Shown here: positions 1-64,000 of the stretch, piece after piece
Layout of the letters: each line of letters begins with the position of its first letter
Numbering within the stretch: the first letter of the stretch is position 1
From: an uncultured Verrucomicrobiae bacterium
Lineage (GTDB): Bacteria > Verrucomicrobiota > Verrucomicrobiia > Limisphaerales > JAFGQR01
Direction: 5' to 3'
Length of the DNA stretch: 64,000 nucleotides
Assembly (NCBI GenBank): GCA_963788655.1
Contig: CAWBHS010000088.1
Coordinates: forward strand, 128,001 to 192,000
Position numbers and translations under genes: made by a program
Notes under the pieces: model-generated
Databases searched by the model: none
The model's input: only the letters and a program-made list of their open reading frames with translations
Told to the model about the DNA's origin: nothing

Positions 1-497
1 CTCAGCAGCCCGATGCCCACGGTTACGTGAATGGCGTGCAAGCCCGTCATGGCCCAATACAGCCAAAAGAAGAGTTGAGCGTGCAGCGGGAGTGCCGGGT
101 TGAATTGAGGTCCTGGCACGAGGTGTTCCACGAAGTCCTGGTGGTATTCGAATCCTTTAACCACGAGAAACCCCAGCGCGAATAGCAACGTCAGCAGGAG
201 CCATCGCCCAGTTGATCGCGTTTGACTCGCTTGCGCCGCTTGAACCGCCAAGGCCATGGTCAGACTGCTCGTCAGCAGAATTGCCGTATTGAGCGTGCCG
301 TAAAACAGATTGGTATGGCGACTGCCAATGGCGAAGCTGTCCGGATAAACGTGCCGATAGAGGATGTACGCCATGAACAGTCCGCCAAAGAATAACACTT
401 CCGTTGTCAGGAAGGTCCACATGCCAAGGTGCGACGCCTCGGATTGTTGCTCGGCGTCTTCAAATTGTTCCGCCAATACAGAGGGTTGCTCAGGCAT
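1..497 (-). CDS. coxC: Cytochrome c oxidase subunit III (3' end runs off window)
   Basis: Manual translation from ATG at 497: [41 protein letters not shown]...[12 protein letters not shown]. Typical COX3 motifs; start overlaps the coxA stop. Confidence 0.93.
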
Positions 498-2160
498 GGA
501 CAGTCACCTCCTCCCCCCGGTCCGCCAGTGGCGGGTAGTTGTAGGCTTCTTCTTCGACGATCGGTGTTTCATGGAAATTGTGCTTAGGCGGAGGCGAGGG
601 GGTGGTCCATTCCAGACCCGTGGCTCGCCAGGGATTGGCACCAGCCTTTTTGCCGTGAAACAGCGACCAGACGAGATAGATCACCGGCAACAAATAGGCC
701 ACTCCGAGAATCGAAGCGCCGGCGGTGGACAGCACATGAAAAATCTGGAACTCCGGCGGATACGCATGATAGCGCCGCGGCATTCCGAGATATCCCATCA
801 GGAACTGCGGAAAGAACGTCAGATTGAATCCGACAAACATGATCAGCGCCGACAGTTGGCCGGCGCGTTCGGGATACAAGCGCCCGGTAATCTTCGGCCA
901 CCAGAAATGCAGCCCGCCCATGAAGGCCGTCACCATGCCGCCCACCATGATGTAATGAAAATGCGCCACCACGAAATACGTGTCGGTGACATGCACATCC
1001 ACCGCCAAAGCGGCTAGAAAGAGCCCCGTCAAACCGCCGATGGTGAACAGCCCGATGAAACCCAGTACATACAGCATCGGCGTTTCGAAGGTAATCGAGC
1101 CGCGATACAGAGTCGCGGTCCAGTTGAACACCTTGATGGCCGAAGGAACCGCCACGATAAAACTCAAAATGGAGAAAACCATGCCGGCATAAATGGACTG
1201 GCTGCTGACAAACATGTGATGCCCCCAGACCAGAAAACCAATCACGGCAATCGCCAGACTGGAGAAGGCAATAAAGTGATAGCCGAACACTTTCTTCCGG
1301 GAAAAGCAGGTGATGACCTCGCTGACCACTCCCATGCCCGGCAAAATCATGATATAGACCGCCGGGTGCGAATAGAACCAAAACAGGTGTTGGAACAGCA
1401 CCGGATCACCGCCCAGTTTGGGATCGAAAATCCCAATGCCCCAGATCCGTTCCAGACACATCAAGGCCAGCGTGATTGCCAGGACCGGGGTGGCCAATAC
1501 CAGGATCAAGCTGGTCGCATACATCGACCAGAGAAAGAGCGGCAACCGAAACCAGGTGAGCCCGGGCGCGCGCATCTTTTGAATGGTGATGATGAAATTG
1601 AGCCCGGTTAGAATGGAACCAAAGCCGGCGATAAAAATGCCAGCCGCCATTTCCACCACGTGCGTGTTCGAGTAAGCGCTGCTATACGGCGTGTAGAACG
1701 TCCAACCCGTATCGACCCCGCCAATGATGATGGCATGGAGCGCCACCAGTCCCCCGGTGATAAACAGATACCAACTCAACAGATTCAGTTTCGGAAACGC
1801 GACATCCCGGGCGCCAATCATCATCGGGATCACAAAGTTTCCCAATACCGCCGGAATCGAGGGGATCAGGAAGAACCACACCATCAGCACGCCATGAACG
1901 GTGAAGAGTTTGTTATACGTCTCCGACAACACGAGATCGCCCTGCGGCGTGACCAGCTCCAGGCGCATCAACGCGGCGGCCAGCGCCGCGATCAGAAAGA
2001 AGAACAGGATCGAGAACAGATACAGGATGCCAATCCGCTTGTGGTCGGTCGTCAACAGCCAGGAAGCCACCGTGTGGCCGGCGCTCAGGTAGTTCTCCTC
2101 CGCTTCCGCCGGGGGAGCGGCGGCGGGCAGGGCCGCAGTGCGTTTCGAGTTCGAGTTCAT
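490..2160 (-). CDS. coxA: Cytochrome c oxidase subunit I, heme-copper oxidase type A2
   Basis: [25 protein letters not shown] (YS motif of type A2), VWGHHMF and VVAHFHY ligand motifs; 556 aa. Confidence 0.97.
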
Positions 2161-2170
2161 TTAAGACGTT

Positions 2171-3115
2171 TCATTGCGGCGCCTCCGGCTGTTTGTCCCC
2201 GATGCTTTTGAGATAGGCAATCAGTTGGAACAGTTCCTCCTCACTGATATGCCCCTGAAAAGTGGGCATCAACGGTTCGTACCCACCGGCCACTTCGGAA
2301 GCCGGCAGCAGAATCGAATCGCGAATATAACGGTCATCCGCGCGAACCACGCGGCCGTCGGTCAGCGGCACCAGTTTGCCGTATAGGCCTTCCAACCGCG
2401 GCGCGCGCACGGTGCCTTTGCCCACATGACAACCGCTGCAACCCAGTTCCCGGAACAGTCGTTCCCCCGATTGCGCGAGCGTGTCGCCCACACTGCCCTG
2501 GTGCAGCCATTCCTGGTATTGAGCCGGTGGCAGGACATACACCGTACCAATCATTTTGGAGTGGTCCGTTCCGCAGAATTCGGCGCAATACAAATGGTAA
2601 ACTCCCACTTTCGTCGCTTGGAACCACTCGGTAACAAAGCGTCCGGGCACCACGTCCTGCTTGATCCGGAATGCCGGGATATAGAAACTGTGGATCACAT
2701 CTTCGGACCCCAGCGTCAATTTCACCGTTCGGCCTACCGGAATGTGCAGTTCATTAATCTCCCGGTTTCCCTCTTGGTGTTGCACCTTCCACATCCATTG
2801 TTTGCCGACCACATTGATCTCCAGCGTATCAGCGGGGGGCACTTCCATGTCAAAATACACCCGTGCTCCCCAGGCAAACATGCCCATCGCTAGCAAAAAG
2901 GGAATAACCGTCCAGATGATTTCCACCTTCGTGGTCGAAACGCGCAAGGGCGCCCGATTGGCGCGATGCCCCCGCCGATACTTGAATAGAAAATAGATCA
3001 TCGGCAGAAAGACAATCGCCAAAATGAACCCGCTCATGGCGATCAGAAAAAAATAGAGGTGATCCACCTGCACGGCCGTGGTGGACGCCTGGTCGGGGAA
3101 GAAAGGGAATTTCAC
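2171..3115 (-). CDS. coxB: Cytochrome c oxidase subunit II with C-terminal cytochrome c domain (caa3 type)
   Basis: Two TM helices, GKQWMW, DVIHSF, CuA motif CAEFCGTDHSKM, C-terminal CSGCH heme c motif with MPTF. Confidence 0.96.
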   Translation of the reverse strand: MKFPFFPDQASTTAVQVDHLYFFLIAMSGFILAIVFLPMIYFLFKYRRGHRANRAPLRVSTTKVEIIWTVIPFLLAMGMFAWGARVYFDMEVPPADTLEINVVGKQWMWKVQHQEGNREINELHIPVGRTVKLTLGSEDVIHSFYIPAFRIKQDVVPGRFVTEWFQATKVGVYHLYCAEFCGTDHSKMIGTVYVLPPAQYQEWLHQGSVGDTLAQSGERLFRELGCSGCHVGKGTVRAPRLEGLYGKLVPLTDGRVVRADDRYIRDSILLPASEVAGGYEPLMPTFQGHISEEELFQLIAYLKSIGDKQPEAPQ

Positions 3116-4074
3116 CGGATCCGACTCCTTTCAGTTGCTGCGTGGCGCATCGAGTCTCCGGGGCATTCCGGTAAGTTGGGTAAGTCGCGGGAACGGTTGC
3201 GTTCTCTCCGCCGGCGCCGAGCCAGTGTGATCATCACTCCCGCGAGCCCCAGGAGCGTCGCTACCCCACTGATCCGCACAATCGTCATGACGAGGTTTCC
3301 ATACTTGCCGGTGAGCGGACTGTAATGAAAGCACAGCAGAATGAATTGCTCGACTGGTGAGCCGACCTTCTGGTGGGTGGCATCCTGCAATGCCGCATCC
3401 AATTCCTTGGGCGAAAAACTCACGCCAAACAAATAGCGCGCCACTTTGCCGTCCGGTGTCAGGATGATCAGCCCACTGGGATGGGCATACTGTTGAATGC
3501 TGGGATCGTAAGCGTAGCCAAAACCCACCTCCTGCGCGAGCTGGTGGATTGCGGATTCATTCCCCGTGAGAAAATGCCATCCCGCCGCGGCGCCGTGGCG
3601 ACCGTAACGCTTGAGATAAGTCTGCTTTTTGGCGGCCGCCAGCTTCGGGGTCTCCTTCGGATTAATGCTCACATTGACCACGGAAAACTGCTTGCCCATG
3701 TCCAGCTTCAAGTCCTGCAACGCTTCCACCATCCCGTTCAGCACGAGCGTGCAGAGCATCGGGCACTCGTAATAACCCAGCACGAGAATCACGGGTCGCT
3801 GCCCAAAATAGTCACCGAGCTTGACTACGGTTCCGTCTTCGTCACGAAACGGCAGGTCCAGTGAGACTTGGCCGTTCAGTTTCTGGATGAATTTGATCTC
3901 GCTCAGCTTTTCGTCGGAGAGGGAGCTGGGAGCGCCCTGCGCAGCGAAGGCGGTGGCATCATTCAAAAGAAGCAGTGCCAGCGCAGGGATCAGCAAACTC
4001 AAGGCTGGCCGAGAGGCGCATTTGGTAAAGCGTTTAGGTCCGCATGCATTGATTTTCTTGTTTAGGCTGTTCAT
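3112..4074 (-). CDS. SCO1/SenC family copper chaperone
   Basis: YYECPMLCTLV (CxxxC), WHFLTG, YAHPSG, C-terminal TM. The likely start ATG 4074 overlaps the upstream stop; the ORF track extends further in spurious sequence. Confidence 0.9.
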   Translation of the reverse strand: MNSLNKKINACGPKRFTKCASRPALSLLIPALALLLLNDATAFAAQGAPSSLSDEKLSEIKFIQKLNGQVSLDLPFRDEDGTVVKLGDYFGQRPVILVLGYYECPMLCTLVLNGMVEALQDLKLDMGKQFSVVNVSINPKETPKLAAAKKQTYLKRYGRHGAAAGWHFLTGNESAIHQLAQEVGFGYAYDPSIQQYAHPSGLIILTPDGKVARYLFGVSFSPKELDAALQDATHQKVGSPVEQFILLCFHYSPLTGKYGNLVMTIVRISGVATLLGLAGVMITLARRRRRERNRSRDLPNLPECPGDSMRHAATERSRIR

Positions 4075-4553
4075 CGGTTTCGTGACCTTTCTCGAATGAG
4101 TTCCAGACTCGACTTGCCCGTGCGCGGAGGAGCGTTGGTCGCTCGGACCGGCAGTCCCTGCTGGAGAATCAAGTCGATGGCACGCGCAATGGGAAGGCGC
4201 ACAATCCCGGATTGACGATCGATCCAGCCGTAGGTGTTCAGCTCCGTCGCTTCCTGCGCCTGGAGCGCAACGAGATCGTCGTGCGGGTTGACCTGCAGGT
4301 TCGGCCCGGGGAAACGCTGGAAGAGCCCGAGCGAGGGCGCCGTGATAGTGCCTCGCGCCCGGACGGTCTGGTCGAGCGGACGGTTTTGGGCCCAGTTGCC
4401 GATGATCGCCCAGACGAGACCCATGCACACGACCATCATGAGGATCACCAGTCCCCCCACAAACCAGATCCGGCCGATGGACGGATTCTGCGCCTCGTGT
4501 TTTCGCCGGAGCGATTCAGGCATTCCGCTGGGCACTTCAGGTTGGGTTTGCAT
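4071..4553 (-). CDS. actG: Small single-TM protein, ActG-like subunit of alternative complex III
   Basis: Lies between actF and SCO; one TM helix, FPGPNLQ and LNTYGWIDRQSGIVRLPIARAIDL motifs typical of this position in act operons. Confidence 0.7.
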   Translation of the reverse strand: MQTQPEVPSGMPESLRRKHEAQNPSIGRIWFVGGLVILMMVVCMGLVWAIIGNWAQNRPLDQTVRARGTITAPSLGLFQRFPGPNLQVNPHDDLVALQAQEATELNTYGWIDRQSGIVRLPIARAIDLILQQGLPVRATNAPPRTGKSSLELIRERSRNR

Positions 4554-5722
4554 GGGCCAAAGCGGGTTGAGGATGTTCAATGCGAGGATCGTTCTGCACG
4601 AGCAGTGCCGGCCGTTTCAGATGGGAGGCGAACAGCGCGAACCAGAGTCCGCCCAATCCCAGCACCGCGGCGAAATCCAGCCAGTGGACGTGCAATCCCG
4701 TGCGGAAAAAAGCTCGGCTGAATGATCCAGAATCCTTCCACGACGTGCATGCCAAAGATCAGCGCCGCCAGGACCACGAGCCGGGCAATGTTCTGCTTCA
4801 TCGCGCGGAAGAGCAGCAGAAAGAACGGGATGAAGAAATGGAACAGGGCCAGCAGGCCAATGACCCATTTCCATCCGCCGGCAATGCGGTGCAGATACCA
4901 ATCAATTTCGTGCGGGAGGTTGCCCGAATAGATCACGAGCAATTGGGAGAACCTCACGTAGGTCCAGAAAATAACGAACGCCAGCAGCAAGTTGCCGAGG
5001 TTGTGAAAATGCGTCCGCGTCACCACTTCCCGAAAGGGAGAATGGACTCGAAACCAGGCGAGCACGAGCGTCACCAACGCAAACGCGGACAGAACCTGCC
5101 CGATCAGCACGATTACCAGAAAGATGGTCGAATACCATTGGGGCTCGGCGGACATGACCCAATCCACCCAGGCGAACGTCGCGGTCAGCGGATAAATGAC
5201 CATGCCCGGGCCACTCAACGTGCGCATACGAATGGTCGGGGCTAGGTCGGAAGTGGCGTCCTGTTGCCGCGACCATTTACGCAACCAGAACGCCAGCACC
5301 ATCCACACCAGGAAGTAGCAGACAGCGCGGGCCATAAACCAGGGCGCGTTCAGATATCCCTGTTTTTTCTGCAAGGTCTCACTCGCTGCGACCAGCGTGG
5401 GCTGCGCCCACGGGTAGAGTTCACGGAGACCGAAACACAAGGGAACAAACAAGACCGCCATCACCGGCAAGGTCATGAAGCCCGCCTCCAGGAATCGCCG
5501 CGTTACGAATCCCCAGCGGCCGCCAGTGAGGTGGTGAATCATCGCCACCCCCAGACAACCGAGCGACAAGCCCAGCCAGAAGGTGTAACCAAACAGATAG
5601 GAAATGAAGAACTGCCGGGGATTCAGCGCCAGGCCCAGGCCACAGCAGGCCAGCCCGAGACATCCGGTAAAGAAGCCGGCACGTTGAAGTCGATTCACCT
5701 GGGCATGGATTTGCGAGTTCAT
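4537..5722 (-). CDS. actF: Alternative complex III membrane subunit ActF (frameshift near 4700)
   Basis: Polytopic; HHLTGGRWG, DWVMSAEPQWYSTIF, HNLGNLLLAF, YSGNLPHE. The true C-terminus HWLDFAAVLGLGGLW lies in the 4537..4755 frame. Confidence 0.9.
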
Positions 5723-6446
5723 GGCGGTCCGTTCTCCAGTTTCGCGCGTTCGTCAGCGGGCACATCATCGAGGGTCGCATGCCGGCTCAATTGCAGCGCG
5801 CGGATATAGGCGGCGATGGCCCATCGATCGCTGGGTTCCACCCGTGAGGCATAGGAATACATCACGCCGTAGCCACGGGTCATCACGTCAAACAAATGGC
5901 CGACTGGCGCCTTGCGCAATCGATCGATGTGATACGACGGCGGCGGAGGAAATCCCCGCTGCACAATCATGCCATTGCCTTCGCCCGTGCGGCCGTGACA
6001 CACCGAACAGTAAATGTTGAAACGTTCCTGCCCACGCTCCAGCACCGCGCGCGTGATCGGGATGGGAAATTCCGTGATCAAATTCGTGCCGATCATTCCC
6101 GTGTATAGAGCTTCGTCGTTCCGCAACTGACCCCGGGCGCCACCGTGTGCGGCGGCAGCGGTTGCGATACGGCGCCATCCTCGAAGAAATCAATCGTGCC
6201 CCGAGCGGCTTGGATTTCGGCTGATCGAACATGTCCGGCCGGCAGCCGGTGACGCAGATAATGGCGCCGAGCCAAACAAGAGCCAGCGCGTGATGGAGAT
6301 TCGAAATCCAACTGCCGAAATCCGAAAGCATCCGAAAAGTCGAATCCCAAATCTGCCAGCCACGGCAGCGTTCGTGGCCAAGCGGCATTCGAGTTTCGAC
6401 CCTCGGATTCTACGGCGAACTTCGGATCTCGGACTTCGGCTTTCAC
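5719..6446 (-). CDS. actE: Alternative complex III monoheme cytochrome c lipoprotein ActE (frameshifted)
   Basis: Lipobox VTGC then RPDMFDQPK, DFFEDG, GQERFNIYCSVCHG, DRWAIAAYIRALQ, split over three frames. Start uncertain: GTG 6446 overlapping the actD stop, or ATG 6331. Confidence 0.85.
6296..6444. repeat. Low-complexity TCCGAAA-type heptamer tract and its inverse between actD and the actE signal peptide
   Basis: tcgaaatcc/ccgaaatccgaaagcatccgaaaagtcgaatccc on the left mirrored by ttcgagtttcg/ttcggatctcggacttcggctttc on the right. Confidence 0.6.
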
Positions 6447-6988
6447 GACTCCGCCACCTCCTTCACCCAATTCCGGATGCAAGGTCTCAAGAAACTCCCG
6501 CGTGGCTACTTCACTGAATTTCGGATCACGTGCTTCAATGCAGAGAGAAGAAACGGTCCGTCGAGGCGCGCTCAAAACCAGGCACATTGAACACGGGATG
6601 ATGCGGTTGCGGCAGGCGGTTCAGCGCCAGCATGCCAATGATGGCCGCCAGCGCGGCCGCCAGAATGGTCAGTTCAAAAGTGATCGGGATGAAAGCGGGC
6701 CAGCTATTGAACGGCCGGCCGGCAATGTTGATCGGATAATCGACGGCCATCGAGTACCACTCCATGAAATACCCGCCCAGCCCGCCGCAAATGCCGCCGA
6801 TCAGCACGATGAACGGGACCGCGGTCCACTTGTGACCCAGCGCTTCCGGCCAGTCCTTCAACCGGGAACGGAGAGTAGGCGTCCATGCAGCGATAGCCTT
6901 GTTCGTAGGCCCGCTTCGCTGCCTGGACCACTTGCGTATGGTCCGCAAACTCCGCCATCAAGCCATACAATTTCGGTTGCCGGGTCAT
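6443..6988 (-). CDS. actD: Alternative complex III subunit ActD (DUF3341; frameshifted)
   Basis: LYGLMAEF, MDAYSPFPVEGL, YPINIAGRPFNSWPAFIPITFELTIL, PHHPVF, DRFFLCIEARDPKF pieced from successive frames. Confidence 0.9.
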
Positions 6989-8383
6989 GTCTCCTCCTCC
7001 TTCTTTTCGGCGACCAATTCACGGACTTCGGTAATGGAAATCATGGGCAGGAACCGAATGAACAGGAACAGTAGCGTGAGGAACAAACCGACGCTGCCAA
7101 ACAACGTCGCCCAGTCCCAAACGTCGGATAGAACATGCCCCAGCTCGAGGGCACGAAATCGCGGTGCAGGCTGGTGATCACGATGACGAACCGCTCCACC
7201 CACATGCCCACGTTAACGGACAGCGCCACGAAGAATAGCGACACCAGATTGGTGCGCACCCGCTTCGACCACAGCAGCTTGCGGGATGAGCACGTTGAAC
7301 AGCATCAGCGCCCAGAAGACCCAGCCGTACGGACCCAACGCGCGATTGGCCATCATGTATTGCTCGAAGATATCGCCGCTGTACCACGCCATGAACGCCT
7401 CCATGATGTAGCCGTAGGTGACCATCATGCCGGTAGCGAGCATCACGTTCGCCACGTTGTTCATGTGGCGCATCGTGATGACGCTTTCGAGGTGATAGAA
7501 TTTGCGGACCGGGATGACGATGTTCAGCACCATGGCGAAGCCGGAATAGATCGCCCCGGCGACAAAGTAAGGCGGGAAAATGGTGGAATGCCATCCGGGC
7601 AGCATGGCCACGGAAAAGTCGAAACTCACCACGCTATGCACCGACAACACCAGCGGCGTCGCCAGGCCGGCGAGGAGCAGATAGGCCATTTGATGGCGTT
7701 GCCAGTGCCGGGCGGAACCGCGCCACCCCAGGGCCAGCACGCCGTAGATGAGCTGCTTGCCGCGGGTCGGCGGCCCGGTCGCGCAGCGTGGCCACGTCCG
7801 GAATCAAGCCCGCATACCAGAAGATCAGCGACACGGTGAAGTAGGTGCTGACCGCGAACACATCCCACACGAGCGGACTGCGGAATTGCGGCCACAGTCC
7901 CATCGTGTCGGGATAGGGCAGAATCCAGAAGAACACCCAGGGCCGGCCCAGATGCAGCAACGGAAACATGCCGGCGCACGCCACCGCAAACAGCGTCATT
8001 GCTTCGGTGAATCGATTGATGGACGTGCGCCACTTCTGGTGCAGCAACAGGAGAATAGCCGAGATGAACGTGCCGGCATGGCCAATGCCGATCCACCAGA
8101 CGAAATTGACAATGGCAAAACCCCAGGCCACCGGAATATTGATCCCCCAGATCCCGACGCCTTTGTAGAACAGCCAGGAGATGGCCGCGAAGAAGAGCAT
8201 CAGGAGAATAAAGGCGATGCCAAACCCGACCAGCCAGCTCCGCGGATGTTTCCGGGTGAGCACAATCGAACCGATGGTGTCCGTAACCGACTCATAGGTT
8301 TCTCCTGGGCGGACCAACTCCGCGGGATAACCCAGGGGTGAAGTGGAATCAGCGGATTGGGGATTGAGATTCTTTGGCGTCAT
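6985..8383 (-). CDS. actC: Alternative complex III quinol-oxidising subunit ActC (NrfD/PsrC family; frameshifted)
   Basis: [72 protein letters not shown] across frames. Alternative start 8419. Confidence 0.93.
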
Positions 8384-8476
8384 TTCCTTCGCTGAATGGT
8401 TAGGGGGAATACCAAACAATCCATGGGGAGCACCCCAATTCCTCGGTCGATAAGCTGGTCAAGAATGTATGCCAAT

Positions 8477-8566
8477 CGTAGCCGCCGAGGTAACGAGGCT
8501 CCGACATTCCGAAATCCACCAACCGGGAAGCGGTGAGATTTGAGCCTTGTTACCTCGGCGGCTACG
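8477..8566. repeat. REP-like inverted doublet, GTAGCCGCCGAGGTAACGAGGCTC family
   Basis: 25-bp arms 8477-8501 and 8542-8566 are reverse complements with one mismatch; GTAG next to the outer ends; between actB and actC. Confidence 0.85.
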
Positions 8567-8630
8567 GACTCATTGAGACTGGTGACCCGCGATCCCAACC
8601 ACGGACCGGACATTTGTGCAGTCGGCTTCG

Positions 8631-11600
8631 TCATGCTGAACCTCCCGCGGATTTTTCCCCTGCGGCCAATGCGGGATTAGGATTGCGCAGCTTGGCCAGA
8701 TAGGTGGTTCGCGGCCGGGTATTCAATTGGCCCAGCATGCTGTAATCCAGCGGCAGCCGTTTCAGTTTGGACACCTGGCTGTCCGGATTGTGAATGTCAC
8801 CAAACACAATGGCTTGGGCAGGACAGGCCTGCTGGCAGGCGGTCCGGATTTCGCCGTCGCGAATGGGACGGTCCTGTTCCTTGGCGGTGATGCGCGCCGC
8901 ACTGATGCGCTGGATGCAGTAGGTGCATTTCTCCATCACCCCGCGCCAACGAACCGTCACATCCGGATTGCGCATGGGTTTGAGACTGGGCGTGTGATAA
9001 TCCGCGTATTGCAGAAAATTGAACCGGCGGACTTTGTAGGGGCAGTTGTTCGAACAATAACGCGTGCCGATGCAGCGGTTATAGACCTGCAGATTCAAGC
9101 CTTCCTTGTCGTGCAAGGTGGCTCCGACGGGGCAAACCAGTTCGCAGGGAGCGTTCTCACATTGCATGCACGGCACCGGTTGATGGCTCATTTGCGGATG
9201 ATCGAGGTCGCCACTGAAATAGGTATCCAGGCGAATCCATTGCATCTCCCGGCGCACAGCGACTTGTTGCTTCCCAACGATGGGGATGTTGTTCTCCGAC
9301 TGGCAGGCCAGCACGCAGGCATTGCAGCCAATGCACGCGGTCAGGTCGATGGACATGCCCCAGTGATACCCGTCATAACGATGCTCCTCCGGGTTGAACA
9401 AAGTCTCCGTTTTGGGGTCCGGAAGTTCCGTGCTCTGCTGGATTAACTCGGGATGCTCCAGAAACGTGGCCAGGGTTGCCTCGCGGTAAATCTGGCGTTC
9501 CTCCGAGTCAATGGCATGGTGGGTTTGTGTCGTGACGAGCGGATAGTGTTTACCGGTTCGGGTCAGTTGAACTGCCGGATTCGACCAGAGCGTATCCGAC
9601 GTGCGCAAAACAAACGCATTGAATCCGGTCGCGCGGCCCGTATGCCCGACCTGGCTGCGCCCATAGCCGAGATAGACCGCGACGGTGCCCTCCGCCTGGC
9701 CGGGAGTGATCCATACCGGCAAACGCAGGGTGCGCTGACCGGTTGCCAACTCGACGATATCACCGTTCGCCAGCGAATGTTGCTGGGCGGTGGCGGGGCT
9801 GATCAAGGCGGCGTTATCCCACGTCAGTTTGGTCACGGGTTTGGCGAGCTCCTGGAGCCAGCCATTGTTCGCGAACCGGCCATCCCAGATCGTTGGGTCG
9901 GGACGGAATACCAATTCGAGTGCCGACGTGCCATCGGCGCTCGTGGATTGGCCGCGCTCACTTTGGCTCAACGCATTCGTAATTGCATTGCGGTCCAGTT
10001 GTGGCGTCTTTTTCGGCAGAGTCGTTCCCGCGATCAACCCGTCGTGCAGCGCCCGGCGCCAGCCTTTCTCAAAGTCCGGCCAGGGGTGGTGCGCGCGCCA
10101 ATACTCGCGCACGATATCGTAATCGCCTCGCACCGGTTGGCGCACGAACGCATCCAACACTTCATGCGCCGATTTGCCGGCATAAAGTGGCAGGATGAGC
10201 GGTTGAACGAGGGAAACCGTTCCATCGTAAGCGCGCGCATCGCCCCAGGATTCCAGGTAGTGATTTTGCGGAATGTGCCATTGGCAGAGGACCGACGTTT
10301 CATTAACGTCGGGGCTGAGATGAACGCGTAATTGAGCCTTCGACAGGTGCCGGTGAAATTCTAAATCCGCCGGCGCCGTGAAGACCGGATTCCCTCCCAG
10401 CATGACCAGCAGATTTACGGTGCCGCTCTTGAGGTCCGCCACCAGTTCACGTAACGAGTCGAGTTGGCTCGCCGGTCGAGGTTCAGCCGATGCCGAGTAG
10501 TGGATGGTCTTGCCGACGTTGCCGAGGATATGATTGATCGCATGCACCGCGGCGTGAACAACGGAGGGCTGATTCTCACCGGCAAGCACGATACCGTTGC
10601 CGCGATGTTGCTGCAGGTCGGCCACGAGCGCTGAAAGCCACGTCCCGTGAACCGAAAGTCCGGGATCAATCGTGGCTCCCGGCAAAGCCCCTAACTGCCG
10701 CCCGACCTCCAAGGCCAGAGCAGCAATCTCGCGGGATCCTAATGCGAGCCGATGATCGGCATTGGAGCCTGTCACGGAGGGGGTGCTCTCCACCACATAG
10801 AGGCGATTCATGTCCAATCGACCGCTGCTGACCCGGCGGCGATCGATAAAGTCGCGGGTGTAACGCAAGCCAGCGGGATGGGAAAACATGAAGTCTGAAT
10901 CCAGGGCCAGCACCACCCGAGCTCGATCGAAATGATAGTGCGCTGCAACCGGCTCCCCGAACGCCAAGCGAGTTCCTTCGTGAACATTGTCGCGATTAAT
11001 CGGTTCATACTGATGCCAGCGCGCTTCGGGAAATTGCGTCATGATTTCCTGAATCTGGGCGTGCAGGGTCGGAGAGATCACCGTTTCAGTCAGGATCCTC
11101 AAACCGGCCCCCCGGGTATTGCGTTGACTTTGCAATGCATCGTGCAGGGCGGACAGGAACGCGGCCCAACTGCTGATTTCGCCGCCGTTGAGAACGGCTT
11201 GCGAGCGGTCGGGATCATACAGGTCAAGCAACGAGGCTTGCTGGAAAACATTGGAGGCACCCAGGCTCATCGGGTGCTCGGGATTCCCTTCAATCTTGGT
11301 GGGATGTCCTTCGTGGCTTTCGACGAGCAATCCCGAGGCGAAGCCGCCCAGGGTCACGGCGGTGGCAAAAAACAACGGTTTGCCGGGGATGATGGCTTCG
11401 GGTTGTTTAATGTAGGGGACAATCTTTTCCGTCGGCTGCTTGGTGCAAGCGGTCATGCCCGCCAGCGCCAGGCTGGCGCCCATCAGTTTCAAAAAGTTGC
11501 GCCGGCTTACGCCATTCAGCCATTCGGAGGCGCGCTCCGGGAATTCGCGATGCACAAACTCAACAAACTCCCGGGTGTGCGCGATCTCCTCCAGGCTGCG

Positions 11601-11699
11601 CCAATAGCGCGGTCCCCGCTCAGAGTTCAGTCGCCCACGAAGGACCGACAAATCGAGCTCGGCTCTCGCTAATTCAGTGATTGGGTTCCGTGCTTTCAT
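8631..11699 (-). CDS. actB: Alternative complex III subunit ActB (Tat-exported molybdopterin-oxidoreductase-like domain fused to Fe-S domain)
   Basis: YWRSLEE, twin-arginine SRRNFLKLMG, lipobox-like LAGMTAC, C-terminal CIGCNAC, CMQCENAPC, CIGTRYCSNNCPY, EKCTYC clusters. Confidence 0.95.
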   Translation of the reverse strand: MKARNPITELARAELDLSVLRGRLNSERGPRYWRSLEEIAHTREFVEFVHREFPERASEWLNGVSRRNFLKLMGASLALAGMTACTKQPTEKIVPYIKQPEAIIPGKPLFFATAVTLGGFASGLLVESHEGHPTKIEGNPEHPMSLGASNVFQQASLLDLYDPDRSQAVLNGGEISSWAAFLSALHDALQSQRNTRGAGLRILTETVISPTLHAQIQEIMTQFPEARWHQYEPINRDNVHEGTRLAFGEPVAAHYHFDRARVVLALDSDFMFSHPAGLRYTRDFIDRRRVSSGRLDMNRLYVVESTPSVTGSNADHRLALGSREIAALALEVGRQLGALPGATIDPGLSVHGTWLSALVADLQQHRGNGIVLAGENQPSVVHAAVHAINHILGNVGKTIHYSASAEPRPASQLDSLRELVADLKSGTVNLLVMLGGNPVFTAPADLEFHRHLSKAQLRVHLSPDVNETSVLCQWHIPQNHYLESWGDARAYDGTVSLVQPLILPLYAGKSAHEVLDAFVRQPVRGDYDIVREYWRAHHPWPDFEKGWRRALHDGLIAGTTLPKKTPQLDRNAITNALSQSERGQSTSADGTSALELVFRPDPTIWDGRFANNGWLQELAKPVTKLTWDNAALISPATAQQHSLANGDIVELATGQRTLRLPVWITPGQAEGTVAVYLGYGRSQVGHTGRATGFNAFVLRTSDTLWSNPAVQLTRTGKHYPLVTTQTHHAIDSEERQIYREATLATFLEHPELIQQSTELPDPKTETLFNPEEHRYDGYHWGMSIDLTACIGCNACVLACQSENNIPIVGKQQVAVRREMQWIRLDTYFSGDLDHPQMSHQPVPCMQCENAPCELVCPVGATLHDKEGLNLQVYNRCIGTRYCSNNCPYKVRRFNFLQYADYHTPSLKPMRNPDVTVRWRGVMEKCTYCIQRISAARITAKEQDRPIRDGEIRTACQQACPAQAIVFGDIHNPDSQVSKLKRLPLDYSMLGQLNTRPRTTYLAKLRNPNPALAAGEKSAGGSA

Positions 11700-12352
11700 C
11701 GGTGGCACATGCTGCAATCGGTCAGTTGGGTGGTGTTCACCTGGTATTGGTTGACGAGCGCTTCTCCCAACGCGAGCTGATTGGTTGGGGAACGCCACCC
11801 CATATTGAAGACTTCGCTTTTGGGGCGAATGAATTTCTGCGGGCTATTGTGGCAGTCCAGGCACCATTTCATGTACAGCGTATTTTGCTGCCAGGTCAGC
11901 GGCATTTGCTCCACCGGACCGTGGCACGTCGCGCACCCGATGCCTTTGCTCACGTGAATGCTGTGATTGAAGAAGACGAAGTCCGGCAGATCATGGACCC
12001 GATTCCACCGCAGGCGCTGATGGTTCGCCAGGCTTGCCCGCACGGGCGCCAGCAGCGGCGCGTCGGTCCAAAGTTGTGAATGGCAGGTCATGCACGTTTC
12101 CGTGGGCGGAATGCCGGCAAAGGCCGAGTTCTCGACCGAAGTATGGCAATAACGACAGTCAATCCCCAAACCGTACACATGATGCTTGTGACTGAACGGC
12201 ACCGGTTGCTCCCGCGGCGCGTCAACTCGAGTCGTGTAAGGCGACCAATAGACGGCGTACAAGCACCACCCCCCGGCACTGAGCAGCAGAATCCCTCCTG
12301 CAATGCTCGCCCTTGCGACGGTGTTGACACGGCGATTAAATATCTGAGGCAC
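11696..12352 (-). CDS. actA: Alternative complex III pentaheme cytochrome c ActA
   Basis: N-terminal TM, QPVPFSHKHH and five CxxCH motifs (CRYCH, CMTCH, CATCH, CLDCH, CSMCH). Confidence 0.95.
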   Translation of the reverse strand: MPQIFNRRVNTVARASIAGGILLLSAGGWCLYAVYWSPYTTRVDAPREQPVPFSHKHHVYGLGIDCRYCHTSVENSAFAGIPPTETCMTCHSQLWTDAPLLAPVRASLANHQRLRWNRVHDLPDFVFFNHSIHVSKGIGCATCHGPVEQMPLTWQQNTLYMKWCLDCHNSPQKFIRPKSEVFNMGWRSPTNQLALGEALVNQYQVNTTQLTDCSMCHR

Positions 12353-12790
12353 AGGTCAGAACAATTCATCCCCCGTCTCGAATCCGGGATTCAAAGTTAC
12401 GCCCCCTCCAAATAGAGTATTGTCCCATGCACAGAATCGGAAGCCTCGGAGGCAAGCCACCACGGCCCGGCCGATCGCTTCCGGTTCACCGATGCGCTGG
12501 CAGCGGATTAATCTCATCAAGGCATCGCAGGCTTCGGGTGTGCTCCGGGTTTCGTGGACTTCATTTGCGAGGTCTTGGACCGCTATTCATTACTCGAGAG
12601 AATAACATTCAACCCGGTCGTTTTCTTTCAGGCAAAAGCTGATATGAGGCGGAGTATTTCCTGAGCCGAATTGGGGAGGCTTCCAATTTTTCGCGGAACG
12701 CCTAGGAATAATGCTTAGGGGAGTGCAGTAGCGGATGCCATTGCACGCGGACCGAACTCGAGATATTAGGAAACCCAACGGAATAACACG

Positions 12791-13453
12791 ATGATGAACA
12801 TACGGGTTTTACTAGTGGATGATCATGCGATGGTGCGCGAAGGGCTGAAATCCGTGCTTGAAAAGGAGCACGACATCATGGTTGTGGGGCAGGCGGGCAC
12901 CGGTTACCAGGCCAGCGAGGCTGTGGAACTAACGGCGCCTCATGTGGTGGTAATGGACGTGACCTTGCCGGAGTTGAACGGCATTGAAGCTACCCGCCAG
13001 ATTCTCCGGACCCATGCGCAAACCAAAATTGTGGGCCTTTCGGCGAGCGCCAGTCGGGACTTCATTAACGGCATGCTGCAGGCCGGCGCCTCGGCTTATT
13101 TGTTGAAACGTTCGGCTGCCCAAGAGTTGGTGCAGGCCATACGACTGGTGGTTCAGGGCAAAACCTTTCTAAGCCCCGACATTGCCGGAAGCATTGTGGA
13201 TGAGCACGTGCGCCAGCCTGCTGCGAACGGATCGGGGGTGGCTCGTTTGGCGGGTCTTACCGCCCGCGAACGCGAGTTGCTCCAGTTGCTTTCGGAAGGC
13301 AACACCGCCAAGGAAATGGCCTATACCCTGCACGTCAGCGTAAAAACCATTGAGACGCATCGGCGCAATGTTATGCAAAAATTGCGGTTGCACAGCGTGG
13401 CCGAGTTGACCAAATACGCGGTGCGCGAAGGCGTCACCTCAGTGGATTTCTAA
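12791..13453 (+). CDS. NarL/FixJ family response regulator (REC + LuxR HTH)
   Basis: VLLVDDHAMVREGL, VVVMDVTLPELNG, LTARERELLQLLSEG, VSVKTIETHRRNVMQKL. Confidence 0.95.
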   Translation: MMNIRVLLVDDHAMVREGLKSVLEKEHDIMVVGQAGTGYQASEAVELTAPHVVVMDVTLPELNGIEATRQILRTHAQTKIVGLSASASRDFINGMLQAGASAYLLKRSAAQELVQAIRLVVQGKTFLSPDIAGSIVDEHVRQPAANGSGVARLAGLTARERELLQLLSEGNTAKEMAYTLHVSVKTIETHRRNVMQKLRLHSVAELTKYAVREGVTSVDF

Positions 13454-13462
13454 AGGCACCCT

Positions 13463-14104
13463 ATGCCCCAGATGGCCACAACTGAGGAGTGCGAACGTCA
13501 ATACCTGGCGGAAGTATTGCACGACGGGGTGGGGCAGGTGCTCTCCCTGTGCCGGATAAAGTTGGACATGCTATCTCACACCCTATCCCACATCCCCCAG
13601 GCCTCCGAATTGGCCAATATTCGGGATTTGTTGGATCAAACCATTGATGAAACGCATACCTTGGTCAGCGGAACCAGTCCGCTGGTGCTGCACGAATTCG
13701 GGTTGACCGCCGCCATTCGCGCACTGGCAAAAGTGTTTCAACAGACCTATGGACTCAGCGTGCGGATTATGGCCGACCAGCAATCCGAGGGGGACCATTT
13801 GTCGGCCGAATCCCGTAACGTGTTCTATACGGCGGTGCGTGAGCTCCTGACCAACATTCGCAAGTATTCCGGCGCGCGCCAGGCGACCGTCACCCTGAGC
13901 GAGAATGGCGCTCAGTTTGTGGTCCGGGTAAAGGACAATGGCCGGGGCTTTGATCCGGGTAGGGCGCATGTCTGTCCGACCGCCAAAGGTGGATTTGGTC
14001 TGCTGAATATCAGCCGGCGCTGTGAGCAAATCGGGGCACAGTTCAGCCTGCGATCCAGCCCCGGACGAGGAACTATAGCCACCCTCACCGCTCCGCTGGT
14101 TTGA
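13463..14104 (+). CDS. HisKA_3-type histidine kinase without sensor domain
   Basis: ERQYLAEVLHDGVGQ H-box, ELLTNIRKYS N-box, DNGRGFD and GGFGLLNI G-boxes; only about 9 residues precede the H-box helix. Confidence 0.88.
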   Translation: MPQMATTEECERQYLAEVLHDGVGQVLSLCRIKLDMLSHTLSHIPQASELANIRDLLDQTIDETHTLVSGTSPLVLHEFGLTAAIRALAKVFQQTYGLSVRIMADQQSEGDHLSAESRNVFYTAVRELLTNIRKYSGARQATVTLSENGAQFVVRVKDNGRGFDPGRAHVCPTAKGGFGLLNISRRCEQIGAQFSLRSSPGRGTIATLTAPLV

Positions 14105-14229
14105 ACCATGACCCGGAATCTGCCGAATATTGGCGAACACCCGGCTGAAACGGTAGGCACCATGCTGGGCATGGCGCTGCGCCTGGGAGCTTGGTTCGGC
14201 CGGTAACCATGCCACGCGGATTAGGATAT

Positions 14230-14670
14230 ATGAAAACGAAAGTTGTTAACGAAACACCCCATACGCTGGTCATCGTCTTTGATGCCGGCGACGAAGTAGT
14301 CGAGGGACTCATGCGCGCCGCGAACGATTTTAAACTGAGCGCAAGCCAGTTCACTGCGATTGGCGCCTTTTCCGAGGTGACGCTGGGATATTTCAACCTG
14401 GAAAAGAAAGACTACCAAAAGATCCCGGTGCAAGAACAAGTCGAAGTATTGTCGCTGATTGGCGACATTGCGTTGCGGGACGCTGAACCGGTGGTGCATG
14501 CCCACGTCGTGGTTGGCAAGTCCGATGGCTCCGCCTATGGAGGGCATCTCCTTTCAGCCCGGGTGCGGCCCACGTTGGAGGTAGTGCTCACCGAATCCCC
14601 CAAACACTTGCACCGCAAGTTGGACCCGGAACTCGGTTTGGCGTTGATCGATCTGAAGCTGCCGCCGTGA
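14230..14670 (+). CDS. PPC domain (DUF296) protein
   Basis: FTAIGA, EVLSLIGDI, VHAHVVVG, YGGHL, VRPTLEVVL motifs. Confidence 0.9.
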   Translation: MKTKVVNETPHTLVIVFDAGDEVVEGLMRAANDFKLSASQFTAIGAFSEVTLGYFNLEKKDYQKIPVQEQVEVLSLIGDIALRDAEPVVHAHVVVGKSDGSAYGGHLLSARVRPTLEVVLTESPKHLHRKLDPELGLALIDLKLPP

Positions 14671-14675
14671 GCCAC

Positions 14676-15029
14676 TCAGTCAGGACGTTTCCGGGCCGAC
14701 GCGCGTTGGGACGATGGAGAAGCACGCTTGGACGACTGGGCGCGACGCTGGGCGACACGTTGCTTGGGCTGGCCTGATTTGACAGTGCCAGCAGTGCGCG
14801 CACGAGATCGGGGGGAGGTCTTGGTGTGAGCCCGTTTGGCAGTCGGTTGGTTCTGGGGACGACGCTGTCCTTTGGCTGGTCCTTTTTCCACCAATGCGCC
14901 CACTGCCGCACCCGCTACTGCGCCCACTGGTCCACCGATAATACCGCCTACGACGGCGCCCACGGCGGCATTGGTGAGTTCTTCCGCCGTCGGGGTGGTG
15001 ACCTGAGATTTTCCGGTACGTTTCTTCAT
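14676..15029 (-). CDS. Hypothetical protein with glycine-zipper segment and basic low-complexity tail
   Basis: AAVGAVVGGIIGGPVGAVAGAAVGAL followed by K/R/S/P-rich C-terminus. Confidence 0.6.
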   Translation of the reverse strand: MKKRTGKSQVTTPTAEELTNAAVGAVVGGIIGGPVGAVAGAAVGALVEKGPAKGQRRPQNQPTAKRAHTKTSPRSRARTAGTVKSGQPKQRVAQRRAQSSKRASPSSQRASARKRPD

Positions 15030-15061
15030 GACCTTCGGTTTGAGCCCAATTTACTCAAAGT

Positions 15062-15403
15062 TCAATGCTTTTCCTGTTCGTCTCCATTGGCCGAGTTCTT
15101 CCGGGCACTGCCCTGGCCTCGCAGTTTTCTTTTGGCCCGTTCCAGCCAGCGTCTGGCCCAGGTAAATTCAATCGCCAGAATGGCCAGTCCGGCGGGGATG
15201 ACGATAAACGCCGGTCCGGGCAAAACCAGCAACGCCAATCCCACGAGCAATACCCCGCCGCCCACCACTGCAATGGCAATCCGCTTGGCTTTCTTAAAAG
15301 TCTCGCTTTCGGCGATTTCAGCAAAAAGGTGTTCTGCCGTGTGCTCCTCGGCCGGAGAAGGCGTTTTGCGTGACTCGGTGGTTGTTGATTTGCTCGATGT
15401 CAT
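15062..15403 (-). CDS. PGPGW-domain small membrane protein
   Basis: VVGGGVLLVGLALLVLPGPAFIVIPAGLAILAIEFTWARRWL. Confidence 0.85.
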   Translation of the reverse strand: MTSSKSTTTESRKTPSPAEEHTAEHLFAEIAESETFKKAKRIAIAVVGGGVLLVGLALLVLPGPAFIVIPAGLAILAIEFTWARRWLERAKRKLRGQGSARKNSANGDEQEKH

Positions 15404-15909
15404 AAGTAATCGCCAGGACACACCTTGTACTATTGCACGCGGAGTTCAAGCGGGTATCCCGTGGTTTAAACTGGGGAACGGGAATTGCCATCAAGCTGCA
15501 AGTTTCCCCGAGGGTGCGGAGCGAGTCGAACATCTCTCATTGTCTGATTGCCGAGAGTAAAAATGGAATTAAGGTTTGCCACAAATGCCTCTTGAGGCGG
15601 CCAGGGTCCAGCGTGGCATGCAATTAAGCCCGTAACAGCCATTTTCGCTTCACTGGCGGCGGGCACGGGACAATGTCGGTTTCGTATGCATTCCGCTGAT
15701 TGCGATCGAGGTTAAGAATCGCGTGTTCAACTGGTCCAGTTGGCGCAATTGGGCGCATGCTTTGTATTGGCGCCGTGCGCCAAGAGTAACTGCTACCCGG
15801 GAGGCTGCGCCGGCCCCTTTAATTTGCTCGACGAAAGCAGCCGCCCAGTTTATCCTTTCAGACTACATGATTAGAGTGGTGGATTGATCCAACCACGAGG
15901 GCTTTTAGA

Positions 15910-17133
15910 ATGAAGATATTGGCATTGTGTCTAATTTGCGCAACGGTGCCGGTTGCTTGCGGGAGCGGTCCAGTATTTCCCACGGAAGCACCTGCTGGAT
16001 CAAATTCTGCCGCGCGCGTGATTGGCTGGGGTGAAAACGCTGAAGGTCAAATCAATATTCCTGCAAGTGCAACAAGTGTTGTCGCTATCGCTGTTGGCGC
16101 CTACCACAGTCTCGCACTTAGATCTGACGGTATCGTTTTAGCTTGGGGGGCAAACAACGCTGGGCAAATCGACGTGCCAGCCGGGCTCAGCAATGTGATT
16201 TCCATTGATGCCGGGGAATACTACAGTCTGGCTTTGCGTCAAGATGGGACTGTAATTGGGTGGGGAGCCCCCGAAACCGGTCCGTATCCTCCTCCAACCA
16301 GCCTTTCAAACTTAATAAGCGTTGCGGTTGGCCACTCTTTCAACATCGGTCTTCTCTCTGGCGGTGCTGTTGCGGCCTGGGGACCGTGGCCGAGCTACGT
16401 GATTATTGGTTCGAGCGACAATGTCGCAATTGGCAAAGACGGTTTACTGCTGAAATCCAACGGCACTTTGTTCTCCTGGAATCCGCTTGAAAATACCGAA
16501 ACTCAAATCTATCCGGGAATTTCAGACTTTGTCCTCCTTGCGTCCGGAGGCAGCTTTCAATTTCCGCCACCAATGGCTCCAAACAACGAACAGCTTCAGT
16601 TGGCCCCGGTTGCCCCGAGCTACATTCGTGGTCTGGTTCTGCGCCACAATGGTGAGGTCCTTGCTCTTGGTGACAATACATTTGGCCAAGGAAGTATACC
16701 GGAAACTCTGACAGATGCTATTTCCCTAAGCGCCAGCACAGTTTCAAGTATCGCGTTACGCAAAGACGGTTCCCTTGTCGGTTGGGGCATGTTGACCAAC
16801 CCAGCCGTCGGATTGTCAAATTTAGTTCCACCCGGATTATCCAACGTCGTTCGTGTAGCCATAGGTACTCGTCACAGCCTTGCTATAATTGATACCTTAC
16901 CGCCGTCCACTACAGTTCACATTGAACAGTCTTTCAGCGATTTCGATCGGACTTTTTTCAGTTTCTCTACCCGCACAATTTGTGGAAGAGTTTACCTTCC
17001 TGAGAGGATGGGCGCATTATTTCATGACGCTTGGATACCGATGACGCTCTTTCCAGGGAATGGTCTCACTTTGAGTTTCACGAACTTGCAACTTGATTCA
17101 TCGCAGCAATTCTATCGTGTCCGGCATTTTTGA
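15910..17133 (+). CDS. Exported RCC1/BLIP-II repeat protein
   Basis: Signal or lipoprotein-like N-terminus (VAC), repeated AIAVGAYHSLALRSDGIVLAWGANNAGQ units, C-terminal QFYRVR; visibly more AT-rich than its flanks. Confidence 0.85.
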   Translation: MKILALCLICATVPVACGSGPVFPTEAPAGSNSAARVIGWGENAEGQINIPASATSVVAIAVGAYHSLALRSDGIVLAWGANNAGQIDVPAGLSNVISIDAGEYYSLALRQDGTVIGWGAPETGPYPPPTSLSNLISVAVGHSFNIGLLSGGAVAAWGPWPSYVIIGSSDNVAIGKDGLLLKSNGTLFSWNPLENTETQIYPGISDFVLLASGGSFQFPPPMAPNNEQLQLAPVAPSYIRGLVLRHNGEVLALGDNTFGQGSIPETLTDAISLSASTVSSIALRKDGSLVGWGMLTNPAVGLSNLVPPGLSNVVRVAIGTRHSLAIIDTLPPSTTVHIEQSFSDFDRTFFSFSTRTICGRVYLPERMGALFHDAWIPMTLFPGNGLTLSFTNLQLDSSQQFYRVRHF

Positions 17134-17256
17134 CTCTCTTCCATTTGAATGGACAGTCGTTCACGTTTCTCATTCCTTGTGCGCTTCGCCCCGGATGAGA
17201 TTACGACCGCGTCGTCAAAGCAGCCTGTCAGGATCATTCGTGGGAGGACACCAACA

Positions 17257-17618
17257 GGACAGCGGTTTCAGAAAGAGGATTTTGGCGATGACATGCTGTT
17301 TGATCCCAAGGTGTTGCCCAACGAATATCTGACCCAGCCCAAGCTGAGTCACACCTTCGTTTACGTGTCCACCATCCAGCGCATGGCCCGGAACCTATTC
17401 GGTGCCGAGGGATGCTTCCCGCAGACAAGCGGTGACGCCGACTACGAAGACAGTTCCCTCGCCCCCATCGGGGGGAGGGTCAGGATGAGGGGGCAACCGA
17501 CAAACTCGACATCCTCATCCACGCCTTTGATTTGATCATCGCCGACGAATGCCACCGGGGTTACACGGCCCAGGAAATGAGCGTGTGGCGGGACACCGTC
17601 AATCACTTCGATGCGGTC
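17257..17618 (+). pseudogene. hsdR: Internal fragment of type I restriction endonuclease subunit R (EcoAI-like), interrupted by a palindromic repeat
   Basis: VYVSTIQRM then, after an insertion, KLDILIHAFDLIIADECHRGY (helicase motif II); no N- or C-terminal domains. Confidence 0.8.
17455..17493. repeat. Palindromic CCCTCnCCC/GGGAGAGGG-type repeat inserted in the hsdR remnant
   Basis: tccctcgcccccatcggggggagggtcaggatgagggg; a related copy in inverse orientation is at 31432-31465. Confidence 0.7.
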
Positions 17619-17639
17619 AACGGCACCATGCAATTGCTG

Positions 17640-17960
17640 CGAAATCCTCGTTCGACTTCAAATCGAATTGGAGGCGCGTTCAACGAGCGGCGTGAACAAC
17701 ATCAACAGCCAGGAAATTCGGGCGTTACGGTTCCAGCTTCCTCCGCTTGCCGAACAACAGGAAATCGTGCGCCGGGTGGAAGCGTTGTTTGCACTGGCGG
17801 ACCAAATCGAGGCGCGGTTTCAGAATGCCCAGGCCCAGGTGGCTAAGCTAACGCCCTCGCTCCTCGCGCGGGCCTACCGCGGCCAACTGGTCCCGCAAGA
17901 CCCCAATGATGAGTCGGCGGAAAAACTGTTGGAACGAATTCATGCCGAATCCAAAACGAA
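17640..17960 (+). pseudogene. hsdS: C-terminal fragment of type I R-M specificity subunit
   Basis: NINSQEIRALRFQLPPLAEQQEIVRRVEALFALADQIE...SLLARAYRGQLVPQDPNDESAEKLLERI is the conserved HsdS C-terminal region; the N-terminal part is absent. Confidence 0.85.
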
Positions 17961-17961
17961 T

Positions 17962-18160
17962 GTCCCGCAGGGACGTTCGAGAATAGCCCAGCGATTCATC
18001 GCTGGGTTTGCGGCGCAAATGGGCGCGAGTCCCGTCAGGGACGAAAGAATCCCCCTCCGGCGCATTTACCATATTCGTTCGCCCTCCGGGACTCGTCCCG
18101 TTTGCAATCTTGACCCACGGTTGAAACCGTGGGCTATTCTCGGACGTCCCTGGCCGGACT
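17962..18160. repeat. Composite palindromic element (GTCCCnnnnGGGAC family)
   Basis: gtcccgcagggacgttcgagaatagcccagcg is mirrored by ccgtgggctattctcggacgtccc; internal gtcccgtcagggacgaa/ttcgccctccgggact hairpins. Confidence 0.75.
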
Positions 18161-18185
18161 TGGTTTGGCAAGGTCACCTCTCAGT

Positions 18186-18920
18186 ATGCGAAAAAAATTT
18201 GAACTGTTAATGAAGGACTTGTGGCGTGCGCTCGATCATCCGGACGATGACGGACGCACCTTGAGGTCCGCCGGTTGGTGCCTATCGCGGTTTTCCGAGG
18301 ACCTCGGGCGGGATGTGGAGAAAGTGCGTCAGTTACTTGATTTCGGGCGGGCATTGCGCAGCTCGGATGCCCTGGGCCGTCAGGTCGCCGAAGAACGGCT
18401 GATGGACGATTTGATTTACCTGACCGGGAATTGCTCCAACGTGCTCGAAGACGCTGGAATTTCACGTTTGCGCGGTTTTGATGTGGCCTTCCAGGCGCCC
18501 GCAGACTGCCAACCGGTCCTCGGGGTTCTCCAGGCATTGCATGACTATGGCTTGGAATGTCTCCAGTTCAGACGTTCCCGTGATTCGTTTGGCGGTCGGC
18601 GACGCGCGATGGCGTTTGAAATCCTGGCCCGCCTTGGTCGCGTAGTTGATCTGCCTGAAGTGGAGCGCTTGGCCCGGCAGGCATTAGGCAAAAACCAATC
18701 CGTCGAAGCACGCGAGGCTGCGGAGTTTCTCAAGGAATATTATTGCGGACGCGGTGTCGCGCCGGACGACGCGACCACCGACGAACTGTTGTCCCTGGCG
18801 CAACGGACACATTCCCGATCCACGGTCTTCAGCGCCCTGAACGTGCTGGTGGAAACGGGCACGATCAGCGAGTTTGAGGCCTTGGATCGCATGGACGACT
18901 GGAAGGACCGGAACCGTTGA
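18186..18920 (+). CDS. Hypothetical alpha-helical protein
   Basis: Open frame from ATG 18186; Leu/Ala/Arg/Glu-rich; no recognised family. Confidence 0.65.
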   Translation: MRKKFELLMKDLWRALDHPDDDGRTLRSAGWCLSRFSEDLGRDVEKVRQLLDFGRALRSSDALGRQVAEERLMDDLIYLTGNCSNVLEDAGISRLRGFDVAFQAPADCQPVLGVLQALHDYGLECLQFRRSRDSFGGRRRAMAFEILARLGRVVDLPEVERLARQALGKNQSVEAREAAEFLKEYYCGRGVAPDDATTDELLSLAQRTHSRSTVFSALNVLVETGTISEFEALDRMDDWKDRNR

Positions 18921-18957
18921 TACCCATACCGACCATGATCCTCGCCGCACGTGAGTC

Positions 18958-19509
18958 ATGCGCACTGACATTCCAGAAAGACTGCTGAAGATAACGGACG
19001 AAATCTCCGCGCAGGGTCATGCCAACCTTACTCGGTTAACGATCTTGAAAAAGTGGTTTGACCGTCCCGCTCGACTGGCTGGCTTCGCCATCTGGGTGGC
19101 AGCGCGTGCAAATTCGCGGAAAGGCAAAACGGGCGGCCTGGCGGGCGAATTGTTCCAGGAAGGACGGGCGTTGCTGGGTAACGCAAATCCCTATGTCCCA
19201 AGAGTGAACCGGGAAGCAGCGCAACTGTTACGCCGTCGGCTTCGCCAATTTCAGAATGAACACAAGAAACACCAATGGGGACCGGTACGGATCATCAAGA
19301 ATTGGAACCTGCTCCTTGTGGAACAGGGTCTGGAAATTTACCTCTGGCACACGGATTCCCCCGCGCGTGGCTACAAGCTGGCGGCTGATTATTGTCAGCA
19401 CTACGACTTCCGATATGGGAACGGTCTAAACGGCCCCAGTCGGAAAAAAATCGAAGAGATTGTCCGGTTCATGTTCAACTTTGAAGCCGTAGAAGACCAG
19501 CGGAAATAA
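18958..19509 (+). CDS. Hypothetical protein
   Basis: 183-aa ORF 37 bp after the previous gene; YKLAADYCQHYDFRYGNGLNGPS segment; no recognised family. Confidence 0.7.
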   Translation: MRTDIPERLLKITDEISAQGHANLTRLTILKKWFDRPARLAGFAIWVAARANSRKGKTGGLAGELFQEGRALLGNANPYVPRVNREAAQLLRRRLRQFQNEHKKHQWGPVRIIKNWNLLLVEQGLEIYLWHTDSPARGYKLAADYCQHYDFRYGNGLNGPSRKKIEEIVRFMFNFEAVEDQRK

Positions 19510-19766
19510 GGCGAGTGGGCAATGCTCAACTACGGAGAGAATTGTGGCATCCTTTAAGGGCATGTGGCGTACACTAATTCCCGTTGCCAGGCCCGACAGT
19601 TGATGAAGCTTCGCAAGACTCTCGTTCCGGCCAGCGGGAGACTCCTGATGCCGTCTTTTAGGGGGCGCGGGATGTTGCCGATCGGAAGCTGAAAGCTCGG
19701 TCTCGCACGCCCACTAATAAGGGGAGTTAGCGTGTCTCACGATACGCGTCGTAGCGGCGGACTGCG

Positions 19767-19834
19767 ATTTCGGCTTAATATTTTCCATTTCGCCGATGTA
19801 TTTTCGTTTCGGTTATCTTTTTTCTTCAACAACA
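19767..19834 (-). mobile_element. Putative Tn7-like transposon end at attTn7 (glmS 3' end)
   Basis: Minus strand: glmS ...[14 protein letters not shown], 21 nt, then TGTTGTTG-AA and three tandem 19-mers GAAAAAAGATAACCGAAAC, GAAAATACATCGGCGAAAT, GAAAATATTAAGCCGAAAT. Confidence 0.7.
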
Positions 19835-19855
19835 ACCGGGCCCGGAGGGCTTCGC

Positions 19856-21739
19856 CTACTCCACTGTCACGCTCTTGGCCAGGTTGCGGGGTTTGTCCAC
19901 GTCGCAACCCCGGGCGACGGCGATGTGGTAGGCGAGGAGTTGGAGGGGGATGACGGCCAGCAATGGAAAGAGCGGTTCCAGCGTGGGCGGCAGGCAGATT
20001 ACGTCGTCTGCTTTTTGTTCGAGCTTGGTGTTGCCTTCGGTGGTCAACGCGATGATCGGGCCTTGCCGCGCCTTGATTTCTTCGAGGTTGCTGAAGGTCT
20101 TGTCGTAAAGCGAATCTTCCGGTATCACAAATACGCTCGGAGTCTTCTCGTCCATCGAGGGCAATGGGCCCGTGTTTCATTTCGGCGGCCGGATAGCCTT
20201 CGGCGTGGATGTAGGAAATTTCCTTGAGCTTCAACGCGCCTTCCAGCGCCACGGGGAAATTGTATTGGCGGCCCAGGAATAGGAAGTCTTCAGCGGCGGC
20301 GTACTTGAGGGCGATTTGGCGGATGACATCGTTCTGGGCAAGGACGGCTTCCATCTGTTGGGGGATCGCTTCCAGCGCGCGCATAATTTTCAATGCCCCG
20401 ACGCAGCGGACAACATGCGGATGCGGCCCATGAGCAGGGCCAGGAGCGTCAGCACGGCGACCTGCGAGGTAAAAGCCTTGGTGGAGGCCACGCCGATCTC
20501 CGGTCCGGCGTGCAGGTAGATGCCGCCGTCGGCTTCGCGGGCGATGGTGCTGCCCACCACGTTGCAGATGGCCAGCACTTTGTGGCCGCGCCGTTTGGAT
20601 TCGCGCAAGCCGGCCAGGGTGTCGGCCGTTTCGCCGGATTGGGTGATGACCAGGACGAGCGTGTGTTTCTCCAGCGGCGCGTTGCGGTAACGGAATTCGC
20701 TGGCGTATTCGACCTCGGTGGGAATGTGGGCGAACTCTTCAAACAGATATTCCCCGACCAGGGCCGCGTGCCAACTGGTGCCGCAGGCGGGAATGATGAT
20801 ATGGTCCACGTCGCGCAGTTCGGCCAGCGTCATGTTCAGACCGCCGAACTTGGCGGTGGCTTCGTCGTGGTCCAGTGCGGCCGCGCAAGGCATTCTCCAT
20901 GGTGCGCGGTTGCTCGAAGATTTCCTTGAGCATGAAATGCGGGAAAGGCACCGCGCTCAGCCGCCTCGGCGCTGAACTCGAGCTGGCTGATCTGCACCTG
21001 CGCTGGGTCCGAACCCAGGTTGGCCACCTGGAATTGATCTGCGGTCAAAGTCACCACGTCGTAGTCGTTCAGGTAAATGACTTCCCGGGTGTGCGAGGCG
21101 ACGGCGCGTGGCGTCGCTGGCCAGAAAGTTTTCCCCCTGGCCAATGCCGACAATCAAGGGTGATCCGCGCCGGGCACCGACCATCACGTTGGGATCATCG
21201 ACGCAGACGACCGCCATGCCGAAGGTGCCAATGACTTCGCGCAGGGCGTTCGTGACGGCGACGGTCAGCGGATGGTTTTCATGGGGATTGGGAATTCCAC
21301 CTCCGCCTTGGCGTTCGACGCAGACCTTTTCGTAGTGTACTCCGATCAAGTGAGCCAGCACCTCGGAGTCGGTCGTCGAACTGAAGGTGTGATCCTTGAG
21401 CCCATCCTTGAGCCGTTCGAAATTCTCGATGACGCCGTTGTGAACCACGGCGATTCGCCCCCGCTGGTCGTAGTGCGGATGAGAATTGTTGTCCGAAGGA
21501 ACACCGTGGGTGGCCCAGCGGGTGTGGCCCACGCCGGTGCCGCCCACCAGGGGTTGGTCGCGGAGCAGCACCGCCAGGCCATCATCAATTCGGCCTTGTT
21601 GCTTGCGCGTTTGCAGTTCCGTCCCGCGCAAGACAGAAATGCCCGCGCTGTCGTAACCGCGATATTCGAGCCGGCGCAACCCTTCGAGAATGATGGGGGC
21701 CGCCTGTTTTTTACCGACGTAACCTACAATGCCGCACAT
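19856..21739 (-). CDS. glmS: Glutamine--fructose-6-phosphate aminotransferase (several frameshifts, probably sequencing errors)
   Basis: [65 protein letters not shown] across frames. Confidence 0.96.
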
Positions 21740-21835
21740 TATGTTTGGAGCGAATAGCTTAACGGATGCCGCTTGCACTCATTTCCCATAGCAGGGTATA
21801 AACCAGCAAATCAATATTCACGACAAAGGCAATTT

Positions 21836-23143
21836 ATGGCGCAAAGCAAGCGATTGACACCCAACACCAGCAACGTGTTGGCCGTGATTATGGGGGGAGG
21901 TGTGGGCACGCGGTTGTTTCCCCTGACGCGGGACCGGGCCAAACCGGCAGTGCCGCTGGCCGGAAAATACCGCCTGGTGGACATCCCGATTTCCAATTGC
22001 ATCAATTCCGGCATGCGCCGCATTTACCTGCTCACTCAGTTCAATTCCACCTCATTGCACCGCCATATTTCGCAGACGTACAAGTTTGACCAGTTCATGG
22101 TCGGGTTCGTCGAGATTCTGGCCGCGCAAATGACGCTCACCGACTCGACGTGGTACCAGGGCACCGCGGATGCTGTGCGGAAGAACCTGGTCCACTTCTT
22201 GAATCATGATTTCGAATATATCGTCATCCTCAGCGGCGACCAACTGTACCGCATGGACCTGCGCCGCATTATCGCGCAGCACATCGAAACCTACGCCGAC
22301 GTGACGGTGGCCACGCTGCCGGTTCTGCGCAAGGATGTGCCGGGCTTCGGAATCATGGAAATGGCCGAGGACCGCCGCATCACCCGGTTTGTGGAGAAGC
22401 CCAAGGATCCGCAGATCCAGGACACGCTGCGGCTGGACAAGGCCTGGTATCCCAAGCTGGACATCGAAGGCGACGACGAGTTTTTCCTGGCCAGCATGGG
22501 CATCTATGTCTTCAACCGCGACGCCTTGATTCGCCTGCTGGACAATGATCTGGCCGACTTTGGCAAACACGTCATTCCCATGGCCATTGCCAACAGCCGC
22601 GTGTTCTCCTATGTGTTTCAAGGGTATTGGGAGGACGTGGGAACCATCCGTTCATTTTTCGAAGCGAACCTGGAAATCGTGGCCGAATTGCCGCGGTTCA
22701 ACTTCTTCGACATGGGCGCGCCGATTTTTACGCGTCCCCGCTTCCTGCCCGCCTCGAAATTCAACGGGGCTCACATCGAGCACGCGGTCATCTCGGATGG
22801 GTGTATTATTACCCAGGCGCAAATCCGGAATTCCGTGGTCGGCATTCGCAGCATCGTGGGCACCCACAGCGATTTGAACCGTTGCGTTGTACTGGGCAAC
22901 GATTACTACGAATCGCAATCCTCGATTCTCGAAAACGAGATGGTGGGCAAACCGCGCATTGGCATCGGCCAAAACGCCCGCATCGAGAACGCCATCATCG
23001 ATAAAAACGCCCGCATCGGCGACAACGTGGTGATCTCGCCCGCCGGCAAACCGGAAAACGTGGACCACCAGCATTACTACATTCGCGACGGGATCGTGGT
23101 CATTCCGAAGAATGGCTTCGTGCCGCACGGAATGACGATTTGA
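21836..23143 (+). CDS. glgC: Glucose-1-phosphate adenylyltransferase
   Basis: GGGVGTRLFPLTRDRAKPAVP, WYQGTADAV, FVEKP, ASMGIYVF, YWEDVGT and left-handed beta-helix C-terminus. Confidence 0.97.
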   Translation: MAQSKRLTPNTSNVLAVIMGGGVGTRLFPLTRDRAKPAVPLAGKYRLVDIPISNCINSGMRRIYLLTQFNSTSLHRHISQTYKFDQFMVGFVEILAAQMTLTDSTWYQGTADAVRKNLVHFLNHDFEYIVILSGDQLYRMDLRRIIAQHIETYADVTVATLPVLRKDVPGFGIMEMAEDRRITRFVEKPKDPQIQDTLRLDKAWYPKLDIEGDDEFFLASMGIYVFNRDALIRLLDNDLADFGKHVIPMAIANSRVFSYVFQGYWEDVGTIRSFFEANLEIVAELPRFNFFDMGAPIFTRPRFLPASKFNGAHIEHAVISDGCIITQAQIRNSVVGIRSIVGTHSDLNRCVVLGNDYYESQSSILENEMVGKPRIGIGQNARIENAIIDKNARIGDNVVISPAGKPENVDHQHYYIRDGIVVIPKNGFVPHGMTI

Positions 23144-23183
23144 AGTCAGCGACCGATGGCACGGCCAACCTGGAGGCAGCCGT

Positions 23184-24861
23184 TCAGCGAAGGAGCGTGG
23201 CGGCGTGACGGCGGGCGGCGTCGCTCTGTCCCCCCAGCATGCGCGCCAGTTCTGTGACGCGATCTTTTCGCTCCAGCAACTCGATTTCGGAAATGGTCCG
23301 GCCCTCTTTGACTTGTTTGGTCACCACGTAATGGGCCGTGCCGTGGGCGGCGACTTGGGGTAGATGCGTAATGCAAATAACCTGTCGGCGGTCGGCAATC
23401 TGACGCATTTTTTCGCCGACCGCATTCGCAGTTTCGCCGCCGACGTTGGCGTCCACTTCGTCGAAAATCAGCACCGGAATTTCGTCCTCGGCCGCCAGCA
23501 CGGTCTTGAGACCCAACATCACCCGCGCCATTTCGCCCGAGGACGCAATGGCGCGTAACGGGTGGGCGGGTTCACCCGGATTGGGCGCGAACTGGAACTC
23601 GACAGCATCCAAACCGCTGGTCGAGATGGACACGGGCGAAGGAGAATTTGACGTTGCCGTGGTGAGGGTGACATCGAACTGGCATTGATTGAAGCCCAGG
23701 GCTTGCAGTTGTTTCTCGACGGCTTTGCTGAGCCGCGGAATCAACTTGCGGCGTTGGGCCGAGAGTTCCTTGCCGCAGCGCCACAGTTCCTGGTCCAGCT
23801 TTTCGAGTTCACTGTTGATCCGGGCCAGTTCCGCTTCGCGCTCTTGCAGACTGTGCAGCTTGCGTTGCGCTTGCTCGCCAAACGCGATCACCTCGGCCAG
23901 CGTTGAGCCATACTTGCGTTTCAGGGAATGCATCAGGTTCAGCCGCTCTTCGAGTTCGTGCAGGCGGGCGGGGTCGAGTTCGAGACGGTCCACGTAATGG
24001 GCGAGTTCATTCTGCAATTCCCGCAAACCGGTCGCCGCCTGCTCCTGGGCAGCCACGAGCGTCGCCGCCCCCGAATCAATTCGGTGCAACTCCTGGAGAA
24101 TACGGCCCAGCGCGCCCGTTTGGGTCATCACCGAGGCCTCGCTCTCGCCCAGCAGGTTGACTGCGGCCTGACCGAGTTCGAGGAGTTTGGCGGCGTTGCT
24201 GGCGCGCTGATGGTTCTGTTCCAACTCCGCTTCCTCTTCGGGATGCAAGCGAGCGGCACTGATTTCATTGACTTGAAACCGCAGTAAATCGAGTTGTTGG
24301 GCGTAAGTCTGCTCGTCCACGACCAGCGCGGCCTTATCAGCCTCGAGGGCGGTGCGCCGGCGAACTCGCGCCGCAAAGGCTTCGCGCGATCCGTGCAAGT
24401 TGCCAAAGGCATCCAGGATGGTGAGTTGTCGGGCGGCATGCAGCAGTGACTGATGATCGTGCGGGCCATGAATGTCCACGAGCCATTCCCCGACACTGGC
24501 CAGAATGGTGAGGGTGGTCGGCGAACCGTTGATGAATTGGCGATTCGAGCCGGCAGCGGTAAAGGAGCGTTTAAGAACGAGTTGGCCTGCTTCGCACGGT
24601 TCCAGGCCGTTCTCTTCGAGGAACGCCGGCAGCGGGGCGCGGAGACGGCTGACATCGAAACACCGCTTCAACGGAGCAAGCGTCCGCGCCGCTGCGAATC
24701 AGGGTGCGGTCGGCGCGTTCACCCAGCACCAGCGTGAGGGCGCCGATGAGGATGGACTTGCCGGCGCCAGTTTCGCCAGTGATGACGTTGAGGCCGGGCT
24801 GAAGCTCCAGCGTCAGGTCGGCCACCAGGGCGAGGTTCTTGATCCGCAGCGTCGTCAGCAT
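23184..24861 (-). CDS. recN: DNA repair protein RecN (frameshift near 24665)
   Basis: MLTTLRIKNLAL, TGETGAGKS Walker A, IHGPHDHQ, ASSGEMARVML, LIFDEVDANVGG, CITHLPQVAA. Confidence 0.96.
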
Positions 24862-25116
24862 GGTAGAAAACGTTCGCGCTGAATTTGGCGTTTGTGCTAG
24901 GTTCGCGCAAAGAAATTCTTGAGCATGAACCGACATCAATTGCGGGAAATAAAGGGCAGTGACGAGTGTACAGGTTTCGAGCAGTGGGCAAACTGGCGAA
25001 CTGGCGATGGGGGTATTAACCAACCACTAGGCGGATTCGTGAGCGGTCGCTACGCTGGTCGAAATGTGCATTGCCGTCCTGAGCCTGGCGGGGATTTCGT
25101 TTTGCGCGGCAGCGTT

Positions 25117-25192
25117 TTGGAGTGCGGCAGTCCTCTGCCGCTTTTCGATCATTGGGGGCATCCGAAAGCGGTAGAGGACTGCCGCACTCCAA
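25117..25192. repeat. REP-like inverted doublet, GGAGTGCGGCAGTCCTCTGCCGCTTT family
   Basis: Arms at about 25117-25144 and 25165-25192 are near-perfect reverse complements. Confidence 0.85.
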
Positions 25193-25283
25193 GACCTGGC
25201 GGCGAGTCGGCTGGTGGCTTCCCCGAAGACCAAAACTGTCTTTGCAGCCCCAATCTTCCAGCCGTTAGTTGCCCCACCACGTA

Positions 25284-26084
25284 ATGTCGTTTTCATTTGT
25301 TTTTCTCGGCTCGGGCACCTCGCAGGGGGTGCCCATCATTGGCAAGGAGTATCCGGCTGAATTCCTGGCCAACCCGAAAAACCATCGCACGCGCCCTTCC
25401 ATTTACGTCGAAACGCCGCAGGTCAAATTCGTGGTGGATACGACGCCGGAATTCCGCATTCAGTGTCTGCGGGAAAACATCCGGTGGCTGGATGCGGTGA
25501 TTATCACCCACGCGCACGCCGATCACGTGATGGGCTTGGACGATTGCCGGCGGTTTTGTGATCTGCGCGGTGGCAAAGCGCTACCGGTCTATGCGGGCGC
25601 CGAACACATGGAGATCATTCAGCGGGTGTATGCCTACGCCTTTCATAATGGCCCGTGGCCCAGGGGATATTTCATTCCGGACCCCCATGTCATTGAAGGC
25701 CCGTTTGTCGTGGGCGATTTGCACATCACGCCCTTCGAATTGCCGCACGGCAAAATGCGATCACGCGGTTTTCTTTTCAGCCAGAATGGAGTCAAACGGC
25801 TGGCGTACTTGAACGATTGCAAGGAGGTGCCGCCGGAAGTCATCCGCGAGGTGCAGGGGGTGGAGGTGGCGGTATTGGATGCGTTGCGGCGGGACCCGCA
25901 CCCGACCCACATGAACCGCGACGAAGCCATTGCCACCGCTCGTCAGATTGGAGCGGCCCGAACTTACTTCACGCATTTGACGCACGATTACGACCATGAC
26001 CGGTCGCAAGCCGAATTGCCGCCGGGTATTTGGCTGGCGTATGATGGGTTACGCGTCAGTATCCCGGAAGACATCGCTCTATGA
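25284..26084 (+). CDS. MBL-fold metallo-hydrolase, PhnP/YycJ-like
   Basis: [40 protein letters not shown]. Confidence 0.92.
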
Positions 26085-27961
26085 AGCAAAGCACCCCACG
26101 ATTATTTCGCCGAATTCTTGTTGCGGGTAGGGCGAGACTCCGTCGAGCCCTGACATTCCCGCATCGCGTTCAATTATCCACAACCGGAAACGTGGAAAGC
26201 CTCGGGCGTCTCGAACACCAAACCTCTCCCCTGAGACGACCGTTGATCGGCGGACGCCCTCCGGGGAAGTCAGGGCTCGACGGAGTCTCGCCCTACCGGA
26301 TTGGACTCTCGCTGCTCTGGCTGATCATCTGCGCTATCTGTTGGGCGTTCTCCGTTCCGACCCAAGCCGCCGACAATCCCGGCGACGAAGTGGTGGTGGT
26401 TTACAACACCACCATGCCCGAATCGCGCGAGGTGGCGGAATACTACGCTAAACGCCGCCAAGTGCCCGCCAGCCAGGTGATGGGATTTGCGTTGCCCCAA
26501 TCGGAAACCATTTCGCGGCCGGCGTACACGGCGGAGCTGCAAATCCCGCTCTCGAAGAAGTTGGAAGCTGGCAACTTGTTCACGTTCACGAAGACCAACG
26601 GTGGCCTACGACAGGTGACCAGCGCGAAGATACGTTACCTCGCGCTGTGCTACGGAGTGCCGATCAAAATCCAAAGTGATCCCGCACTGGTTGAGCCCGA
26701 AGCTGAGAAATTGCAGCCTGAACTCCGACGCAACGAGGCTTCGGTGGATAGCGAATTGGCTTGTTTGCCGGTGGTTGAATCCAAGTTCATCTGCGCCGGT
26801 CCCCGAAGGAATCTGCTTTACGGCACGACCAACGCCGCGTGGCTGAATCCAACCAACGGAATCTTGCTGGTAACGCGGCTCGACGGACCGACCCCGGAAA
26901 TTGCCCGCGGCCTGGTGGACAAGGCGCTGGCCGCGGAAAAGGACGGCCTCTGGGGGCGGGCTTATTTCGACCTGGGGTGGAGCCAGGGCAACAGCAATTA
27001 CTTGAGTGGGGATCAATGGATTTTCGAAGCGGCCAAGCTGTGCCGAAACCTGGGTTTTGAAACCGTCCTCGATACCAACAAAGGCACGTTCCCCGCCACG
27101 TTTCCATTGTGCCAAACGGCCTTTTATGCGGGTTGGTATGCCGGCCAGGCCGAGGGACCGTTTAGCTGGGACGGAGTCGAGTTTATGCCTGGTGCGTTCG
27201 CGTATCATTTGCACTCGTTCAGTGCGGCCACCATTCGCTCGGCCACGCACAATTGGGTCGGGCCATTGCTGGCCAAAGGCGCGACCGCCACGATGGGCAG
27301 CGTGTATGAGCCGTATCTGGCGGCCACGCCAAACATGGGAATCTTCTTTGGGCGCTTCACCTTCTTCGGCTTCAGTTTCGGCGAAGCCGCGTGGGCGGCG
27401 CAGAATTGTGTCTCCTGGCAAAACCTCGCGGTGGGTGATCCGCTCTATCGTCCGTTTGGCCGACGGCCCGAACAATATGCGGCGGAACTGGAACGTCGCG
27501 GAAGCAAATTGATCGATTGGTTCGTATTGATGCGCCTCAATATTGGTCTGGCCAAAGGCGGCACGTTGGGCGGCGCCATTGAGGCACTCAAAGCTTCAAA
27601 GTTCACGGCCAAAAGCGCTTTGCTCGAAGAAAAACTGGGCGATCTTTTTTGGCTGGGTGACGATCGTTCGGAAAGTCTCAGCGCTTTCGACAAGGCCCTA
27701 AAATTGAAGCCGACACGCCTGCAAAAACTGCGTCTGTTGCTCCGGCAAACCGAACGGCTCACCCTTGATGGCAAGCGGAAACAAGCAATTGAACGCTACC
27801 AGCAACTGCTCAAGGACTATCCGGATTACCCCGGCCAATTGGACCTCTATCAAAAGCTGTTACCGTTGGCGCGCGAGGAGGGCAACAAGTCCGTGGTGAA
27901 GAAGTGCGAGAAAGAGATCGAGCGTTTGTCACCCCCGCCAGCCGAACCACCAACTGAATAG
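26081..27961 (+). CDS. TIGR03790-family exported protein with C-terminal TPR-like region
   Basis: EVVVVYN...[68 protein letters not shown]. Confidence 0.85.
26126..26297. repeat. REP-like inverted doublet, GGTAGGGCGAGACTCCGTCGAGCCCTGAC family, inside the 5' end of the TIGR03790 ORF
   Basis: Perfect 29-bp inverted repeat, 26126-26154 versus 26269-26297. Confidence 0.9.
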
Positions 27962-28015
27962 GCGGTGCCCATTCAGTTGGCGCGGGCTTGGATCCCTGCC
28001 GCCAGCCGCAATTCA

Positions 28016-28149
28016 TTCGGATAGGCGTCCCGCGTGTCTTGAACGGCACCAAGACGTGGACTTGGGTCGCAACCCCCAGACTTTTTCGGCGTCAGCAAAC
28101 AGTAAGGAAAGCCCTGAGCTGTTCGAGACCGGCGAGAGGCCTGTCCTAC
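28016..28149. repeat. REP-like doublet, GTAGGACAGGCGTCYCGCCTGTC family (degenerate copy)
   Basis: ggataggcgtcccgcgtgtcttgaac ... gttcgagaccggcgagaggcctgtcctac between convergent genes. Confidence 0.75.
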
Positions 28150-28189
28150 GTTGTCGAATTCTCTCGTGACGGCTCCAGTTGCTGCATCG

Positions 28190-29353
28190 TCACGACTTGG
28201 CTGGTTTTCCCCGCACGAACACCTGAAGTGTCTTCAACCGTTTATACTTGGTAAACTCAAGCACGCAGAAATCCGCCGGGGCACCCACGCTTAAAGGAGG
28301 CGGAAAACCCATCAGCTTTGCCGGCGTCTCGCTAAAACGCCGCCAGGTATCCTGCCAGTCGCACCGCAACATTTCGGTGGCACGCAGGACCGCATCCAGG
28401 GGCGAAACCGCGGAGCCAGCGAGATTGCCCGTGCCGGGCAGCCGCACCGCTTTGTCCTGGCCGACTTCCAATTCTAAACGTCCCAGCGTGTAGGTGCCGG
28501 CCGGCAGTCCCGCCGCCGCCATGGCATCGGAAATGTAATAGACCGAGTCCGGCCCCAGTACGCGATGAATCAGCCGAAACAACGGCGGCGACACGTGAAT
28601 CCGGTCGGGGATCAGACTCACAATCAATCCGGGCGTATCCAGTACGCGCCAGATGATGTTGTCGCTGCGATTCAGCATCGGTGGGCAGGCGTTGCCCAAA
28701 TGGGTAAACGCCGTCGCGCCCGCTTGGACGGCTTTCTTGAGCCAGGCTTGGGAAACGTTGGTATGGCCCAAACTAACTTTCATGCCCAACTGAACGGCCA
28801 GGCGAATCGCGGCAATGGCGTCCGCGCTGGCGGGCGAAAGAGTTAATAGCACCGGATCACTGCCGGTGAGATTCCGGATTTCGCGAATGTGTTTGGGCGT
28901 GACCGGAATCATGGCGGCGGCATCGTGGGCGCCGCAATAACCCGGTTCCGCCGAAAGAAACGGTCCTTCCAAATGCCAGCCGGCGATGGCATGCCGCAAT
29001 TCGGCGGAACGTGCGCGCAACCGGCGCAGGCGTTCGAGCCTGGCCGTCATGCGCGGCCAGGCGTCGGTCATCAGGGTAAGGAAAAATTGCGCGCAACCAG
29101 TGGATTGGAGCCGGCGCGCCGCCAACAAAAGCTGTTTTTGTGTGATCGCATCCTGCTGAAAATCCACTCCGGCGAAACCATTGATCTGCAAATCGAGCAG
29201 CGGCGGCGCGACCCAGCGGTGAGCCGGAACTTTGCCGGAATACGGTTCCAGGGCCGTGATGGCGCCGTTCTGCCAGCGAAGTCGGACGGGCTCGTGGGTG
29301 GCGTAGTGGCGCGCCTTGATTTCGGATTGTGGTGTTGCGCTGCGACCGTTCAT
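28190..29353 (-). CDS. nagA: N-acetylglucosamine-6-phosphate deacetylase family amidohydrolase
   Basis: DLQINGFAGVDF, WHLEGPFLS, SLGHT, FTHLGNA, IPDRIHV, ISDAM, LAGS. Confidence 0.88.
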   Translation of the reverse strand: MNGRSATPQSEIKARHYATHEPVRLRWQNGAITALEPYSGKVPAHRWVAPPLLDLQINGFAGVDFQQDAITQKQLLLAARRLQSTGCAQFFLTLMTDAWPRMTARLERLRRLRARSAELRHAIAGWHLEGPFLSAEPGYCGAHDAAAMIPVTPKHIREIRNLTGSDPVLLTLSPASADAIAAIRLAVQLGMKVSLGHTNVSQAWLKKAVQAGATAFTHLGNACPPMLNRSDNIIWRVLDTPGLIVSLIPDRIHVSPPLFRLIHRVLGPDSVYYISDAMAAAGLPAGTYTLGRLELEVGQDKAVRLPGTGNLAGSAVSPLDAVLRATEMLRCDWQDTWRRFSETPAKLMGFPPPLSVGAPADFCVLEFTKYKRLKTLQVFVRGKPAKS

Positions 29354-29444
29354 TGATGTTGCCAACCGTCGTTGGTTAGTCCGCGTTTGGTCAAGATTTT
29401 CCGGATGGCTAACTCCATCTCGCGTTTAAGATGAGACTACCACC

Positions 29445-29513
29445 GGAGCGCGGACATTCCGGTCCGCTTGCGCAACCCAATCCCCGCCGAGCGGGCAGGA
29501 ATGCCCGCGCTCC
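29445..29513. repeat. REP-like inverted doublet, GGAGCGCGGACATTCC family
   Basis: ggagcgcggacattccggtccgct ... agcgggcaggaatgcccgcgctcc. Confidence 0.8.
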
Positions 29514-29564
29514 AGTTCAATTCCGCATTCGGCTTAACTTGAAAGCGAAATGGAATATGACCTA

Positions 29565-29730
29565 CGGGAACAGCCGCGACGGTTGTCTTACGTGGGCGCG
29601 TGCGCCGCGCGCTGGTAGGACAGGCGTCTCGCCTGTCTCGGACTTGGCCACCGCGTCCGTTTGCATATCAAACGTTCAGCAATCCGAGGACATTGCTGGA
29701 CGTTCGCGACAGCCGGGACGGCTGTCCTAC
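29565..29730. repeat. GTAGGACAGGCGTCTCGCCTGTC-family REP: one solo arm plus one doublet
   Basis: Solo cagccgcgacggttgtcttac at about 29571-29591; doublet arms 29615-29642 and 29703-29730. Confidence 0.85.
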
Positions 29731-29803
29731 CCGGGCACGGATGGGAAGCGGTTTGGGAGACTGCTTGCATTCTGGCGCAAAACTGACCAAACATAAGCAG
29801 ATT

Positions 29804-30628
29804 ATGACTGGTAGCGAAGTGCCCCGAATAGCGAAGTGGCCATTTATTGCCGGTGATCTGCTCCTGGTGGGCGTCGCCGTGTGGATCGTGAACCATTACG
29901 CGCCGCCCCTCGAAATGTGGGCGTTGTTTTGTCTGACGGCTTGCGTGGCGATTGGGGCGTGGTTGGCGGTGACGCCGTTCCTGGTCCAATACCAGGCCAC
30001 GTTGAAGTTCGCCGAAGCCGACGCCCTCACGACGGCCGTCGAGCAGATCAACAGCGTGCGCACGCTGGCGAACCAGATCAGTTTTGCCACGGCCCAATGG
30101 CAGGTCGTCCAGGAGCATGCCGGCCGCACGGTCGAGGAAGCCCGCAGCATCGGTGAAAAGATGACCGAAGAAGCCCGGGCGTTCGGCGAATTCATGGCCA
30201 AGGCGAATGACCGGGAAAAGGGGCATTTGCGGTTGGAAGTGGACAAGCTGCGCCGGGGTCAGGAGGAATGGTTGCAGGTGCTGGTCGGATTGCTCGATCA
30301 CGTTTTTGCTCTCTATCGCGCCGGGTTGGGATCGGGACAGGAGAATTTGGTCAATCAACTGACGAATTACCAGATGGCCTGTCGGGACATGGTGCGCCGC
30401 TTGGGGCTGATTCCTTTCGAGGCCCAAACGCAGGAACCGTTCAACCGCGAAAGCCATCAATTGACCGATCCTCAGGCCAGCCCGCCGGACGGGTCCCACG
30501 TCACCGAAACCCTGGCCACCGGTTACACTTTCCAGGGCCAGCTTCTCCGCCGGGCGGTGGTCAAGACGGAGGCGTCCCCGTTACCCGCCCCGGAAGAAGA
30601 GGCGACGGTACCGTTGGGCAACAGTTGA
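29804..30628 (+). CDS. GrpE-like protein with N-terminal transmembrane hairpin
   Basis: Two hydrophobic helices, coiled coil, then GrpE-like head [20 protein letters not shown]...[20 protein letters not shown]. Confidence 0.75.
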
Positions 30629-30701
30629 AGCCGACGTCCCGCCCCAGCCGCCAGCCTTCGTCCGCTTGTGGAATGTGGCTAAATCGGCTACTTTTACAGC
30701 C

Positions 30702-31406
30702 ATGAGCATCTGGATTCCAAGCGCCCGCCGCCGCGCATTTACGCTTATTGAGCTGTTGGTCGTGATCGCGATCATCTCCATCCTGGCGGGATTGCTGTTG
30801 CCGGCGCTTTCCCGCGCCAAGGGCAAAGCCATGCGCATTTCCTGCATTAACAATCTCAAGCAAGTGGGGATCGGGTTTCGGATGTGGGCGGACGACAATG
30901 GTGACCGTTTTCCTTGGCAGATTTCCGAGACCCAAGGAGGCACCCGTGGTGTTTCCGAGGCTTGGCGACATTACCAATTGGTCCGAAATGAATTTGTCAG
31001 TCCGCGAATTTTGCGCTGTCCCAGCGATCGTGATGCCGAAGAAGCGCTCGATTTTTCCGACGATGCGAATGACGGCTTTGGTGGACTGAAAGATCGAGCG
31101 CTGAGCTATTTCGTCGCGCCGGAAGCGGAACAGAGCCGCGTGTTCGCGCACGTGGCCGGAGACCGTAATGTGCGGGGAACCGAGGAGCAAATCTGCCAGG
31201 TCAGCGGGATTTTGGACCGGGTGATTACCTGGCTGAATCCCAACACCAAAATCTATTGGGACGGCAAGGTTCACCAGCATGCCGGCAACATGGTTCTGAT
31301 GGACGGCAGCGCCCATCAACTGTCGCAGAATTCCTTGATCGAGCAGATGCGGGAAACCGGCGATGGTAACCTGAGCAATTGCATTCTCAAGCCGCGCGCG
31401 GAATAG
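30702..31406 (+). CDS. Prepilin-type N-terminal cleavage/methylation protein with H-X-DG C-terminal motif
   Basis: [57 protein letters not shown]; a PVC-typical family. Confidence 0.92.
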
Positions 31407-31431
31407 GGGCGAAATCCGAAGGCGAAGTTTG

Positions 31432-31465
31432 CCCCTCACCCTAACCCTCTCCCCAAGGAGAGGGA
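31432..31465. repeat. CCCCTCACCCTAACCCTCTCCC palindromic repeat
   Basis: cccctcaccctaaccctctccccaaggagaggga; inverse relative of 17455-17493. Confidence 0.7.
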
Positions 31466-31630
31466 ACAGCCAGGGGGACCGTCGATCAATTCGAGCATTC
31501 CCTGCGCATTCACCGCCACAGGCGCCTTCGTCCAAAACGGATCGAAGGTCGATTTCGGTTTTCGGTATTTCCTTTGCCATTGCGACAGTCATCGCCAATA
31601 TCAGCGGCGGTCCTGAACCCGTTCCGCAGC

Positions 31631-32809
31631 ATGGTTATGAAGAAGACAACACGACAAGCACCGGCAACCTTCACCGAAACCTTGCTCAGTTCCGAGCACA
31701 ATACGCGCTTCGAGCAATGGCAAATCACCTCCAGCAAATTGCGGCTCAAACCGCTGCGACCATTTTCGGTCAAGAAACTGACCCTGCACGGCGGCAAACA
31801 GGAAGGGGTGGAACTGGTTATCATTGATAACGGCAAGTTGCAGATCACGCTTATCCCCACGCGCGGCATGGGCGTGCGCGAGGTGAGAATGGGCGACGTC
31901 CGGTTGGGTTGGGATTCGCCGATCAAGGAAGTCGTGCATCCGCAGTTCGTCAATCTGCCGACGCGCGGTGGCCTCGGCTGGCTGGACGGTTTCAACGAAT
32001 GGCTGGTGCGCTGCGGGCTGGAGAATTGCGGTGGGCCGGGCCGGGATCAATTCATTACCAACACCGGTGCGCTGAGTGAAATGGATCTCTGGCTGCACGG
32101 CAAAGTTGCCAACATCCCAGCATCCCACGTGGAAGTCGCCATTGACCGGAAGCCGCCGCACACCATCCGCGTCCGCGGTCGGGTCGATGAACGAATGTTT
32201 TATGGACCGAAGCTCGAGCTCTGGACCGAACTGTCCACTGAACCAGGCTCCGCCTCGTTCCGCCTCGAAGACACCATCACCAATCGCGGCGCTCAACCGC
32301 AGGAATTTCAGCTCCTGTACCACGTCAACTTTGGTCCGCCGCTGCTCGAAGAAGGGGCCAGGTTTGTCGGTGCCATCAAGGAAGTCACTCCGTTCAATGA
32401 GACCGCCGCCCAAGGCGTTGAGCGGTATGCCGAATACGCGGGACCGACGCCGGGATTTGTCGAACAAGTCTATTGTCTGACGCCCGCCGCGAACGAGCGG
32501 GACGAAACCATCCTGATGCTCCAAAACGCCGCGGCCGACCGGGCGTTGGCGATGCGTTATTCGGTGAAGCAACTGCCGTGTGTTTCCTTGTGGAAAAGCA
32601 CCGCTGCCGTCGAGGAAGGTTACGTCACCGGTATCGAACCGGGCACCAGCTTTCCCAATACGCGTCGCGTCGAACGCGCCCACGGTCGGGTGCCACGACT
32701 GGAGGGCGGGGCAAGCCGGTCGTTTGCCCTCGAATACTCGATTTGTGCCACACGAAAACAAGTGCAGCGGATGACCGATCAAATCGCGGCAATTCAGGCC
32801 GGAGCCTAA
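31631..32809 (+). CDS. DUF4432 / aldose 1-epimerase-like protein
   Basis: [54 protein letters not shown]. Confidence 0.85.
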
Positions 32810-34297
32810 ATGAAATATATTCTCGCCCTCGACCAGGGAACGACCAGTTCCCGCGCCATTGTCTTCGATGAAACCGGTTCCATTCGCGCGGCGGCGCAAC
32901 AGGAGTTCCGGCAAATCTATCCCCGCCCGGGCTGGGTGGAGCATGACGCGAATGAAGTATGGTCGGGACAAATGGAGGTCGCCGCGCAAGCCATGCATCA
33001 AGCCGGCTTGAAGCCCGGTGACATCGCCGCCATCGGCATTACCAACCAGCGGGAAACCACTTTGGTGTGGGACCGCCAATCTGGCGCGCCGATCGGCAAC
33101 GCCATCGTTTGGCAGGACCGTCGCACCGCGCCGTTTTGCGAACGACTCCAGGCCGACGGCGCCGAGTCCATGATCCAGAGCAAAACCGGCCTGGTCGTGG
33201 ACGCCTATTTTTCCGCAAGCAAACTCCATTGGATGCTCGAAAATGTTCCTGGCGCCCGCGCCAAGGCCGAAGCTGGCGAATTGGCGTTCGGCACGATGGA
33301 TTCGTGGCTGGTGTGGAAACTGACCGGCGGCAAGGTCCACCTGACCGATGTCACGAACGCGTCGCGCACCATGCTCTATAATTTGCACACGCTCGCTTGG
33401 GACGACGAACTGCTTCGGCTTTTCAACATCCCGCGCGGGCTGCTACCGGAAGTGCGCGCTTCGAGCGAAGTGTACGCCGAGGCTACGGGCGAGCTGGCCG
33501 GCATTCCCATCGCCGGCATTGCGGGCGACCAGCAAGCGGCGCTGTTCGGCCAGGTCTGCACGCGGCCTGGCATGGTGAAAAACACATACGGCACCGGTTG
33601 TTTTCTACTGATGCCTACCGGCGCTCAACCCATAGCGTCGAAAAACAAACTCGTCACCACCATTGCTTGGCGGCTTGGTGACCAGACTGAATATGCGTTG
33701 GAAGGAAGCGTGTTCATCGCTGGCGCGGTGGTGCAATGGCTCCGCGATGGCCTGGGCTTGATCCGGTCTTCCAGTGACGTTGAAGCTCTGGCCGCACAAG
33801 CGCCCGATACGGAAGGCGTGTATATGGTGCCGGCTTTCGCTGGATTGGGGGCGCCGCATTGGGACCCGTATGCGCGCGGCACGATTGTGGGATTGACCCG
33901 CGGGACTACGGCTGCCCATCTGGCGCGCGCCGCGTTGGAGAGCATCGCGTTTCAATCAGCAGACGTGCTGCACGCAATGGATGCGGATGCGGGCAAAGCG
34001 CTCGGGGAAATGCGGGTGGACGGCGGGGCCTCGGTCAACAATCTGCTGATGCAGTTTCAAGCCGACATCTTGGGCGTGCCCGTGGTGCGACCGAAGGTTT
34101 CCGAGACCACCGCGCTCGGGGCTGCCTATCTGGCCGGTTTGGCGGTGGGTTATTGGAAGGATCTCGACGCCATCGCCGCTCATTGGGAAATCGACCGGCG
34201 CTTCGAACCGCAGATGGAACCGGCGGAACGCGAACGTCGCCAGGCCGGCTGGTGGAAGGCTCTCGAACGGGCGAAAGGCTGGGACGCCAACCATTGA
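32810..34297 (+). CDS. glpK: Glycerol kinase
   Basis: [62 protein letters not shown]. Confidence 0.97.
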
Positions 34298-34328
34298 ACC
34301 GTGAACCTTGAATGGACCTCTGCAAATC

Positions 34329-34447
34329 GTAGGATAGGCGTCCCGCCGGTCCCGAATAGTCCAGATGGCGTTCGAAACTCGGCGCAAGATCCCATTGCAT
34401 GGGAAGCGGGTCTGATTGGTTCGGGACAGCCGAGACGGCTGTCCTAC
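34329..34447. repeat. GTAGGACAGG-family REP doublet between glpK and glpD
   Basis: gtaggataggcgtcccgccggtcccgaa ... ttcgggacagccgagacggctgtcctac. Confidence 0.85.
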
Positions 34448-34480
34448 GGTGCGGTTTCCCGTCCGCATAATTAGTGCGAA

Positions 34481-36056
34481 ATGAACCGCTCTGAAATGAT
34501 CGAAACCATGCGTGCCTCGGCCGAGCCTTGGGACGTGATCATCATTGGCGGCGGCGCCACCGGTTTGGGATGTGCCGTGGATGCGGCGGCGCGCGGCTAC
34601 CGGACGCTGTTGCTTGAACAGCACGACTTCGCCAAAGGCACCTCGAGCCGCAGCACCAAGCTGATCCATGGCGGCGTGCGCTATTTGCGGCAAGGCAACG
34701 TGGGACTGGTGCTCGAGGCCTTGCGCGAACGCGGCTTGCTCACCCAAAACGCGCCGCACCTGGTCCACAACATGGCGTTCATCGTGCCGAACTACGAATG
34801 GTGGGAGGCACCGTTCTACGGGGTGGGCTTGAAGCTTTACGATCTGCTGGCGGGCAAGCTCGGACTGGGACCGTCAAAACATTTATCGCGCGAGGAAACG
34901 CTAAAGCATTTGCCCACCCTTCAACCGGAGGGCTTGCGCGGCGGCACCATTTACCACGACGGCCAGTTCGATGACGCGCGTTTGGCAGTGTGCCTGGCGC
35001 AAACCGCGGTGGACCTCGGCGCGGTGGTGGCCAATTACGCGCCGGTCATCGCCCTGCAAAAGCAAAATGGTCTGGCGCATGGGGTCGTGGTCCGCGACTT
35101 GGAAGCCAGTCAGGACTTGGCGCTCAATGCCCAAGTGGTCATCAATGCTACCGGCGTGTTTGCTGATGCGGTTCGGCGCTTGGACGACCCGGCTGCCGAC
35201 GATCTCATTGCCCCCAGCCAGGGCGTCCATCTCGTGTTGGATCGCTCGTTTCTTCCTGGTGACAGCGCGATCATGGTCCCTCGCACCGACGACGGTCGGG
35301 TAGTTTTCGTAGTGCCGTGGTTGGACCGGGCGTTGGTCGGCACAACCGACACGCCCATCACCCGGCCCGAATTGGAGCCCCGACCGTTGCCCGAGGAAAT
35401 CAAGTTCCTCTTGAGCCACGCTGGACGCTATCTTACCAAGCCCCCGACAGCCTGCGACGTCTCTGAGCGTTTTCACGGGATTGCGCCCGTTGCACACGAC
35501 CGGCGGCGCCAAGGAAACGGCGGCCTTGCCACGCGACCATAGTGTTTGGATTTCTCCGTCGGGCTTGGTGACGATCACCGGCGGCAAATGGACCACCTAC
35601 CGAAAGATGGCCGAGGACACCATCAACCAGGCCGCCACTGTGGGTGGGCTTTCGGAACAAGCCTGCCGCACGAACGACCTGCATTTGCACGGATGGATCA
35701 GTCCTGTGGAGAAAGAACCGGTTGCTGAACCCGACCACTGGCAAGCCTACGGTGCTGACTGGGCGACGTTGCGCGCGCTGGTGCAAGCCCGGCCGGAACT
35801 GGGCGAACCCGTTCATCCGCGTTTGCCCTATTGCGCGGTTGAAGTCATCTGGGCGGTTCGCCAGGAAATGGCGCTCACCGTGGAAGACGTGCTGGCGCGG
35901 CGCACCCGGTCGCTGTTGCTGGACGCGCGTGCCAGCGTCGAGGCGGCACCCAAAGTGGCCGAGTTGATGGCTGCGGAACTCCACCAACCCCCGGCTTGGG
36001 CCGATGCGCAGGTGAACGCATTCAGGCAAGTCGCCCAAAGCTATGTGCTCGATTGA
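34481..36056 (+). CDS. glpD: FAD-dependent glycerol-3-phosphate dehydrogenase (frameshift near 35462)
   Basis: IIGGGATGLG, GTSSRSTKLIHGGVRYL, DGQFDD, GTTD; then GLRPL, ITGGKWTTYRKMAED, EDVLARRTR in the next frame. Confidence 0.95.
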
Positions 36057-36263
36057 GCGTGCGGAAGGTTTCAAGTTTGAGACTTCTAATCTCCAATTCA
36101 AAGTCCGCCCAGTGACACTGAAGTCTTGCAACGATACGCCAAGCCGCTCCAGCATCTCGGCCATCATGAATACAACTGAGGCATGGTTGATCGAGAGAAA
36201 TGGTGTGCTCTTGTGGTCCGTCAGGTTCGTGGACAGGACACCAGCGGCAGCGGGCGTGGCCGC

Positions 36264-36965
36264 ATGATTCGCCTTGTCCCCACACGCCGGGGCGTGCGCA
36301 TTGTTCAACATGACGCCGTGCTCAGTGAAGTGCTGGCCCACCCCGGTCCCACGCACAGCATCGTTGACGTGCTGGCAGCGGCGGTACAGGCGTTCGCCCA
36401 GGGACCGAGGGTTGCCCTTTTGGGATTTGAAGGCGGCGGCATGGTGGGACCGTTGCGAGCCATGGGGGGGCGCCATGCGTTGGACGCAATCGATATTAGC
36501 AATCGGAGCTACGGCCTCTTCAAGCAGCTTTGCCAGTCCTGGTGCGGCTCAGTGGCGTTTTACCAGGAAGACGCCGTTGCCTGGCTACGTTCCAGTCGCA
36601 GGCGTTTCCACGCAATTGTGGAGGACTTGTCCATTGCGCAGCATCGGGAGGTCGTGCAGCCGGAAATGGTTTGGCAAACCTTGCCCCATTTGGTCCGGCG
36701 AAGAACACACTCGAATGCAGTGGTCGTGTTCAATTTGCTTCGGCCGAAAGGACTCTCGTGGGACGCGGTCGTTTCCCTGGTGACTCGCCCGTTTGCGGCT
36801 GCGCACATTGTCCGATTGGACGACTTTGAAAACCGCATCGTCCTGGCCGGAAACCAGCACGGGGTTGCGTCCGCCCGGGAGATTTCTCGGCGGCTGCGGG
36901 CTGAGTTGAAGAAGATCCAATCACGCTTGGCCGGCCGCATTGCCGTGCGCAGCGTGAAAGCGTGA
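36264..36965 (+). CDS. Class I SAM-dependent methyltransferase, spermidine synthase-like
   Basis: VALLGFEGGG motif I, DAIDIS, EDAVAWL, FHAIVEDL, NRIVLA. Confidence 0.7.
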   Translation: MIRLVPTRRGVRIVQHDAVLSEVLAHPGPTHSIVDVLAAAVQAFAQGPRVALLGFEGGGMVGPLRAMGGRHALDAIDISNRSYGLFKQLCQSWCGSVAFYQEDAVAWLRSSRRRFHAIVEDLSIAQHREVVQPEMVWQTLPHLVRRRTHSNAVVVFNLLRPKGLSWDAVVSLVTRPFAAAHIVRLDDFENRIVLAGNQHGVASAREISRRLRAELKKIQSRLAGRIAVRSVKA

Positions 36966-36984
36966 GGTGTGCAAGGTTGGAAGA

Positions 36985-37371
36985 GCAGTACAGCGCGTAC
37001 CTCCTGTCCCGAATTATTCCAGATGTCGCTCAATCGTATGCAATTGCAGCTCTGCCTCTTGGCGTCTCGCGACATCACGCCAGTGTCTGGAGTGCGCGGA
37101 GCTTGCTCCCGCTTTGCTTGCAGGATGCGCCAAGACCACCAGGCAGCCGGTTTCAAAATGCGATCATCGCAACCCATCCGAAAGCGCCGGCAAGCCGGTC
37201 GCAGTCCAAGCGCTGGCGCGACTCATTCTACGCCTTTCCACAACAATCACTCAGGACGCATATAATCATCGCTATTGGCCCGACGATTGTTGGTCGCCAT
37301 TCACTTGTTGTGTGTGCGGGGCGAGAGGGAAAGCCAATAACCATTCGGGACAGCCGGGACGGCTGTCCTAC
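36985..37371. repeat. Nested REP doublets: GTAGGACAG-family element containing a GGAGTGCG-family doublet (37088-37209)
   Basis: Degenerate left arm ...cctgtcccgaattattccagatg resembles the 34329 copy (ccggtcccgaatagtccagatg); right arm 37344-37371; inner tggagtgcgcggagc...cgcagtccaa. Confidence 0.7.
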
Positions 37372-37383
37372 TGGACAACGCGT

Positions 37384-37746
37384 TCATTGTCCGCGGTAAA
37401 CGCAGCGCGATTGGCACGTCTCCGCCACGGCGACTTCGGTCAGCAACGGTAGCTTGGGTTTGAGACGCTTCCAAATCCAGACGGCGATGTTTTCGCTGGT
37501 GGGATTTTCGAGGCCACGAATTTCATTGAGGTAATAATGATCGAGCCGTTTCCAGATTGGCTTGAACGCGGCGGAAATATCCGCGTAATCAATCAGCCAA
37601 CCAAGCTGGGCATCGCACTCGCCTTCGACCACGATTTCCACCTGGAAGCTGTGGCCGTGAAGCCGGTGACACTTGTGTGCTTTGGGTAGGTGCGGCAACA
37701 AATGGGCGGCTTCAAATTGAAAGGTCTTTCGTAATTCAACACGCAT
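37384..37746 (-). CDS. queD: 6-carboxy-5,6,7,8-tetrahydropterin synthase
   Basis: FEAAHLLP, KCHRLHGHSF, LDHYYLN, ENPTSENIA, VAET. Confidence 0.95.
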   Translation of the reverse strand: MRVELRKTFQFEAAHLLPHLPKAHKCHRLHGHSFQVEIVVEGECDAQLGWLIDYADISAAFKPIWKRLDHYYLNEIRGLENPTSENIAVWIWKRLKPKLPLLTEVAVAETCQSRCVYRGQ

Positions 37747-37776
37747 AAATTTCAGGGTTCGGGGTCGCGGTTTGCT

Positions 37777-39138
37777 TCATCGTTCCCAATGGGTCCAAGT
37801 GATCAGATCGCCAAGCGCGGGCCGGCCGTCATGACGCCAAGTCAGCGGCGGGTTTTGCATTTCACCGAGCGGACAGACGCGCGTCACGCCCCAATGGGCC
37901 AATTGCCGGACCAAGTCGGGGGCTTCCGTTCCGCTGGCCGCCAGACCGACGGTCGAGACTTTGCCCCGCACCGGCTCGGCTTGATGGAGGACTTCCGTCA
38001 AGTCCTCGGTCGCCTTCACAAATGCGCAGCGATATAGACAGGAGGGATGAAAGCGCGAGTCCTCCTCATAAATCACAGTCCACGCTGTTGATTCTGGGCT
38101 GGCCCAGAGGCGGGTTTTGGTCGAGTCCAATGCGCGGATTTCGAAGAAGGAACGCAGACTGGCAATTTCAGTTGCCACCTCCACCGGAACGGTCCCCCGC
38201 GGCTCGACGGTTTCCTGATGGTCCATCGCTTGGGCCAGTAATTCCGCAAAGGCATCTGGGAAGGTGCTGCCTCCGGTTTCCACATAAACAACCTGCGGCG
38301 ACAGGCAACCAAGCTGGTTCCAGGCAGCGATGTCGCGTGCGGCGGCTTGCGCCAGTTTCTTGGCGTTGAAACGAGAGAGCATTTCTTTGGTGATGTAACC
38401 AAAGCTCACCCGATGGCCGTAGCCGAGGAAACGAACCCGCGGCGGCAGCCGACGCCGAATAGCGTCCAGGGCTTCGTCGCTGCCAGTGGCGGTGACGCAG
38501 TTTGATTCCCGAAATAGCACCTCTTCCAGGGCAGTGGTGCCGCCCGGCCATTCCGCGATTTCCAGACAGGCGGCCAGCTTGGGTTCGGCGTCGTAGAGCG
38601 AATGGGCAAAGAGCCGCGGCAGCAGCGAAGTGCCGCGGGCGCACTTGACGAATTGGGCGGAGCGCACGAGCAGTCCCAAGACGATGCTCATCAGCGCCGG
38701 ATTGGGTAGGTTTCCCGCGGTGATGTGGGCCAGTAGTTCCGGCCCGCAAGCCATGGCGGCTTGGCCCAATTGAGCTTCTTCGGCGCTGGCAACCGGTTCG
38801 TCCAGGCGCTGAACCTGACCGAGGTCCTGGATAACGAGCGCGGTCAGTTGCTTACGAGTCAGTCGGGCGAAAAAGGATTCCAATCCATTGACCAACGTGG
38901 CGCGCGAGAAGCCGGTGGCTGCGGGGCCTTGCTCCAAGGCCATTTGACGGAAGGGATAGTCCGGGTCCAACCAGTTTTCCGCAACCGTCGCCAACACCTT
39001 AATCACGCTTGCCGTCGAACGCGGGGCCAGATAATTCGCCCGGTTCTGCTTCAAGGCAAAACAGGCCTCGCGCACCATGGCCGGTGACAACTCGGCTTCC
39101 GGGGGCAGATCAGCGAAAAAATAATTGGGCAACGTCAT
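37777..39138 (-). CDS. Acyl-CoA/acyl-protein reductase, LuxC family
   Basis: HITAGNLP, ATGSDEA, GYGHRVSFG, WNQLGCLSPQ (catalytic Cys), RVCPLGEMQNPPLTWRHDG. Confidence 0.88.
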   Translation of the reverse strand: MTLPNYFFADLPPEAELSPAMVREACFALKQNRANYLAPRSTASVIKVLATVAENWLDPDYPFRQMALEQGPAATGFSRATLVNGLESFFARLTRKQLTALVIQDLGQVQRLDEPVASAEEAQLGQAAMACGPELLAHITAGNLPNPALMSIVLGLLVRSAQFVKCARGTSLLPRLFAHSLYDAEPKLAACLEIAEWPGGTTALEEVLFRESNCVTATGSDEALDAIRRRLPPRVRFLGYGHRVSFGYITKEMLSRFNAKKLAQAAARDIAAWNQLGCLSPQVVYVETGGSTFPDAFAELLAQAMDHQETVEPRGTVPVEVATEIASLRSFFEIRALDSTKTRLWASPESTAWTVIYEEDSRFHPSCLYRCAFVKATEDLTEVLHQAEPVRGKVSTVGLAASGTEAPDLVRQLAHWGVTRVCPLGEMQNPPLTWRHDGRPALGDLITWTHWER

Positions 39139-40346
39139 CGCTGAAGCTCGGTTGCCATGAGCGAACATCCGCGGGGCTCGACGGTGGTCGCTCGCCCAAG
39201 CAATTCAAAGCCGCTGCCGCAACGCCGGCCCAAATCCTCCGTTTGCACGGCCAAGATGGAACGGACATTGGCTAGATCAACGACCCGAATCAAACCGGTT
39301 TCGCCGTCGGCGACTTCGCTCCCGGTTTCCGGGGAAATGAGTTGCCCCCGCGCCCACGGTGGAAATTGGAATCGACGGGTCAGGCCGGACGGGTGTTTAA
39401 GCGACGGTGCGGATTGGCCGGTCGAAGCGATGGCGTGATCGTAAGCCTGCGAACTGAGCTCGCACATCCCGTATTCGCAAACGATGTGGCTGGCCGGTAT
39501 GCCCAGTTGCCGGGTGATGAACGTGTGCAATTCGAGTTGCGAGAGTATGCGCGAGCGTCCCTTGTAGCCGCCGGTTTCCATCACTCGCGAACCAGTCGGC
39601 AAGTGATAATCCTTCCCCATCGCGGCAAGGTGATCGAGCAAATGCACAAAATTGAAGGCGGTGCCGATGATGACTACTGGCCGGTGTTCGCGGCGGGTGC
39701 GATCAAGGGCCGGCACGGTTTGCTCGAAATCCAAGGCCCATGCTCCGGCTTCGTCCAGGCAACCAACAAAAGTCGTCAAGGGCAGGAGGCGTTCGCGGCG
39801 AATGGTATCCAGCATGTGAACCAGCGAGGAATGGGGCGCGAGCTCCGGAGAAGGCGTCAAGAGAATCATGGCTGGTTCCGGTTCTTTCCAAACGGCCCCG
39901 GAAGAGCCGGGGGCCGCCACGGTGGCGATTCCGAGATTCACCTTGAACCAAGCCAGCAGTGACATTTCATAGAGCGCTAACGATTCCGGATCATGAAAGT
40001 GGCGGCTGGGCCGATGCCCGGTGGTGCCGCTGGAATGAAAAACCGCGGTTCGTTCTCCGGCGGGCAGAGTGGTCAGTTCAAGTTCCTTGAAAGCCACCAC
40101 GGGCACGGCGGGAATTAGCCGCCAATGAGTGACCTCTGGGGGAGTAGCATTCCGGGCTTCGCAGAATTTGTGGAAAGCGGGATTGTGTTCATACTGCAAT
40201 GCGAACAAATCCAACGCCAATTGATTGAATTGAGCCTCGCTGTCTGAAAGAAATGGTAATTTGCCGGACGTCCTTCCGGCTACGCTGGCTTGAATGAATC
40301 CGCGTACGCGGTCGGCAAATTCGGCAAATTGGTTGTTGATACTCAT
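39135..40346 (-). CDS. Acyl-protein synthetase, LuxE family
   Basis: FALQYEHN, IPAVPVVAFKE, FHSSGTTG, METGGYKGRS, EYGMCELSSQAY, QTEDLG, LLGRATTVEPRGCS (acylated Cys). Confidence 0.88.
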   Translation of the reverse strand: MSINNQFAEFADRVRGFIQASVAGRTSGKLPFLSDSEAQFNQLALDLFALQYEHNPAFHKFCEARNATPPEVTHWRLIPAVPVVAFKELELTTLPAGERTAVFHSSGTTGHRPSRHFHDPESLALYEMSLLAWFKVNLGIATVAAPGSSGAVWKEPEPAMILLTPSPELAPHSSLVHMLDTIRRERLLPLTTFVGCLDEAGAWALDFEQTVPALDRTRREHRPVVIIGTAFNFVHLLDHLAAMGKDYHLPTGSRVMETGGYKGRSRILSQLELHTFITRQLGIPASHIVCEYGMCELSSQAYDHAIASTGQSAPSLKHPSGLTRRFQFPPWARGQLISPETGSEVADGETGLIRVVDLANVRSILAVQTEDLGRRCGSGFELLGRATTVEPRGCSLMATELQR

Positions 40347-40494
40347 GCGGTTTTGTTTCCGAACGGCTGGTTTTCCGCCACAGCCAAAGGCTAAAATTAC
40401 CAAGTGTGCCATTGGGTCGCAAGCGGAGGTTTTGCGGACTTTCGCAAACAGATTAACAATTGCCGTCAAATGTCGATAAGAAGGTGACGTTTGT

Positions 40495-40830
40495 ATGAGT
40501 CCTGACGAAATCGAAATAGTTGAGTTCCTGAGAAAGTTCCGCCGCAATTTTGTGTCGGTAAACGAAATCTCACGCAGTATCGGGCAGCGCAAGCGTTACC
40601 TCGAAGATCGCCATTGGGCCCGGCCCCTTTTGCGGCGGATGGAAGTGGATGGGCTGGTGGAATCCAACGAGTTTTCCGAGTATCGTTTGCTGCTGCAAGA
40701 GGAGGACACCACCAGTTTCTGGAAAGCCGTGACCAATCCGAGTCTCTCCTTGGGCGACACCACCATCATCGAACTCGACGAAGACACTGACACTGACACC
40801 GGCGCAGTAAAACTCAACGCCACGGAATAG
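40495..40830 (+). CDS. Small hypothetical protein, possible winged helix
   Basis: IVEFLRK...VSVNEISRSIG...WARPLLRRMEVDGLVES pattern plus acidic tail. Confidence 0.65.
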   Translation: MSPDEIEIVEFLRKFRRNFVSVNEISRSIGQRKRYLEDRHWARPLLRRMEVDGLVESNEFSEYRLLLQEEDTTSFWKAVTNPSLSLGDTTIIELDEDTDTDTGAVKLNATE

Positions 40831-40838
40831 GTGCCCGC

Positions 40839-42397
40839 CTACGACGCCACCGTCTGGCACTGTTCCCGGAGGAATTGGGGAACATAAAATGGGCCCACTG
40901 CGTTGCGACAGGCCGATCCGGAAGCTTTCCACCCCCCCACGGTCTGTATGCCCGGCCAGCCTCCCGTCGTGGCGCCCTCGCGCTGGTTACAGTAAGTCGA
41001 AGCGGCTTCGATGCGGTTGAAGAACTCAATTTGTTCGGCCTGCACCTGGGTAAAAATACCGGCCGCCATGCCGTAACTGCTTTGGTTCGCCAGCGTGATG
41101 GCCTCGTCCAGCGATTGGACTTCCGCTACGCCCAGCACCGGCACCAGCCATTCGCTCTGGAAGAAACGCGATTGCGCGGGTAGGCGGTCAATGAGGGCAG
41201 GCTCGACAAAATAGCCATGGGCTAACTCGCGCGTGCGAAGCACTTTCCCGCCGACCCGCAAGCGGCCTTCCTTCCGACCCAACGCCACGGCTTGTTTGGT
41301 ACTTGGCCACGGCGCTCTCGTTGATCAGCGGACCCATCGCCGTATCGCGTGCCAGGGGATCGCCGATTTTTAACCTCGCGATTGTTTGCAGCAAGCCCTC
41401 GATGACTCGTTTGCTGATTTTGCGATGCACGTAAATACGGGAACAGCCGGCGCAGTGCTGCCCATTGCCAGCCAAAGGCTGATTGAACCACCCCCTCGAC
41501 CACCGCTGCCACGTCCGCGGTCGGCATGACGATCACCGGATTGTTGCTTCCCATCGCTGCCAGGCAGGGGCGGGGGTATGGTCCGGCAAACTGGCGCAGC
41601 AAACTCATACCCACTTCCGTCGTGCCGCTGAAAGCCAGTCCGGCAACGTCTGGACTCGCCAATAGCGGCTTCACCAATTCGCTCCCCGGTCCGGTAATCA
41701 GATTGAAGACGCCCACCGGCAGCCCCGCGTCGTGAAGCAAGGTGTTGAACCGCGATCCCACCAGGGCGGCGCGGCTGGAAGGTTTAAAGACCATGGTATT
41801 GCCGCCGGCCAGCGCGGCAATCGCGGTACCGGCCGGAATCGACAGGGGGAAATTAAACGAAGAAATCAAAGCCCAGACGCCGTGCGGCCGCAACGCACAT
41901 TGGTGTTCGTTTCCAGGCGAGCCGTTCAAACGATAGGCGAAACCCTGGTGCCGTTCGGTCTGATTGCAATAATAGACCATGGCCTGAACGGCCTGGGTGA
42001 CCTCGGCGAACGCGTCGATTCGGTTCTTACCCACTTCCAGGCTGATGAGCGCGGCGAGTTCATGTTGGTGGCCGGCGATTAATTCGGCAGCCTTGCGGAG
42101 GTAAGCAATCCGTTCTTGCCACCCAAATTCGCGCCAGAAACGACTGGAAGCCTGGGCGGTGGCGATGGCCTTATGAACTTGATCGCGGGTGGCCTTTTGA
42201 AACTTACCCGCCAAAATTCGGGAATCGGCGGGAAGAAAACTTTGAAAGGTGCCGCTTTTGGACTTGAGTGACTTGCCATTGATCCACAGCCGGTGGACCT
42301 GACCGAGCCGTTTGCGCGCCTGCACCAGAGCACTCTCGAACGCTCGGTGAAAGTCTTCACCCAACGTTCCCGAAGAGTCTGGCACGCCTTGCTCCAT
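40839..42397 (-). CDS. Aldehyde dehydrogenase family protein (P5C-dehydrogenase-like, degenerate motifs, frameshifted)
   Basis: SFNFP, VFKPS, PVGVFNLITGPG, MGSNNP, GQHCAGCSR, MGPLIN, GYFVEP, GGWKASG across three frames. Confidence 0.85.
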
Positions 42398-42546
42398 AGG
42401 TTCATTTACTCCGTGATACGGCATAAGTATAAACCATGTTACCCCACCCGGCAACTATTGGGTCTGGTGGCAGCAGTTCGGCGTCCCGTATGGACGCGAA
42501 AAAGGCCGGAAAATACCGGCCGGTCGAGAAGCAGTGGTCGCTGAAA

Positions 42547-43113
42547 TCAGCGTTTCCGCAATCGGGCGACGGCCTCCTTCATTTCCGCCAGATGGACATC
42601 GGCGCTGGGATTGTCGGTAATGTGCGCGATTTTTCCGTCCAATCCGATCAGAAAGCTTACCCGGCGCGCCATGTCTCGACCGTTCATCCGGGCGCCGTAC
42701 GAGTTGGCAATCTTGCCGTTGGTATCGGCCAGGAGGGTGAAATTCAATTTGTGCTTTTCGCGAAAAGCCCGGTGGCTGGCCGGATCATCGAAGCTAACTC
42801 CCACAACCTCAACTTCTTGTTGCTTCAAATCAGCCATCCGGTCCCGCAAGCCGCAAGCTTCTTTGGTACAGCCCGGGGTGTCGTCTTTGGGATAGAAATA
42901 CAACAACACAATCTTTTTGCCGATGAAATCGGCCAACTTCCATGACTTGCCGTCCTGGTCCTGGCCTTTGACCAGCGGGGCTTTATCGCCCACTTTGAGG
43001 GACTGTTTGGGGGCCGCAGCGTTGGTGCTGGTAATGGCCAAAACTACGACGGCCATGGCTAAGGCAGTCGTCGCCTGTCTGACTGTATTCAGGTTAATCG
43101 AGTTCATTGGCAT
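42547..43113 (-). CDS. bcp: Peroxiredoxin Q/BCP with signal peptide
   Basis: YFYPKDDTPGCTKEACGLRD, GVSFD, RVSFLIG; N-terminal hydrophobic signal. Confidence 0.9.
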   Translation of the reverse strand: MPMNSINLNTVRQATTALAMAVVVLAITSTNAAAPKQSLKVGDKAPLVKGQDQDGKSWKLADFIGKKIVLLYFYPKDDTPGCTKEACGLRDRMADLKQQEVEVVGVSFDDPASHRAFREKHKLNFTLLADTNGKIANSYGARMNGRDMARRVSFLIGLDGKIAHITDNPSADVHLAEMKEAVARLRKR

Positions 43114-43116
43114 GCA

Positions 43117-44169
43117 TTATAGACGAACTGGCCGTCCAAGGCGAATGGACTTTTCTTCGGCTTCGCAAATTTCCACCGCGCTCAAGGCATCCTTGGGGGT
43201 GACGACCGTCGGCGGTTTGCCGGTCTGGATGGCTTCGATAATGTGGCGCAACTCGCCCACGTACCCATCGGGACCGGGACATTTGATGACGCGTGGGGCT
43301 TTGCCTTCTTCAAATAACCGCAGGGCTTCGGCGCCGCGGGACAGGTCGTAATCCACGGTGGCTCGTTCAAAACTTACCGTGTAAGCCATGTTGAAGCCAT
43401 GGCCTGGCGTCATCAGCCAGGTGCCTTCGGCATACACGACGGCCCCGTTCGGAACCTGGTATTGGGTAACCACGTGGTCGATGGCCCCGCTGAACCGGCT
43501 GATCCCGCTGGAAGACACGCTGGTCGGACGACCGAACAGGAATTGGATGAAGTCCGTGTCATGAATGTGCATGTCCAGGAGCGCCCCGCCCGATTGGTTG
43601 CCTTTGAAATAACTGTCCCGGCTCCAACCCGGTGGTTCGGACACCCGACGGAACCGGGCGGCCAGCACCTTGCCGAATTTGTTTTTGTCGATGGCTTCTT
43701 TGACCCAGATCCATTGCGGCCAGAACCGCAGACACATCGCCGGCAGCAAATAGCCTTTGGCCGATTGGGCGGCCGCGACGATTTGGCGCGCGAGTTTCGC
43801 AGTGCGGGCCAGCGGCTTTTCGCATACCACATGTTTGCCGGCTTTGAGGGCAGCAATGCTTTGCGGCACGTGCAACGGCGTGGGCACACAGAGGTCAACC
43901 AGCTCGACGTCGGCGTCAGCCAATAGGTCTTCAATGGCTTGATAGACCCGGATGTTCTTTCCAAGATCAACGGCGTCGTAGCCGGCCAGGTTGCCGGTGA
44001 TTCCCGGCAGGATGCCATTAACGGGAGAGCGGACCGAATCGCACACGGCGACGAGGCGGGCGGTCTTGATTTTCTGGTAGGCGCGGAGATGGGTCACGCC
44101 CATGAATCCGAGGCCAACCACGGCGACGTTGACTTTGCGAGAGGAGGCGCGGGAAGCGGGTTTTGCCAT
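43117..44169 (-). CDS. Gfo/Idh/MocA family oxidoreductase
   Basis: VAVVGLGFMG, CVPTPLH, VVCEKPLA, GGALLDMHIHDTD. Confidence 0.93.
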   Translation of the reverse strand: MAKPASRASSRKVNVAVVGLGFMGVTHLRAYQKIKTARLVAVCDSVRSPVNGILPGITGNLAGYDAVDLGKNIRVYQAIEDLLADADVELVDLCVPTPLHVPQSIAALKAGKHVVCEKPLARTAKLARQIVAAAQSAKGYLLPAMCLRFWPQWIWVKEAIDKNKFGKVLAARFRRVSEPPGWSRDSYFKGNQSGGALLDMHIHDTDFIQFLFGRPTSVSSSGISRFSGAIDHVVTQYQVPNGAVVYAEGTWLMTPGHGFNMAYTVSFERATVDYDLSRGAEALRLFEEGKAPRVIKCPGPDGYVGELRHIIEAIQTGKPPTVVTPKDALSAVEICEAEEKSIRLGRPVRL

Positions 44170-44207
44170 AGAATTTAAGATGGTGTTTGGACGGGAGAGC
44201 AGGATGG

Positions 44208-45047
44208 TTACGAGGACTGAAGAGCTTGGACGAATTCTTGGGCCGCACGAATGTCTGGCACGCGTTGGGTGCCGGCTTCGCGTTCGATGCAGCAGTTCCC
44301 AGTGAACTGGACTTCTTCCAGAGCGGCGAAGAATGCCTTCCAATCCACCTCCCCCGAGCCGACCACAACTTCCTCGCCCCACGTGCCGGGTTGCTTGGTC
44401 TTGGTGGCGTCTTTGAGGTGGACCTGGCGAATCCAGGGTCCCAAAGTTCGCAAGGCTTCGATGGGATTGCCCTTGTCATACAGGAGCATGTTGGCGGGAT
44501 CGAAATTCACGCCGACATTCGGACGTCCCAGTTTTTCGAGGAAACTACGCAATGTCTCCGCGGTCTCCTGGCCGGTTTCGAAGGCCAAATCGATGTTCTT
44601 CACTGCAAACGCGTCCGCCACAATCCGGATGCGGTCCTGCAGCTTCTTGAAATCCGGATCGCTTTCTTCATGCGGGAGAAATCCGGCGTGGAAGCTGACC
44701 AGTCGCAGGCTGAGTTGGTGAGCGATTTGCACGACGGCCTCGATATTGGTCCAATTCTGATCCCAAGTGGCATCGGGCACCAAGCCTCCGGTGCGCCGGA
44801 TGGAATCCAACGTGGAATAGTCTTCGCCCACCGTGCCGAACATGCCGGAGACGAGGGTCACCTGGTTCTGTTCGCACTGCCGGGCCAGGTTGCCCCAGAC
44901 GGCGGGAGATTCCCGGAGCGGATCGAGCGCACATTGAATGCGGTGAATGCCGATTTCGCGCAACTGCTCGAAGAGTTGATCCGGAGACGCGGGTTGCAGC
45001 GACCAACTACAAACGGCCAGGCGATCTTGCAGGGGAGTGGAACTCAT
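44208..45047 (-). CDS. Sugar phosphate isomerase/epimerase (xylose isomerase-like TIM barrel)
   Basis: FHAGF, AFETGQE, VNFDPANM, VHLKDA, GSGEVDW, CIERE. Confidence 0.92.
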   Translation of the reverse strand: MSSTPLQDRLAVCSWSLQPASPDQLFEQLREIGIHRIQCALDPLRESPAVWGNLARQCEQNQVTLVSGMFGTVGEDYSTLDSIRRTGGLVPDATWDQNWTNIEAVVQIAHQLSLRLVSFHAGFLPHEESDPDFKKLQDRIRIVADAFAVKNIDLAFETGQETAETLRSFLEKLGRPNVGVNFDPANMLLYDKGNPIEALRTLGPWIRQVHLKDATKTKQPGTWGEEVVVGSGEVDWKAFFAALEEVQFTGNCCIEREAGTQRVPDIRAAQEFVQALQSS

Positions 45048-45083
45048 GACACTAAAGAATTTAGGGGATGGAGCACTGGATTA

Positions 45084-45851
45084 TTAATTTTCTTCCGGCT
45101 GTTGGTTCGATACCGTGGGAGCAGGAGTCCGCGGGGATCGCCGCAATTTGTTTTGCAACAATAGGCGCCAAACCATCAAGAGCGCTTCACGGACGATCTT
45201 GCTGGACATCTTCGAACTGCCCTGGAAGCGGTCCGTGAAAACGATGGGCACTTCGGCAATCCGCATACCCCGCCGCCAGAGCTTGTGCGTAATCTCGATC
45301 TGGAAACTGTACCCATTGGAATGGACGGCATCCAGGTCGAGCGAGGCCAGGGCGCGCCGGCGAAAACACTTGAAACCGCCGGTCGGGTCGGAGATGGGCA
45401 TACCGGTCACCACCCGAACATAGCGGGCGGCGCTGAGGCTGAGCATCAGGCGCTTCAGGGGCCAGTTGATGACCCGGATGCCATTGCGATAGCGGGAGCC
45501 CAGGACCAGGTCGGCGTCCCGGGCGGCATCGAGAAAACTCGGAATGGCGTGGGGATCGTGCGAAAAATCGCCGTCCATTTCAAAGATGAATTCGTATTCG
45601 TGCGCCAAGGCCCATTTGAAGCCGGCGCAATACGCGCGCCCCAGCCCGTCCTTTTCCTCCCGGTGCAATACGTGTACTTTGGGGTTGCGGGCGGAAATGC
45701 TGTCTGCCAGTTTACCCGTACCGTCCGGTGAGTTGTCATCGACGATCAACAGGTCGAGATCGACGGGCAATCCCAGGATGCATTCGACCAGCGAGGGAAG
45801 GTTCTCTCGTTCGTTATAAGTTGGGACGATGACCAATGTCTTGTGACTCAT
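45084..45851 (-). CDS. Polyprenol monophosphomannose synthase (GT2)
   Basis: IVPTYNEREN, VDDNSPDGTG, GLGRAY, EMDGDFSHDP, DPTGGFKCF, SNGYSFQIE. Confidence 0.93.
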   Translation of the reverse strand: MSHKTLVIVPTYNERENLPSLVECILGLPVDLDLLIVDDNSPDGTGKLADSISARNPKVHVLHREEKDGLGRAYCAGFKWALAHEYEFIFEMDGDFSHDPHAIPSFLDAARDADLVLGSRYRNGIRVINWPLKRLMLSLSAARYVRVVTGMPISDPTGGFKCFRRRALASLDLDAVHSNGYSFQIEITHKLWRRGMRIAEVPIVFTDRFQGSSKMSSKIVREALLMVWRLLLQNKLRRSPRTPAPTVSNQQPEEN

Positions 45852-46136
45852 TCGGACTAAATTTGCGGTGACAACTAAACAAATTACGGACCAAACACAA
45901 GTCAGGAGTTTGCGGCGTCCGGCACGCCGCAGTTCCTCAGACTTCCGGCGATGGGACCTGGCCACCGCAAGGTTCGACGCCACTGGCCAGCCGGGCGGTC
46001 TGAGCCGGGCAAATCAACGGCCGATCGGTGGCCAATCTGCGGAGCATCGGCCGGCAACCTTTCTAAAAGCCAACGTTGACAGGTTGTTGGCCGCCGATTA
46101 GCCTCTCGCAAAAAATGACCCTGAATTGTCTGTAAA

Positions 46137-46898
46137 ATGTTACTTAGGATATTCTTAATTCTAACGATATTGGCTGGGATTGGGACGATTGCAATCACCC
46201 AGTTCAAGGTGCGTCCCCACATTCAGGGCATCATCGACGAGCGCAACCGCCAGACCCAACGAGCGGAAGTGGCCGAGTCAAGTTTGCGGAAGACGAAGAA
46301 ACAGTTGGCCGATACGGAAGGTGAACTGCACAATACGAAGAAGAATCTCGATGACACCCAAACCCAACTGGCTTCCACCAAAAACCAACTGAACAGCGAG
46401 CGGACCCGCGCCAACGGGCTCCAAAAAAACCTGGAGGACACGCGCCGGGAGTTGCGCTCCACCCAACAGCAATTGAGTGCCTGGGATGCCTTGGGCATTC
46501 CGGTGGAAACCGTCAAAGCGTTGATTGAAGCCGAAAAGAAACTCAGGGTCGAAATTGAAGCGCTGACGGAGGAAAAACGAATCATCAATGAAGAACTCAC
46601 CCGGGCTTTGGGCAAGATCAAGATCTATGAACAAGGCCGGGGGGAAGACTTCGAGATTCCCCTGCCACCTGGAATCAGGGGCCAAGTGATGGTGGTGGAT
46701 CCGAAATGGCGATTTGTGGTCCTGAATGTGGGCTCCGAGGATAAGGTTGAAGAAAACGGTGTGCTATTGGTCAGCCGTAAAGGCAAGCTGGTGGCCAAGC
46801 TGAAAATTGCGCGGGTCAGCGCCGACCGCAGTATTGCCAACGTGATGCCCGGTTGGAGTTTTGGCCAGATTCGGGAGGGGGACGACGTTCTCAATTAA
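46137..46898 (+). CDS. Membrane-anchored coiled-coil protein with C-terminal beta domain
   Basis: N-terminal TM, long heptad region, GQVMVVDPKWRFVVLNVG...SIANV...GDDV. Confidence 0.8.
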   Translation: MLLRIFLILTILAGIGTIAITQFKVRPHIQGIIDERNRQTQRAEVAESSLRKTKKQLADTEGELHNTKKNLDDTQTQLASTKNQLNSERTRANGLQKNLEDTRRELRSTQQQLSAWDALGIPVETVKALIEAEKKLRVEIEALTEEKRIINEELTRALGKIKIYEQGRGEDFEIPLPPGIRGQVMVVDPKWRFVVLNVGSEDKVEENGVLLVSRKGKLVAKLKIARVSADRSIANVMPGWSFGQIREGDDVLN

Positions 46899-46899
46899 C

Positions 46900-47070
46900 A
46901 TGAAGCGGTTAATTAAATACACCTTGCTGATGTTGGCGGTGTTGGCCATGGGATTGGGACCCGTCGGCTGCAAGTCCGCGGATTCCGAAAATGTCTCGTC
47001 GCGTCCCTGGAATACGCCGCGAGGTTTTGACACCGGATTGCCGGGATTCGATTACAACCAGCGCCGGTAA
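46900..47070 (+). CDS. Small lipoprotein
   Basis: MKRLIKYTLLMLAVLAMGLGPVGC lipobox, SSRPWNTPRGF; starts 1 nt after the previous stop. Confidence 0.75.
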   Translation: MKRLIKYTLLMLAVLAMGLGPVGCKSADSENVSSRPWNTPRGFDTGLPGFDYNQRR

Positions 47071-47143
47071 CCGGGATGTTTCACGGCCTCACCTTTGCCG
47101 TATCCATTCAGTAGCTGGAGCAGCGATGACGCGCTTCGGCGCG

Positions 47144-47276
47144 GTAGGACAGGCGTCTCGCCTGTCTCGAATAGCCAAGCCCATCCGCCCCTGTTGGCGA
47201 CCGGAAGAGACTTCCTACGCTGCGGTGCAAATCGATGGTTGGCAGTCGTTCGAGACAGGCGGGACGCCTGTCCTAC
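47144..47276. repeat. GTAGGACAGGCGTCTCGCCTGTCTCGAA REP doublet
   Basis: Arms 47144-47171 and 47249-47276 are reverse complements with one mismatch; between convergent genes. Confidence 0.9.
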
Positions 47277-47409
47277 TGAATAGAAGCCGCGCCGCGAGCC
47301 GGCGACTCCAGCGTTTCGGCTGTCCAAGCAAACTGCTATCAGCACGACGGTCGAGACAGGAGGCACTGGCTACTTTCTTATTCCGCGAACCGGCACGTTC
47401 AGTTCCCAC

Positions 47410-48129
47410 TCACGCCCGGTGTTGTTCAAGGATTTCCTGGATTTCCGTCAACACCCGCTGGCAGACCTGTGGTGAACGCCACGTCATCGTCTCCGCGGGC
47501 GACCGGGCAATGACCTGCCGGGCTTCCTCGATCTGCCGGGCAAACTCATCCGGCGCCAGCACCTCATCCACCAGACCGCACGCCCGGGCCTGAAGGGCGC
47601 TGATTTCGCCGGCCAACCAACATTCGACCCGATGGGCGGCGGCTTGTCGCGCCGCGGTGAGGGGATGAACGATGTGCGCCAGCTTGGCCAATTCTCCGCG
47701 CGGGATGCGGAACCGGGCCGTGTGCGAAGCAATCAACCGGTCAGCACAGGCCGCCAAGCCCACTCCTCCGCCGACGACGTAGCCTTGCACAAAGGCGATC
47801 GTGTGGGCGCGAGTCATCAGCAACCGCGCATACACCAATTCCAGCAACTCCAGGTGCCGCGAACGCACCGGCCAGGTCGCCACCCGCCGGCACTCTGCCA
47901 AGTCCAGCCCGCTGCAAAACGCCGGGCCGCTCCCTGTGAACACGATCTGTGACACCTCGGGATTATTGACCGCGCACAACAGTTGTTCCAGTGCCCGGAG
48001 GTTGAGTGCATTCCGTTTGGCGGGCCGATTCAATTGCACCTCGAGAATCGTTCCGCCGTTGGGGGTGGCCTGGCAAGTGGTCAACACTTCCGGCTCGACC
48101 GGGAATGGTTTTGGCGATTCTGAATCCAT
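47410..48129 (-). CDS. Enoyl-CoA hydratase/isomerase family protein
   Basis: LNRPAKRNALN, FCSGLDL, VQGYVVGGGVGLAACAD, ISALQARACGLVDEV. Confidence 0.85.
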   Translation of the reverse strand: MDSESPKPFPVEPEVLTTCQATPNGGTILEVQLNRPAKRNALNLRALEQLLCAVNNPEVSQIVFTGSGPAFCSGLDLAECRRVATWPVRSRHLELLELVYARLLMTRAHTIAFVQGYVVGGGVGLAACADRLIASHTARFRIPRGELAKLAHIVHPLTAARQAAAHRVECWLAGEISALQARACGLVDEVLAPDEFARQIEEARQVIARSPAETMTWRSPQVCQRVLTEIQEILEQHRA

Positions 48130-50852
48130 TACTGTAACACAAAGCTGACCGGAGCAAAGGCGTGAAGGTCGGTCTCGAAAGCGGCGCGTGCCAGCGGGCG
48201 GGTCGGCCCGGCGGGCTGGCCGCGCAAGTTCACCGGTTGCACCGTGCGCACGTTCAATCCTGCCGGGAGTTGCACCTCGACGCGGCCGGATTGCCCCGCC
48301 AGTTCCCACAAGCGCAACACCGTGCCCGCCCCATCCGGATTAGGGCCAAAGGCGGTGACCATGACTCCTTTGCGCGAGAGGCTCAAACCAGTGGGTTTTT
48401 CCGGCAGCGCCTCAGCGGCGCCCTCGGCCATCACCGCTTGCAACGGAAACCTCGCTTCCAGCGACGGCGTGATCAGGCAACGCTCGGCGGCATAATGCTG
48501 GTATGCCCAAATCCGCACTCGGAACGTCCACGTGCCTTCGTTCCACAACCGGAAATTCGTCGTCCACTGGTTGTTGAACAGGTTCACATAGACCGCCGGC
48601 CAGCGGGGCACGAACTCCAGCGAATACTTCCAGCACCCCGGGGTGTCGAGACTCACCAATGGACTGTCCAACGAACATAGACCGACGCCGGCGCCATCCG
48701 GGCCGAAGAGTGCCACGCCGGTGTTAATGCCGAACAGATGCCGGTTCGCGCCGCGCGCGACATCCTTGACCGGATCAATGATCGATCCCAATCGTCCCAG
48801 GCGAAACTGCGGTGCCTCGATTTTGAAGGGCAGACAAATCCACCCGGCTTCCGGCCAGGGATCAGCGGGCTTGTGGTGCAGCGTGACTTCCAGGTCAGCG
48901 TAGGGCTGATCCGAATAAAGGGTGAGGCGCGTCGTGACGGGATAAGGCAATTCGGCGCTCGCGGTGGAGTTCAGACTGGCCGTGACCGAGAACGGCGTTG
49001 TGGTGTAGGCGACCTGGCAGTTCTGCGGTGACACGGCGCGATAGGGCGCCTCGCTGGCGGGGGGCAGGTTGGGCTTGCCCAATTCGTTGATGGCCCAGTC
49101 CGTGTTGATCTTGACGTACGCTTTGACGAAACCGGCCACTTGATTGGAATCAAAGCGCTCATACAGGTATTGGCCGAACCCATGGGCTGCTGAAGTGTCC
49201 ACCAATTCCCGACCGGAGCGTTTGTCCACCAGCGAGCGAATCGCTCCGTGAGCCGAATCCAGCACCGCTTTGAAAACCGGTGTCTCCATGGTGGCGGACT
49301 TGGCATCGATGCGGGATGGCGCGGATTCGTGCGCCTTGGCGGGCGAATAGATTGCATACGCCATTGCCGGAATCCGCTTGGCAATAAATTGGAAGCCATC
49401 GTCGGTGCGGACCACCGGCGACTCGGAACCAAGCTGCTGGTCGCTCACTACTGCCGGTAGGGTCTTTAAATCGATATTGGAGTGAGCCACCTGCACCAAA
49501 CCGTCTCGTGGCCACGGCAGCGGGTTGTAAACCACGATGCGGTGGGAAGGATTTACGCTGTTGTGGTTCGTGCCGTGAGCCAGCGCCGACATTTCGCGCT
49601 GAAGCAACGGCGTGATCAAATCCCGCGCTGCCTCGATGTAGGCGGTGTGTTCGGCCCACGAATCTTCCAGCCGCTGAAACCGCTTGGCCGCGTGATCAGC
49701 TTTCCAGGTATCGCCGTAGCCCCATTTCGCGCCTCCCGAATATTTCGTGACCCAATACAGCGCCCCACCCCAAGTATGTTCCCCGTAGAGCAGGCTCTTC
49801 TCGTAGGCCCGGGCAATGGTGTCCGCATCGTTGGACGCCGGTATTCCCCAGGTGGGCAGCAGAGTATTTAACGCTTCCGCAACCGTGATCAGCGGACGGA
49901 CGTTTCGCGCGATACGGGCGCCGGCGGGGTCGCAGAGCGGTCCGTGAATCCACGTGTCCGGCATATCGCCCCGCACCACGGGGAGGTCGGCATTTTCTCC
50001 GAGAATGGCGTCGGCAAAGTCCGCGAGCCGGCCAATCCGCACCGTGGCGCCAGGAAGCTTCTGTTTGGCCTCATCAAGCAGCTTCTTTACCTCCTCGGGG
50101 CGAGGCGGACCGTGATTGTCCCCGGTGTGAATGAGTGCCAGCCAGGTTTGGTACGGCCAGTCGGCCGGTGGCAGCAAACCGGTGCCATAACCTTCGGCGA
50201 TATACATGGTCAGCAACCGCGACCCGCCAGGGCCTTCCCACCAGAACAAGCGGGGCACTCGCGGCGACGAACTGGCGGCGTTGCAGCCCAGGTGCAGAAA
50301 GTCCACCCCGGCGTGTTTGAGCAACGTGGGCAAGATCCAGGAGTGGCAGGGCACATCCGTCATCTTCGCGTCGCGCGGCAACGCAAGGCCGACCGCGCGC
50401 GACACCTGCGACGCAAAGTCCAGTCCGCGCACCAAATCCTCCGGCTCGAGCAATTCCGTGTGCGTGGTAAACGGCAGCGCATGGACGACAAAGCGTCCTG
50501 CCTTTAGCGCCGCCAGAATCCGCTGCTTCCGTTCCGGCGTCTGCCCCGGCCAGTCTTCCGTGATCTGGCTCATTGGCCAGCCGGGCACGGTCCAAACAAA
50601 CTGCTGTTCCGGCGGCAAATCACGGTTTTGTTCCACCACGCGTAGCGCGTCATCGATCATGGTCGTCCGATAACGGCGGACAACATTGCTGGCCAAGTCG
50701 GTGTAACCGATGTCGAAATGTGTTTTAAAAACGATGATTACCTGCCGGAGCGGCTGGTTCGGTTTGGCCTCAGCCCGCCCGGCGTATGGGGTGACGAACA
50801 GGCTGATGGTGGCAAGGACGGCAAGGATGTCAATTCGGGCAATGCGTTTCAT
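48129..50852 (-). CDS. Exported GH38-like glycoside hydrolase
   Basis: Signal peptide, FKTHFDIGYTD, MTDVP, GDNHGPP, LLYGEHTWG, VVYNPLPWPR, NNQWTTNF. Confidence 0.8.
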   Translation of the reverse strand: MKRIARIDILAVLATISLFVTPYAGRAEAKPNQPLRQVIIVFKTHFDIGYTDLASNVVRRYRTTMIDDALRVVEQNRDLPPEQQFVWTVPGWPMSQITEDWPGQTPERKQRILAALKAGRFVVHALPFTTHTELLEPEDLVRGLDFASQVSRAVGLALPRDAKMTDVPCHSWILPTLLKHAGVDFLHLGCNAASSSPRVPRLFWWEGPGGSRLLTMYIAEGYGTGLLPPADWPYQTWLALIHTGDNHGPPRPEEVKKLLDEAKQKLPGATVRIGRLADFADAILGENADLPVVRGDMPDTWIHGPLCDPAGARIARNVRPLITVAEALNTLLPTWGIPASNDADTIARAYEKSLLYGEHTWGGALYWVTKYSGGAKWGYGDTWKADHAAKRFQRLEDSWAEHTAYIEAARDLITPLLQREMSALAHGTNHNSVNPSHRIVVYNPLPWPRDGLVQVAHSNIDLKTLPAVVSDQQLGSESPVVRTDDGFQFIAKRIPAMAYAIYSPAKAHESAPSRIDAKSATMETPVFKAVLDSAHGAIRSLVDKRSGRELVDTSAAHGFGQYLYERFDSNQVAGFVKAYVKINTDWAINELGKPNLPPASEAPYRAVSPQNCQVAYTTTPFSVTASLNSTASAELPYPVTTRLTLYSDQPYADLEVTLHHKPADPWPEAGWICLPFKIEAPQFRLGRLGSIIDPVKDVARGANRHLFGINTGVALFGPDGAGVGLCSLDSPLVSLDTPGCWKYSLEFVPRWPAVYVNLFNNQWTTNFRLWNEGTWTFRVRIWAYQHYAAERCLITPSLEARFPLQAVMAEGAAEALPEKPTGLSLSRKGVMVTAFGPNPDGAGTVLRLWELAGQSGRVEVQLPAGLNVRTVQPVNLRGQPAGPTRPLARAAFETDLHAFAPVSFVLQ

Positions 50853-51006
50853 GAGCGTCAGGACTTGCCCGGATGGTGCCTCGAAAGTGGCCAAGAGCGA
50901 AAGCGGAAAATAAGCCCCCTTGGTTTTCGGTGGCCTCATATTTGGTTTGTGCGAGATTCGGGCTTCGCTTAATTTCAATCGGTTTTAGCACGATAAAGAA
51001 CGTATT

Positions 51007-52285
51007 ATGAGTTCGAAGCGTAAACGACATCAGGTGCAACTCAAAAAGCGATTGCATCGCGCAAAGGATCGGAAAGCAGCCCCCACTCCCCAAACGTCCC
51101 CTCGACCTAAGCCTGACACCAACAACTTGGTGACACCGAAGAAGAACCTACCCAAGAGAGTGCTCATCGGCGCCGCAATCGTCATCCTTGCGGGGCTTGG
51201 CTTGTATGCCATAAGCACGAGCATGCACCGCCCGGCGACAACCGACACAGCCACCTCGGAGACCAATCCACCCGTGGGAGCGGGAGCCACCAACCTCGCT
51301 CGCCGCATCGCCGCCGTCCGTTCCGCTCACTACGGCTCTGAACGCCAATGGCGGCATCCCGCACCTTCAATTCGCCACGACGACTCACGACTTTGGCAAG
51401 ATCGATGGCGGGGCGACGGTCAAATATAGTTTCGTCTTCACCAATACGGGGAATGGTGTGCTGGAGATCAAGGACGTCCATCCTTCCTGCGGCTGCACCA
51501 CCGCTGGCGAATGGTCGCGCCAAGTCGAACCGGGCCAGACCGGCACGATCCCCATCCAGTTCAACAGTGGCAACTTTACCGGCCAGATTGGCAAATCAAT
51601 CAGCGTGACTTGCAACGATCCAGCCCAGCCAACCGAGACGCTCCACATCAAAGGCACGGTCTGGCGTCCGATCGACGTCATCCCGCAATCCGCCATCCTA
51701 AACCTGAGCGCTGAATCGCCATCGAACGCGACTACCGTGCGCATTATCAATAACCTGGAGGAACCGCTCACCCTTTCCAATTTGCAGTGTAAATCGAGCG
51801 CGTTTGCCGCCGAGCTTACCACCAACCAACCGGGCAAGGCCTACTCAGTGCTGATCAAAACCGTGCCGCCGTGGCCGACCAACAGCGTGAACGGCCAAGT
51901 CACGCTCCAGACCTCCGCCACGCAGATGAACCTCATCACCATCACGGCCTGGGCGAATGTGCAGCCGGTGCTGACAGCCATGCCCTCCGTGGTCACGCTG
52001 CCGGCCGGCCCGTTGACGAACAAGTTGACGCTGCTGGTTTGGATTCGTAACAACGGCACCAACACCTTGGCGCTGTCCGAGGCGGCGGTGAATGCCAAAG
52101 GCGTGGATGTGTCCGTCCAGGCCAGCCAGCCGGGCCGCTACTATTATGCTGAGATTACGTTCCCGACCGGATTCACCGTCCCGCCCGGGGAGAAGGTTGA
52201 GTTCAGCGTCAAATCGAATCACCCGCAATACCCCATCATCAAGGTGCCGATCACGCAACCGCCAGGGCCCGCAACGGGATCTTGA
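51007..52285 (+). CDS. DUF1573 Ig-like domain protein (frameshift near 51300)
   Basis: TM segment then HDFGK, FVFTNTG, VHPSCGCT, VEPGQTGTI, KSISVTCNDP; repeated Ig-like modules. Confidence 0.8.
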
Positions 52286-52401
52286 TCTAACCATCCTGGG
52301 AGAACGCTTGGGCGGCGGGCTGGTTTTGGCTACTGGTGCGGCATCTGCAGCGTGCCATAGTCGGCACGGTTTTCATTTCGAATGGTGCAGGGATCGACTG
52401 C

Positions 52402-54204
52402 TCACTGCGCCTTTTGACCGGTTACAATCGGCACATACCCCACTTCCAACCCCGGCGGTGGAGTTACGAGCAAAGCTGAATCCAGCGTCACCAATTCGCC
52501 GTGGCTGGGTGGTGCCATGTAATCGCGGTCAATCGGCCAGTTCGCGTGGAGCTTCTCCACGAAGGCTTGCAACTTCGCCTTCTTTTCCGCGCTCCAGTGG
52601 TATTGCTGAAAAGAAGGTTGATCCGTGAATCGGTACCAATAATAGGTCACCACCGAACCGTCGGTGAGTTTGACCGTGAACGGTCCGCGTTTTGGGCCGG
52701 GCTGGCTCCAGGCACCGGCGTTTGGTGAGGTGTAAGGTGCGCCGGATTGCGCCAGTTTGAACTCCTGCTGCCGCAACCGCGTTTCCGCGGGCACGTCCGC
52801 GGCGGCCACCGCGACGCGTTCCTCGCCGACCTGTTTGTAGTACTGCGGGAAGCAGGCCTTTCGGACTGACGTCGCTGTTGAACCACTGCAGGCCCCACAC
52901 GTTGCCATCGAATATTTTGGTGTCAAAGACGTGCTCGACGCCGGTGATTTTCTGGCCGGCTTGATCGTAGCGCGTAGTGCGCGTGGTCAATTTGGATTTC
53001 CAGGCCCCCTTCGCATCGAATCGTCCGGAGCAAGCCGCGCCGCCATTGCGCCAGGCTTTGAACGCCTCGGAGAGGGCCGCCTTCGAGTAGTAGGTGACAT
53101 CCTGCACCAGGATGGCTTTGCCCTCGTTGTCCACCGGGAATTGCAGCTTGGGGATCTTCGAGTAAACGACTCCCTTCGCATCCTGCGCGTCGAAGCGCGG
53201 GCACGGTGTTGATCTCCATGGCGCCGCCGCCCATGTTGCCGGGACGGGCATCGAGCCCGCGTCCGTAGATAGAAGGGATAATTGAACAGCTTGCCGATCT
53301 TGCTCCACGTCTCCGGAATATAATAAGCAATCGGCCCCTTGAAGTTGGCTGCGCTCAAGAAGCAGGTCCAACTCTGGTCGCCGGTGGGCGGGTCGCCCGT
53401 GGTGGGCTCGGTGAAGGGCAAGGCCATCCAAGTGTAACCCAGGAACTGGCCGTTCGGATTTCCCTGGAACGGCAGGGCATCCGGAGGAATCAGCAACCGG
53501 TTGCTCAGTTGGGCGATGCCCAGCCGATTGTCCGGCAGCGCCTCGTTGCTGTAAAAGAACGACCATCCCGGCGATCCGACCTCGTAGTCGTAACACTGCG
53601 GGGTGGCGTTCATGCTGAACTTCGGCGGACCGTAGCGGAAGTGGTTGCCCGCCCAGTAGCCCAAGCCACCTTCGACAGTTTGAAAGACGCTGTCCCAGGT
53701 GGGACCTCGTTCCTTCCACTTACGGGCCAGGGTGCCTTCGGGAGCGAGCGGCTGGTCCTTGTTGTCCGAGTTGTTCGGCGTGATCCAGCAGCCGGCCAGA
53801 CCGATTTGAAAATTGGCCAGCGGCTGGTCAATCAGCGGCCAGACCGCCGAGTAAAACCCCATTCCGGCGCTGTAATCGGACCGCGCGGGCGGGCGGGTCG
53901 CGCTGAAACCAATGTAGCCATGCAGACCGCGGGAATGCGCGGTGACCTTGCCGGCAGCGGCGTTGGTAGCGCTACTCGATTGTGCGGCGGGTGCAGCACC
54001 AGTAAACAACTGGAAAACAGTGGTGAACGCGGCGAGCCCGCAGCCCAGCATGGTACGCCTCGACTCCTTGAAACGCACGGACGCCGCGACTGAACTGCCC
54101 GGGATTTCGTAGCCAAAGATGGCGTTGTTTTGCGGATACATCGCGCTTACAGGGTTCGTTTGACGGACACTTTGAGGTCGCTTCCAAGTCGAGTCGTTGC
54201 TCAT
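52402..54204 (-). CDS. Hypothetical exported protein (frameshifts near 53270, 53200 and 52855)
   Basis: Signal-like segment then a continuous W/Y/G-rich coding pattern across ORFs 52987..54204, 52923..53330, 52529..53719 and 52402..52926. Confidence 0.7.
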
Positions 54205-54330
54205 AGAATTAAACCATTAACCAGATGGCTACCTTGCTGCGCAATGATTCCGCCACCGAGCGGGTGGCAACATGATCCGGGTGACAAGAATCTTCTACGG
54301 CCACAAGAAAGCAGGTATCCAGCCCGTGTG

Positions 54331-54543
54331 TCACTCCGCCTCCCGCATTTCTTCGTGCCAGGCTTCCCGGTCCCCTAGCGGCGTCAGCATCCGGCCTAAA
54401 TCAAGTGGCGGCAATTCAAGCGCACTTGACCCGGTTTGCTGGATCTTCACGAGGCGGGTTTGCCTTACGAACTGTTCCAGTTGGATCAATTCTTTTACCG
54501 ACAACTGCGGCACCGCCGCTTCCACTTCTGTAAGCGTGCTCAT
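54331..54543 (-). CDS. Small hypothetical protein, antitoxin-like
   Basis: 70 aa; MSTLTEVEAAVPQLSVKEL start resembles small addiction-module proteins. Confidence 0.55.
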   Translation of the reverse strand: MSTLTEVEAAVPQLSVKELIQLEQFVRQTRLVKIQQTGSSALELPPLDLGRMLTPLGDREAWHEEMREAE

Positions 54544-54591
54544 GGATTAAGGATAGCGTTTAACCCGGTCACCGACAAGATACTGTCATAG

Positions 54592-55794
54592 TCACCAGTC
54601 TTGGTTAAGGAATAAAAACGTTCCCAACTTCGATACGGTAAGAATGTCGGGTCGGCCATCGCCGTTCACATCGGCTGCGGTGACCTGCGTGCCGACGCCG
54701 GAGCGATCATCAATGAAATGCGGTACGAACGTCGCGCCGCCTTTGTCATCACGTTGGAGCTGAAACCAATACAATACCGGCGGAGCGTCCGGCTCAATAT
54801 CCTTCGGCGGCGGGTGGGCCCACATTCGTTTCCCGACGACAAGGTCCAGCAAGCCGTCCCCATCGAAGTCGGCCATGGTCAGCGCGTGCGGTTGCGAGAA
54901 GCACACGCCGTATTGCGCCTCCTCACTGCGGTCGCCCATGAACGGGTGCTCCTTGAACGTGATGCGGCCGTTCGCCCTTACCTGCTCAAACCACGCCAAG
55001 CCCCAGCCGTGCGCATCCAGCGCGGTGATGATGTCGGACAAGCCGTCGCCGTTGACGTCGTAAGCGTATATTTGCGCTCCGCCTTTGCCCTTTGAAAACA
55101 CGAACCGATGGGCTGGCCACGGGGTGCTGCCATCGGCGGGCTGTTCCCACCAGCCCTCATTGAGAATGAGGTCGAGACGCCCGTCGCCGTTGACATCACC
55201 GAGGCCCGTACCGTGATAAAACTTGTTCCATTTGCCCGTCGGCGTGATGGGCTTGAAGGTCCAAGGTTTTTCCGGCGCGGACCAGTCGGGCTGAATAAGT
55301 CCCCATTGGTCCAGCCAATGCGCCACCAACTCTGGTTTGCCGTCACCGTCCACGTCCAGGAATGGTGGTGATTCACCCTGCACACGCTCGAAGACGAAAT
55401 GCTTCTTCCAGCCTCCCGGTGAGCCCTGTGGATTCTCATACCAAAACGCCGGGTGCAGATGCACGCGTCCGAGCACGAGGATGTCCGGCCAGCCGTCGCT
55501 ATTGAAATCCCAGACATAGCTGAACATCGAATCCGTAGGCGCCGGTTTGGTGGGAAACGCCTTGGCCGGATAGAACTCGTGCTGCGTCGTGAACTTCGGC
55601 CCCTCGTACCAGAAGGGTCCGGCCACAATGTCCGGCTTGCCATCGCGGTTGAAGTCGCCGGTGTTGATGCCGTCGCAGAAGTAATTGTCGGTCAACACGC
55701 GCTTCTCGAAGGTGACCGCTTTCGCCACCCGCAGCGCGATGAAGTTCGCAGCAAGCAGCAGTGTGATCATGGCCAGATGATTTCTTCGATTCAT
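54592..55794 (-). CDS. Exported FG-GAP/VCBS repeat protein
   Basis: Repeated DFNRDGKPDI, DFNSDGWPDI, DVDGDGKPEL, DVNGDGRLDL, DVNGDGLSDI, DFDGDGLLDL, DVNGDGRPDI. Confidence 0.92.
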   Translation of the reverse strand: MNRRNHLAMITLLLAANFIALRVAKAVTFEKRVLTDNYFCDGINTGDFNRDGKPDIVAGPFWYEGPKFTTQHEFYPAKAFPTKPAPTDSMFSYVWDFNSDGWPDILVLGRVHLHPAFWYENPQGSPGGWKKHFVFERVQGESPPFLDVDGDGKPELVAHWLDQWGLIQPDWSAPEKPWTFKPITPTGKWNKFYHGTGLGDVNGDGRLDLILNEGWWEQPADGSTPWPAHRFVFSKGKGGAQIYAYDVNGDGLSDIITALDAHGWGLAWFEQVRANGRITFKEHPFMGDRSEEAQYGVCFSQPHALTMADFDGDGLLDLVVGKRMWAHPPPKDIEPDAPPVLYWFQLQRDDKGGATFVPHFIDDRSGVGTQVTAADVNGDGRPDILTVSKLGTFLFLNQDW

Positions 55795-55834
55795 AGCTTT
55801 CCTATTCGGCGAAATACCAGGTCGCGAACATCGG

Positions 55835-58348
55835 TTATTGCCCGGCCTTCGGCTGATACCACAGGGAGCGCCAATACTGTTGGTCGAGGGCATACACGTC
55901 AATCGGTTGGCGGGCCAGATCAAAGGTGTCCGGCAGAATCCCAAACCGTTTCAGCTCGCGCACGTATTGGTGATTGGGTTTGAAGCCGGGCAACGGGAAG
56001 CGCGGTTTCACGTCGAATACTGCCTTGCCATGCTGCATCGCCGCCAGCATGCGCTGGTAATCGGGATCGTTGGTGTCCTTGAAAATAATGCCGCAGCTTT
56101 CAAATCCGCCGGCGGACTTCGCCAATGGTCCGAGCAATAATGAGGACTTTTCCGGGCGAGTGAAGTTCAAGAGAACGCTGGCATCGAAGCGGGCGATGGG
56201 ATCGTTGGTGGTGACCAACCGCTCCCAATCGGCCGTGGGATGGCCCACGAGCTCGCGGTGGCTACGCCGGACTTCGTAGTTGAACGGCAGGGGCCGCACG
56301 TTGCGTCCCTCGAACTGGCCGACTTGATGACAGGACGCACACCGTCGTTGCAGGATTTCGCCGGTTTCCCGATAGACGGTCCCGAGTGCCTGCCCGGCCA
56401 GTTGTTGATCTTTTTCATTGCGTAGCGCCGCGTAAGTGCCGGCAAACGGCGCGCCGCTCTCAATCCACAGCCACAGCGTTCGCCATTCGTGGGTGGAGAC
56501 TTTGGCGTCGTAATGCCCGCCGGCCGCCAGTTGCAGCAACGGGCTGGCGGAACTGCCGATCGAGCGCGGCGGCTGGTTGCCCAATCCATTGCGGCCATCG
56601 GCCACCAACCGCCGGGCCAGCAGGGTGAAGTAACTGTGCGACCATTGCGAACCCAGGTCGCCCGTCAGAATCACTTGCCCCTCGCGCCGGTCGTAATTGT
56701 GGCAGCGCACACAATGGCGATCCAGGATCGGCTGCACGTCGCGGGGAAAATCCAGGACATCCGGGTAGCCGTGGAAAGCAGCAATCTTGCTGGGCGGGCG
56801 CCGCAATGCCGCTAACGTGAGCCGGCCTTTGTTCTCGGGCGTCAACGTACGATTCTCATGACAACCCACGCAACTGATGACTTCGCCGGGCGCCACGTTG
56901 CAAAAGCTTTGCATGCGTTTCACCGACAGATCGTTTTCGTCCAGCGCCACAAAAAACACCTGCCGATACGCCGGCACTACGAAGTTAGCCGATCCATCCG
57001 CCTCGACCGGCACGGTGCCCAGCACCCGTTCCAGAGTGAAGGTGCCCAACCACGAAACCAAGTCCGGACCACCGCTGAAATTGACCTGCTTCGGCAGCGA
57101 CTCCAACACCAGCAGTTTCTTGATGTCACCACGCTTGACGCCGGGAAGATTTCGCCCCGTGTAAACGTCGGCCAAGACCATCTGTCCCGCCGGTTGCTGG
57201 GGATCGTTTCGTGGTTCGATGACGCGTTCGCGTTCCCGAGCCACGATGGGACGCGGTTCGTGAACGCCACCTTCACCTCGGTGAACGTATAGGACCTCGG
57301 ATCGACCGTCGGCGTCCATCAACAGCACTTGATTGTTGCGCGCCATCAGAAACAGATTTTGGGAGAGCGGATACGGATCTTTGATCAACCCGCCGCGATG
57401 CAATGCCCGCGCGGCAGCGGGACTATCCGGTCCTCGATCCGATGAGACAATCGTGGCGATGCCGGCATGTTCATTGACGCCGTGGCCGGGCGAAAAACTG
57501 GCCAGGATGTCGCGTGTGCCGGGAATGGGTTTGGCGTCGATCATCACCGTGTGGGGCCGCATGTTGCCGTAAAATACCGTGGCGCCGGTACCGTCGGGAT
57601 TCATCGCCCAGAGGTGGTGAAACTCGACCTGGCTGCGATCCACATATTCCCAGCGGGTATAAAGAATGCGCCCATCCGGCAGCACCCACGGCGTGTTGTC
57701 GTGTTCGGTATTGGCGGAAATGAGTTCAATGTTCCGCCCGTCCGCATCGCAACGGTAAATGACGCCCACCTGGGTCATCCAGCAATTCACCCAACGCTTG
57801 CAACGGGTCGAGACAAACGCCATGCCCCCATCCGGCAGATAGACAGGTTCGTAATCGTCGAACGGGTCAAACGTGAGTTGCTGCAAGCCCGAGCCGTCCA
57901 CGTTGATTTCATAAAGGTGGAAAAACTCGGTTCCCGACGGACGGTAGGAGAACAGGATCTTTTGCGCGTCATAGTGGACTTGCGGATCACGAACCGAGCC
58001 GCCTTGGGCGTCGAGCAACACCATCAACTTACCAGTGCGCAAATTCAGCTTGAGCAATTGGCCGACATCCGGCTTGCCGTTGCCCGGGTAGGCCTTGTGG
58101 TGTTCGTCGTCGCAGTAGTAGCCGATGTTGGCATACCAGTGCGGATCGTCGTACCGGAGGCGTGTGCAAAAAACGATCTCCGGCGCGTCGTGTAACGGGC
58201 CGGCCAGGGCCTTCGCCCGCAAGGTGGGCTGAGTTGCAGGAGACGGCGCGTTCGGACGTGGAGCCGCAGCTTGGGCCCGCGAAGCACCCAGCGCAAAGGC
58301 CAGCAAGAGCATTGTGTGCGCGATGAAGGGGTTGAGTTTGATATTCAT
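55835..58348 (-). CDS. HzsA-related beta-propeller protein with c-type heme motifs
   Basis: Signal peptide, TolB-like repeats (DPQVHYDA, EPVYLPDG, YTRWEYVD), LGTVPVEADGSANF, SCVGCHE, HCVRCH, RCASCH. Confidence 0.85.
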   Translation of the reverse strand: MNIKLNPFIAHTMLLLAFALGASRAQAAAPRPNAPSPATQPTLRAKALAGPLHDAPEIVFCTRLRYDDPHWYANIGYYCDDEHHKAYPGNGKPDVGQLLKLNLRTGKLMVLLDAQGGSVRDPQVHYDAQKILFSYRPSGTEFFHLYEINVDGSGLQQLTFDPFDDYEPVYLPDGGMAFVSTRCKRWVNCWMTQVGVIYRCDADGRNIELISANTEHDNTPWVLPDGRILYTRWEYVDRSQVEFHHLWAMNPDGTGATVFYGNMRPHTVMIDAKPIPGTRDILASFSPGHGVNEHAGIATIVSSDRGPDSPAAARALHRGGLIKDPYPLSQNLFLMARNNQVLLMDADGRSEVLYVHRGEGGVHEPRPIVARERERVIEPRNDPQQPAGQMVLADVYTGRNLPGVKRGDIKKLLVLESLPKQVNFSGGPDLVSWLGTFTLERVLGTVPVEADGSANFVVPAYRQVFFVALDENDLSVKRMQSFCNVAPGEVISCVGCHENRTLTPENKGRLTLAALRRPPSKIAAFHGYPDVLDFPRDVQPILDRHCVRCHNYDRREGQVILTGDLGSQWSHSYFTLLARRLVADGRNGLGNQPPRSIGSSASPLLQLAAGGHYDAKVSTHEWRTLWLWIESGAPFAGTYAALRNEKDQQLAGQALGTVYRETGEILQRRCASCHQVGQFEGRNVRPLPFNYEVRRSHRELVGHPTADWERLVTTNDPIARFDASVLLNFTRPEKSSLLLGPLAKSAGGFESCGIIFKDTNDPDYQRMLAAMQHGKAVFDVKPRFPLPGFKPNHQYVRELKRFGILPDTFDLARQPIDVYALDQQYWRSLWYQPKAGQ

Positions 58349-58571
58349 GCGGCCATTTGTATTGGAGTCGCTTTTGTGATGGTCAGCATGGCAGGTTCCA
58401 AGGGCTGGTTCAACTCTGAACATGGCGATGGCACGTTCACGGTTTCGGGTGCGGATTTCCACCTGGTCGTGGGGTGCGTGCGGTCTGCCTCGTTTTGTAA
58501 GCGATACCGCCATCAGGTTTCCGACACAAAGCTTGACCTTGAATCAGGGAACAATTCATCATGCGCGGCAA

Positions 58572-58865
58572 ATGATGACAACCGCGAGGAGCATATTAGT
58601 GAAGCATGGTGGCTTGGCCTGCTGCATCCTGGCGGCAGTCACGATGCTGGGCTGCACGACTTACGAACACCGGACTCCCAAATCCTGGCGTGGGGTGGTC
58701 AACGGCATGCCCAAAGAAAACGTGTATTCGCTATTGGGACAACCCAATACCCCCCAATTGGAAAACTCACCCGACATCTGGGTCAGCCGCAGTTGGGAGC
58801 TTGACGTGTTCTATGACCAATTCGGGCGCGTCACGAATGTGACCCAACAATACTTGTTACGCTGA
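58572..58865 (+). CDS. Small lipoprotein, SmpA/BamE-like fold
   Basis: Lipobox MLGC, GMPKENVYSLLGQP, LDVFYDQFGRV. Confidence 0.65.
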   Translation: MMTTARSILVKHGGLACCILAAVTMLGCTTYEHRTPKSWRGVVNGMPKENVYSLLGQPNTPQLENSPDIWVSRSWELDVFYDQFGRVTNVTQQYLLR

Positions 58866-58930
58866 CCGGCAAAGCCGACGTAATCGGAGTATATCCAGCC
58901 GGGCAGTTGAGCTGGAACGATTCAGTTGGA

Positions 58931-59082
58931 GTGGCTGCGTTCGTGATAACGCGGCCGACTGGCGCGGAGCAACGCCTGATTCAAGCGAAGGCAATCCAGT
59001 TACATTCCGGTGACCGGTGGGACGCTGCCGTGGGTGCTGTGTTTCTCTTTAAAGTCAGCCGCGTTCTCACGAACGCAGCCAC
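58931..59082. repeat. REP-like inverted doublet, GTGGCTGCGTTCGTGAKAACGCGG family
   Basis: 30-bp arms 58931-58960 and 59053-59082, two mismatches; between convergent genes. Confidence 0.88.
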
Positions 59083-59175
59083 AGTCACTGCCTAGATACG
59101 GCTTAACGCAGAGGTAATGCCCATCGAGTGAGGCAATCCTCCCGGCTGTCACAACGTGGAAGTGGCTTGGTTGCT

Positions 59176-62100
59176 TTATGGTTTTTCGACGGCCCGGTAG
59201 AAGCGCATCGGTGCCGGTGGCAATGCGCGGTCCTCGATTTGCAGCCAACCATTGGTCAGCACCGGCGGCGTGTCCACCGGTGTCCAGTCGGAACTCGGCA
59301 GCGCCAGGTTGGTGGTGGTATAGACCGCAATTCCATCGGCGGCGACGGCGTCCAACGGCGTGTCGTCGGCGCGCCCGATGAGCAACTGGATTGCTCCGTC
59401 GGGCAGCGACCGCAGTTGGTGCAATCTCAGACTGCCTGCCAGGGGCGAAGCGGTTACGGTAACCAGTCCTTCATGATACTTCGCACCCAGCGGTTCCGCG
59501 TGGGCATTGACGATTTCCCGTGCCACCGGGACGTCGGCAAATCCCAGCGCCAGCCGCGAATCAGGAGTCGCTTGCCTGGTAACGAAAAACCTCAAGTGCG
59601 CAATTGCCTGATCGCCGGGTGGCCACGCCATTCCCGCCGGAAGAACCGCCGCCAGCGCGACTGAGCCCAGTGCCGCTGCATTGGTGTTGACCAACAACGT
59701 GCCCGGTGCCAGCGATTCGCCCGGTTGCGCTTCACGAAACTGGAGAACCGCCGGATCAAATGTGAGCGTGAACGCCAGACCGTTTTCGTCCCCGTTGGCG
59801 GTTAGAATTACCGTGACGTCATCCGTGGTGCCAGAAGCAATTGTTTGATCCAGGACGCGGACACTCCGCCCGCCGGTTGCGATGCTGCTTGCGACCGTGC
59901 CAACAAAACCAGGCGTGGGGCTGGCGGGTAGCGCGGGTGCTTCCGGTCCGCCCGCCGGCGTTACGGGATCGAGCGCGGCGGCATAACGACCGGCTTGCAC
60001 CCAGTCGGCTACGGAGAGCGCGCCGTTGCCCAAGGTTGCCCGCGGTGCGCAATCGGAGCGCTGAAACTCACTGCCGGGCGCGGGGGTGTCCATCGCCGCC
60101 ACGAACCGGCCCATTTGCACCCAATCCGCCACCGTGACAGTGCCATCATTATTGCCGTTGGGGCGTGGGGCTACATCCGCTTCGTAACCTTCAAAACGAA
60201 TGGTGACGCATCCGTCTTCATACGCGGTGAGCAATGAGTTGGCTTCCATATCGACCGTTTCAAGTGCCACCGGTTCGCTCGTCAGGAGGAGGGGCACAGC
60301 GACGTTGTTGGTGACGGAATCGACCAGGGCGAACGTGATGATCATCAGCTCATTGGTCCCGACGGCAAACACACTTCCCGCCGGCAATGCCAGCACAAGG
60401 CCCAGGTGGCCGGCGGAAGATTGCTCGTTGTTGGTCAGCAGACTGGCACCGGCGGCGTCGTTGCCCAAGGCCACTGCCGGGTCGCGCAGCAGGGTCGGAT
60501 CGTAGTTCAAACTGAACCCAAGGGCGTTTTCGTCGCCAGTGGCCTCGAGCCAAACGGAGGCGGTTAGCGGTTGCTCGCTCGAACAACTGACGCGCACTCG
60601 CCGGGGCGCTGGCACCACCACCGTCAGCAGGGCCGGTGAACTGGCGACAGCGCTGCACGCATTGCTCACCACGACGGTGTAATCGCCGACGTCGGCGGGC
60701 AGGACATTGCTGATGGTTAACCGATTGGACGTCACGCCGCTAAGCCGATCATCGTTGCTCAACGTGAGGCCGTTGAGCAACCATTGGTAACTCAAGGGCG
60801 GAGCCGCAACGGCGGCCACTTCGAGCGTAACGGTGGCACCCACGTCCACCGTTCGGCTGACCGGTTGCCGGATGATCATTGGGCAATCGGGCACGTAAGT
60901 CACCTGATCCACCCAGCCGGCATCCTGGCCACTGGCCCGGCTGCCATTCTTCGAGTAACGCCACTTCAAAAGAGTCTGGCCGGCGGGCACTGGGTAAGAT
61001 CGAAACTGCCAATCGACTTCCCCGGTGATCCGGGTTTGTTCTTCCGCCCCCACATAAAACCGTAATTGGTCGTTATCGGGTTCCGAGGAAACCTTCCACC
61101 AATAGCTCACCGTGCCCGGTCCTTCGACGTACGTCTCGAGCCGGGTGTTTTGGTTGTCGGTGATCACCCCGCTCCGGGCAGCGTCCATGCCATCGTGGGT
61201 GACGTTCGTTTGCGGTATCCATGCGGCATTTCCACCCGGTTGAAAAACCAGTTCCAGCGCGTCCACCGCTTCCGGCAACGTCAGCAGCCGCAGAATCGCG
61301 GGGGCGCTGACCGTGCTGCCGCCGGCATTGCGGACCAGCACATGGTAGCTGCCGGCTTGCTCTGGTTGCAAGTTGGCGAGCGTCAAGGTTGCGTTGGTGG
61401 CGGCGGCAATGGGTTCGGTGCCATTGAAAAACCATTGATAATACCGCGGTGCGGTGCCGGTCGCCGTGACGGTAAACCAAGCGGTGCCGCCCACTTCCAC
61501 AAGCTGATCCGCCGGGGGAACGGCAATGGCGGGAACGGTAAGTCCCGGCATTGTGACCACTTGGCTGCACGTGTTGGCATTGCCGCACGCGTCGGTGGCG
61601 CGCCAGGTTCGGCTGAAGGAAATGCCCGTCACCTGAATGTTTGTCACCGTGCTCAAAATGACGACGCTGACCGCCCCACAAAGATCGCTGGCCACAGGTG
61701 CTTGAAAGCTCCACTCGACGCCCGGTGGAACCGTTTGGTCCGGGGCGCACGAAAGCGAAGGCGCGATAGTGTCCACCACGGTCACGCTTTGACTGCACTC
61801 GGCCAGATGGCCGCACGTGTCGGTAGCCTGCCAGGTGCGCGTGGCGGTCAACGTTTCACCGCAACTGAAATTGGTGACAGTATTGACCACGGCTACGGTG
61901 ACCTTTCCTGAGGCGGCCTCGAGTCGCGCGGCAAAGTCTACGGCCGCCTCCGCGTTTGTTTTCAGAATCCATCCGAGGTCGGTTCGCTCCCAGAAATCGG
62001 GAAAGGCTTGCCCTACCACCGGCGGCGAAAATAAATCCACACCCGCCGCGTCATCCGGCGCAAGGCCAGTAAACTGGACCGTCCAAGTGAATGATTCGGG

Positions 62101-62652
62101 CAGTGCTTGGGTCAGGGGCACGGCGGCATCGGCGGTGAAGTCCTCGATGATCAGCGTGGCCCGCAGAGTAGTCGCCACACTGAAGGCGCCACTGTCGTAA
62201 AGCACCGTTGCGGGGGTTGGATAGCCATTGAAGGCCGGGCCGTCGTTCGCGTAAAAACGCACGCGCGCTTGGACGGCGCCTGCAAACTCCGCTTGATTTC
62301 GGTTGGTTCCCCAATACTCGAACACGAACCGGCTGGCCTCGCGCGCGCTGCCTTCCAACACAATCTCGTCGCCCACTTCGCTGAGGCCGGAGTTGAATCG
62401 CAACTCAAGATCGTGGATGGAATTGTCATAGACCAGTGCGTCGTACACACACTCGCCGCTCGCGGTGGGCGGTTCGAAACTCCAATCCTCACCGCACTCG
62501 ACAGTCTTGGCGGGGTGGCAGGTGAGGATCAAGTCGAGTTGACCTCTGACCGTGGGGGGCGATCCCAGTAACAAGACGACGAGCGAGATCCAAAACGCGA
62601 GTGTCCGTTTGGAAACGTGGGCGGCAACCGGATACAACAATTTAATGTTCAT
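59176..62652 (-). CDS. Large exported multidomain protein: HYR-like and Ig domains, cohesin-like, dockerin-like, cohesin-like
   Basis: TRTWQATDTCG repeats, YQWFFNG/YQWLLNG Ig domains, two GDENALGFSLNYDP/GDENGLAFTLTFDP modules flanking the duplicated VADWVQxGR segment; ends RFYRAVEKP. Confidence 0.85.
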   Translation of the reverse strand: MNIKLLYPVAAHVSKRTLAFWISLVVLLLGSPPTVRGQLDLILTCHPAKTVECGEDWSFEPPTASGECVYDALVYDNSIHDLELRFNSGLSEVGDEIVLEGSAREASRFVFEYWGTNRNQAEFAGAVQARVRFYANDGPAFNGYPTPATVLYDSGAFSVATTLRATLIIEDFTADAAVPLTQALPESFTWTVQFTGLAPDDAAGVDLFSPPVVGQAFPDFWERTDLGWILKTNAEAAVDFAARLEAASGKVTVAVVNTVTNFSCGETLTATRTWQATDTCGHLAECSQSVTVVDTIAPSLSCAPDQTVPPGVEWSFQAPVASDLCGAVSVVILSTVTNIQVTGISFSRTWRATDACGNANTCSQVVTMPGLTVPAIAVPPADQLVEVGGTAWFTVTATGTAPRYYQWFFNGTEPIAAATNATLTLANLQPEQAGSYHVLVRNAGGSTVSAPAILRLLTLPEAVDALELVFQPGGNAAWIPQTNVTHDGMDAARSGVITDNQNTRLETYVEGPGTVSYWWKVSSEPDNDQLRFYVGAEEQTRITGEVDWQFRSYPVPAGQTLLKWRYSKNGSRASGQDAGWVDQVTYVPDCPMIIRQPVSRTVDVGATVTLEVAAVAAPPLSYQWLLNGLTLSNDDRLSGVTSNRLTISNVLPADVGDYTVVVSNACSAVASSPALLTVVVPAPRRVRVSCSSEQPLTASVWLEATGDENALGFSLNYDPTLLRDPAVALGNDAAGASLLTNNEQSSAGHLGLVLALPAGSVFAVGTNELMIITFALVDSVTNNVAVPLLLTSEPVALETVDMEANSLLTAYEDGCVTIRFEGYEADVAPRPNGNNDGTVTVADWVQMGRFVAAMDTPAPGSEFQRSDCAPRATLGNGALSVADWVQAGRYAAALDPVTPAGGPEAPALPASPTPGFVGTVASSIATGGRSVRVLDQTIASGTTDDVTVILTANGDENGLAFTLTFDPAVLQFREAQPGESLAPGTLLVNTNAAALGSVALAAVLPAGMAWPPGDQAIAHLRFFVTRQATPDSRLALGFADVPVAREIVNAHAEPLGAKYHEGLVTVTASPLAGSLRLHQLRSLPDGAIQLLIGRADDTPLDAVAADGIAVYTTTNLALPSSDWTPVDTPPVLTNGWLQIEDRALPPAPMRFYRAVEKP

Positions 62653-62814
62653 TAGAATTTCCAGGATTGGTGCCTCTGACTTCCATGAACAAGGAACCTG
62701 ATTGGTTTTATACGGAAACAGATGGCTCTTAACAAAAACAGCCAAAAATAGCAACCACAGAAAACAGCCTTGGGCCGCTTCTTACACTCTGTCGAACGGA
62801 CTTTGCTCTGCTCC

Positions 62815-62829
62815 TGGCACTAAAATTGC
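62815..62829 (+). promoter_or_regulatory. Putative sigma54 (-24/-12) promoter
   Basis: TGGCAC-TAAAA-TTGC is an exact match to TGGCAC-N5-TTGC, intergenic and oriented toward the REC-HDOD gene. Confidence 0.7.
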
Positions 62830-63021
62830 GCGCAAAAGCTTGGGCCATTGGGAATGGACGATTTGGCCCGACTGCTAGCTGTTCCGGCTATCCTAAAGGG
62901 GGGAACGGGCCTAATGGCTGGCGGACGGTGGGACTTTTCTGCCGCACCAGTAGATTCTGGCGATCCCAACCGGGAATTCCCGGGGCAGTTGTCGGCGTGA
63001 TGTGGTGATGAATTTGGAATA

Positions 63022-64000
63022 ATGATGAACGTTGAACCCAAGCCCAAAAAACTTCTGTTCGTCGATGACGAACCGACGATTCTTGAATTGTTTCAGTGCA
63101 TGTTTCGGAGCATGGCCGACACTTGGGAGGTACATTGCGCTACGAGCGGGGCCGAGGCCCTGGTCCTGATGGAACAAGTTCCATTTGCGGTCGTGGTGTC
63201 GGACATGCGGATGCCGGGAATGAACGGCGCGCAATTCCTGACGGAAGTCATGCAGCGGTATCCCCAGACCGCCCGCCTGATTCTCTCGGGCTACGCCGAG
63301 CAGGAGGCGGTGGCCAAATGTGTCGGAGCGGCGCATCAATACCTGATGAAGCCTTGTGACGTGATGACCCTGGGGGCCGTGCTGCAACGGGTCTGCGCCC
63401 TGGATGTTTTCTTGAAAAACGAGCACCTCAAGTCGCTGGTTGCCAAGATGGACGTGGTGCCCAGTTTGCCATCGTTGTATTTCCGGGTGCTGGAAGAAGT
63501 GCAATCGCCGGTTTCCTCCATCGAGCGCATCGGTGAAATCGTGGCCATGGACCCGGGGATGACTGCCAAATTGTTGCAACTGGTCAACTCCGCGTTCTTC
63601 GGAGTACGGCGGGAAATTTCCAATCCGGCGGAAGCCGTCCAGTTACTGGGGGTGGGAACCGTGCGTTCGTTGGCGTTGTCACTGCACGCGTTTTCCTGTT
63701 TTGATCAAGCCAAGCTGGCGGAGTTTTGCTTCGAACGGCTTTGGAACCATTGTCTGCTCACCGGTCTTTACGCACGCAAAATTGCGGAGTCCCAGGGCAC
63801 CGATCGCACGATGGTGGATGAGTCCTTTATTTCGGGGTTGTTGCACGACATTGGCAAATTGATGCTGGTGGCGAATATGGCGCCCGATTTCCGCCAAGTC
63901 ATCCAGATGGTAAACGAAAAGCACATTGCGGAAACCGAAGCGGAGTTGGCGGTATTCGGCGCCACCCATGCTGACGTGGGTGCCTATCTATTGGGATTGT
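63022..64000 (+). CDS. Response regulator with REC and HDOD domains (runs off window)
   Basis: Manual translation: LLFVDDEP, VVSDMRMPGMNG, LMKPC, PSLP, DPGMTAKLLQLVNSAFFG, LWNHC, GLLHDIGKL, THADVGAYLLGL. Confidence 0.93.
   Translation, partial: MMNVEPKPKKLLFVDDEPTILELFQCMFRSMADTWEVHCATSGAEALVLMEQVPFAVVVSDMRMPGMNGAQFLTEVMQRYPQTARLILSGYAEQEAVAKCVGAAHQYLMKPCDVMTLGAVLQRVCALDVFLKNEHLKSLVAKMDVVPSLPSLYFRVLEEVQSPVSSIERIGEIVAMDPGMTAKLLQLVNSAFFGVRREISNPAEAVQLLGVGTVRSLALSLHAFSCFDQAKLAEFCFERLWNHCLLTGLYARKIAESQGTDRTMVDESFISGLLHDIGKLMLVANMAPDFRQVIQMVNEKHIAETEAELAVFGATHADVGAYLLGL

Follow-up and report, generated by a model that had tools for sequence, protein, structure and literature searches.

A candidate relic of a Tn7-like right end downstream of glmS in an uncultured Verrucomicrobiae bacterium

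We examined a 64-kb stretch of DNA from an uncultured Verrucomicrobiae bacterium (contig CAWBHS010000088.1; the whole stretch is called the window here), in which glmS is followed on its own strand by a short GC-rich spacer, a candidate 8-bp terminal segment and three 19-nt direct repeats. Beyond the repeats lie a non-coding stretch, two intact genes for conserved hypothetical proteins, a pair of inverted arms and the remnant of a type I restriction-modification system (Table 1). A tblastn search with the GlmS protein of another locus (L003) aligned residues 1-620 over 21739-19859. As assembled, glmS contains five compensating frameshifts, seen as ungapped tblastn pieces, near 21107-21159, 20935-20945, 20875-20877, 20387-20396 and 20157-20170; a short homopolymer run lies at each of the five frame changes, and the assembly carries homopolymer indel errors, which may also affect the 19/20-nt spacing of the repeats. 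In the spacer that follows the glmS stop, local hairpins are limited to one 4-bp stem, GCCC/GGGC, and a terminator scan of the minus strand from 18800 to 20200 returned no site. The plus-strand letters at 19835-19839 read ACCGG, which would be the target-site duplication if the junction is that of a transposon.

Table 1. Features of the glmS locus and its interior side, in window coordinates
Feature	Position	Strand	Basis
Decayed type I restriction-modification remnant	17532..17992	+	PADLOC, NCBIfam, Pfam
Inverted pair, about 190 bp, with two 40-nt arms (17968-18007 and 18113-18152)	17961..18152		Repeat search, Rfam
P0121, intact conserved hypothetical protein, 236 aa	18210..18920	+	46 homologues, AF2
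P0001, intact conserved hypothetical protein, 183 aa, convergent with glmS	18958..19509	+	Homologues, AF2
Non-coding stretch from the array to the convergent 183-aa gene	19510..19766		Rfam, folding, ORF list, Pfam
Repeat 3, GAAAATATTAAGCCGAAAT	19767..19785	-	Sequence reading and pattern match
Repeat 2, GAAAATACATCGGCGAAAT	19787..19805	-	Sequence reading and pattern match
Repeat 1, GAAAAAAGATAACCGAAAC	19806..19824	-	Sequence reading and pattern match
Candidate 8-bp terminal segment, TGTTGTTG (5'-TG...)	19827..19834	-	Direct sequence reading
GC-rich 21-nt spacer from glmS stop to TGT	19835..19855	-	Contains palindrome CCGGGCCCGG
glmS (glutamine--fructose-6-phosphate aminotransferase)	19856..21739	-	Translation; Pfam GATase_6/7 and SIS; tblastn

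The first-pass annotation had placed TGTTGTTG at 19834, 21 nt past the glmS stop, and had described three abutting imperfect 19-mers behind it in an AT-rich patch; our reading agrees on all of these points. The stop codon TAG occupies 19858-19856, the dinucleotide AA separates TGTTGTTG from repeat 1, which begins 10 nt from the terminal T, and repeats 2 and 3 are separated by a single G at 19786. The 19-mers share the consensus GAAAA-N8-CGAAAY, which has three exact matches on the two strands of the window, all three of them in this array. GC content across 19761-19839 is 30-37%, against 58.7% for the window, and the drop at 19834/19835 is abrupt (from 76% to 30-37%); seven 60-nt patches of comparably low GC content occur in the window, the array patch included. 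The 8-mer TGTTGTTG itself occurs twice in the window, at 19834 and 42908, both times on the minus strand.

Eleven of the 19 columns (58%) are invariant across the three copies. At period 19, the best three-copy scores of 100 windows simulated with a first-order Markov model fell between 7 and 9 and never equalled the 11 of the array, and when the 76-nt patch was shuffled, 11/19 was reached at any period from 12 to 23 in 0.14% of 5000 trials. The array is the strongest of period 19 in the 64 kb. Its eight variable columns are clustered (p about 0.012), with six in an unbroken run; a binding site under constraint would be expected to look like this, and the 19-mers are candidates for one in form only. 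Tandem Repeats Finder, at a minimum score of 30, did not report the array, and its fraction of 0.58 falls within the null maxima (0.50-0.67) obtained when all periods from 12 to 30 are compared, because short periods attain such fractions by chance. The post-glmS repeats are real.

As a control we measured, with the same script, Tn7 at attTn7 in E. coli LR-46 (NZ_AP027537.1; locus L082). There, 25 nt separate the glmS stop from the terminus TGTGGGCG, the first site lies 8 nt from TGT, and the array of TnsB sites has an offset of 32 nt from the stop, a period of 20-21 and a three-copy score of 0.65. The corresponding values in the window are 21 nt from stop to TGT, 10 nt from TGT to the first repeat, an offset of 30, a period of 19-20 and a score of 0.579. 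Both arrangements lie just past the glmS stop, with the repeats on the glmS sense strand and the right end facing glmS, and in both an 8-bp terminus starting with TG gives way within 8-10 nt to at least three abutting direct repeats of about 20 bp in AT-rich sequence. They differ in the number of sites (four in Tn7, three in the window), in the gap after the stop (4 nt shorter in the window) and in the repeat sequence itself, which is unrelated between the two. Further, tnsA begins 160 nt after the glmS stop in the control and is followed by tnsB, tnsC, tnsD and tnsE, whereas the window holds no tns gene or fragment, and neither a left end nor a duplication was found in it. The glmS-proximal end of a Tn7-family element proposed at first pass therefore survives in its geometry, which is close to that of the control, and not in its tns genes, partner end or duplication, none of which is in the window; the accompanying remark that the repeat is unlike that of canonical Tn7 is borne out.

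Consistent with joining at a fixed distance, the interval from glmS stop to TGT is 21 nt in the window, 25 nt in E. coli Tn7 and 23 nt in an acidobacterial locus described below (L010). A terminal TG is likewise present in all three, with the first site 10, 8 and 11 nt from the T, respectively. This match is weak evidence: TG is a common dinucleotide, and the register chosen for the repeats could be shifted by 1-2 nt. At least three packed direct repeats of about 15-22 bp are present in form, as the three 19-mers, which are candidate TnsB sites. Tn402/Tn5053-type elements carry TniA/TnsB-site arrays of 19-bp repeats. Units of 15-20 bp, a range that takes in the 19 bp of the window, are found in those arrays and among the predicted TnsB-site consensuses in the accessible part of PMC8649781; the Tn402/Tn5053-type elements and the elements presented there differ from the window in using other target sites and in having inverted arrays at both ends. 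Tn7-like ends typically have an 8-bp TG terminus adjoining the first TnsB site, according to the accessible part of PMC10201428, and predicted outermost sites have been placed at a median of 12 bp from the boundary. The one verrucomicrobial TnsB-site consensus visible in the PMC8649781 supplement, RGTGACGTTTTSAWTDW from Lacunisphaera, does not resemble the window motif. An actinobacterial clade-2 consensus visible in that source, KACYGACACGAAATTGRRAA, has CGAAAT-TG-RRAA, which is similar to the window's CGAAATGGAAAA junction, and is a lead only.

The first-pass annotation had seen no tns genes and no partner end, and our searches of the window came to the same result. Pfam returned no TnsA, TnsB (rve), TnsC or TniQ/TnsD domain in the 150 longest stop-to-stop ORFs of the window (at least 138 aa), none in 13 ORFs at E ≤ 1, and none in 90 ORF fragments of at least 40 aa between 14.5 and 19.9 kb at E ≤ 0.01. 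An HMM search for these proteins was one of the checks that had been proposed, and a scan for an inverted partner end flanked by ACCGG was another; the latter was equally empty across the 64-kb window, which is part of a contig of 319,579 nt. The motif has no inverted copy in the window; when up to two mismatches were allowed in 12 core positions, 12 scattered matches and no array were obtained, and no inverted CGAAAY/GAAAAW pair spaced 15-45 nt apart lies near a TGT terminus. The combination ACCGGTGT (ACCGG then TGT) has just two plus-strand occurrences in the window, 49276 and 59276, both of which are on the wrong side of glmS, so that a 5-bp target-site duplication at both ends, which calls for this combination on the interior side, was not found. 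Because tns genes, partner end and duplication were all missing from the window, a relic is the only form of the claim left standing: of the earlier wording, a relic or a non-autonomous element, the relic persists, unproven, in that capacity, and the features that define a transposon do not.

Several other candidates in the window were considered and set aside. The only other CGAAA cluster, in inverted orientation, lies on the plus strand at 6302-6337, at the actD/actE junction of an alternative complex III operon; it was rejected as a left end on account of its irregular 7-13-nt spacing and its lack of a matching terminus or duplication. Its place within an operon indicates that no transposon is needed for local CGAAA-rich repeats to form in this genome. 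A mini-element with TGTTAATGAAG at 18205 was rejected because that sequence falls inside the first codons of the 236-aa gene and no motif follows it. No tRNA or tmRNA gene was found as an alternative attachment site for the island. Plasmid and phage iterons and centromere repeats resemble the array in unit length (about 19-22 bp), direct orientation and AT-rich setting, and differ in that the window array has no rep or par gene nearby; an array of this type was rejected, as no rep or par domain was detected and blastn of 19510-19870 against plasmids and phages ('distant' mode) gave no match.

Judged from its sequence, the interior side is a decayed, lineage-specific island. The non-coding stretch next to the array contains no RNA family, unusual fold or credible ORF. 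For P0001, 364 homologues were found at E ≤ 0.001, with identities of 64-78% for the best of them; they are mostly unnamed metagenome proteins, with a few labelled Limisphaerales or Verrucomicrobiota. Its AlphaFold2 model is all-helical (pLDDT 86), with a best PDB match at E 0.41 by Foldseek, and searches of the PDB, Pfam, NCBIfam and PADLOC gave it no known fold and no family match. The model of P0121 (pLDDT 94) is matched by Foldseek only to designed or natural ARM/HEAT repeat proteins, at E 0.006 and weaker, and is predicted to be a HEAT/armadillo-like alpha-solenoid. For neither protein did Pfam, NCBIfam, PADLOC, AlphaFold2/Foldseek against the PDB or the ESM Atlas give a lead to DNA binding or transposition. 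The two arms of the inverted pair are 83% complementary, and the left arm matches the Rfam family Acido-Lenti-1 (RF01687) at 48.8 bits against a gathering threshold of 37 (17961-18006, minus strand). In the restriction-modification remnant, an HsdR fragment of about 30-43 aa containing the DECH helicase motif is fused directly onto the C-terminal ~100 aa of HsdS. PADLOC matches it to REase_I (profile positions 287-327) and Specificity_I (3.5e-31, positions 375-489 of 571), NCBIfam to EcoAI R (positions 277-304) and PRK09737 (positions 349-448 of 461), and Pfam to Methylase_S and ResIII.

A contig scan yielded at least 80 other glmS loci, and the comparisons that follow concern the 80 listed, with the Tn7 control kept separate. 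The best relative among them is 77% identical in amino acids over the GlmS C-terminus and shares nothing downstream. The glgC side of glmS is syntenic in 12 of the listed loci, and none of the 80 has interior-side genes or downstream sequence in common with the window; tblastx chains across the downstream regions proved to be spurious sums of short matches. The locus comparison, together with the homologues of the two neighbouring genes, supports the probable verrucomicrobial host named at first pass. The window motif is absent from all 80 loci, an array of this kind appears in none of the 21 labelled as verrucomicrobial lineages, and among the elements visible in the listed loci and in the PMC8649781 supplement, no TnsB-encoding element carries the motif. 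Tns proteins were found in 0 of 119 ORFs from 68 of the 80 loci, these being 119 of 155 plus-strand ORFs of at least 230 aa, with 36 third, overlapping or very long ORFs left out; complete elements at glmS are thus rare or absent in this sample. One locus, L018, contains a single IS1595 transposase.

A score of at least 0.55 was reached by 0.3% of about 3000 random 120-nt segments drawn from the fetched loci and by 2 of 81 listed glmS-downstream segments, those of the window and of L010, an acidobacterial MAG contig (DATMRF010000038.1). In L010, TGT lies 23 nt after the stop and the array starts at offset 30, with three abutting 20-nt copies of AATAAARTTGGAAAC and a fourth copy about 45 nt further in. 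Across the 10 kb that follow its glmS, none of eight ORFs has a Tns domain and the motif does not recur in inverted orientation. L010 therefore resembles the window in having an orphan array of the same layout after glmS, with neither tns genes nor an inverted partner within 10 kb; it differs in its motif, which is unrelated to that of the window and better conserved (13-15 of 15), and in belonging to the Acidobacteria rather than the Verrucomicrobiota. Being equally orphan, it is not a validated control. A sporadic, sequence-variable feature at a fixed position, as in these two genomes, suggests a mobile end and not a conserved host signal.

Could the array have arisen without any binding protein? 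A unit of about 19-20 nt may have been triplicated by replication slippage in the A-rich, low-complexity 3' spacer and then have drifted, its position being coincidental. The simple-sequence flanks, (TTG)3 and A6, fit this account, as do the CGAAA-rich micro-repeat at 6302-6337 in its non-transposon context, the missing Tandem Repeats Finder score and the indel errors of the assembly; planctomycete loci L049 and L080 have ATCCGAAAT simple repeats, and several PVC (Planctomycetes-Verrucomicrobia-Chlamydiae) loci, for example L022, L033 and L036, have short tandem repeats right after glmS. We nevertheless consider slippage unlikely, as the strongest period-19 array in 64 kb would have to fall by coincidence a few nucleotides from the attTn7-equivalent position, with variable columns that are clustered and not scattered and with a period and copy arrangement that match TnsB-site arrays. 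The same conserved half-motifs around a variable 6-nt centre resemble a binding site that could belong to the host: with one core, CGAAAY-GAAAAWA, every 19-20 bp (roughly two turns of the helix), the three bipartite sites would form a lineage-specific cis element for a chromosomal DNA-binding protein. That protein might be a regulator, a nucleoid protein or one of the partition/iteron type, and it would affect either the 3' processing of glmS or the transcript of a neighbour. Other AT-rich patches of the window lie at gene 5' ends, such as 21777-21838 (glmS/glgC) and 46094-46197, and the lack of any transposon feature in the window also speaks for host ownership. However, the array is flanked by the ends of two convergent genes and has no gene downstream of it to regulate, and a promoter scan of 18800-20200 was empty for both strands. 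The adjoining genes are not those of a regulator, Rep or Par protein; they encode an all-helical protein with no known fold and a solenoid of the HEAT type. The array recurs in 0 of the 80 listed loci and its motif nowhere else in the window. A host element is therefore doubtful.

An RNA-level feature of the glmS 3' untranslated region, whether a terminator, a pad for an RNA-binding protein or a small RNA, appears very improbable. The 101 nt of the minus strand from 19860 to 19760 do fold better than shuffles (z -2.41, with 6 of 200 shuffles as good), in a fold where TGTTGTTG is base-paired to GATAACCG in repeat 1 and a hairpin is made by repeats 2 and 3, and TGTTGTTG can be read as (TTG)3, a U-rich tail after a weak GC hairpin and so a possible weak terminator. 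Against this, the 361-nt folds of the two strands are unremarkable (z -0.39 and -0.12), the hairpin before the U run has only 4 bp, short of the at least 5 bp plus T run sought, the 56-nt fold has z +0.86, and the terminator scan described above was empty. Rfam 15 gave nothing at the array (19510-19860) in a whole-window search at gathering thresholds, and an E-value-based search of 18800-20200 gave a best hit of 20.2 bits against a gathering threshold of 71.8, inside glmS. A complete, large Tn7-like element is hardly more credible; its left end and tns genes would have to lie past coordinate 1 of the window, at a distance of over 19.8 kb. Some Tn7-like families, such as the type I-F3 CRISPR-associated elements, keep tnsABC at the target-distal end, and the interior side of the window spans only 19.8 kb, both of which would allow for it; but the element would then have to contain the operons for alternative complex III and cytochrome oxidase as well as a two-component system, which have normal GC content and look like core chromosome.

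We favour, tentatively and at slightly less than even odds (a probability of about 0.45), the reading that TGTTGTTG and the three 19-mers are the relic glmS-proximal (right) end of a Tn7-like element; we infer that the 19-mers served as sites for a TnsB-type protein and that an insertion once took place. Under the relic reading, a Tn7-family element would once have entered the conserved attachment site that follows glmS. In elements of this kind a TnsD/TniQ protein reads the last glmS codons, the TnsB transposase binds ~20-bp sites arrayed beside an 8-bp TG terminus, and the junction with the chromosome falls at a fixed distance past the glmS stop. Loss or replacement would since have removed its transposition genes, its left end and the greater part of its interior. 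This would have left an end no longer able to move by itself and a short variable island, made up of the remains of a restriction-modification system, a small element with inverted repeats and the two genes for hypothetical proteins. Restriction-modification genes are among the cargo reported for Tn7-like elements in the accessible part of PMC8649781. A parallel comes from A. baumannii, in which, according to the accessible part of PMC11014353, 54 of 203 genomes have an insertion downstream of glmS, 21 of the 54 are predicted to be functional, and the glmS-downstream islands range from 1.9 to 25.2 kb. In those Tn7-derived islands, as in the window with its variable stretch of ~2.7-5 kb and decayed defence genes, the post-glmS site is filled by non-functional remains; the A. 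baumannii islands differ in being recognised, in that part of the source, through intact Tn7 relatives in sister strains, whereas the listed loci include no intact relative or sister genome of the window, whose host belongs to the Verrucomicrobiota. It is also conceivable, and in our view quite improbable, that the host keeps the orphan array, either for Tn7-type target immunity that 'vaccinates' the glmS site against cognate Tn7-like elements or as a docking end for elements acting in trans. The occurrence of well-formed arrays at the same position in two unrelated genomes, the window and L010, without a transposon would fit such recurrent retention.

Were the array a host element instead, it would be a small unexplained protein-binding site of local interest. 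The relic reading leaves knowledge of how Tn7 works unchanged. Few such elements were found in Verrucomicrobiota by a survey, the accessible part of PMC8649781 giving Tn7-like transposases in five verrucomicrobial and four acidobacterial species. If the array is a relic, it would record that Tn7-family elements were once active in this phylum at the attachment site after glmS, and it would supply a candidate transposase-binding motif for finding intact elements, of use in cataloguing mobile elements and possibly in developing insertion tools for hard-to-engineer soil and freshwater bacteria.

Read on the minus strand, glmS of the window ends in a TAG stop at 19858-19856, past which lie a spacer, a candidate terminus and three 19-mers (table); the array patch has 30-37% GC as against 58.7% for the whole window. 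When we re-read the sequence, every coordinate of the first-pass annotation proved correct, including ACCGG at 19835-19839 on the plus strand. The pattern GAAAA-N8-CGAAAY has three exact matches in the window, both strands searched, and all three fall in the array. Eleven of the 19 columns are invariant, compared with at most 9 at period 19 in 100 Markov-1 windows; shuffled versions of the patch equalled the array's level in 0.14% of 5000 trials, and the eight variable columns are clustered (p ~0.012). The 19-mer repeats exceed chance expectation, and the observation of repeats next to glmS is confirmed. Tandem Repeats Finder gave no report at the array, and as a fraction over all periods of 12-30 the array does not exceed the null maxima.

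Features of the window at and around the array, in window coordinates
Feature	Position	Strand	Remarks
Cytochrome oxidase and alternative complex III	0.5-12.4 kb		Pfam
RCC1-repeat gene	15910-17133		far border of the variable stretch that begins at glmS
HsdR fragment (~30-43 aa, DECH motif) fused to last ~100 aa of HsdS	17532-17992		
Inverted pair of 40-nt arms, 105 nt apart	17961-18152		directly after the hsdS remnant
Intact conserved hypothetical gene	18210-18920	plus	
Intact conserved hypothetical gene	18958-19509	plus	
Repeat 3	19785-19767	minus	GAAAATATTAAGCCGAAAT; one G between repeats 2 and 3
Repeat 2	19805-19787	minus	GAAAATACATCGGCGAAAT
Repeat 1	19824-19806	minus	GAAAAAAGATAACCGAAAC
Candidate terminus	19834-19827	minus	TGTTGTTG; then AA, then the 19-mers
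Spacer, glmS stop to terminus (21 nt)		minus	GCGAAGCCCTCCGGGCCCGGT

The terminus of a Tn7-like end is described as 8 bp long, its TG essential and ~8 bp away from the first TnsB site (PMC10201428); arrays of 15-20-bp sites mark such ends, and the median distance between the outermost site and the boundary is 12 bp (PMC8649781). In our control, the canonical Tn7 at attTn7 of E. coli LR-46, TGTGGGCG lies 25 nt past the glmS stop, the TnsB-site array follows immediately, and the annotated genes tnsA, tnsB, tnsC, tnsD and tnsE begin 160 nt past the stop. On a simple three-copy score over periods of 15-24, this control reaches 0.65 (offset after stop 32, period 20-21, TGT 25 nt from the stop) and the window 0.579 (offset 30, period 19-20, TGT at 21 nt). 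The claim that the array is a Tn7-family end stands in part: it agrees with the genuine Tn7 right end of the control in position, polarity, terminus, unit length and packing, but the genes, partner end and duplication were not found in the window.

The only other of 81 glmS-downstream segments to score at least 0.55, control excluded, comes from an acidobacterial MAG, L010 (0.684, offset 30, period 20, TGT at 23 nt); among ~3000 random 120-nt segments the rate was 0.3%. L010 carries, at 10309-10420, four direct copies of AATAAARTTGGAAAC, three of them abutting, with a 20-nt period; the motif is unrelated to the window 19-mer, and the layout has Tn7-right-end geometry. Eight ORFs scanned in the 10 kb downstream of its glmS held no Tns domain, the 20-kb locus no inverted motif copy, and the flanking 10 kb no duplicated flank. 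L010 is a second orphan array with this geometry. Array-like features are sporadic among the glmS loci listed (two of 81), as a mobile end would be.

The comparison set consisted of 80 glmS loci retained from at least 600 matching genome-contig stretches. For GlmS, GlgC and the neighbouring genes, the closest relatives come mostly from MAGs of Verrucomicrobiota, a few of which bear the label Limisphaerales; the best among the matches listed is 77% identical in amino acids over the GlmS C-terminus. At least 12 of the 80 listed loci have the glgC-glmS arrangement in common with the window; none shares genes or sequence 3' of glmS, and none has the 19-mer motif. No link of this motif to a TnsB-bearing element was found among the glmS loci listed. 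Tn7-like transposases are reported from 5 verrucomicrobial and 4 acidobacterial species (PMC8649781). A verrucomicrobial TnsB-site consensus, one among those listed in that paper's supplement, is unlike the window motif; an actinobacterial one there has CGAAAT-TG-RRAA in common with it, a lead only. In E. coli, just 2998 of 5425 genomes matched at least 80% of the K-12 glmS-pstS spacer, and in many others similarity ends 1-2 nt past the glmS stop; the region is therefore variable even without Tn7. Two loci merit separate mention. In L051, AACGTCACCGTCGAGTGA at 7612-7632, directly 3' of the glmS stop, encodes N-V-T-V-E-stop a second time; the final codons of glmS are present in duplicate, as they would be had an earlier insertion carried its own gene end. 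In L018, a verrucomicrobial MAG, an IS1595-family transposase (1301-2173) ~1 kb downstream of glmS was the sole transposase found when 119 glmS-downstream ORFs from 68 loci were scanned.

Within the window, no Tns domain was detected in long ORFs or short fragments, no inverted partner array was found, and ACCGG-TGT does not occur on the interior side of the array, away from glmS. Pfam and inverted-motif searches here agree with the first-pass annotation, which had seen neither tns genes nor a partner end. Four CGAAA within 36 nt at 6302-6337 (plus strand, opposite to the array) were considered as a left end, 13.5 kb off in a fitting orientation, and rejected: their spacing is irregular (7-13 nt), the GAAAA half-motif is missing, they begin TGATGGAG after GCGCG, and they overlap the actD/actE junction and predicted ActE signal peptide within one operon. 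These units, (A/T)CCGAAA, overlap the predicted ActE start and loosely resemble the palindromic ATCCGAAAT repeats found in two planctomycete loci, L049 and L080.

By Pfam content of its 150 longest stop-to-stop ORFs, the window is ordinary chromosome, with no transposase or integrase anywhere; other genes identified include a two-component pair, recN, sugar-metabolism genes and glgC, divergent from glmS. Restriction-modification genes are reported as Tn7-like cargo (PMC8649781). The hsd remnant, from which hsdM and most of hsdR and hsdS are deleted, represents a type I restriction-modification system in decay. The inverted pair beside it, whose left arm matches Rfam Acido-Lenti-1 on the minus strand (48.8 bits against a gathering score of 37), resembles a small element of mobile or palindromic type. 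Both hypothetical genes interior to glmS are on the plus strand, so the array lies between two convergent gene ends; the 257 nt of non-coding DNA interior to it are featureless. A REP-like palindromic family, GTAGGACAGGCGTCTCGCCTGTC... and its complement, recurs at 28011-28149, 29564-29730, 34328-34447, 37344-37371 and 47133-47287, with direct-repeat families D1 (6 copies) and D3 (4 copies), often as intergenic inverted pairs; 25105-25204, 26126-26297 and 58906-59107 also hold long hairpins. glmS itself (19856-21739) is read through five frameshifts that compensate one another, each at a short homopolymer run, and its protein is still 63-87% identical to relatives. A single split affects each of ActC/NrfD, RecN, an aldehyde dehydrogenase and a gene resembling glycerol-3-phosphate oxidase (7216-8458, 23187-25026, 34475-36053 and 40842-42454), and ORFs of 900-1200 aa are unbroken. 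These breaks look like homopolymer indel error of long-read assembly rather than decay, although five in the 1.9 kb of glmS are a striking local excess.

Several other origins for the array can be weighed. It might be a binding-site array owned by the host, which we consider unlikely; the neighbouring proteins give no DNA-binding lead, because one is all-helical without a PDB match and the other a HEAT-like solenoid. Neutral local triplication seems similarly improbable. The repeats at 6302-6337 show that CGAAA-rich micro-repeats can arise in this genome without a transposon, and CCGAAAT, with 17 occurrences in the window against 14.4 expected, shows no enrichment.

For an RNA-level feature of the region past glmS, a 101-nt piece folds with mild stability (z -2.41), but Rfam returned no family and the folds of 361 nt are unremarkable for either strand. 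Against a terminator or promoter at the array, consensus scans found none, and the hairpin ahead of the (TTG)3 run is just 4 bp; replicon-type repeats are opposed by the lack of any rep/par gene found and of blastn matches to plasmids and phages.

Judged from its sequence and layout, the array may be a relic Tn7-like right end, a tentative reading to which we give a probability of about 45%. In A. baumannii, more than half of glmS insertions are reported to be non-functional remains (PMC11014353), and target immunity is described in section 2.8 of PMC11406308. A relic here, if true, would be a further example of an already known type of element end.
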